From: an uncultured bacterium
GTDB taxonomy: Bacteria > B130-G9
Length of the DNA: 24,606 nt
Assembly (NCBI GenBank): GCA_965372715.1
Contig: CBDVDH010000006.1
Span: 62,001 to 86,606 of the forward strand
Direction: 5' to 3'
Made by a program: the position numbers and the translations under genes. The notes beneath the pieces were generated by a model. The model searched no databases. It had not been told where the DNA came from and saw nothing but the letters and a program-made list of their open reading frames with translations. Below are positions 1-24,606 of this stretch, piece after piece (within the stretch, counting starts at the first letter, position 1; each line of letters starts with the position of its first letter).

Positions 1-1
1 C

Positions 2-952
2 GGGCCTGCCACGGCGTTTCTGTATTCAGGACCGGCTATCAATATCCTGGCCATTGCGCTGACGGCCCGGGTCTTGGGTGTCGAGATCGGTATCGCGCGC
101 GCTGTGGGGGCCGTGCTATTCAGCGTGATAATAGGGCTCTTGATGCACCTGATCTTCAGAAAGGAGGAGCGTGCGAAACAGACGGCCCAAGCGGCCATGC
201 CGGAACCTGAAGTGGCGAGGCCGCTTTGGCAGAATGCCGTCTATTTCGCGACGATGATTGGGATTTTGGTCTTTGCCAATTGGGGGACTCCGGGCGATGC
301 CTCTTTTTTCTGGCAAGCGGTCTATGCTGCCAAATGGTTCATCACCGGGGCCTTGGCGGCGGCGTTTGGCGGTATCCTGATCGTCTGGTTGGGCGTGAAG
401 TGGTGGAAGGTGATTGCCGCCGCCGCGCCAACGGTCATCCTTGCGCTGCTGCTTCCTGACGCTCCAATGGTGGCGTTCGCAGCCGGTGTTGTCGGCCTTT
501 GCGTGATTACCGCATCAAGCCGCGGTGAACCAAAGGAGTGGTTCGCCAGTACGTGGGATTTTGCACAGCAGATACTGCCCCTTTTGTTCTTTGGGGTCCT
601 GATTGCAGGGGCGCTTCTCGGTCGCCCCGACCACGAGGGCCTCATACCATCAAACTGGGTGACTTCTGCCGTCGGCGGCAACTCACTGTTAGCCAACCTC
701 TTCGCCTCAATCGCCGGAGCGTTTATGTATTTCGCGACGCTGACCGAGGTGCCCATCTTGCAGGGGCTTCTGGGCGCGGGGATGGGCAAGGGGCCGGCGC
801 TTGCGCTTCTCTTGGCGGGCCCCGCCCTCTCGCTGCCGAATATGCTGGTTATCCGGCAGATCATGGGAACTAAGAGGACAGTAGTTTACGTCTTGCTTGT
901 GGTCGTAATGGCCACTTTTTCTGGTGTGGTTTTTGGAACGTTTTTCAAATAG
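2..952 (+). CDS. ArsP/DUF318-family permease (5' end outside window)
   Basis: The frame is open from base 2 (GPATAFLYSGPAINILAI...) into ORF 74..952. Multi-TM protein with the family motifs FLYSGPAIN, FMYFATLTEVPI, GPALALLLAGPALSLP, in an arsenic-cluster context. Confidence 0.85.
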   Translation, partial: GPATAFLYSGPAINILAIALTARVLGVEIGIARAVGAVLFSVIIGLLMHLIFRKEERAKQTAQAAMPEPEVARPLWQNAVYFATMIGILVFANWGTPGDASFFWQAVYAAKWFITGALAAAFGGILIVWLGVKWWKVIAAAAPTVILALLLPDAPMVAFAAGVVGLCVITASSRGEPKEWFASTWDFAQQILPLLFFGVLIAGALLGRPDHEGLIPSNWVTSAVGGNSLLANLFASIAGAFMYFATLTEVPILQGLLGAGMGKGPALALLLAGPALSLPNMLVIRQIMGTKRTVVYVLLVVVMATFSGVVFGTFFK

Positions 953-962
953 GAGACGCTTG

Positions 963-1196
963 ATGAAGAGATTGCAGATTCTGGGCGGCGGATGCCCGAA
1001 GTGCAAGAAGCTTGCCGAAAACGCTGAGGCAGCGGCGAAAGAGCTGGGCGTGGAATATGAGATAGAGAAGGTTATAGACATCAACGAGATAATGAGCTTC
1101 GGCGTGATGATGACGCCCGGGTTGGCGGTGGATGGCGAAGTCAAAACCGTCGGGAAAGTCGTCTCTATCGAGGAGATCAAGGCGATTCTCGCCTAA
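963..1196 (+). CDS. Small redox-active disulfide protein (MTH895/Thioredoxin_3-like), copy 1
   Basis: AGGAG at 951-955 then ATG at 963. Protein MKRLQILGGGCPKCKKL...GVMMTPGLAVDGEVK has CxxC and the cis-Pro TP motif. Confidence 0.9.
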   Translation: MKRLQILGGGCPKCKKLAENAEAAAKELGVEYEIEKVIDINEIMSFGVMMTPGLAVDGEVKTVGKVVSIEEIKAILA

Positions 1197-1251
1197 TCGT
1201 CCGAACTTGCTGTTTGAGGCCCAGTGAGGACAATTTCTCAAGGAGGTTGAG

Positions 1252-1731
1252 GTGAAAGGAGGGCAACGAACCGAGAAAACGCGCTCTAGACCGAGTCTAA
1301 TCGTCAAGGTGGGCGTCGTTCTGGTCTTGGTCGCCGCGGTGGCGGGCGCCATCTACTTGAAGGAACGGTCGGGGGCGCCTGAGGCCGATGCGAATGCCGC
1401 GAACGGCTCTGACGCCTCAGCCGCCGATTCACAGAAGGAACAATCCCGAATCGCCCTTCCGCGCCTCGTTGACCTGGGCGCGGGGAAGTGCATCCCGTGC
1501 AAGTTGATGGCGCCGATACTCGAAGAGTTGCGGAAGGAATACAAAGGGAAGTTCGACGTGGTGTTCATCGATGTCTGGAAGGACCGAAGTGCTGGAAAAA
1601 AGTTTAGCGTACGGGTGATCCCGACACAGATATTCTATGACGCCGAGGGGACCGAGCTCTTCCGGCACGAGGGATTCTATTCAAAAGAGGACATCCTTGG
1701 AAAATGGAAGGAACTCGGAATCAATTTATAG
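1252..1731 (+). CDS. Membrane-anchored thioredoxin-family protein
   Basis: AGGAGG RBS before a GTG start, an N-terminal TM helix, and motifs LVDLGAGKCIPCKLM and VIPTQIFYD...HEGF. Confidence 0.85.
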   Translation: MKGGQRTEKTRSRPSLIVKVGVVLVLVAAVAGAIYLKERSGAPEADANAANGSDASAADSQKEQSRIALPRLVDLGAGKCIPCKLMAPILEELRKEYKGKFDVVFIDVWKDRSAGKKFSVRVIPTQIFYDAEGTELFRHEGFYSKEDILGKWKELGINL

Positions 1732-1745
1732 GAAGGAGAATAGAC

Positions 1746-2690
1746 ATGCGTAATTGCATAGTATTACGAGCAACGTGCTTGTTGGTGCTAATGGTGGTAT
1801 CGGTCGGCTGCGGAGCACAGGCCGAGGACCCTAAGCGGATCAGCGAGCTGTACCCAAACCTTGCGACAGGGGTGCTCACGTCGGCGAAAGTCGGCGAACT
1901 TAGCGAAGGTGTTCTTCTTCGCTGCCAGAACATCGTGATAGGTGAACGTGATCTGGCGCGCGCAACGGCCGAGGCTCCGAAGAACCAGCGGCAAGACCTC
2001 AAGGCCAATGCCTTCTTCGTGCTCGAACAACAGGCAACGGATAAGATTCTGGAAAGCTTGGCAAGGCAGAGCCTCTCCGATCAGAATGTTGACGTGGGGT
2101 CCATTCCGAAGCGGCAGGTCATTCAACGCTTTACCGAAAGCCTGGCAACCGAGGTGACGGTCGCGGATTCGGATATCGAGACCTTCTATAAAGAAAACGA
2201 AAGCATCTTTTGCGGAACGCCGCTGGATAAGGTCCGGGACCGGATCAAGTCTTATGTGCTGCAAGACAAGCAGCAACGCTTCGTGGACGACTACGTCCGA
2301 CAATTGGGCCGGAATCTAGAGATCGTCGTTTCCGCCAAATGGGTGCGGGAACAGGCGGAAAGAGCTCAGGATAATCCGTTGGACAAGGCACGGTCCTCCG
2401 GCAAACCGACACTCGCAGTCTTCAGCGCGGCCAGTTGTTGCGGTCCCGACCGAATGCTCCCAGTGGTCAACGGGGTGCGCAGCGCTTTTGGCGAAGCCCT
2501 GAGCGTTGTGTATATCGAGCCCCGTAAAGAACAGATTCTCGCCGCTCGTTGTGGTGTTCGATCCATTCCGACTCAGATATTCTTCGACAAGACGGGCAAG
2601 GAGGTCTATCGCCACAGTGGATTCCTAGGTGAGGCGCCCATTCTGGAGCAGTTGAAGAAGATGGGCCTGCAAGAAAGAAGTAAGGGATAG
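1746..2690 (+). CDS. Putative lipoprotein: SurA/PrsA-like helical domain fused to a C-terminal thioredoxin fold
   Basis: AGGAG then ATG at 1746. Lipobox-like LVLMVVSVG-C. EVTVADSDIETFYKEN...LDKVRDRIKSYVLQDKQQ resembles the SurA/PrsA chaperone region. The C-terminal KPTLAVFSAASCCGP...SIPTQIFFDKTGKEVYRHSGF is thioredoxin-like. Confidence 0.7.
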   Translation: MRNCIVLRATCLLVLMVVSVGCGAQAEDPKRISELYPNLATGVLTSAKVGELSEGVLLRCQNIVIGERDLARATAEAPKNQRQDLKANAFFVLEQQATDKILESLARQSLSDQNVDVGSIPKRQVIQRFTESLATEVTVADSDIETFYKENESIFCGTPLDKVRDRIKSYVLQDKQQRFVDDYVRQLGRNLEIVVSAKWVREQAERAQDNPLDKARSSGKPTLAVFSAASCCGPDRMLPVVNGVRSAFGEALSVVYIEPRKEQILAARCGVRSIPTQIFFDKTGKEVYRHSGFLGEAPILEQLKKMGLQERSKG

Positions 2691-2693
2691 AGC

Positions 2694-3392
2694 ATGCAAG
2701 AATTGTTTGCAGCGTTGACGAGGGCCGTAGGGGAAACGCCGGTTGTCGCTGTTCCCGCCTCGTTTGTGTGGGGCGTGCTCAGCATCCTTCTTAGCCCGTG
2801 CCACCTCGCCAGCATCCCGCTAATCGTTGGGTTCATCAATCAGCAGGGAAGAATCTCGACAAGGCGCGCATTTTTCATTTCGACGATTTTTGCCCTGGGC
2901 ATTCTAATCACCATAGGGGCTATTGGGGCGATCACAGGAGCAGCTGGCCGGATGATGGGCGATCTGGGGCGATTTGGCAACTACTTCGTGGCGGTCATTT
3001 TCTTCGCAGTCGGCCTGCATCTGCTGGGTGTCATTCCGATGCCGTGGTCGGGCCCCGGACAAGTCAAGATGAAACGGAAGGGGCCTTTTGGCGCGTTCAT
3101 TCTCGGCCTAGTTTTCGGCGTCGCTCTCGGCCCATGCACGTTCGCTTATATGGCCCCTATGCTGGGCGTCACGTTCAAGTTGGCCTCCACAAACATGCTC
3201 TATGGGGTTCTTCTCCTCCTGATCTATGGCCTGGGCCACTGCTCCGTAATTGTCGTGGCCGGGACCAGCACGGAGGTTGTCCAGCGCTACCTAAACTGGA
3301 ACGAAAGGTCCAAAGGCTCCGCGATCCTCAAGAAGGTGTGCGGCGTTCTAGTGCTGTTTGGTGGGGTCTATCTCATCTATTCCGCTCCGTAG
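2694..3392 (+). CDS. ccdA: Cytochrome c biogenesis CcdA / DsbD-beta family thiol-disulfide transporter
   Basis: About six TM helices with both conserved Pro-Cys motifs, LSPCHLASIP and LGPCTFAYMAP. Confidence 0.85.
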   Translation: MQELFAALTRAVGETPVVAVPASFVWGVLSILLSPCHLASIPLIVGFINQQGRISTRRAFFISTIFALGILITIGAIGAITGAAGRMMGDLGRFGNYFVAVIFFAVGLHLLGVIPMPWSGPGQVKMKRKGPFGAFILGLVFGVALGPCTFAYMAPMLGVTFKLASTNMLYGVLLLLIYGLGHCSVIVVAGTSTEVVQRYLNWNERSKGSAILKKVCGVLVLFGGVYLIYSAP

Positions 3393-3442
3393 GTGGTAAC
3401 GAAAACTGCATAGGCTCTGGAATAACGTAAGGAGAGAAGCTG

Positions 3443-4633
3443 TTGCAGTCCGAAACACGCGTGGTCAAGCATTCTCAAGGGCTGACTTTTTTTGAGAAAT
3501 ACCTAACAGCCTGGATAGTCATGTGCATCGGCGGCGGGATCGCGCTCGGCAAACTCGCCCCGAGCATGGCCACGTTTCTCGACGGCCTTTCTATCTATGT
3601 AGGAGAGGCGCCTGTCGTGTCCATCCCCATCGCTGTTTGCCTCTTCTTCATGATGTATCCCATCATGGTGAAGATTGACTTCGCTGAGGTGCTCAAGGCC
3701 GGCAGGAGCGTCAAGCCAGTCGGTCTTACGCTCGTTATCAACTGGGCGATCAAGCCGTTCACGATGTATGCCATTGCCTTCCTGTTTCTCGGTGTGCTTT
3801 TCAGAGGCCTAATCGGTGCGGAGGCCGTGGATTACGTCAAGATGCCCTTCGGTCTAGACCTAGCCGAGGGCGCGGCCTACGGCGCGGGCAAGGTAGTGGT
3901 GCTTCAGGGCGTGAAGATGCTCCAAGTTCCTCTGTGGCGCAGCTACCTCGCGGGCTGCATCCTCCTCGGAATTGCGCCGTGCACAGCAATGGTTCTCGTC
4001 TGGGGATTCCTGGCGAAGGGCAACGACGGGCACACTCTCATCATGGTGGCGATCAACTCGCTCACGATGCTTCTGCTCTATGGCCCCTTGGGTGGTTTCT
4101 TGCTGGGCGTTGGCAAGCTTCCGGTTCCCTGGCAGGCGCTTCTCTTGTCAATCGGCATCTATGTGGCTCTGCCACTCTTGGCTGGCTACTTCTCGCGAAG
4201 GTGGATCATCGCCGCCAAGGGGCTGGCGTGGTTCAAAGAGAAGTTCCTGCACCTTCTGACTCCAGTTACTATCATCGCCCTTCTTGCGACGCTGCTGCTG
4301 CTGTTCTCGTTCAAAGGCGAAGTGATTCTGTCGAATCCGCTGACGATCCTTTGGATCGCCATCCCGTTATTCATCCAAACGAATCTCATATTCTGGCTCG
4401 GATATGGCCTGTCAAGGCTTCTCAAGCTCTCTTATGAGGACGCCGCGCCCTCCGCGATGATCGGCGCCTCGAATCATTTTGAGGTGGCTATTGCGACGGC
4501 CACGATGCTGTTTGGACTCTCTTCTGGCGCCGCGCTGGCCACGGTCGTTGGGGTGCTCATCGAGGTTCCGGTGATGCTGATGCTGGTCAAGATCTGTCTG
4601 CGCACGAGGCGGTGGTTTGAGCCTGTAATGTAG
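3443..4633 (+). CDS. acr3: ACR3-family arsenite efflux transporter
   Basis: Motifs [53 protein letters not shown] and [19 protein letters not shown] before a TTG start. Confidence 0.95.
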
Positions 4634-4635
4634 TA

Positions 4636-5235
4636 TTGCAGGATGAAAAGAGCCCTGTTCCTAAAATCCGGAGAATCATGCCCAATTCCCAACGTGTGAC
4701 TGTGGTCAAGTTCACACTTTTACTTCTTGCCATTGCGATTGCAGCCTATATGGCGATCAAGACACCGATTCGACCATTGGCGGAAACGGATTCCCCAGTC
4801 GCTCCATCGGCGCCGGAGAACGCCGTAGGCGTGGAACAGAATCCTTCTGCGACAGAGCCTAGACTTGAGCCCAATGGTCAGGATGTCCGCCTGAGATCAG
4901 ACTGCGTTATCGTCTATTATTTTCACACTACAGCTCGCTGCGGCCCTTGCATAAGGATGGAAGAGTGGACCAAAGAGGCCGTCTTGGGTGGTTTCGCGGA
5001 CGCGACGAAGGCCGGGCGGCTGGCATGGCGGGCGATTGACGTCGAGAAATCTGAGAACGACCACTTCATTGACGACTACCGGCTCACAGATATGTCTGTT
5101 GTTGTAGCCGAAATCAAAGGCGGCAAGCGTGTTCGCCACAAGACCCTAGAAGAGTGCTGGTCGCTGCTGGACGACAAAGCTGGCTTCCTAAGGTACGTCC
5201 GTAACCAGGTTCGGCCCTATCTTGCGAGAGGATGA
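4636..5235 (+). CDS. ArsF-like exported CxxC thioredoxin-fold protein, copy 1 (start may be ATG 4678)
   Basis: N-terminal TM/signal, then VIVYYFHTTARCGPCIRME, ENDHFIDDYRL and W...DDKAGFLRYVRNQV. Confidence 0.75.
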   Translation: MQDEKSPVPKIRRIMPNSQRVTVVKFTLLLLAIAIAAYMAIKTPIRPLAETDSPVAPSAPENAVGVEQNPSATEPRLEPNGQDVRLRSDCVIVYYFHTTARCGPCIRMEEWTKEAVLGGFADATKAGRLAWRAIDVEKSENDHFIDDYRLTDMSVVVAEIKGGKRVRHKTLEECWSLLDDKAGFLRYVRNQVRPYLARG

Positions 5236-5370
5236 TCGCTGAATTGGCCTGAGCGCTTTGCGGGAAGCCTCATTCCGGGTGCGTTGAGGTCAATAGCGCG
5301 ATAAGCGCAGTCAAGGATATCCGCCGGCCCGGCCAGCTTGTGTTCTATTTCCGATTCGGTAATACGTGTA

Positions 5371-5495
5371 CTTTCCCTTCCTAACATGCTGGTAATCCGA
5401 CGGATGCTGGGAACTAAGGAGATAATAGTTTATGTTCTACTTGTGGTCGTCATGGCCACTTTTCTGGGATAGTTTTTGGAACACTCACTAGATAG
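5371..5495 (+). pseudogene. Degenerate duplicate of the 3' end of the ArsP-type permease gene
   Basis: Reads LSLPNMLVIRRMLGTKEIIVYVLLVVVMATF, matching 827-952. It has one fewer T in the run (gccacttttctg vs gccactttttctg), which shifts the frame, and has no 5' part. Confidence 0.85.
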
Positions 5496-5505
5496 GAGAT
5501 AGTTG

Positions 5506-5739
5506 ATGAGAAGATTGCAGATTCTCGGCGCGGGTTGCCCGAAATGCGAGAAGCTCGCCGAGAACACGGAGGCCGCAGCTAGAGAGCTTCAGATACAGTT
5601 CGTGATGGAGAAGATCACCGACATCACGCGGATTGGTGATTTCGGTGTGATGATGACACCGGCGCTCGCCGTTGACGGCGAGGTGAAATCCCAGGGCAAA
5701 ATCCTTACGGTCAACGAGATCAAGCCGCTGATCTCGTAG
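5506..5739 (+). CDS. Small redox-active disulfide protein (MTH895/Thioredoxin_3-like), copy 2
   Basis: AGGAG RBS. Protein MRRLQILGAGCPKCEKL...GVMMTPALAVDGEVK is a paralog of 963..1196. Confidence 0.9.
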   Translation: MRRLQILGAGCPKCEKLAENTEAAARELQIQFVMEKITDITRIGDFGVMMTPALAVDGEVKSQGKILTVNEIKPLIS

Positions 5740-5779
5740 CTCTTTCCGGTCGGTTCTAAGGTTATCTGTGAGGTGAAGC

Positions 5780-6394
5780 ATGGGTTTTGGGCCGAAGAGA
5801 ATCGCAACATTTGCTCTGTTTTCGTTCATTGTCGCAAGTTTGGCCCATTTAGCCGTCAACAGCCCCAGCAAGCTGGGGCCTTCAGCGCCTGGCGACGCTG
5901 AGGCCGAACGTAGGGGCGTGGTCTCAGACCCGCCCGCTCATACGCCGCATTCCCCGTCCAGGAGAGCCCGGACAGAGCTGGAAACTAGACCAGCGGGCAT
6001 AGTGCCGGAGGGGCCGCGGGGGAATATGAGACAGACAGCGGCGCCTGCCGGACTCGAGGACGGGGTTATCGTCTATTACTTCCACACGACACGACGATGC
6101 TACTCCTGTCGCCTGCTCGAGGCATTGACGAAAGAGGCGATAGAACGAGAATTCAGCGATGCCCTTAGACAACGCTGTCTGGAGTATAGGCCGATCGATA
6201 TCGATCTCGAGGAGAACCAGCACTTCGTAGATGACTACCGCCTCTACACTAAATCGGTCGTCCTGGTCCAATTCAAGGATGTAGCGCAGGTTCGGCATAA
6301 GAATCTACAGAGGGTCTGGACGCTCCTGAGAGACAAACCGGCCGTCCTGAGCTACGTCAGGGAAGAGGTTCGCGCCTATCTGAGTGCGATTTAG
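5780..6394 (+). CDS. ArsF-like exported CxxC thioredoxin-fold protein, copy 2
   Basis: GAGGTG RBS, signal-like N-terminus, VIVYYFHTTRRCYSC and ENQHFVDDYRLYTKSVVL. Paralog of 4636..5235. Confidence 0.75.
   Translation: MGFGPKRIATFALFSFIVASLAHLAVNSPSKLGPSAPGDAEAERRGVVSDPPAHTPHSPSRRARTELETRPAGIVPEGPRGNMRQTAAPAGLEDGVIVYYFHTTRRCYSCRLLEALTKEAIEREFSDALRQRCLEYRPIDIDLEENQHFVDDYRLYTKSVVLVQFKDVAQVRHKNLQRVWTLLRDKPAVLSYVREEVRAYLSAI
5910..5935 (+). repeat. GTAG-type REP-like palindrome inside a CDS
   Basis: GTAGGGGCGTGGTCTCAGACCCGCCC is nearly identical to the intergenic copies at 6677-6702 and 6757-6783 (reverse). Confidence 0.8.
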
Positions 6395-6452
6395 TAGGGC
6401 GCCGCTTTATGTAACTCGTATTATTCGCAAACTGCGGATGCGATGAGGTGTG

Positions 6453-6478
6453 AGGCAGGCTTTCCGAGGCTGCCTTTT
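6453..6478 (+). terminator. Possible intrinsic terminator of the ars cluster
   Basis: AGGCAG/CTGCCT stem followed by a short T-run, about 60 nt after the stop at 6394. Confidence 0.35.
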
Positions 6479-6599
6479 GTAGTGATTGCCGCATCCCTTA
6501 CTTAGAACACTCTGTCGCGCGAAACCCTGTCTTTGGCAGGCTGGAAGAGGCTGTCTCATAAGTTGATTGACGAGGATTTCGTTGTCCATTCAGACAACA

Positions 6600-6628
6600 A
6601 TAATACAGGAAATACGGCCGATTGTCAA
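6600..6628 (-). promoter_or_regulatory. Sigma70-type promoter on the minus strand
   Basis: The minus strand reads TTGACA (6628-6623), 17 nt, TATTAT (6605-6600). Confidence 0.6.
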
Positions 6629-6676
6629 GATCAACGCGGCGGTTTTCTTATGCGACGCGATTGTCGGAATCGGCCT

Positions 6677-6783
6677 GTAGGGGCGGTGTCTCAGACCCGC
6701 CCGCCTACATGAATCCCTGCGGATACGAGGCATTTTATGCGACCATCAATTCGAGAGGGCGGGTCTTCAGACCACGCCCCTAC
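6677..6783. repeat. Inverted pair of GTAG-type REP-like elements
   Basis: GTAGGGGCGGTGTCTCAGACCCGCCC at 6677-6702 and GGGCGGGTCTTCAGACCACGCCCCTAC at 6757-6783. Confidence 0.8.
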
Positions 6784-7067
6784 ACAACCGCAACGACTTA
6801 TGACCCAGGCTGGAAAGCCCGCCCCACACCGACGAGAGTCACGGCCTTGAACTATTCGATCTACATCTTCGAGGTCCTATGATCTAGCGCCGCTATCATC
6901 GGGCCAATCTGGACGAGCTCGATTTGCACCGGACGGATGTTCAGCAGCTGGCAGGGATGGACAGGACCTCTCAAACTGAATACTGGCAGACAATACCGCG
7001 ATCATGCATAATGCTCCCGTAAGCATGTCAAGAAGAAGCAGAATCGACAGCATTCGATTGTTTAGGG

Positions 7068-7988
7068 ATGATGCCAGCGCAGGAACCGATTAGGGTTGAT
7101 TCTCTTGCGACGGAACCAGGTCACATAAAGGGAGTTAGGCGGGCTACCTGGGTTGGCCTGACCGTCAACATACTGCTATCGGCCCTCAAAATGGCCGGGG
7201 GGGTGCTAGGGTCGAGCCAGGCGATCGTTGCGGACGGTGTTCACAGCCTATCAGACAGTAGCACTGACATCGCCATCCTGATCGGAGTTCGCTTCTGGTC
7301 AAGGCCGCCTGACGAGAGTCACCCCTACGGGCACCGGCGCATCGAGACGCTCGTGACAGCGTTCATCGGGCTGGTACTTCTCGCAGTTGCCGTCGGGCTG
7401 ATCTATAATGCGATCGTCACATTCCAACGACCGCACCCGGAGCGTCCGCACTGGATAGCACTTGTTGCCGCGCTAATCTCGATTGCGAGCAAGGAGACCC
7501 TCTACCGATGGACAGTTACCGTGGGCAAACGCATCAAATCGAGCGCCGTTCTTGCCAATGCGTGGCATCATAGGTCGGACGCCTTCAGCTCGATACCGAC
7601 AGCGATCGCGGTGGCAATCGTGCTTTCGTATCCCTCGCTAGGATTCCTGGACCACCTGGCGGCGGTCGTCGTCTCCTTTTTCATCCTCCGGGTGGCCTGG
7701 AACGTTACGTCACCTGCACTCAAGGAGCTCGTGGACTCCGGCGCCTCCAGAAAGGATTGCGAGCGGATACGATCAATAGCGCTCGCCACGGAGGGCGTTC
7801 AGAGAGTCCATGCTATTCGGACTCGCTACGTTGGTCCGGGACTCTTGGTGGACCTTCACGTGCTCGTTGACCCGAACATCACGGTCGGCCAAGGGCACAA
7901 CATCGGGGGTCAGGTCAAGCAGCGCCTCCTCTCCGAGGGTCCGGACGTCGTTGATGTGATCGCCCATTTAGAGCCGAACGACGAGTAA
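7068..7988 (+). CDS. Cation diffusion facilitator (CDF, FieF-like) metal transporter
   Basis: ADGVHSLSD (TM2 HxxxD), HPYGHRRIE, NAWHHRSD (TM5 HxxxD) and a C-terminal dimerisation domain VDLHVLVD...HLEP. Confidence 0.92.
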   Translation: MMPAQEPIRVDSLATEPGHIKGVRRATWVGLTVNILLSALKMAGGVLGSSQAIVADGVHSLSDSSTDIAILIGVRFWSRPPDESHPYGHRRIETLVTAFIGLVLLAVAVGLIYNAIVTFQRPHPERPHWIALVAALISIASKETLYRWTVTVGKRIKSSAVLANAWHHRSDAFSSIPTAIAVAIVLSYPSLGFLDHLAAVVVSFFILRVAWNVTSPALKELVDSGASRKDCERIRSIALATEGVQRVHAIRTRYVGPGLLVDLHVLVDPNITVGQGHNIGGQVKQRLLSEGPDVVDVIAHLEPNDE

Positions 7989-8203
7989 GAGGGAACCCCT
8001 GTTGTCAGGAGGTGTAGGGTGAGGGCTCCGACACGGCGTAAGACCGCGTGACATCGGGACATGAGCGCAAGCACATGGCATGCCTGTAGCTTGAAATAAT
8101 CGAGCCGTGTGGTACGTTGCGTTCGCCTCGACCACGATGTAAGGTCGGCCACGAGTCGAGAACTACGATGTGCATACAAAGTGCTTTTGGGGGTGTTTGA
8201 ATC

Positions 8204-11200
8204 TTGCTCATAGGCGTTGATGTAGGGTCTGTGGCGGTAAAGGTCGTCCTTATGGGCAGCGACCGCAAGGTGGTTGAGCACCATTACAGGCGGATCAAGG
8301 GACGGCCTCTTCGCACGGTCAGCGACACACTGATAGACATTCTTGGGCGTTATGATCACGCCAAGATCAGGGCTGTTTGTGCAACAGGCGCCGGGGGAAG
8401 GCTCATCGCGGAACTTCTGAACGGCATCTTCGTAAATGAGGTGATTGCTCAATATCTCGCTGGCCTGTTCTTCGACGGGAACGTCAGGACTGTCATCGAC
8501 ATAGGCGGCGAGGAGTCGAAGCTGATGTTGCTTTCTCAGGACATGGCGACTGGCGAGCCCTCAGTTTCGGACTTCGAGATGAACACGGTGTGCGCGGCCG
8601 GGACTGGCTCTTTTTTGGACCAGCAGGCCACGCGCCTCGGCGTGTCCATCGAGGATGAATTCGCGGAGCTGGCCCTGAAGTCCAAGACGCCGCCGCGGGT
8701 AGCCGGTAGATGCAGCGTTTTCGCGAAGACGGACATGATTCACCTTCAGCAGGAGGGCACGCCCGTCTATGATATCGTTGGTGGTCTATGCTACGCGATG
8801 GCTCGAAGCTTCAAGAGCAACGTCGTCAAGGGGTCCAAGATGAGACCGCTGGTCTCGTTTCAGGGTGGCGTCGCGTCGAATCGTGCTATGGTTAAGGCAC
8901 TTAAGCAGGTTCTTGGACTGAACGATGGCCAAATGCTCGTCCACGAGCTCCACGGCGTTGCAGGCGCTATCGGCGCGTGTCTGCATTATCTTGGGTCAAA
9001 AAACGTGCCGGAGCAGTATTTCGAGGGGCTGTCGAAGCTCGACGAGTTCCTCCTGAGACCCTCGGCGGAGGAAAAGCATCTGCCGATGCTGTCGCTTGAA
9101 AACGTCGTGCTGCCGGGCGATGCACACGTGCGGCGGGCCGAGATGCCCAAGTCAGCCCGACCCCTAAAGGTCTATCTCGGGATAGATGTCGGCTCCATCA
9201 GCACAAATGTCGTTGCCATTGATGAGGACCTTAACCTCCTGGCGAAGTGCTATCTCATGACGGCGGGTCGGCCGATCGACGCGGTCGCTAGGGGGCTTTC
9301 CGAAGTAGGCGAGGAATTGGCTCGCAGCGTCAAGGTCGCTGGCGTCGGGACGACAGGCTCGGGTCGGTACATGACGGGTGAGGTGGTCGGCGCTGACACA
9401 GTGAGGAACGAGATCACGGCGCAGGCTACGGCCGCGGCTGTGATAGACCCCGATGTCGATACGATCTTCGAGATAGGTGGCCAGGACTCGAAATACATCG
9501 GCCTCGAAAACGGCGTAGTTGTAGATTTTGAGATGAATAAGGTCTGCGCAGCTGGGACGGGCTCTTTTCTCGAGGAGCAGGCGGAGAAGCTTGGCGTTAG
9601 CATTAAGAGGGAGTTTGCGGACGAGGCGCTGGGCTCAAGGACGCCGGTCAGGCTGGGCGAGCGCTGTACGGTGTTCATGGAATCCAGCGTGACCCACTTC
9701 CAGCAGGAGGGCGCGAAACGAGAGAACCTTCTCGCCGGGCTGGCATACTCGATCGTTTACAACTACCTCAATCGGGTTGTGGGGACGAAGAAGGTCGGCA
9801 ATAACATCTTCTTCCAAGGGGGCGTGGCTTTTAACCGCTCGGTCTGTGCGGCGTTCAGCGCGGTTACCGGCAAAAGGATCACCGTTCCCCCGAATCACGA
9901 GGTGACAGGCGCCATTGGCGCAGCTATGCTGGCCAAGGATGCGATGAAGGGACGCGGCGCCAGCAAGTTCAAGGGCTTCGACTTGAAGGACCGGAAATGG
10001 GAGCTTAGGACTTTCGAATGCCACGACTGCGCGAATGTCTGCGAGATCCGACAGGTCACAATGGAGGGTGAGCCTCCCATATACTACGGCTCACGGTGCG
10101 AGAAGTATGACGTGCGTAAGAAGGCCGCAACACACTCGCGCCGAATACCTGATCTCTTCGCCGAGCGCGAGGAGCTTCTGATGCGCTGGCATTCAAAGCC
10201 TGCTGAGCGCGCCTCGAGCAGCGGGATGACGATCGGGATACCGAGGGCTCTTCTGTTCTTCGAGCTTTATCCCATGTGGTCCGCCTTCTTTGGGGCGCTA
10301 GGCTTCGAGACCGTCCTTTCGGCAAAGACGAACAAGCATGTTATCCACGAGGGGGTTGAGGCGGTCAAGGCTGAGATGTGCTTCCCGGTTAAGGTTATGC
10401 ACGGGCACGTGCTCGATCTCCTGAAGAAGGGCGTTGACAGAGTCTTTCTGCCCAGCGTGATCAACATGCCCATAGAGACGAAGGGGTTCGTCAATTACTA
10501 CAACTGCCCGCTGGTTCAGTCGATCCCATACACGATCAGATGCGGCGTCGATGGCTTGGAGCGGGAACGTATCCTGAGCCCAATTCTCTATCTCCAGCGA
10601 GGCAAGAAGGACACCGTAAACCGGCTGGCAAAGTTCGCTCACGAGGACCTCGGAGTCTCGCGGTCGGACGCGAGAAGGGCGGCTGAGGCGGCTATGACCG
10701 CCCAGCAGGAGTTCACAACGCGTCAAATTGAGCTCGTCAGCAGAGCGGAACAGGTTATCAGGGAATATGGCAGAGCCGTTGTGATAATCGGTCGCCCCTA
10801 CAACACCAGCGACGCGTTCGTGAATCTCAATCTGCCGAAGAAGCTTCGGGAACTCGATGTCCTTGCTGTGCCAATGGACCTCATACGACCTGACGTTTCG
10901 CTAACGCTGAAGGAACACAGTAACATGTATTGGCGTTACGGGCAGAGGATTCTGGGCACGGCGGTGTCCATAGCCAAGGACCCCCGGCTCTACGGCCTTT
11001 ATATCACCAATTTCGGCTGCGGCCCGGATTCTTTTATCGCCAGGTTCTTCTCCGAGATTATGGGCGAGAAGCCATTTCTTCAGATCGAGATCGATGAGCA
11101 CAGCGCAGACGTCGGGGCAATCACTAGGTGTGAGGCGTTTCTGGACAGCATTGAGGGCAAGAAGCACAGAGCTGAGGTTGAGCCCCGGCTGGTCGAGAAC

Positions 11201-12445
11201 CGCGCCAGCGAGAGGACGCGAGGAATCAAGGACAAGACCCTTTACGTTCCCAGCATGAGCGATCACGTGTATCCTTTCTGCGCGGCGCTGAAGCGCTTTG
11301 GCTTCAACGCGGAGGTTATCCCAGAGGCGGACGAGGAGAGCCTTGAGCTTGGACGTCGTTACACGAGTGGCAGGGAATGTTTCCCATGCATCGTGACGAC
11401 TGGGGACATGGTCAAGCTCTGCCAGAGCGATGGTTTCGACCGCGACAAGGCGATGTTTATGATGCCGACGACCTCTGGCCCTTGTAGGTTCGGGCAGTAC
11501 AACCACGCTCAGCGCATGGTACTGGAGACCATAGGCTTCCCGGACGTCCCCATACTCGCGCCCGACCAGGACAGAACCGGCGATTTCCACGGGACGCTCA
11601 AGGACGTTCCGTTGAGGTTCTACTTTCACGGATACCGGGGTATGGTCTCCGTCGATTACATTGAGAGGCTAGCACGGCGCATCAGGCCCTATGAGAAGGT
11701 CCCCGGCCGAGCCGACGAGGTTTACAGTTATTGCCTGAAGGAGATAACCCGCGCCACACGGGAAGGTGACGTCCTGAGCGTGTTGCCGAAGTGTTCCGCT
11801 CTTTTTGCTAGAATTGAGCGAGTTAAAACGCAGCTGAGGCCCAGAATCGGCGTCGTGGGGGAGATATACGTCAGGTCGCATAGGTTCAGCAACCAGAACA
11901 TAGTCAAGCGGCTTGAGGCGCTGGGCGCTGAGGTCTGGATGCCGCCGTTCGCTGAGTGGACCTATTATCTTACGTTTATCCACGCCCGGGATGCGGCCAG
12001 TATGGGCAAGTGGTGGCGCTTCACCAAGCTGCGCGCGCTCTATCTCTTGCAGCGACTCGGAGAGCGAACCATTCGAGAGGCAATCGGTGATTCGACCGGC
12101 CTATATCACGACGAACCAGTTGCACACGCAATCCACGCCGCCTCGCCTTATCTTGACGCCTCGTTCCACGGTGAGAGCATCTTGTCAATTGGGAAGATGG
12201 TCGAGTTCATTGAGAATGGCGCAACTGGAGTGATAAACCTCATGCCATTCGGATGCCTGCCGGGGACAGTCGTGACCTCCATGCTGAAGAAGCTGCACGA
12301 AGACTTTGATGGGATACCCGCGCTCTCGATCAACTACGATGGCCTTGAGGACCCGGCCGAGCAAACCCGCCTCGAGGCGTTCGTGCACCAAGCCAAACAG
12401 CGCGCTGAACGAATGCAGGCGCGCGGCGAGAAGCCTCGATACTAA
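8204..12445 (+). CDS. Fused acyl-CoA dehydratase activase (2x BadF/BadG/BcrA/BcrD) + DUF2229 + dehydratase/reductase domain Fe-S protein; PlsA/Ger-like
   Basis: Two ASKHA ATPase domains (GVDVGS...DIGGEESK...CAAGTGSFL...RCSVF and GIDVGS...EIGGQDSK...CAAGTGSFL...RCTVF), then CHDCANVC, CFPVK, YNCP, GRPYN, FGCGPD, ECFPC, GPCRFGQY, GEIYVR and MPFGCLPG. Confidence 0.9.
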   Translation: MLIGVDVGSVAVKVVLMGSDRKVVEHHYRRIKGRPLRTVSDTLIDILGRYDHAKIRAVCATGAGGRLIAELLNGIFVNEVIAQYLAGLFFDGNVRTVIDIGGEESKLMLLSQDMATGEPSVSDFEMNTVCAAGTGSFLDQQATRLGVSIEDEFAELALKSKTPPRVAGRCSVFAKTDMIHLQQEGTPVYDIVGGLCYAMARSFKSNVVKGSKMRPLVSFQGGVASNRAMVKALKQVLGLNDGQMLVHELHGVAGAIGACLHYLGSKNVPEQYFEGLSKLDEFLLRPSAEEKHLPMLSLENVVLPGDAHVRRAEMPKSARPLKVYLGIDVGSISTNVVAIDEDLNLLAKCYLMTAGRPIDAVARGLSEVGEELARSVKVAGVGTTGSGRYMTGEVVGADTVRNEITAQATAAAVIDPDVDTIFEIGGQDSKYIGLENGVVVDFEMNKVCAAGTGSFLEEQAEKLGVSIKREFADEALGSRTPVRLGERCTVFMESSVTHFQQEGAKRENLLAGLAYSIVYNYLNRVVGTKKVGNNIFFQGGVAFNRSVCAAFSAVTGKRITVPPNHEVTGAIGAAMLAKDAMKGRGASKFKGFDLKDRKWELRTFECHDCANVCEIRQVTMEGEPPIYYGSRCEKYDVRKKAATHSRRIPDLFAEREELLMRWHSKPAERASSSGMTIGIPRALLFFELYPMWSAFFGALGFETVLSAKTNKHVIHEGVEAVKAEMCFPVKVMHGHVLDLLKKGVDRVFLPSVINMPIETKGFVNYYNCPLVQSIPYTIRCGVDGLERERILSPILYLQRGKKDTVNRLAKFAHEDLGVSRSDARRAAEAAMTAQQEFTTRQIELVSRAEQVIREYGRAVVIIGRPYNTSDAFVNLNLPKKLRELDVLAVPMDLIRPDVSLTLKEHSNMYWRYGQRILGTAVSIAKDPRLYGLYITNFGCGPDSFIARFFSEIMGEKPFLQIEIDEHSADVGAITRCEAFLDSIEGKKHRAEVEPRLVENRASERTRGIKDKTLYVPSMSDHVYPFCAALKRFGFNAEVIPEADEESLELGRRYTSGRECFPCIVTTGDMVKLCQSDGFDRDKAMFMMPTTSGPCRFGQYNHAQRMVLETIGFPDVPILAPDQDRTGDFHGTLKDVPLRFYFHGYRGMVSVDYIERLARRIRPYEKVPGRADEVYSYCLKEITRATREGDVLSVLPKCSALFARIERVKTQLRPRIGVVGEIYVRSHRFSNQNIVKRLEALGAEVWMPPFAEWTYYLTFIHARDAASMGKWWRFTKLRALYLLQRLGERTIREAIGDSTGLYHDEPVAHAIHAASPYLDASFHGESILSIGKMVEFIENGATGVINLMPFGCLPGTVVTSMLKKLHEDFDGIPALSINYDGLEDPAEQTRLEAFVHQAKQRAERMQARGEKPRY

Positions 12446-14655
12446 TGGCGCGTCCCTCTGGGCCCAGGACAGCCCCACTCTGCCTCTGGGCGGTCATACT
12501 TGGGGCGATCCTTCTGGCGCCGCATCTCCGGCCGATCGCGCTGCTTTTGCTACCAGGACTTCTCATCCACGCGATACCGGGCATCACGATTAAGGGGCCC
12601 ATATCTGCTCTCGCCAAAACGATCGCGAGCTCAATATCATTCTGGATAGTCGCCGTGTGGGGCGCGTCGTGGATGGGGCTCCATCTCTCGACCCTCTTCT
12701 GGGTGGTTTGCCCGGTTTCTGCCCTGCTGTGGCTGACTCTTGTTGCTCGGAGGACCATATCGCCGGCTATCTTCCCAACGACACCCGTGCGGCTCGTTGT
12801 GCTTGCGTCAGCCTTGGCCCTGACGATGTCGCCGTTCTTCCTCACGGTCGCCCCGCCCGGGGCCGACATGAGCATGCATGGGTATATCACTCGAATGGTG
12901 TATGAAGCTGGTGGGGTCCCGGACACCTATCAGCCTTACCTTCCGATCGAGGACTTCGGGCCGTTCTCAATCGGCTTTCACACGCTCGCGGCCCTGACTA
13001 CGTCGGTGTCGGGTGGGGTGCTGCCTATCTACCGAGCCGTCCTTCTCGTGGACTGCCTCGTCTATTTCCTCTTCTTCCTCTTTGTGTGGGCCATGCTCAG
13101 ACCGCGTTTCAGCGCCCACGTCGCGATGGTCGTGGCGGCGATGGCTCTGTTCCTGTCGAGGAACCCACAGCATTTCTTTGCGTGGGGTGGGACCCCAACC
13201 GTGCTCTCGATTGCGCTCATCGCTTGCGCTATGCCGGCGCTCCGCCGCCCTAAGAACCTCAGCCTGGGCGAGGCGTTCTTCGCGGCCCTCTGCCTCTCTT
13301 CGGCATTCCTCACACATCCGATGCCAGCACTCATCCTCGCTACGGTCTATGTCCCATACGCGGCATACCTGGTGTTTGCGGCAACTAGGCAGGCCGTTCT
13401 CTCGAAGCTCCTACTGCGCCTCCTCGTGATAGCGCTCGTCTGCCTCACGTTCATTTCGTTCTTCCTCGTCAGATTTGAGAACAGGCTCTCCGATGACGAG
13501 CAGGAGTGGATGCAAGTGTGGGGGTCTATCACATCAGAGCGTTGGCATGGGACGGTCCTCGATGCGCCGTTCACCCTCACTCGGCATCTGGCTCAATACG
13601 CCCTGGGCCCCCTTGCTCTGCCGCTGGCCTTTGCGCTGCTTCTTGCGATTTGGTCCCGTGCTATGGATGAGAGAATGGACCTCTATTTCGTGCTTGCGAT
13701 TGTCGGTATCGTCATCAACGCTCGGTATCAGCTCCTCCCGCATTCTGTGTTCCTCCTGCCCGACAGAGCAGCCGCGATGCTGCCAGTTTTTGCGGCGCCG
13801 CTGATCGGCGCCTTGCTATCGAAGGCACAAGATGCGGTGGCAGCGATTATTCCTCAAAACCGTGTGAGGCAGCTCGGCATCGTCATTGGTGTCGCGCTTG
13901 CATGCGCCTGTGCGTCAGGCAGCTATGCCTATTACATCAGGCCCAGCCTGGCAGAGGTGCCGGTAACGCCGGATGATCTCCGCGCCCTTGACTGGATTGA
14001 GAAGCACACCGACCCCGATGCGCACATCGCCAACAATTACTCCGACGCTGGCCTATGGATACCCACGATGACGCGGCGAAGCGTCGCTGTCCCACACGTC
14101 AACATAATCAACTGGTCGGAGACGAAGCTCGTGCTCGCCTCCAGACCCGCTCAATTCATCTACGTCGGCGCCAGGTCCGTCTATCCCTTCCCGTTTGAGT
14201 GGACCCCGGCGGGTGTTGAGGCTCTGCGACCCACGCCACGGCTGGTCTTTCAGAGCGGCCAGGCCAGGCTTTACGAGCTTGACCCCTCGCTTGCGCGCTC
14301 TATCTCGACCAACTTCGAGCGGCTTGTAGTAGGCAAGGGTGAGATTGTTGGTGAGATCGAGCTCCTGCGGCCTGCTCAGGCCGAGACCCTCGCGACACCA
14401 CGCGTGGTCCTTCAGTGGGACCCGTCCGGGTGCGACCTTTTCAACGTTCAGCTCTCGCTGTCGCCTAACTTCGATAACCCCTTGCCAATCTACAACTCCT
14501 ACCCCGCCGTCCAAATCGCTTCCGGCTCCTATGACATCACGCCCCTACGCCCGCTCCTGTCGGCAAACACACCGATATACTGGCGAATCAGAGGTCTCCC
14601 AGCGGAGGGCAGCGATCTCTTCGAGTCCCCCATCCGCCACTTCATTCGGGGATGA
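12445..14655 (+). CDS. Polytopic membrane protein, putative GT-C glycosyltransferase (DUF6541-like) with C-terminal FN3/Ig-like domain
   Basis: Many TM helices, a first-loop PGADMSMH, WGGTPT, DDLRALDWI...IANNYSDAGLWIP, and a C-terminal LLRPAQ...LQW...VQLS...F...IYWRIRG. The start overlaps the upstream stop (TAATG). Confidence 0.6.
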   Translation: MARPSGPRTAPLCLWAVILGAILLAPHLRPIALLLLPGLLIHAIPGITIKGPISALAKTIASSISFWIVAVWGASWMGLHLSTLFWVVCPVSALLWLTLVARRTISPAIFPTTPVRLVVLASALALTMSPFFLTVAPPGADMSMHGYITRMVYEAGGVPDTYQPYLPIEDFGPFSIGFHTLAALTTSVSGGVLPIYRAVLLVDCLVYFLFFLFVWAMLRPRFSAHVAMVVAAMALFLSRNPQHFFAWGGTPTVLSIALIACAMPALRRPKNLSLGEAFFAALCLSSAFLTHPMPALILATVYVPYAAYLVFAATRQAVLSKLLLRLLVIALVCLTFISFFLVRFENRLSDDEQEWMQVWGSITSERWHGTVLDAPFTLTRHLAQYALGPLALPLAFALLLAIWSRAMDERMDLYFVLAIVGIVINARYQLLPHSVFLLPDRAAAMLPVFAAPLIGALLSKAQDAVAAIIPQNRVRQLGIVIGVALACACASGSYAYYIRPSLAEVPVTPDDLRALDWIEKHTDPDAHIANNYSDAGLWIPTMTRRSVAVPHVNIINWSETKLVLASRPAQFIYVGARSVYPFPFEWTPAGVEALRPTPRLVFQSGQARLYELDPSLARSISTNFERLVVGKGEIVGEIELLRPAQAETLATPRVVLQWDPSGCDLFNVQLSLSPNFDNPLPIYNSYPAVQIASGSYDITPLRPLLSANTPIYWRIRGLPAEGSDLFESPIRHFIRG

Positions 14656-14697
14656 TGGCGACCCGAAAGATGAGTTTGACCCAGGCGGCTGTGGCCT

Positions 14698-14877
14698 TCT
14701 GGACTGCGTCCGCCGCGCGGCGGATTTCATTGGTGGTGGCCAGGCGCCACCATCTCATGGATTGCCTTTTTGATCTTTCAGACAGTGATCTTTCGATCTT
14801 GAAGCCAATCGATGTAGGGTCGATGCCGCGTCAAGCCGCGCTGAACCAAAGCGGCGTCGAGCCACCGCACTCCATAG
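14698..14877. repeat. REP-like palindromic elements (GGAGTGCG/GGACTGCG class)
   Basis: TGGACTGCG runs directly into the perfect 16-bp palindrome TCCGCCGCGCGGCGGA (14709-14724). An inverted CCAAAGCGGCGTCGAGCCACCGCACTCCA lies at 14846-14874. Confidence 0.5.
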
Positions 14878-15221
14878 TCATCCAACGGCTGCAACTCACA
14901 GACCGACTCCTGTCGAGCTCATAGCCTCTGGGCAGTGGGAAAGCGTGTTCATCCCACCTTGTCCCTCGCCGTCAATCTGATTTCTTGGGACGAGTGATCG
15001 TCTTTGTGTTCTTAGAGTCCTTGTGTTTGAATGAGGGAAATGAATTATGAACACACTTGACGCGATGGGGCGCAATAGGGAAACTGACTGCAGCAAAGTT
15101 CCACGGCGGACAAGCTGAAGACACAGAAGAAGTCTCGATGATTCCATGTAGATTCGCCGGGGTGAGACGCAGTATAGTTGTCCGCAGATTGACCGAACTT
15201 TGAACTGACGCGAGGCGCGAG

Positions 15222-16862
15222 ATGAAGATCGACTTGACAAAGAACACACTCTGCTATGGCGACAACCTTGAGGTGTTGAGGTTGCATGTGCCGGACCAGT
15301 GTGTTGATCTTATCTATCTCGATCCGCCGTTCAAGAGCAACCAGGATTACAACGTCCTGTTCGCCGAGGCGAATGGCTCGAAGTCCAGGGCTCAGATCAA
15401 GGCCTTCACTGACACTTGGCGCTGGGACCAGGGCGCGGAGGAGGCTTATCTCGAGGTCGTCGAGGCGGGCGGCAAGGTCTCCGATGCGATGCAGGCTTTC
15501 CGCAAGCTTCTCGGCGAGAACGATATGATGGCTTACCTCGCAATGATGGCGCCGCGCCTCGTCGAACTGCGCCGCGTCCTGAAGGCGAGCGGCAGCATGT
15601 ATCTGCATTGCGACCCCACGGCTAGCGCTCACCTGAGGCTCTTGATGGATGCTGTGTTCGGACCGGAGAACTTCAAGGGCGAGATTATATGGAAATGCAC
15701 CAGCGCCCATAGCAACGCTAGAAGACTTGGCAAGATCCATCAGACGCTTCTGTTCTACGCCAAGTCTGACGCCTTTCTCTGGAATCCGGTTTACATGCCG
15801 TATGATGCAGAGTACATCGAGAAATACTACCGGTATATTGATGAGGATGGCCGCCGATTCATGTCCGACAATCTGGTCGGACATAAGGGTGTCAACCCGG
15901 AATATGAGTGGCGCGGAATCACGAGGCCCTGGAGGTATCCCAAGAAGAGGCTTGATGAACTTGATGCGGCAGGACGGATATTTTGGACTCGCAACAACTT
16001 CCCGAGGTTCAAGCGCTATTTGGACGACATGCCGGGCGTGCCGCTTCAGAGCATTTGGACAGATATTCTCCACGTTGTGTCGTGGTCAAAAGAAGGGCTG
16101 GGCTATCCGACGCAGAAGCCGGAGGCGCTACTAGAGCGCATCATCAAAGCCAGCTCGAACGAGGGGGACTTGGTGCTCGACCCGTTCTGTGGCTGTGGGA
16201 CCGCGGTATCTGTCGCCCAAAGACTGAACCGCCGCTGGATCGGGATCGACATAACATATCTCGCGACGAACCTGATCAAATCTCGACTTCGCGATGCGTT
16301 CGGTGAGGGCGTGCTGTATGAGCTTGTCGGTGAGCCAAGAGACCTCGCTAGCGCCCGACAGCTCGCCAAACAAGACCCCTATCAGTTCCAGTGGTGGGTG
16401 CTAGGTCTTGTCGAGGCGCGCGGGGTAGAGCAGAAAAAAGGCGCCGACAAGGGCATCGACGGGCGTATCTTATTCCACGAAGACCTTAAGGGCCGCGTGA
16501 CCAAGCAGATCATCTTCTCAGTAAAGGCGGGCAAGACTGGCGTCGCGCACGTTCGCGATCTTCGAGGCGTCATCGAGCGGGAGAACGCGGCGATTGGCGT
16601 TTTGATCTCAATGCAGGAACCGACGAGGGACATGCGGAAGGAGGCCGCAGCTGCCGGCCTCTACGAATCGTCATTCTGGGGCAGGCGCTATCCCCGGCTC
16701 CAGTTGATCACCGCCAGCGAACTCCTCGAGGGCAAGCGCATCGACGCCCCACCCAGGTTCGCCAACCTTACCCTGAGGCGCGCTCCCAAAGCGGAGAGGC
16801 CGATGCAAAAGATGACGAAACTTAACTTCGCGGCGGACGACAACCGAGGAGAGACAGAATGA
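15222..16862 (+). CDS. Beta-class N4/N6 DNA methyltransferase fused to a C-terminal Mrr-like restriction-endonuclease-fold domain
   Basis: Motif IV DLIYLDPPF precedes YPTQKPEALLERII and motif I LDPFCGCGT (beta order). The C-terminus has DPYQFQWW...GADKGIDG...IIFSVKAG...VRDLRGV. Confidence 0.88.
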   Translation: MKIDLTKNTLCYGDNLEVLRLHVPDQCVDLIYLDPPFKSNQDYNVLFAEANGSKSRAQIKAFTDTWRWDQGAEEAYLEVVEAGGKVSDAMQAFRKLLGENDMMAYLAMMAPRLVELRRVLKASGSMYLHCDPTASAHLRLLMDAVFGPENFKGEIIWKCTSAHSNARRLGKIHQTLLFYAKSDAFLWNPVYMPYDAEYIEKYYRYIDEDGRRFMSDNLVGHKGVNPEYEWRGITRPWRYPKKRLDELDAAGRIFWTRNNFPRFKRYLDDMPGVPLQSIWTDILHVVSWSKEGLGYPTQKPEALLERIIKASSNEGDLVLDPFCGCGTAVSVAQRLNRRWIGIDITYLATNLIKSRLRDAFGEGVLYELVGEPRDLASARQLAKQDPYQFQWWVLGLVEARGVEQKKGADKGIDGRILFHEDLKGRVTKQIIFSVKAGKTGVAHVRDLRGVIERENAAIGVLISMQEPTRDMRKEAAAAGLYESSFWGRRYPRLQLITASELLEGKRIDAPPRFANLTLRRAPKAERPMQKMTKLNFAADDNRGETE

Positions 16863-17500
16863 AGTGCCCATATTGTGGTGATGCGATCTTTTCGCGGCAC
16901 ATACATTCCGTGCCTATGACTAATTTGGGGCCCGACGAAAACGGACGTGAAATGAGAGATTATCGGCTTTATGTCGATGCCTGTCCCGCGTGCGACCGAC
17001 AGATCATACAGCTCTTTGCTAACTTCGACGATTCAGTTAAGAAACACATCATCTGGCCCAAGCGAATATATCGCGAATCATGTCCCACAGAGGTCCCCAA
17101 GGATATCGCTGCGGATTACAACGAGGCGTGCGATGTCATCGACATCAGCCCCACGGCGGCAGCCGCTCTCGCGAGGCGTTGCATGCAATACATATTGGAA
17201 CGAGATGCAGGCGCCCGCAAGGGCGAAAAACTCTGGAAGCAGGTCGAGGCCGTGGTGAACGATCCGAATACGCCTGAATATGTCAAGGGCAACCTACACG
17301 ATCTCCGTGAGATAGGGAACTTCTCTGCCCATGCGAACGAAGATGTGACCGGCCAAGTTCTGCGGGCCGAGCCTGAGGAAGCGGAGTGGACGCTAGAGAC
17401 ACTCAGGACGCTGTTCGAGCATTACTATGTGGGGCCGGCGAACTCCAAGGCGCGAAAGGCGGCCCTCAAGGACAAACTGGCAAAGAAGGCGAAGAAATAG
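16859..17500 (+). CDS. DUF4145 (HEPN-like) domain protein with N-terminal Zn-ribbon
   Basis: CPYC...CPAC, then VPKDIAADYNEA...SPTAAAALARRCMQ...LREIGNFSAH. ATGA overlap with the methyltransferase stop. Confidence 0.8.
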   Translation: MKCPYCGDAIFSRHIHSVPMTNLGPDENGREMRDYRLYVDACPACDRQIIQLFANFDDSVKKHIIWPKRIYRESCPTEVPKDIAADYNEACDVIDISPTAAAALARRCMQYILERDAGARKGEKLWKQVEAVVNDPNTPEYVKGNLHDLREIGNFSAHANEDVTGQVLRAEPEEAEWTLETLRTLFEHYYVGPANSKARKAALKDKLAKKAKK

Positions 17501-17579
17501 CAGGCATTGTGACGGGAGCGTTACCGCAGCTCTGCAGAGACGATCTGCCCGGCGGGTGTGTCACGTTTCCCCTCCCCCC

Positions 17580-17963
17580 TCACCTATGCTTAAACGGCAT
17601 CGGCAGCAGCTCCCTAATCGGTCTTTTGATGAACTCACACTCGCGGTTGGCCATGATCACTTCTACGTAGGGCGCGAACTCGAAGATCAGCTGGCGGCAC
17701 TTCCCGCACGGGGTCACGTGGGTCTCGCAGTCGGCCCAGACCGCGATTTTTTGAAACTCACGGACCCCGCTGGAGAGGGCATTCGCGAAGGCGACTTGTT
17801 CAGCGCAGACGCTCATTGAAAGGGAGTGGTTCTCAATGTTGCAGCCGAGAAAAAGCTTGCCATCAGAGGACAGCAGGGCCGCGCCAACGGGGAATCCCGA
17901 AAACGGAACGATAGCGTTCTCCGCCGCCTTTTTCGCGCTCATTACGAGATCGATGTCTTTCAT
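17580..17963 (-). CDS. cdd: Cytidine deaminase (homotetrameric type)
   Basis: Motifs PFSGFPVGAAL, GCNIEN, CAEQVA and PCGKCRQ. Confidence 0.93.
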   Translation of the reverse strand: MKDIDLVMSAKKAAENAIVPFSGFPVGAALLSSDGKLFLGCNIENHSLSMSVCAEQVAFANALSSGVREFQKIAVWADCETHVTPCGKCRQLIFEFAPYVEVIMANRECEFIKRPIRELLPMPFKHR

Positions 17964-18020
17964 TCGTCACTCCCCGAAGTAGTGCCGTGATTGAATGCAG
18001 ACATATATGGAGGCAATTCC

Positions 18021-18245
18021 TCTAACGCACCGCGTTTCAACGCGGTGATATAAATGAATCTCATTATTCTAACACCCGAATTCATTCGGGTGACCAGAGA
18101 AGCCCGGACGCTCTGTCCTTCCTTTCCGGAAGTCTTATATGGATAAGAGAGAGGAAAATGTCGGGCAGCCCCAGATCCCCCATCTGAAGATGGGGGTTAG
18201 GATAATGATAGCCATCTTGTATCGCCTCGGCTGAAGCCGGACGAT
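18021..18245. repeat. Cluster of four hairpins with TTCA/TGAA loops (REP-like)
   Basis: CACCGCGT-TTCA-ACGCGGTG (18028-18047), CACCCGAA-TTCA-TTCGGGTG (18073-18092), CCCCCATC-TGAA-GATGGGGG (18177-18196) and CGGC-TGAA-GCCG (18228-18239). Confidence 0.75.
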
Positions 18246-18257
18246 GCTGGCCCCCAT

Positions 18258-19034
18258 TCACACGAGCAACCGGTGGTCGCCAGAGAAAAACTGCCTCGCC
18301 GTCAGTTGCGATACGATCGTTGCGACGACCGTTGCCTGACAGAGAATCAGATAGAACACGACGACCTGTATGAAGACAGCGTCGAAGACGTCGGCCCCGG
18401 CGATTATCATCCCCGTCATCGCCCCGGGCAGGTGGACGATACCCACCAGCTTGAGCGAGACGAGCGTGGGGGCTAATGTGCGCCTCAGCGAGAGACGAAG
18501 GTGCTGCTGCATCGCCTGCGACGACGTTGCGCCGAGGCAGAGCGCCGCCTCAATCCTGGCTTTGTTGGCTGCGACCTCGTCCTTGACCCGCCCGAACGCA
18601 AGCGTCCCTACCTTGGCGCCCGCGCCGATAGCAATCCCCGCGAGCGGAATCAGCGTTCTTGGCTCGGACGGCACAATAGAAAGCCCGGCGAGCAAACCGA
18701 CCGAAAGAAGCGTCCCCAACGCCATCGCGACGAACGCAATCATCTGGGCGTGGGGCACATCCGGGGCGGACCGGGCGCACGTGAACGCGCCGACCATAGT
18801 CATTGCGGAAAGAAGGATTACGATCGATTGGATGCTCTTGAGCCCGAACACAATGTTCAGCACGTAGCCGACCACCATGAGCTGGATAAACACTCGGGCC
18901 GTCCCGATCAGGAGGTCCTTCTCTAAACCAAGATTTTGCTTTCGCGAAAGGACAAGTGCAATCCCGACAAACACAAGAGCAGTCAGGACCTGCTTCCAGT
19001 CAAGATTCTGCCAAACGGCTGTGAATTCATCCAT
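18258..19034 (-). CDS. fetB: UPF0014/YbbM (FetB-like) ABC transporter permease
   Basis: LGLEKDLLIGTARVFIQLMVVGYVL, IPLAGIAIG, IEAALCLGAT and VGIVHLPGAMTGMIIAGAD. Confidence 0.85.
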   Translation of the reverse strand: MDEFTAVWQNLDWKQVLTALVFVGIALVLSRKQNLGLEKDLLIGTARVFIQLMVVGYVLNIVFGLKSIQSIVILLSAMTMVGAFTCARSAPDVPHAQMIAFVAMALGTLLSVGLLAGLSIVPSEPRTLIPLAGIAIGAGAKVGTLAFGRVKDEVAANKARIEAALCLGATSSQAMQQHLRLSLRRTLAPTLVSLKLVGIVHLPGAMTGMIIAGADVFDAVFIQVVVFYLILCQATVVATIVSQLTARQFFSGDHRLLV

Positions 19035-19093
19035 CAGGCATTTCCTCCGTATGGCCGGTGCTTGGAGGCTGGGTCATAAGTCGATGCAGTTGT

Positions 19094-19208
19094 GTAGGGG
19101 CGGTGCTTGCCCCGCCCTTCTCTGATGTGACCGAACGTATCAAGGGTGGGGCAAGCGGCACCCCTACATGCCGATTCCTATGAAGGGCGGGGCAAGCACC
19201 GCCCCTAC
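19094..19208. repeat. Three GTAG-type REP-like elements
   Basis: GTAGGGGCGGTGCTTGCCCCGCCC at 19094-19117, an inverted variant at 19144-19167, and the exact reverse complement of the first at 19185-19208. Confidence 0.85.
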
Positions 19209-19259
19209 ATGACATCCCCCTCGTCATACGACCAGAATCCGAGCCACCGCATCGCGGCA

Positions 19260-19805
19260 TCAGCCGTCTCCCAGCAGCTCGTCACGGTTGAAAAGCGCAA
19301 AGACCCTGTATCCCTTCGCCTCGATGTTCTCCTTTCCGCCCTCCATGCGGTCCAGAAGCGTTATCACCTCAACTACCTTGCACCCTTGCGCCTCAACCGC
19401 CTCGACCGCCTCAAGCGCCGACCGACCCGTGGTCGTGACGTCCTCAACGACGACCACGTCGGCATCCTCTGGCAGCGGGCCCTCGATCTGCTTGCCCGTC
19501 CCGTGCCCCTTGACCTTCTTTCGCACGATGAAGGCGTCAACAGGGTAGCCCTCGTCCCAGCTCAATGCCGAAGCCGCGCTCGCTATCGGGTCTGCGCCGA
19601 GCGTCATGCCGCCAACGTGCCGAACTCCGAGCTCCCTAAGCCGCGACACGACGAGGCGCCCGACGAGGTTGAGGCCTTCCGGTGAAAGCGTTGTCATCTT
19701 GCAATCGACGTAATAGCTGCTCGTCCCGCCGGAGGACAGCTTAAAATGCCCCCTCTTGAGCGATCTTTCTTTCAGTATCTGCAAAAGCCGCTCTCTTGCT
19801 TGCAT
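19260..19805 (-). CDS. pyrE: Orotate phosphoribosyltransferase
   Basis: GHFKLSSGGTSSYYVD, GGMTLGADPI, VRKKVKGHGT and the PRPP-binding VVVEDVTTTGRS. Confidence 0.96.
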   Translation of the reverse strand: MQARERLLQILKERSLKRGHFKLSSGGTSSYYVDCKMTTLSPEGLNLVGRLVVSRLRELGVRHVGGMTLGADPIASAASALSWDEGYPVDAFIVRKKVKGHGTGKQIEGPLPEDADVVVVEDVTTTGRSALEAVEAVEAQGCKVVEVITLLDRMEGGKENIEAKGYRVFALFNRDELLGDG

Positions 19806-19848
19806 TGCTCTCTCTCCAATTTACTCAGGTGACGTTGTCCGATTCACA

Positions 19849-19883
19849 GTTCCAAGTTTCAAGTTTCGAGTTTCAAGTTTCAA
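19849..19883. repeat. Heptamer tandem repeat, about (GTTTCAA)5
   Basis: gttccaa gtttcaa gtttcga gtttcaa gtttcaa, just upstream of pyrE. Confidence 0.85.
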
Positions 19884-20005
19884 GTCGAAGATTCGACGCA
19901 CTGCGAATCTCAGGTCTGAAGCTTGATGTGGAGAAGAGGTCAAACGCGGTGGGGCGATTTCGAACCTATTGGCCATCGCGCACGCGCGTATGAAATCCGC
20001 AGTTC

Positions 20006-22402
20006 TTAATCCGCTATCGGGCCGATCGGGCTGGTCCCTGAGCCGGGGCCTCGCTTGAAGCAAAAGCCAAAGCAATCAACGCCTGACATCGAAGGGGACA
20101 TTCGACCTGTATCGACACGGACCTTGATCGCGGTGGTTGCCAAACGCCGAAACGAGTATTCATACACACCCGCGAATCTCTCTCCGTAAAGCGCATTTCT
20201 GTATTCGTGAAGCATGGACTCAACCATAATCTGAACCTCCTCGAAAGCGCCGGCCGGGTTCTGCACAGACACGGCCGGGACGGGGATATGGCCTTCTATC
20301 GGGTGGCGAAAATCGAGGAAAATGCCATCGACAATGGTCGGCTGAACGAATGTGATCAGTATCTCGTTATCGTCAACGCGCTTGACTTCTGCCCGACCAG
20401 AAGGCCTCACGTCACCGAATGGTCCTGCCCACCTCGCGTCGCCGTGCCCAAACGAGGCCTCAAAGACAAGCGTGCGACTCTCAAGCAAAGGTCCGATGGT
20501 CTCGTTCTTTCTCGACGGCTCAGTTTGCAGAACCCAGCAATCATCAAAGTGCCTGACCACGCTCAGCGTCGAGCGCTGCTCGTTCGCGGGCAGGGGGCCG
20601 TAGCCCTCAATGGGCGGCCCGTCCAGCTCATCCAGATGCAAGAGTAGATATTTGACACCGATCTCATTCAGAAGCTCCCCCGGCCACTTGGATATGTCCC
20701 GGCCAGAAAAGGCCCTCTTGACAACCGCATTCTCCGGCGGGAAATAGCGGCTGTACCCGTTCACGATCTTCTTGTTGTGGAACAGCGCATAGTACTGGTA
20801 TATCGCCTCCTGCCAAATAGACGGAACATCCAGGATCACAAACTCCTCGTCTTGCTGAGCAAGCCATTTATAGCAGGCTGGCATATTGGCTCTGGTGAGG
20901 GCTGGCTGATGTGCCAGAGGCAGCTCTGGCAAGACCGTCAAAAGCGCAAAGGCAACGACCGCTACCCGGAAGACATTTGTGGTCTTGGGCAGCGACTTGT
21001 CAGCCAAGAAAGTCTCAATCCTCTTGACCGCAAAGGCCAGCAGCATCCAAAAAGCAAAGGTGAAAAGGAACCAGAACCTCACGGGGGCCCTGATGGCCCC
21101 GAATGGTGGGACTGCACGGGCCAGCAACGCGAAAGGCCCTTGTCCATAGCAGCGCCCTGCCAGAGTAATAGTGTCCCCAAATGCCAGGAAATACGCCGCA
21201 AAAGCTATCACAAGATAAAGCGCCTCCTCATCGGAGAGGCGCTGCATGAACCTGCCGGCCTTAAGCTTGCGAACCGACATTGCCGTGAGCCCGGTCAGCA
21301 GAAAGGCGCAAACCGGATAAGCGAGGGAGAGAGGAGCAGATTGAGCGCGAAAGACTCGAATGTCGAAATGATTAATGACGAAGCCCGCCAGCATAATCGC
21401 GAGCGAGACGCGATTTGCCGCGACAACCAACCATAGCAATCGAGGGCGGCCCCGCTCTTGTCTCTCTGAACCGACATCAGCCGCGCGAGAGCGCCACCAA
21501 AGCAGCAGCCAACCGGCCACAAGAAGGCCAACGCACACCGGGCCTGGAAATGGGAGACTCAGCCTTGCTATCATGCCCGGCGGCTGCCTATGCTGCAGAA
21601 GTCTATCGAGCAGCCTGAAGTAGGGCAGTATCGGCCAGATTACTAGCGCACCAAATATCAAGACAAACAAGGGGGATGCGAAATACTTGGAAATCGAAAC
21701 GTGGGCAGTTGTTCTTGAGCGGCCAGTCCCTTGTACCGCCCCGTCGGCGCGATCCTGCCAATACTGGGAAAGCGTCATGAAAAGAAAAATTAGAAAAACA
21801 GCAAAAGAAAAGATCAGGCCAAGATATACGCAGCTTAGCGTCTGGATAGCATAAAACACTGCCGCCAAGATGATATATCGCGCCCGTGGGGTCCGCCAGT
21901 GCTTGTGAAGACAGATCATCGTAAGTGGCAACCAGTAGGTCGTGACAGTCTGAAGCGCATGCATGCTGTGCATCATATAGACCCAGAACGCGTTGAATAT
22001 GCCGGCAACGACGGCAGCCGTTGTCGAGCCAGTGAGATACTTGGCCAACAGGTAGGTAAGAAGGCCGGTCAAAAAGAAACTCAGAAGCAGCGCGAAGTTA
22101 TGCCCCGCGATTGGATTCTCGGTCAGTGCAGTCACAGGCCAGCTGATGATGGCGATTGGAAGTATCGTTTCGGAATAGGCAAGTACCTCTTTCCTGGGAT
22201 AGAAATAGTGTCCCTCATAGAGCTCTGACCACTCGCCGTTGGCGATATGTTCCTGTATCCGATACATGGTCGAGGCGTTCAGCAGGCAGTCAATATGCTC
22301 GGGAACGACCCCACCGGGGGACGTCGAAAACGGCTGGAGGAAATACAACGTGCAGCCAAGAAACAAGAGTATTACGAGGGCGGGCCTAAGAAACCGTCTC
22401 AT
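20006..22402 (-). CDS. Large polytopic membrane protein, putative GT-C/YfhO-like glycosyltransferase
   Basis: D...N...FYPRKEVLAYSE, LLSFFLTGLLTYLLAKYLTGS...AGIF, IRAPVRF, YKWLAQQ...ILDVP...H.KKIVNGYSRYFPP and GVKYLLLH. The start is reassigned to ATG 22402 (GGAG RBS, MRRFLRPALVILL) because the upstream 32 codons overlay a pyrE relic. Confidence 0.7.
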   Translation of the reverse strand: MRRFLRPALVILLFLGCTLYFLQPFSTSPGGVVPEHIDCLLNASTMYRIQEHIANGEWSELYEGHYFYPRKEVLAYSETILPIAIISWPVTALTENPIAGHNFALLLSFFLTGLLTYLLAKYLTGSTTAAVVAGIFNAFWVYMMHSMHALQTVTTYWLPLTMICLHKHWRTPRARYIILAAVFYAIQTLSCVYLGLIFSFAVFLIFLFMTLSQYWQDRADGAVQGTGRSRTTAHVSISKYFASPLFVLIFGALVIWPILPYFRLLDRLLQHRQPPGMIARLSLPFPGPVCVGLLVAGWLLLWWRSRAADVGSERQERGRPRLLWLVVAANRVSLAIMLAGFVINHFDIRVFRAQSAPLSLAYPVCAFLLTGLTAMSVRKLKAGRFMQRLSDEEALYLVIAFAAYFLAFGDTITLAGRCYGQGPFALLARAVPPFGAIRAPVRFWFLFTFAFWMLLAFAVKRIETFLADKSLPKTTNVFRVAVVAFALLTVLPELPLAHQPALTRANMPACYKWLAQQDEEFVILDVPSIWQEAIYQYYALFHNKKIVNGYSRYFPPENAVVKRAFSGRDISKWPGELLNEIGVKYLLLHLDELDGPPIEGYGPLPANEQRSTLSVVRHFDDCWVLQTEPSRKNETIGPLLESRTLVFEASFGHGDARWAGPFGDVRPSGRAEVKRVDDNEILITFVQPTIVDGIFLDFRHPIEGHIPVPAVSVQNPAGAFEEVQIMVESMLHEYRNALYGERFAGVYEYSFRRLATTAIKVRVDTGRMSPSMSGVDCFGFCFKRGPGSGTSPIGPIAD

Positions 22403-22599
22403 TTGCGTGCTCCGCAAACGCCGAGCTCCTTCTGCCGTGACACGACGAGGCGCCTGATGAGGTTCAGGCCATTCGGCGAAGGTGTTGTCATCCTGCAATC
22501 GACGTAGTAGCTGCTAGTCCCGCCGGAGGACAGCTTAAAATGCCCCCTCTTGAGGGACCGCTCCCGCAGCAGTTCCAGCAGCCGTTCTCGTGGCTCCGT
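22399..22599 (-). pseudogene. Degenerate, truncated copy of the pyrE 5' end
   Basis: Translates to TEPRERLLELLRERSLKRGHFKLSSGGTSSYYVDCRMTTPSPNGLNLIRRLVVSRQKELGVCGARK*, against PyrE MQARERLLQILKERSLKRGHFKLSSGGTSSYYVDCKMTTLSPEGLNLVGRLVVSRLRELGV. The start position is ACG. A 38-bp block is identical between 22517-22554 and 19723-19760. Confidence 0.92.
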
Positions 22600-22652
22600 A
22601 GTATTCGCCCCATTCAGCTACACGCTTGTGATTACTGACAGTCTGAATGAAA

Positions 22653-22680
22653 ACTATATTACGGCGCCTCCATGAGTCAA
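22653..22680 (-). promoter_or_regulatory. Sigma70-type promoter upstream of the pyrE relic
   Basis: The minus strand reads TTGACT (22680-22675), 16 nt, TATAGT (22658-22653). Confidence 0.5.
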
Positions 22681-23034
22681 CAGTGATTGGGGAGGGGTTT
22701 CCGCAACACGGAAATGGTAGAAAAGGACAAAGGGAAAAAAGGAGAAGAGGGACTGGTCTGCCCCACTGTAAAGGCTCCAAATCCCCCCTCACGAACGCGG
22801 GACGGCCCGTCGCGCGGCGCTCGTTCTGATCGGCAACGTCCTGTTTCCCGGATCGCCGCCTACAACATAGAAAAGCGATTCAACAGAGGGCGGTGCCAGG
22901 TCACCGGCAAACAAATTCGCCGCGCGGTGAACGCACTCCAAAATATCACCCTCCGATTGAATCTGATTATTGGAGCCTCACTCCTGGACCTTGCCAGCGG
23001 GGGCCGGTGAAGCTACATTGCCAGAACATCTCAT

Positions 23035-23280
23035 TTGGAACCCCCTGCGGCGCGTTATTTGAGATTTCCAGCGGCGGTTGCAGTTGTTCTCACGTTTTCG
23101 GGTTTCTTGCCCCGTCTCGTTCATTCAGGCGAGCAAAACGAGCCACGAGGCCGGCGGAGATGTCCCATTGACATGGTTGCTGCTGACACATTCTGCATTG
23201 ACACGTATGAGCACCCAGGCACGCTGGGCGTGAAGCCTCGCAACCTCGTGACCTACACTGAGGCGCTCTGAACGTGTGCG
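23035..23280 (+). pseudogene. Truncated SUMF1/FGE-sulfatase-like domain gene fragment
   Basis: Signal-like N-terminus, then CPIDMVAADTFCIDTYEHPGTLGVKPRNLVTYTEAL*TC. This resembles the FGE-family start CPxxMV...FCIDxYEYP...P...VTwxEA...C. The rest of the domain is absent. Confidence 0.6.
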
Positions 23281-23408
23281 CTGACGATCGTCAGCACAGC
23301 GCTCGTATCGTTCTCAAATACTCTCTACAAGGCCTGCCGTTCACCGGATAAACACCTGGCAGGACGCCCCGGTTCCGATGTGCCCGGTGCCGCCCACCCG
23401 AGAACTGG

Positions 23409-23432
23409 GGTCAATAGGTCAATGGGTCAATG
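23409..23432. repeat. Octamer tandem repeat (GGTCAATR)3
   Basis: ggtcaata ggtcaatg ggtcaatg. Confidence 0.7.
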
Positions 23433-23472
23433 AGGGGCGAGAATACCGTCACGCACAGTGCGTTACATTGCA

Positions 23473-24606
23473 CTAGTTGTCGTTCGGAACAGCCCCGGAG
23501 CGCTTCAGGCTTTGTAGGTGGATTGCGGGTTTGAGAAGAGGCGCCCCTGGTTTTGCTGGTCCTCGCTTTCGCACCAGCGGCTCCCGACGAATGCGCATCG
23601 CGGCGAGATAGGGAAGGGCATCCTCATCCACGAGACCTGTGGTGATCAAGACTACCTCTTTCGCACTGAGCCAGTGGAGTCGTTGTCGGAGCAAAAACGT
23701 CGCCTGTCCGGCCTCGATCTTCTTCACCGCCCGGCCGACAGGACTCCCGTTCCTCTCTCGATACCATTCCAGCCAGGCGAACTGTGACGGCAACCGGGTC
23801 GGCTGGGCGAACATGACGGAGATAAGGTCATACGCAACCGTGTCCAACGGGGCATCTTCCGTGTCCAGACACCCGACGGTTTGCTGATCGATATCGCAGG
23901 CCACAAACCTCGCTCCCGATTGGCCGGGAGGACCGTTGAATGCGAAGGATAGCATGTCCGGTCGCGGCATCAGGTAAGAGGCCCGCCGCGCCCTAAGGAG
24001 CGCCTCGACGTCATCACGGCGAGTGATCTGCCCGTCGATCTGCTCCATTACAACAAGCTCACTCAGTTCAGTATCAGGGGCTTCGGCGATCTTCTCAAGC
24101 ACGTTCTTAATCGGAACGAATCTAAGCTCTCGGCCGGAGAGGAGCATTGCGAAAGCCCGAACATCGTCAAAAAAGACTGGCTCGCCCTCCTTGACGAATT
24201 CCTGCTTAGTCGTAACTACTGTGAGCGGGGCGTTTCCTTGGGGTAACTGAGCGACGAGACTCTTTGCCAGGCACCTACCCTTCCCGCTAAATCTACACAG
24301 CCAGGGGAAGTCCATCGCCAGACCAAAATTGCCAGCCGCAATGAGGGCCACCAGCAGGAGGCCCAGGACGCTTGAGGCCCGGAGCCGCCCTCTTCTCCAG
24401 CTATGTAGTAGCAGAACGAGTGCCAACGCAAGCCCTCCCAGGACAAATACGGGGCTCGGGCCGTCCTGCTTCACGAACGCGTACAACGTGCCGCCCGCCA
24501 GTGCAACGAGTAACCCGATCTGAAGCGAAGCAATTCTGGGCCTGGGCCTCTCCTCGAACGTCTTTAGGACCAAGACCAGCATAAGCGCAAATGCGACGCT
24601 GGCGGG
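23473..24606 (-). CDS. Membrane protein of unknown function (5' end outside window)
   Basis: The frame is open to the window edge (PASVAFALMLVLVL...). Several TM helices are followed by a soluble C-terminal region. Confidence 0.7.
   Translation of the reverse strand, partial: PASVAFALMLVLVLKTFEERPRPRIASLQIGLLVALAGGTLYAFVKQDGPSPVFVLGGLALALVLLLHSWRRGRLRASSVLGLLLVALIAAGNFGLAMDFPWLCRFSGKGRCLAKSLVAQLPQGNAPLTVVTTKQEFVKEGEPVFFDDVRAFAMLLSGRELRFVPIKNVLEKIAEAPDTELSELVVMEQIDGQITRRDDVEALLRARRASYLMPRPDMLSFAFNGPPGQSGARFVACDIDQQTVGCLDTEDAPLDTVAYDLISVMFAQPTRLPSQFAWLEWYRERNGSPVGRAVKKIEAGQATFLLRQRLHWLSAKEVVLITTGLVDEDALPYLAAMRIRREPLVRKRGPAKPGAPLLKPAIHLQSLKRSGAVPNDN

Follow-up and report, generated by a model that had tools for sequence, protein, structure and literature searches.

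Why should the gene for a reductase of the kind that makes ether lipids overlap the start of a gene for a membrane glycosyltransferase, and do the two products work together? The question is raised by a window of 24,606 nt from an uncultured member of the Coatesbacteria (GCA_965372715.1, contig CBDVDH010000006.1, positions 62,001-86,606, forward strand; coordinates below are those of the window), in which two forward-strand genes lie end to end: gene 1 (8204..12445), encoding a protein of 1413 residues (P0001), and gene 2 (12445..14655), encoding one of 736 residues (P0002). Bacterial ether lipids find use as markers of environment and palaeoclimate and lie at the heart of the 'lipid divide' debate; to our knowledge almost nothing is known of their fate after the ester-to-ether step. 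An operon joining that step with a membrane glycosyltransferase makes such a link concretely testable. We incline, with some reservation, to the view that the two genes form a Coatesbacteria-specific operon of a PlsA-PlsR/Ger-type reductase and a DUF6541 GT-C protein, likely co-produced as an envelope-remodelling unit.

Homologues of both proteins number in the hundreds to thousands in sequence searches, so that these are real genes, far beyond chance open reading frames. Gene 1 starts with TTG; since an in-frame TGA is present just upstream at 8198-8200, the TTG at 8204 is the earliest start open to it, and the invariant GxDxGS ATPase motif starts already at residue 4. The original prediction described a single polypeptide with two activase ATPase/[4Fe-4S] domains, DUF2229 and a dehydratase/reductase domain, and the domain build is borne out by Pfam and NCBIfam. 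BcrAD_BadFG (PF01869) matches two stretches (2.3e-71, the best at residues 325-577), DUF2229 (PF09989) matches residues 676-893 (2.5e-64, 217 bits), HGD-D (PF06050) matches residues 1337-1394 (31.1 bits, the cut-off being 28.4; two stretches when the C-terminal part is scanned by itself) and the NCBIfam acyl-CoA dehydratase activase model TIGR00241 matches two stretches (3e-83). The first activase domain (8210..8986, approximately residues 3-261) is covered by the first PF01869 stretch and by the NCBIfam benz_CoA_red_D/bzdQ stretches, with MbdP matching residues 3-241; the second (9176..9934, residues 325-577) is covered by the best PF01869 stretch and by the PDB activators 1hux and 4eht, which match residues 325-582 (2.3e-31 over 325-580 for 1hux, the HgdC activator). 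Cys130 and Cys170 of the first domain and Cys448 and Cys488 of the second are invariant in 18 homologues, and we take them to be the equivalents of the HgdC cluster ligands. Between the activase and catalytic halves, a Cys-x2-Cys-x3-Cys...Cys motif (10019..10099) comprising Cys606, Cys609, Cys613 and Cys632, all likewise invariant, is likely to provide the ligands of a metal or Fe-S site. The DUF2229 domain (10229..10882) is followed by the C-terminal catalytic half (10883..12442), which contains a weak second DUF2229-like fragment at approximately residues 1023-1077, the HGD-D-like end and four more cysteines (Cys939, Cys1059, Cys1094 and Cys1351) that are invariant in the 18 homologues. Hydrophobicity prediction finds no membrane segment in P0001. 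The C-terminal half is matched in 133 of 401 diverse genomes, showing the family to be very large; in its own genome P0001 is the sole DUF2229 gene, as judged by a family search that also detected the family in the T. maritima and L. lactis genomes run as controls. COX1 was not found in this genome (95.9% complete), suggesting that the host is likely an anaerobe.

The membership of P0001 in the PlsA-PlsR/Ger family and its domain build are well supported. In the available parts of the published accounts, the glycerol ester reductase Ger (Thermotoga maritima Tmari_0479 / AGL49404 and Desulfatibacillum alkenivorans SHJ90043; Sahonero-Canavesi et al. 2022, PMC13159169) and single-gene PlsA (Enterococcus faecalis Q835P9, Lactococcus cremoris and Bifidobacterium longum) consist of two PF01869 domains, PF09989 and then HGD-D/DUF2229 fragments (PMC13159169, PMC12838417, PMC8788747), which is the PlsA/Ger-like architecture that had been predicted for P0001. 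Like Ger, P0001 is a single polypeptide of ~1400 residues in which two PF01869 domains and PF09989 precede short DUF2229/HGD-D fragments, and it likewise comes from a probable anaerobe; the likeness to the tested Ger proteins is one of domain architecture. The domain set is also identical to that of PlsA, and gene 1 spans 4,242 bp against the 4,248-4,920 bp given for single-gene PlsA (PMC12838417). The anaerobic plasmalogen synthase PlsA/PlsR of Clostridium perfringens (CPE1194-1195; Q8XL48/Q8XL47) differs in being split over two genes, and those PlsA enzymes that have been tested belong to Bacillota and Actinomycetota. PlsA/PlsR carries out an oxygen-sensitive, ATP-driven Fe-S ester reduction, and from its family P0001 would be expected to do the same. 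Only a few members of the family have been tested experimentally, and Ger homologues are known in strains without detected ether lipids (PMC13159169).

P0002 has ~13-15 hydrophobic segments and matches Pfam DUF6541 (PF20176) over residues 32-566 with 57 bits (cut-off 29), a family without a described function. The fold predicted for it is clearly that of a GT-C glycosyltransferase. Using an AlphaFold model (pLDDT 85.5, pTM 0.87), Foldseek gave 27 matches at E<=1e-3, with all those listed being GT-C enzymes, and VIA-align gave Z-scores of 26.8 to yeast STT3, 24.4 to AftA, 22.6 to ArnT and 21.1 to PglB over 436-477 aligned residues. Across the solved GT-C enzymes (the STT3/AglB/PglB oligosaccharyltransferases, ArnT, AftA/AftD, EmbA-C, PMT and ALG12) the membrane fold is alike, with ~440-480 residues aligned at Z 20-27, and P0002, like them, has a soluble domain past the last helix; its conserved aspartate, in the loop past what would be the first core helix, may correspond to theirs. 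It differs from them in that the sequence identity is only 9-13% and in having ~100 extra N-terminal residues with three helices; a profile search with DUF6541 gave no sequence-level match to the solved enzymes. The WWDYG-type acceptor motif is absent from P0002.

The conserved aspartate, Asp141, is invariant within an APPGADMSMHxY motif (12847..12885, residues 135-147) seen in an alignment of 18 sequences reaching 23% identity. The motif lies in an acidic loop (five Asp/Glu against one Lys/Arg in residues 136-187) following helix 114-133, which VIA-align aligns, at the level of the helix, with the start of STT3. From its position in this putative first outer loop Asp141 is likely to be the catalytic residue. 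Further conserved residues, including His145, Arg441 and His551, are also located in outer loops. After the last membrane helix the secondary structure of the model indicates a mixed alpha/beta domain (13960..14334, approximately residues 506-630) in which NNYSDAGLWIP and PHVN motifs are conserved, and the alignments to STT3, PglB and ArnT extend to approximately residue 613, covering this domain. The remaining residues, 631-736 (14335..14652), are modelled as an FN3/Ig-like beta-sandwich, with Z 10.6 to a rhamnosidase domain (rmsd 2.7, 103 residues) and Z 8.4-8.9 to pectate lyase and other FN3-type domains in VIA-align, and target-normalised TM scores of 0.5-0.67 for the FN3 matches in Foldseek; the tail had no Pfam match at E<=0.01. 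The original prediction of a 736-residue polytopic GT-C-like protein with an FN3/Ig-like tail is thus upheld by the structure search.

The two genes meet in ...TAC TAATG GCG..., where the TAA of gene 1 (12443-12445) and the ATG of gene 2 (12445-12447) share one A, confirming the predicted overlap (12443..12447). Three genera have T(A/G)ATG at the junction and a fourth has a stop, 5 nt and ATG, giving a spacing of 0-5 nt in each of the 10 sequences compared, among them the window. The other Coatesbacteria genomes searched carry the pair in 6/6 cases, so that this genome is not alone in having the two genes adjacent, and it is found on all three of the metagenome contigs that extend upstream. 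Orthologues of P0001 are 74-96% identical in five of five relatives and those of P0002 57-90% identical, and in one genus (genome G004, locus L018) the pair is retained between flanks wholly unlike those of the window. That the two genes form a conserved operon is well supported. The conservation may partly reflect inherited synteny, because all the pair-carrying genomes fall in one family-level clade.

The glycosyltransferases linked to Ger-like genes group apart as a clade whose stem is long (SH-aLRT 100, stem length 1.05). Among the 1.84 billion representatives of a sequence library they make up one cluster at 50% identity, with the score falling from 1147 to 237 bits at the next match. Relative to DUF6541 at large, the Coatesbacteria clade adds the FN3-like tail and the Ger-like neighbour; among the loci compared the tail is confined to this clade, with a homologous tail in one distant relative, P0207.

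Outside the Coatesbacteria the two families are independent. Scanning the downstream open reading frames at 83 Ger-like loci of other bacterial families gave neither a DUF6541-like gene nor any Pfam GT-C match, no Ger-like gene was found in the flanks examined at 51 loci that carry either a distant relative of the GT-C protein or its Coatesbacteria paralogue, and of the 12 genomes in which a distant DUF6541 relative occurs only one also had a Ger-like gene, there on a different contig. Among the loci searched the pairing was seen only in the Coatesbacteria lineage. It is also absent from the available part of the published Ger account (PMC13159169), and our literature search found no description of it, in keeping with the original prediction. 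Directly downstream of Ger-like genes in other families, in keeping with a tie of this family to membrane lipids, membrane-lipid genes account for 6 of the 48 open reading frames scanned, namely GPAT (L120, L125), a Tam41-type cytidylyltransferase (L121), phosphatidylserine decarboxylase (L163) and Lnt (L134, L136); the majority of the neighbours are miscellaneous, among them SecA, NAD kinase, CarA, HemC and MoaC. The host genome has 31 PMT_2-type GT-C matches besides two DUF6541 genes, and a GT-C neighbour is therefore less surprising here than in most genomes.

By analogy with its characterised relatives, P0001 would act at the cytoplasmic face under anoxia. Its two HgdC-type ATPase domains would share one [4Fe-4S] cluster, and ATP would drive a low-potential electron from them into the DUF2229/HGD-D-like catalytic half, which would by reduction turn the acyl ester at sn-1 in a membrane glycerolipid into an alkyl or alk-1-enyl ether. 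P0002, presumably translated from the start that overlaps the stop of gene 1, would most likely take a sugar carried on polyprenyl phosphate and pass it to an acceptor at the outer face of the inner membrane, with the alpha/beta and FN3-like domains probably holding a glycan-bearing acceptor. The suggested polyprenol link comes from the neighbours of distant relatives, which include BacA/UppP upstream and PAP2 downstream (L027, L031) and GT2 with GtrA together with PMT_2 (L020). A substrate common to both proteins, that is a glycosylated or glycan-anchoring ether lipid, is a possibility suggested by the adjacency; the original proposal, in which ether lipids are glycosylated by the GT-C protein or serve it as anchors or carriers, finds no support beyond that adjacency, given how the two families are distributed elsewhere.

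Were the two activities directly coupled, P0002 would glycosylate the ether glycerolipid made by P0001 or extend a lipoglycan anchored by it. Some GT-C enzymes, such as the mycobacterial PimE, Emb and Aft, do assemble glycans on lipid anchors, and the FN3-like tail is of a type found in carbohydrate-active enzymes. The stop/start coupling conserved in four genera and the persistence of the pair between different flanks would also fit, as would the long stem and abrupt drop in score of the Ger-linked clade, which are expected after a change of function. Against this, no such partner lies downstream at the 83 Ger-like loci elsewhere, the one DUF6541-bearing genome of 12 with a Ger-like gene has it on another contig, the two proteins are predicted to act on opposite sides of the membrane, and the available accounts have characterised PlsA and Ger functioning by themselves in E. 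coli (PMC13159169, PMC12838417). Direct coupling seems to us rather unlikely. The fuller proposal, in which the Coatesbacteria build an ether-anchored glycoconjugate with P0001 hardening the anchor against hydrolysis and the FN3-bearing GT-C protein adding or extending sugars at the outer face, we hold to be quite unlikely.

Gene 1 might instead encode an ATP-driven Fe-S reductase or dehydratase for some other ester or CoA-type substrate, unrelated to the GT-C protein save by co-transcription. Its domains are common to 2-hydroxyacyl-CoA dehydratase activators and benzoyl-CoA reductases, the bulk of the family is uncharacterised and its neighbours in other lineages are mostly miscellaneous. Such a role is nevertheless doubtful: membrane-lipid genes do recur beside the homologues, the window holds no separate dehydratase or CoA-transferase partner, and the full fused build of ~1400 residues (ATPase, ATPase, DUF2229, HGD-D) is described as having yielded ether lipids in every tested case (PMC13159169, PMC12838417). 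It would be more surprising still if the two proteins formed a physical complex in which P0002 served as membrane dock or lipid-presenting partner, its transferase activity secondary or lost. The overlapping stop and start would favour equimolar synthesis, and P0001 must reach membrane lipids without a membrane segment of its own, but the conserved Asp141, His145, Arg441 and His551, among others, fit a working enzyme and sit in outer loops, the extra domains of P0002 lie across the membrane from P0001, and the homologues of P0001 at 83 loci do without such a partner. This last arrangement we regard as highly improbable.

If the proposed ether-anchored glycoconjugate were real, P0002 would tie a GT-C enzyme, and likewise a DUF6541 member, to bacterial ether-lipid biosynthesis for the first time, and the gene pair would offer a genetic marker by which to trace ether-anchored glycolipids in sediments. 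The orphan DUF6541 family would gain its first functional lead, and the uncultured Coatesbacteria would be added to those bacteria of salt-marsh, seep and soda-lake sediments that are candidates for ether-lipid production. Were the link mere co-transcription, the locus would amount to a further representative of a widespread family lying next to one of the genome's many GT-C genes (~30 others). A full-text literature search for DUF6541 by name returned no papers. Other distant relatives of P0002 have PMT_2 (L026) or GT4 and PIG-L (L028) as neighbours. Relatives in Woesearchaeota and Desulfovibrionaceae also match DUF6541, and many relatives score under the Pfam threshold.

The two genes lie on the forward strand of the window and are joined at their ends. 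Gene 1, an ORF at 8204..12445 with a TTG start, encodes a protein of 1413 residues (P0001) and gene 2, an ORF at 12445..14655 with an ATG start, encodes one of 736 residues (P0002). The predicted stop/start overlap is present at the junction, TAC-TAA-TGG, where the TAA of gene 1 (12443-12445) and the ATG of gene 2 (12445-12447) have one base in common. The TTG at 8204 is the earliest start possible for gene 1, because an in-frame TGA is found at 8198-8200; an invariant ATPase motif, GxDxGS, starts at residue 4 of the protein and a G-rich stretch, GGGGTG, is seen at 8190-8195 ahead of the start. Between 7800 and 15400 there were three promoter-like sites against 2.5 expected and eight terminator-like sites against 5.8 expected, with nothing usable amongst either. 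Both gene assignments, and co-transcription of the pair, have good support. A further ORF at 14652-14924 (90 residues), which overlaps the stop of gene 2, was rejected as a gene, having no Pfam match and no tblastn matches in six related loci.

P0001 is a single 1413-residue chain with the PlsA/Ger build that the original prediction had given it. In Pfam it matches BcrAD_BadFG twice (2.3e-71), DUF2229 (2.5e-64, residues 676-893) and HGD-D (residues 1337-1394; 31.1 bits, cut-off 28.4), and NCBIfam places an acyl-CoA dehydratase activase domain in it twice (3e-83). Scanned separately, the last 520 residues gave two HGD-D stretches and a further, weak DUF2229 fragment. The solved structures related to P0001 by sequence are activators or ATPase subunits only, namely HgdC (1hux), the 2-hydroxyisocaproyl-CoA dehydratase activator (4eht) and MbdQ/MbdP (9gai). 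Eighteen aligned homologues (48-79% identity) all share the cysteines C130, C170, C196, C448, C488, C606, C609, C613, C632, C726, C768, C939, C1059, C1094 and C1351, with C130/C170 and C448/C488 occupying matching positions of ATPase domains 1 and 2. HgdC dimers hold one [4Fe-4S] cluster jointly, and the matching pairs are what would be expected if the tandem ATPase domains of P0001 jointly bound one such cluster. Ger is described as having two PF01869 activation domains and one PF09989 reduction domain, with small D and H domains after them (PMC13159169), the same architecture as P0001. The architecture is also that of single-gene PlsA in two further papers (PMC12838417, PMC8788747), the first of which puts single-gene PlsA genes at 4,248-4,920 bp compared with 4,242 bp for gene 1. 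Judged by its sequence, gene 1 is a member of the known, widespread PlsA/Ger-like family. A search of the source genome with the DUF2229 family gave one match, gene 1, which makes it the sole such gene there. A stand-alone activase on contig C53 (44% identical to ATPase domain 2) was rejected as a second ether-lipid system, as it adjoins a sodium:solute symporter and is without a DUF2229 partner.

P0002 matches DUF6541 in Pfam (57 bits, cut-off 29) and has no match in NCBIfam. Hydropathy analysis gives some 13-15 membrane segments within the first 495 residues and an acidic loop at residues 136-187. An AlphaFold2 model built from an 18-sequence alignment (mean pLDDT 85.5, pTM 0.87) bears out the GT-C fold suggested previously: Foldseek returned 27 matches in the PDB at E≤1e-3 and all those listed at that level are GT-C glycosyltransferases, including AglB, STT3, AftA, ArnT, ALG12, DPY19 and PglB. 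With VIA-align the model gave a Z of 26.8 with yeast STT3 (459 residues, rmsd 4.9), 24.4 with AftA, 22.6 with ArnT, 21.1 with PglB and about 20 with PMT4 and AftD. These alignments begin at residues 100-110 or at about 50, so that approximately 100 N-terminal residues, forming three helices, are extra in P0002. The proposed FN3-like tail is likewise seen in the model, residues 631-736 aligning with a rhamnosidase domain (VIA-align Z 10.6) and with FN3-type domains of pectate lyases (8.4-8.9); Foldseek also matches the tail to FN3 domains, at weaker E-values than the GT-C matches. Residues invariant in an alignment reaching down to 23% identity include P137, G139, D141, S143, M144, H145 and Y147, all within the motif APPGADMSMHxY, as well as H291 and R441. 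Asp141 directly follows the helix aligned to helix 1 of STT3, which would be the place of the catalytic aspartate in GT-C enzymes.

A profile of the P0002 family gave only chance-level matches to PDB sequences (E 0.15-1.3), none of them a GT-C, the ESM Atlas matches were to 'hypothetical protein' and DUF6541 clusters only, and the name DUF6541 was absent from the literature searched. The GT-C family to which gene 2 belongs is uncharacterised. A HMMER scan of 1.84 billion representatives found only 453 relatives of P0002 at E≤1e-3; the orthologue group is one representative in the 1.84 billion (68% identity, 1147 bits) and the next-best match beyond it drops to 237 bits (29% identity). In the genome and metagenome contig collections the family has 61 loci, comprising 10 orthologues (57-90% identical to P0002) and 51 distant loci (24-44%). 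Once nine short or duplicate rows had been removed, a quick maximum-likelihood tree was built from 55 rows; it groups the orthologues in a single clade (SH-aLRT 100, stem length 1.05) and the paralogues in a second one, and does not settle the deeper branch order. Ten rows were labelled 'Ger-linked', a label presumed for three of them (the loci L040 and L042 and the deeper relative P0013, at 51% identity). Amongst the loci examined the FN3-like tail is limited to the orthologue clade, with one copy in the source genome. P0207, a distant DUF6541 relative of 742 residues, has a tail homologous to that of P0002, 28% identical over residues 507-723, and the FN3-like tail therefore predates the Coatesbacteria clade.

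The genes around the distant relatives are those usual in polyprenol-dependent glycosylation, with GT2+GtrA and PMT_2 at L020, PMT_2 at L026, GT4 genes and PIG-L at L028 and, in two Patescibacteria-group genomes (L027:9228-12321 and L031:9060-12229), BacA/UppP directly upstream and PAP2 downstream. In these last two the DUF6541-like gene overlaps the end of the BacA/UppP undecaprenyl-diphosphatase gene, a compact polyprenol-recycling context. The 51 distant loci include a second Coatesbacteria DUF6541 paralogue, found in the source genome at C4:65902-67842 (L037), of about 710-720 residues with a mid-protein insert and without the FN3 tail. It adjoins an 'aerotolerance'-type operon of BatA/VWA, TPR and BatD and, in the source genome, also a PMT_2 gene; an orthologous locus is L029:2721-8719.

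The adjacency, which had been noticed in one sequence, is not unique to the source genome, the pair being kept across Coatesbacteria genomes and metagenome contigs. P0002 matches 7 of 41 genomes, all seven of the Coatesbacteria family, source genome included, and none of the other 34. In G001, G002, G003, G004 and G006 the P0001 orthologue stops 0-40 nt short of where the alignment of the P0002 orthologue begins, and in G005 the two orthologues are on the same contig fragment (L010). The pair is also present on all three metagenome contigs that reach upstream (L038, L039 and L041), two others starting inside gene 2. Three genera have T(A/G)ATG at the junction and a fourth has a stop, 5 nt and ATG; the junction is tight in all ten sequences examined, counting the window. 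The upstream genes of the window are common to G002 and its downstream genes, minus the methylase-Mrr/DUF4145 insert, to G001. G004, where P0002 is 57% identical, has no match to the window outside the pair; there (L018) Schlafen/AlbA_2, TilS and thymidylate kinase precede the pair and a beta-helix protein follows it. With flanks that are wholly different, the pair has moved, or stayed, as a unit at least once. No P0001 homologue was observed near the 51 distant or paralogous P0002 loci, in flanks of up to 8-10 kb and often shorter. Only one of 12 genomes with a distant P0002 relative has a Ger-like gene, a Desulfovibrionaceae MAG in which it is on a different contig; the background rate is 126 of 394 genomes from other families. 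The pairing is conserved within Coatesbacteria and, in the loci and genomes covered, not outside the lineage.

Ger-like genes were also investigated from their own side. Searched with its C-terminal half (residues 640-1413), P0001 has at least 4802 matches at E≤1e-10 among 8000 candidates scored, the best outside Coatesbacteria being about 45% identical. Of 401 genomes (7 Coatesbacteria and 394 from other bacterial families), 133 contain a match to that half at E≤1e-30. Neighbours were surveyed at 83 loci outside Coatesbacteria, on the downstream side only; an ORF of at least 90 residues was present and scanned in 19 of the 23 with 1.5-kb flanks, and a same-strand ORF started within 500 nt in 48 of the 60 with 2.6-kb flanks. 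None of the ORFs scanned at these 19 and 48 loci belongs to a GT-C Pfam family (20 of the 48 are without any Pfam match), and neither tblastn with P0002 nor the P0002-family HMM found a relative in the 83 flanks. Six of the 48 are membrane-lipid enzymes directly downstream of the Ger-like gene: a PlsB-type GPAT (L120, L125), a Tam41-type cytidylyltransferase (L121), phosphatidylserine decarboxylase (L163) and the apolipoprotein N-acyltransferase Lnt (L134, L136). The other neighbours are miscellaneous.

The operon joins a reductase of known family to a GT-C of an uncharacterised one, a pairing new relative to the literature searched, which held no description of a Ger/PlsA-like and glycosyltransferase operon and covered Coatesbacteria superficially. 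We lean, by a little, towards the pair being a co-expressed envelope module, a claim of which a shared substrate forms no part. A direct coupling, with gene 1 and gene 2 acting on a shared substrate, would fit the conserved tight adjacency, albeit within one family-level clade, and the Ger-linked GT-C being a separate subfamily on a long branch, with a tail of its own. However, elsewhere the two families occur independently, the active sites are on opposite sides of the membrane, and the Ger and PlsA enzymes tested need no partner in E. coli according to the two reports (PMC13159169, PMC12838417). The source genome is moreover crowded with GT-C genes, with 31 PMT_2 matches and two DUF6541 genes, and by our own estimate, taking roughly one gene per kb, about 1% of its genes would be expected to precede a GT-C. 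Direct coupling would seem unlikely. The membrane-lipid neighbours support a lipid role for the Ger-like family at large, and it is improbable that gene 1 acts on a non-lipid substrate; a docking complex of P0001 with P0002 is the least credible arrangement, and we give it very little weight.

The source assembly (3.56 Mb, 112 contigs), in which the window is C6:62001-86606, is 95.9% complete and its closest protein relatives carry the source name 'Candidatus Coatesbacteria bacterium'. LpxC is present and an outer membrane with LPS is therefore probable. No haem-copper oxidase was found in the 95.9% complete genome, which fits an anaerobe without proving one. Its set of GT-C glycosyltransferases is unusually large: 30 of the 31 matches to PMT_2 (ArnT/PMT-type GT-C) in the 3.56 Mb are over the cut-off, examples of the 31 being C35:33907-34368, C31:22759-23154 and C4:64610-64939. 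No GtrA-domain protein was found in the genome.

The genes flanking the pair are unrelated in function. Upstream are an ArsP permease, two thioredoxin-like proteins, DsbD_TM, an SBF transporter, two hypothetical proteins and a cation-efflux gene (7068-7988). The first five of these (2-4633) are mostly kept in G002 and may be an arsenic or redox-stress module. The hypothetical proteins at 4636-5235 and 5780-6394 (199 and 204 residues, no Pfam match) are paralogues of one another, and each matches both G002 copies. Downstream, a fusion of a DNA methylase with an Mrr-type restriction domain and a DUF4145 gene occupy 15222-17500, between gene 2 and cdd, followed on the opposite strand by cdd, UPF0014 and a phosphoribosyltransferase. 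The methylase-Mrr/DUF4145 block is missing from G001 (L015), which is of the same genus, and the methylase follows gene 2 in G003 (L016). Further along the reverse strand an ORF of at least 377 residues at 23473-24606 and one of 830 residues at 20006-22498 are both without a Pfam match, the latter being 93% identical in G001.
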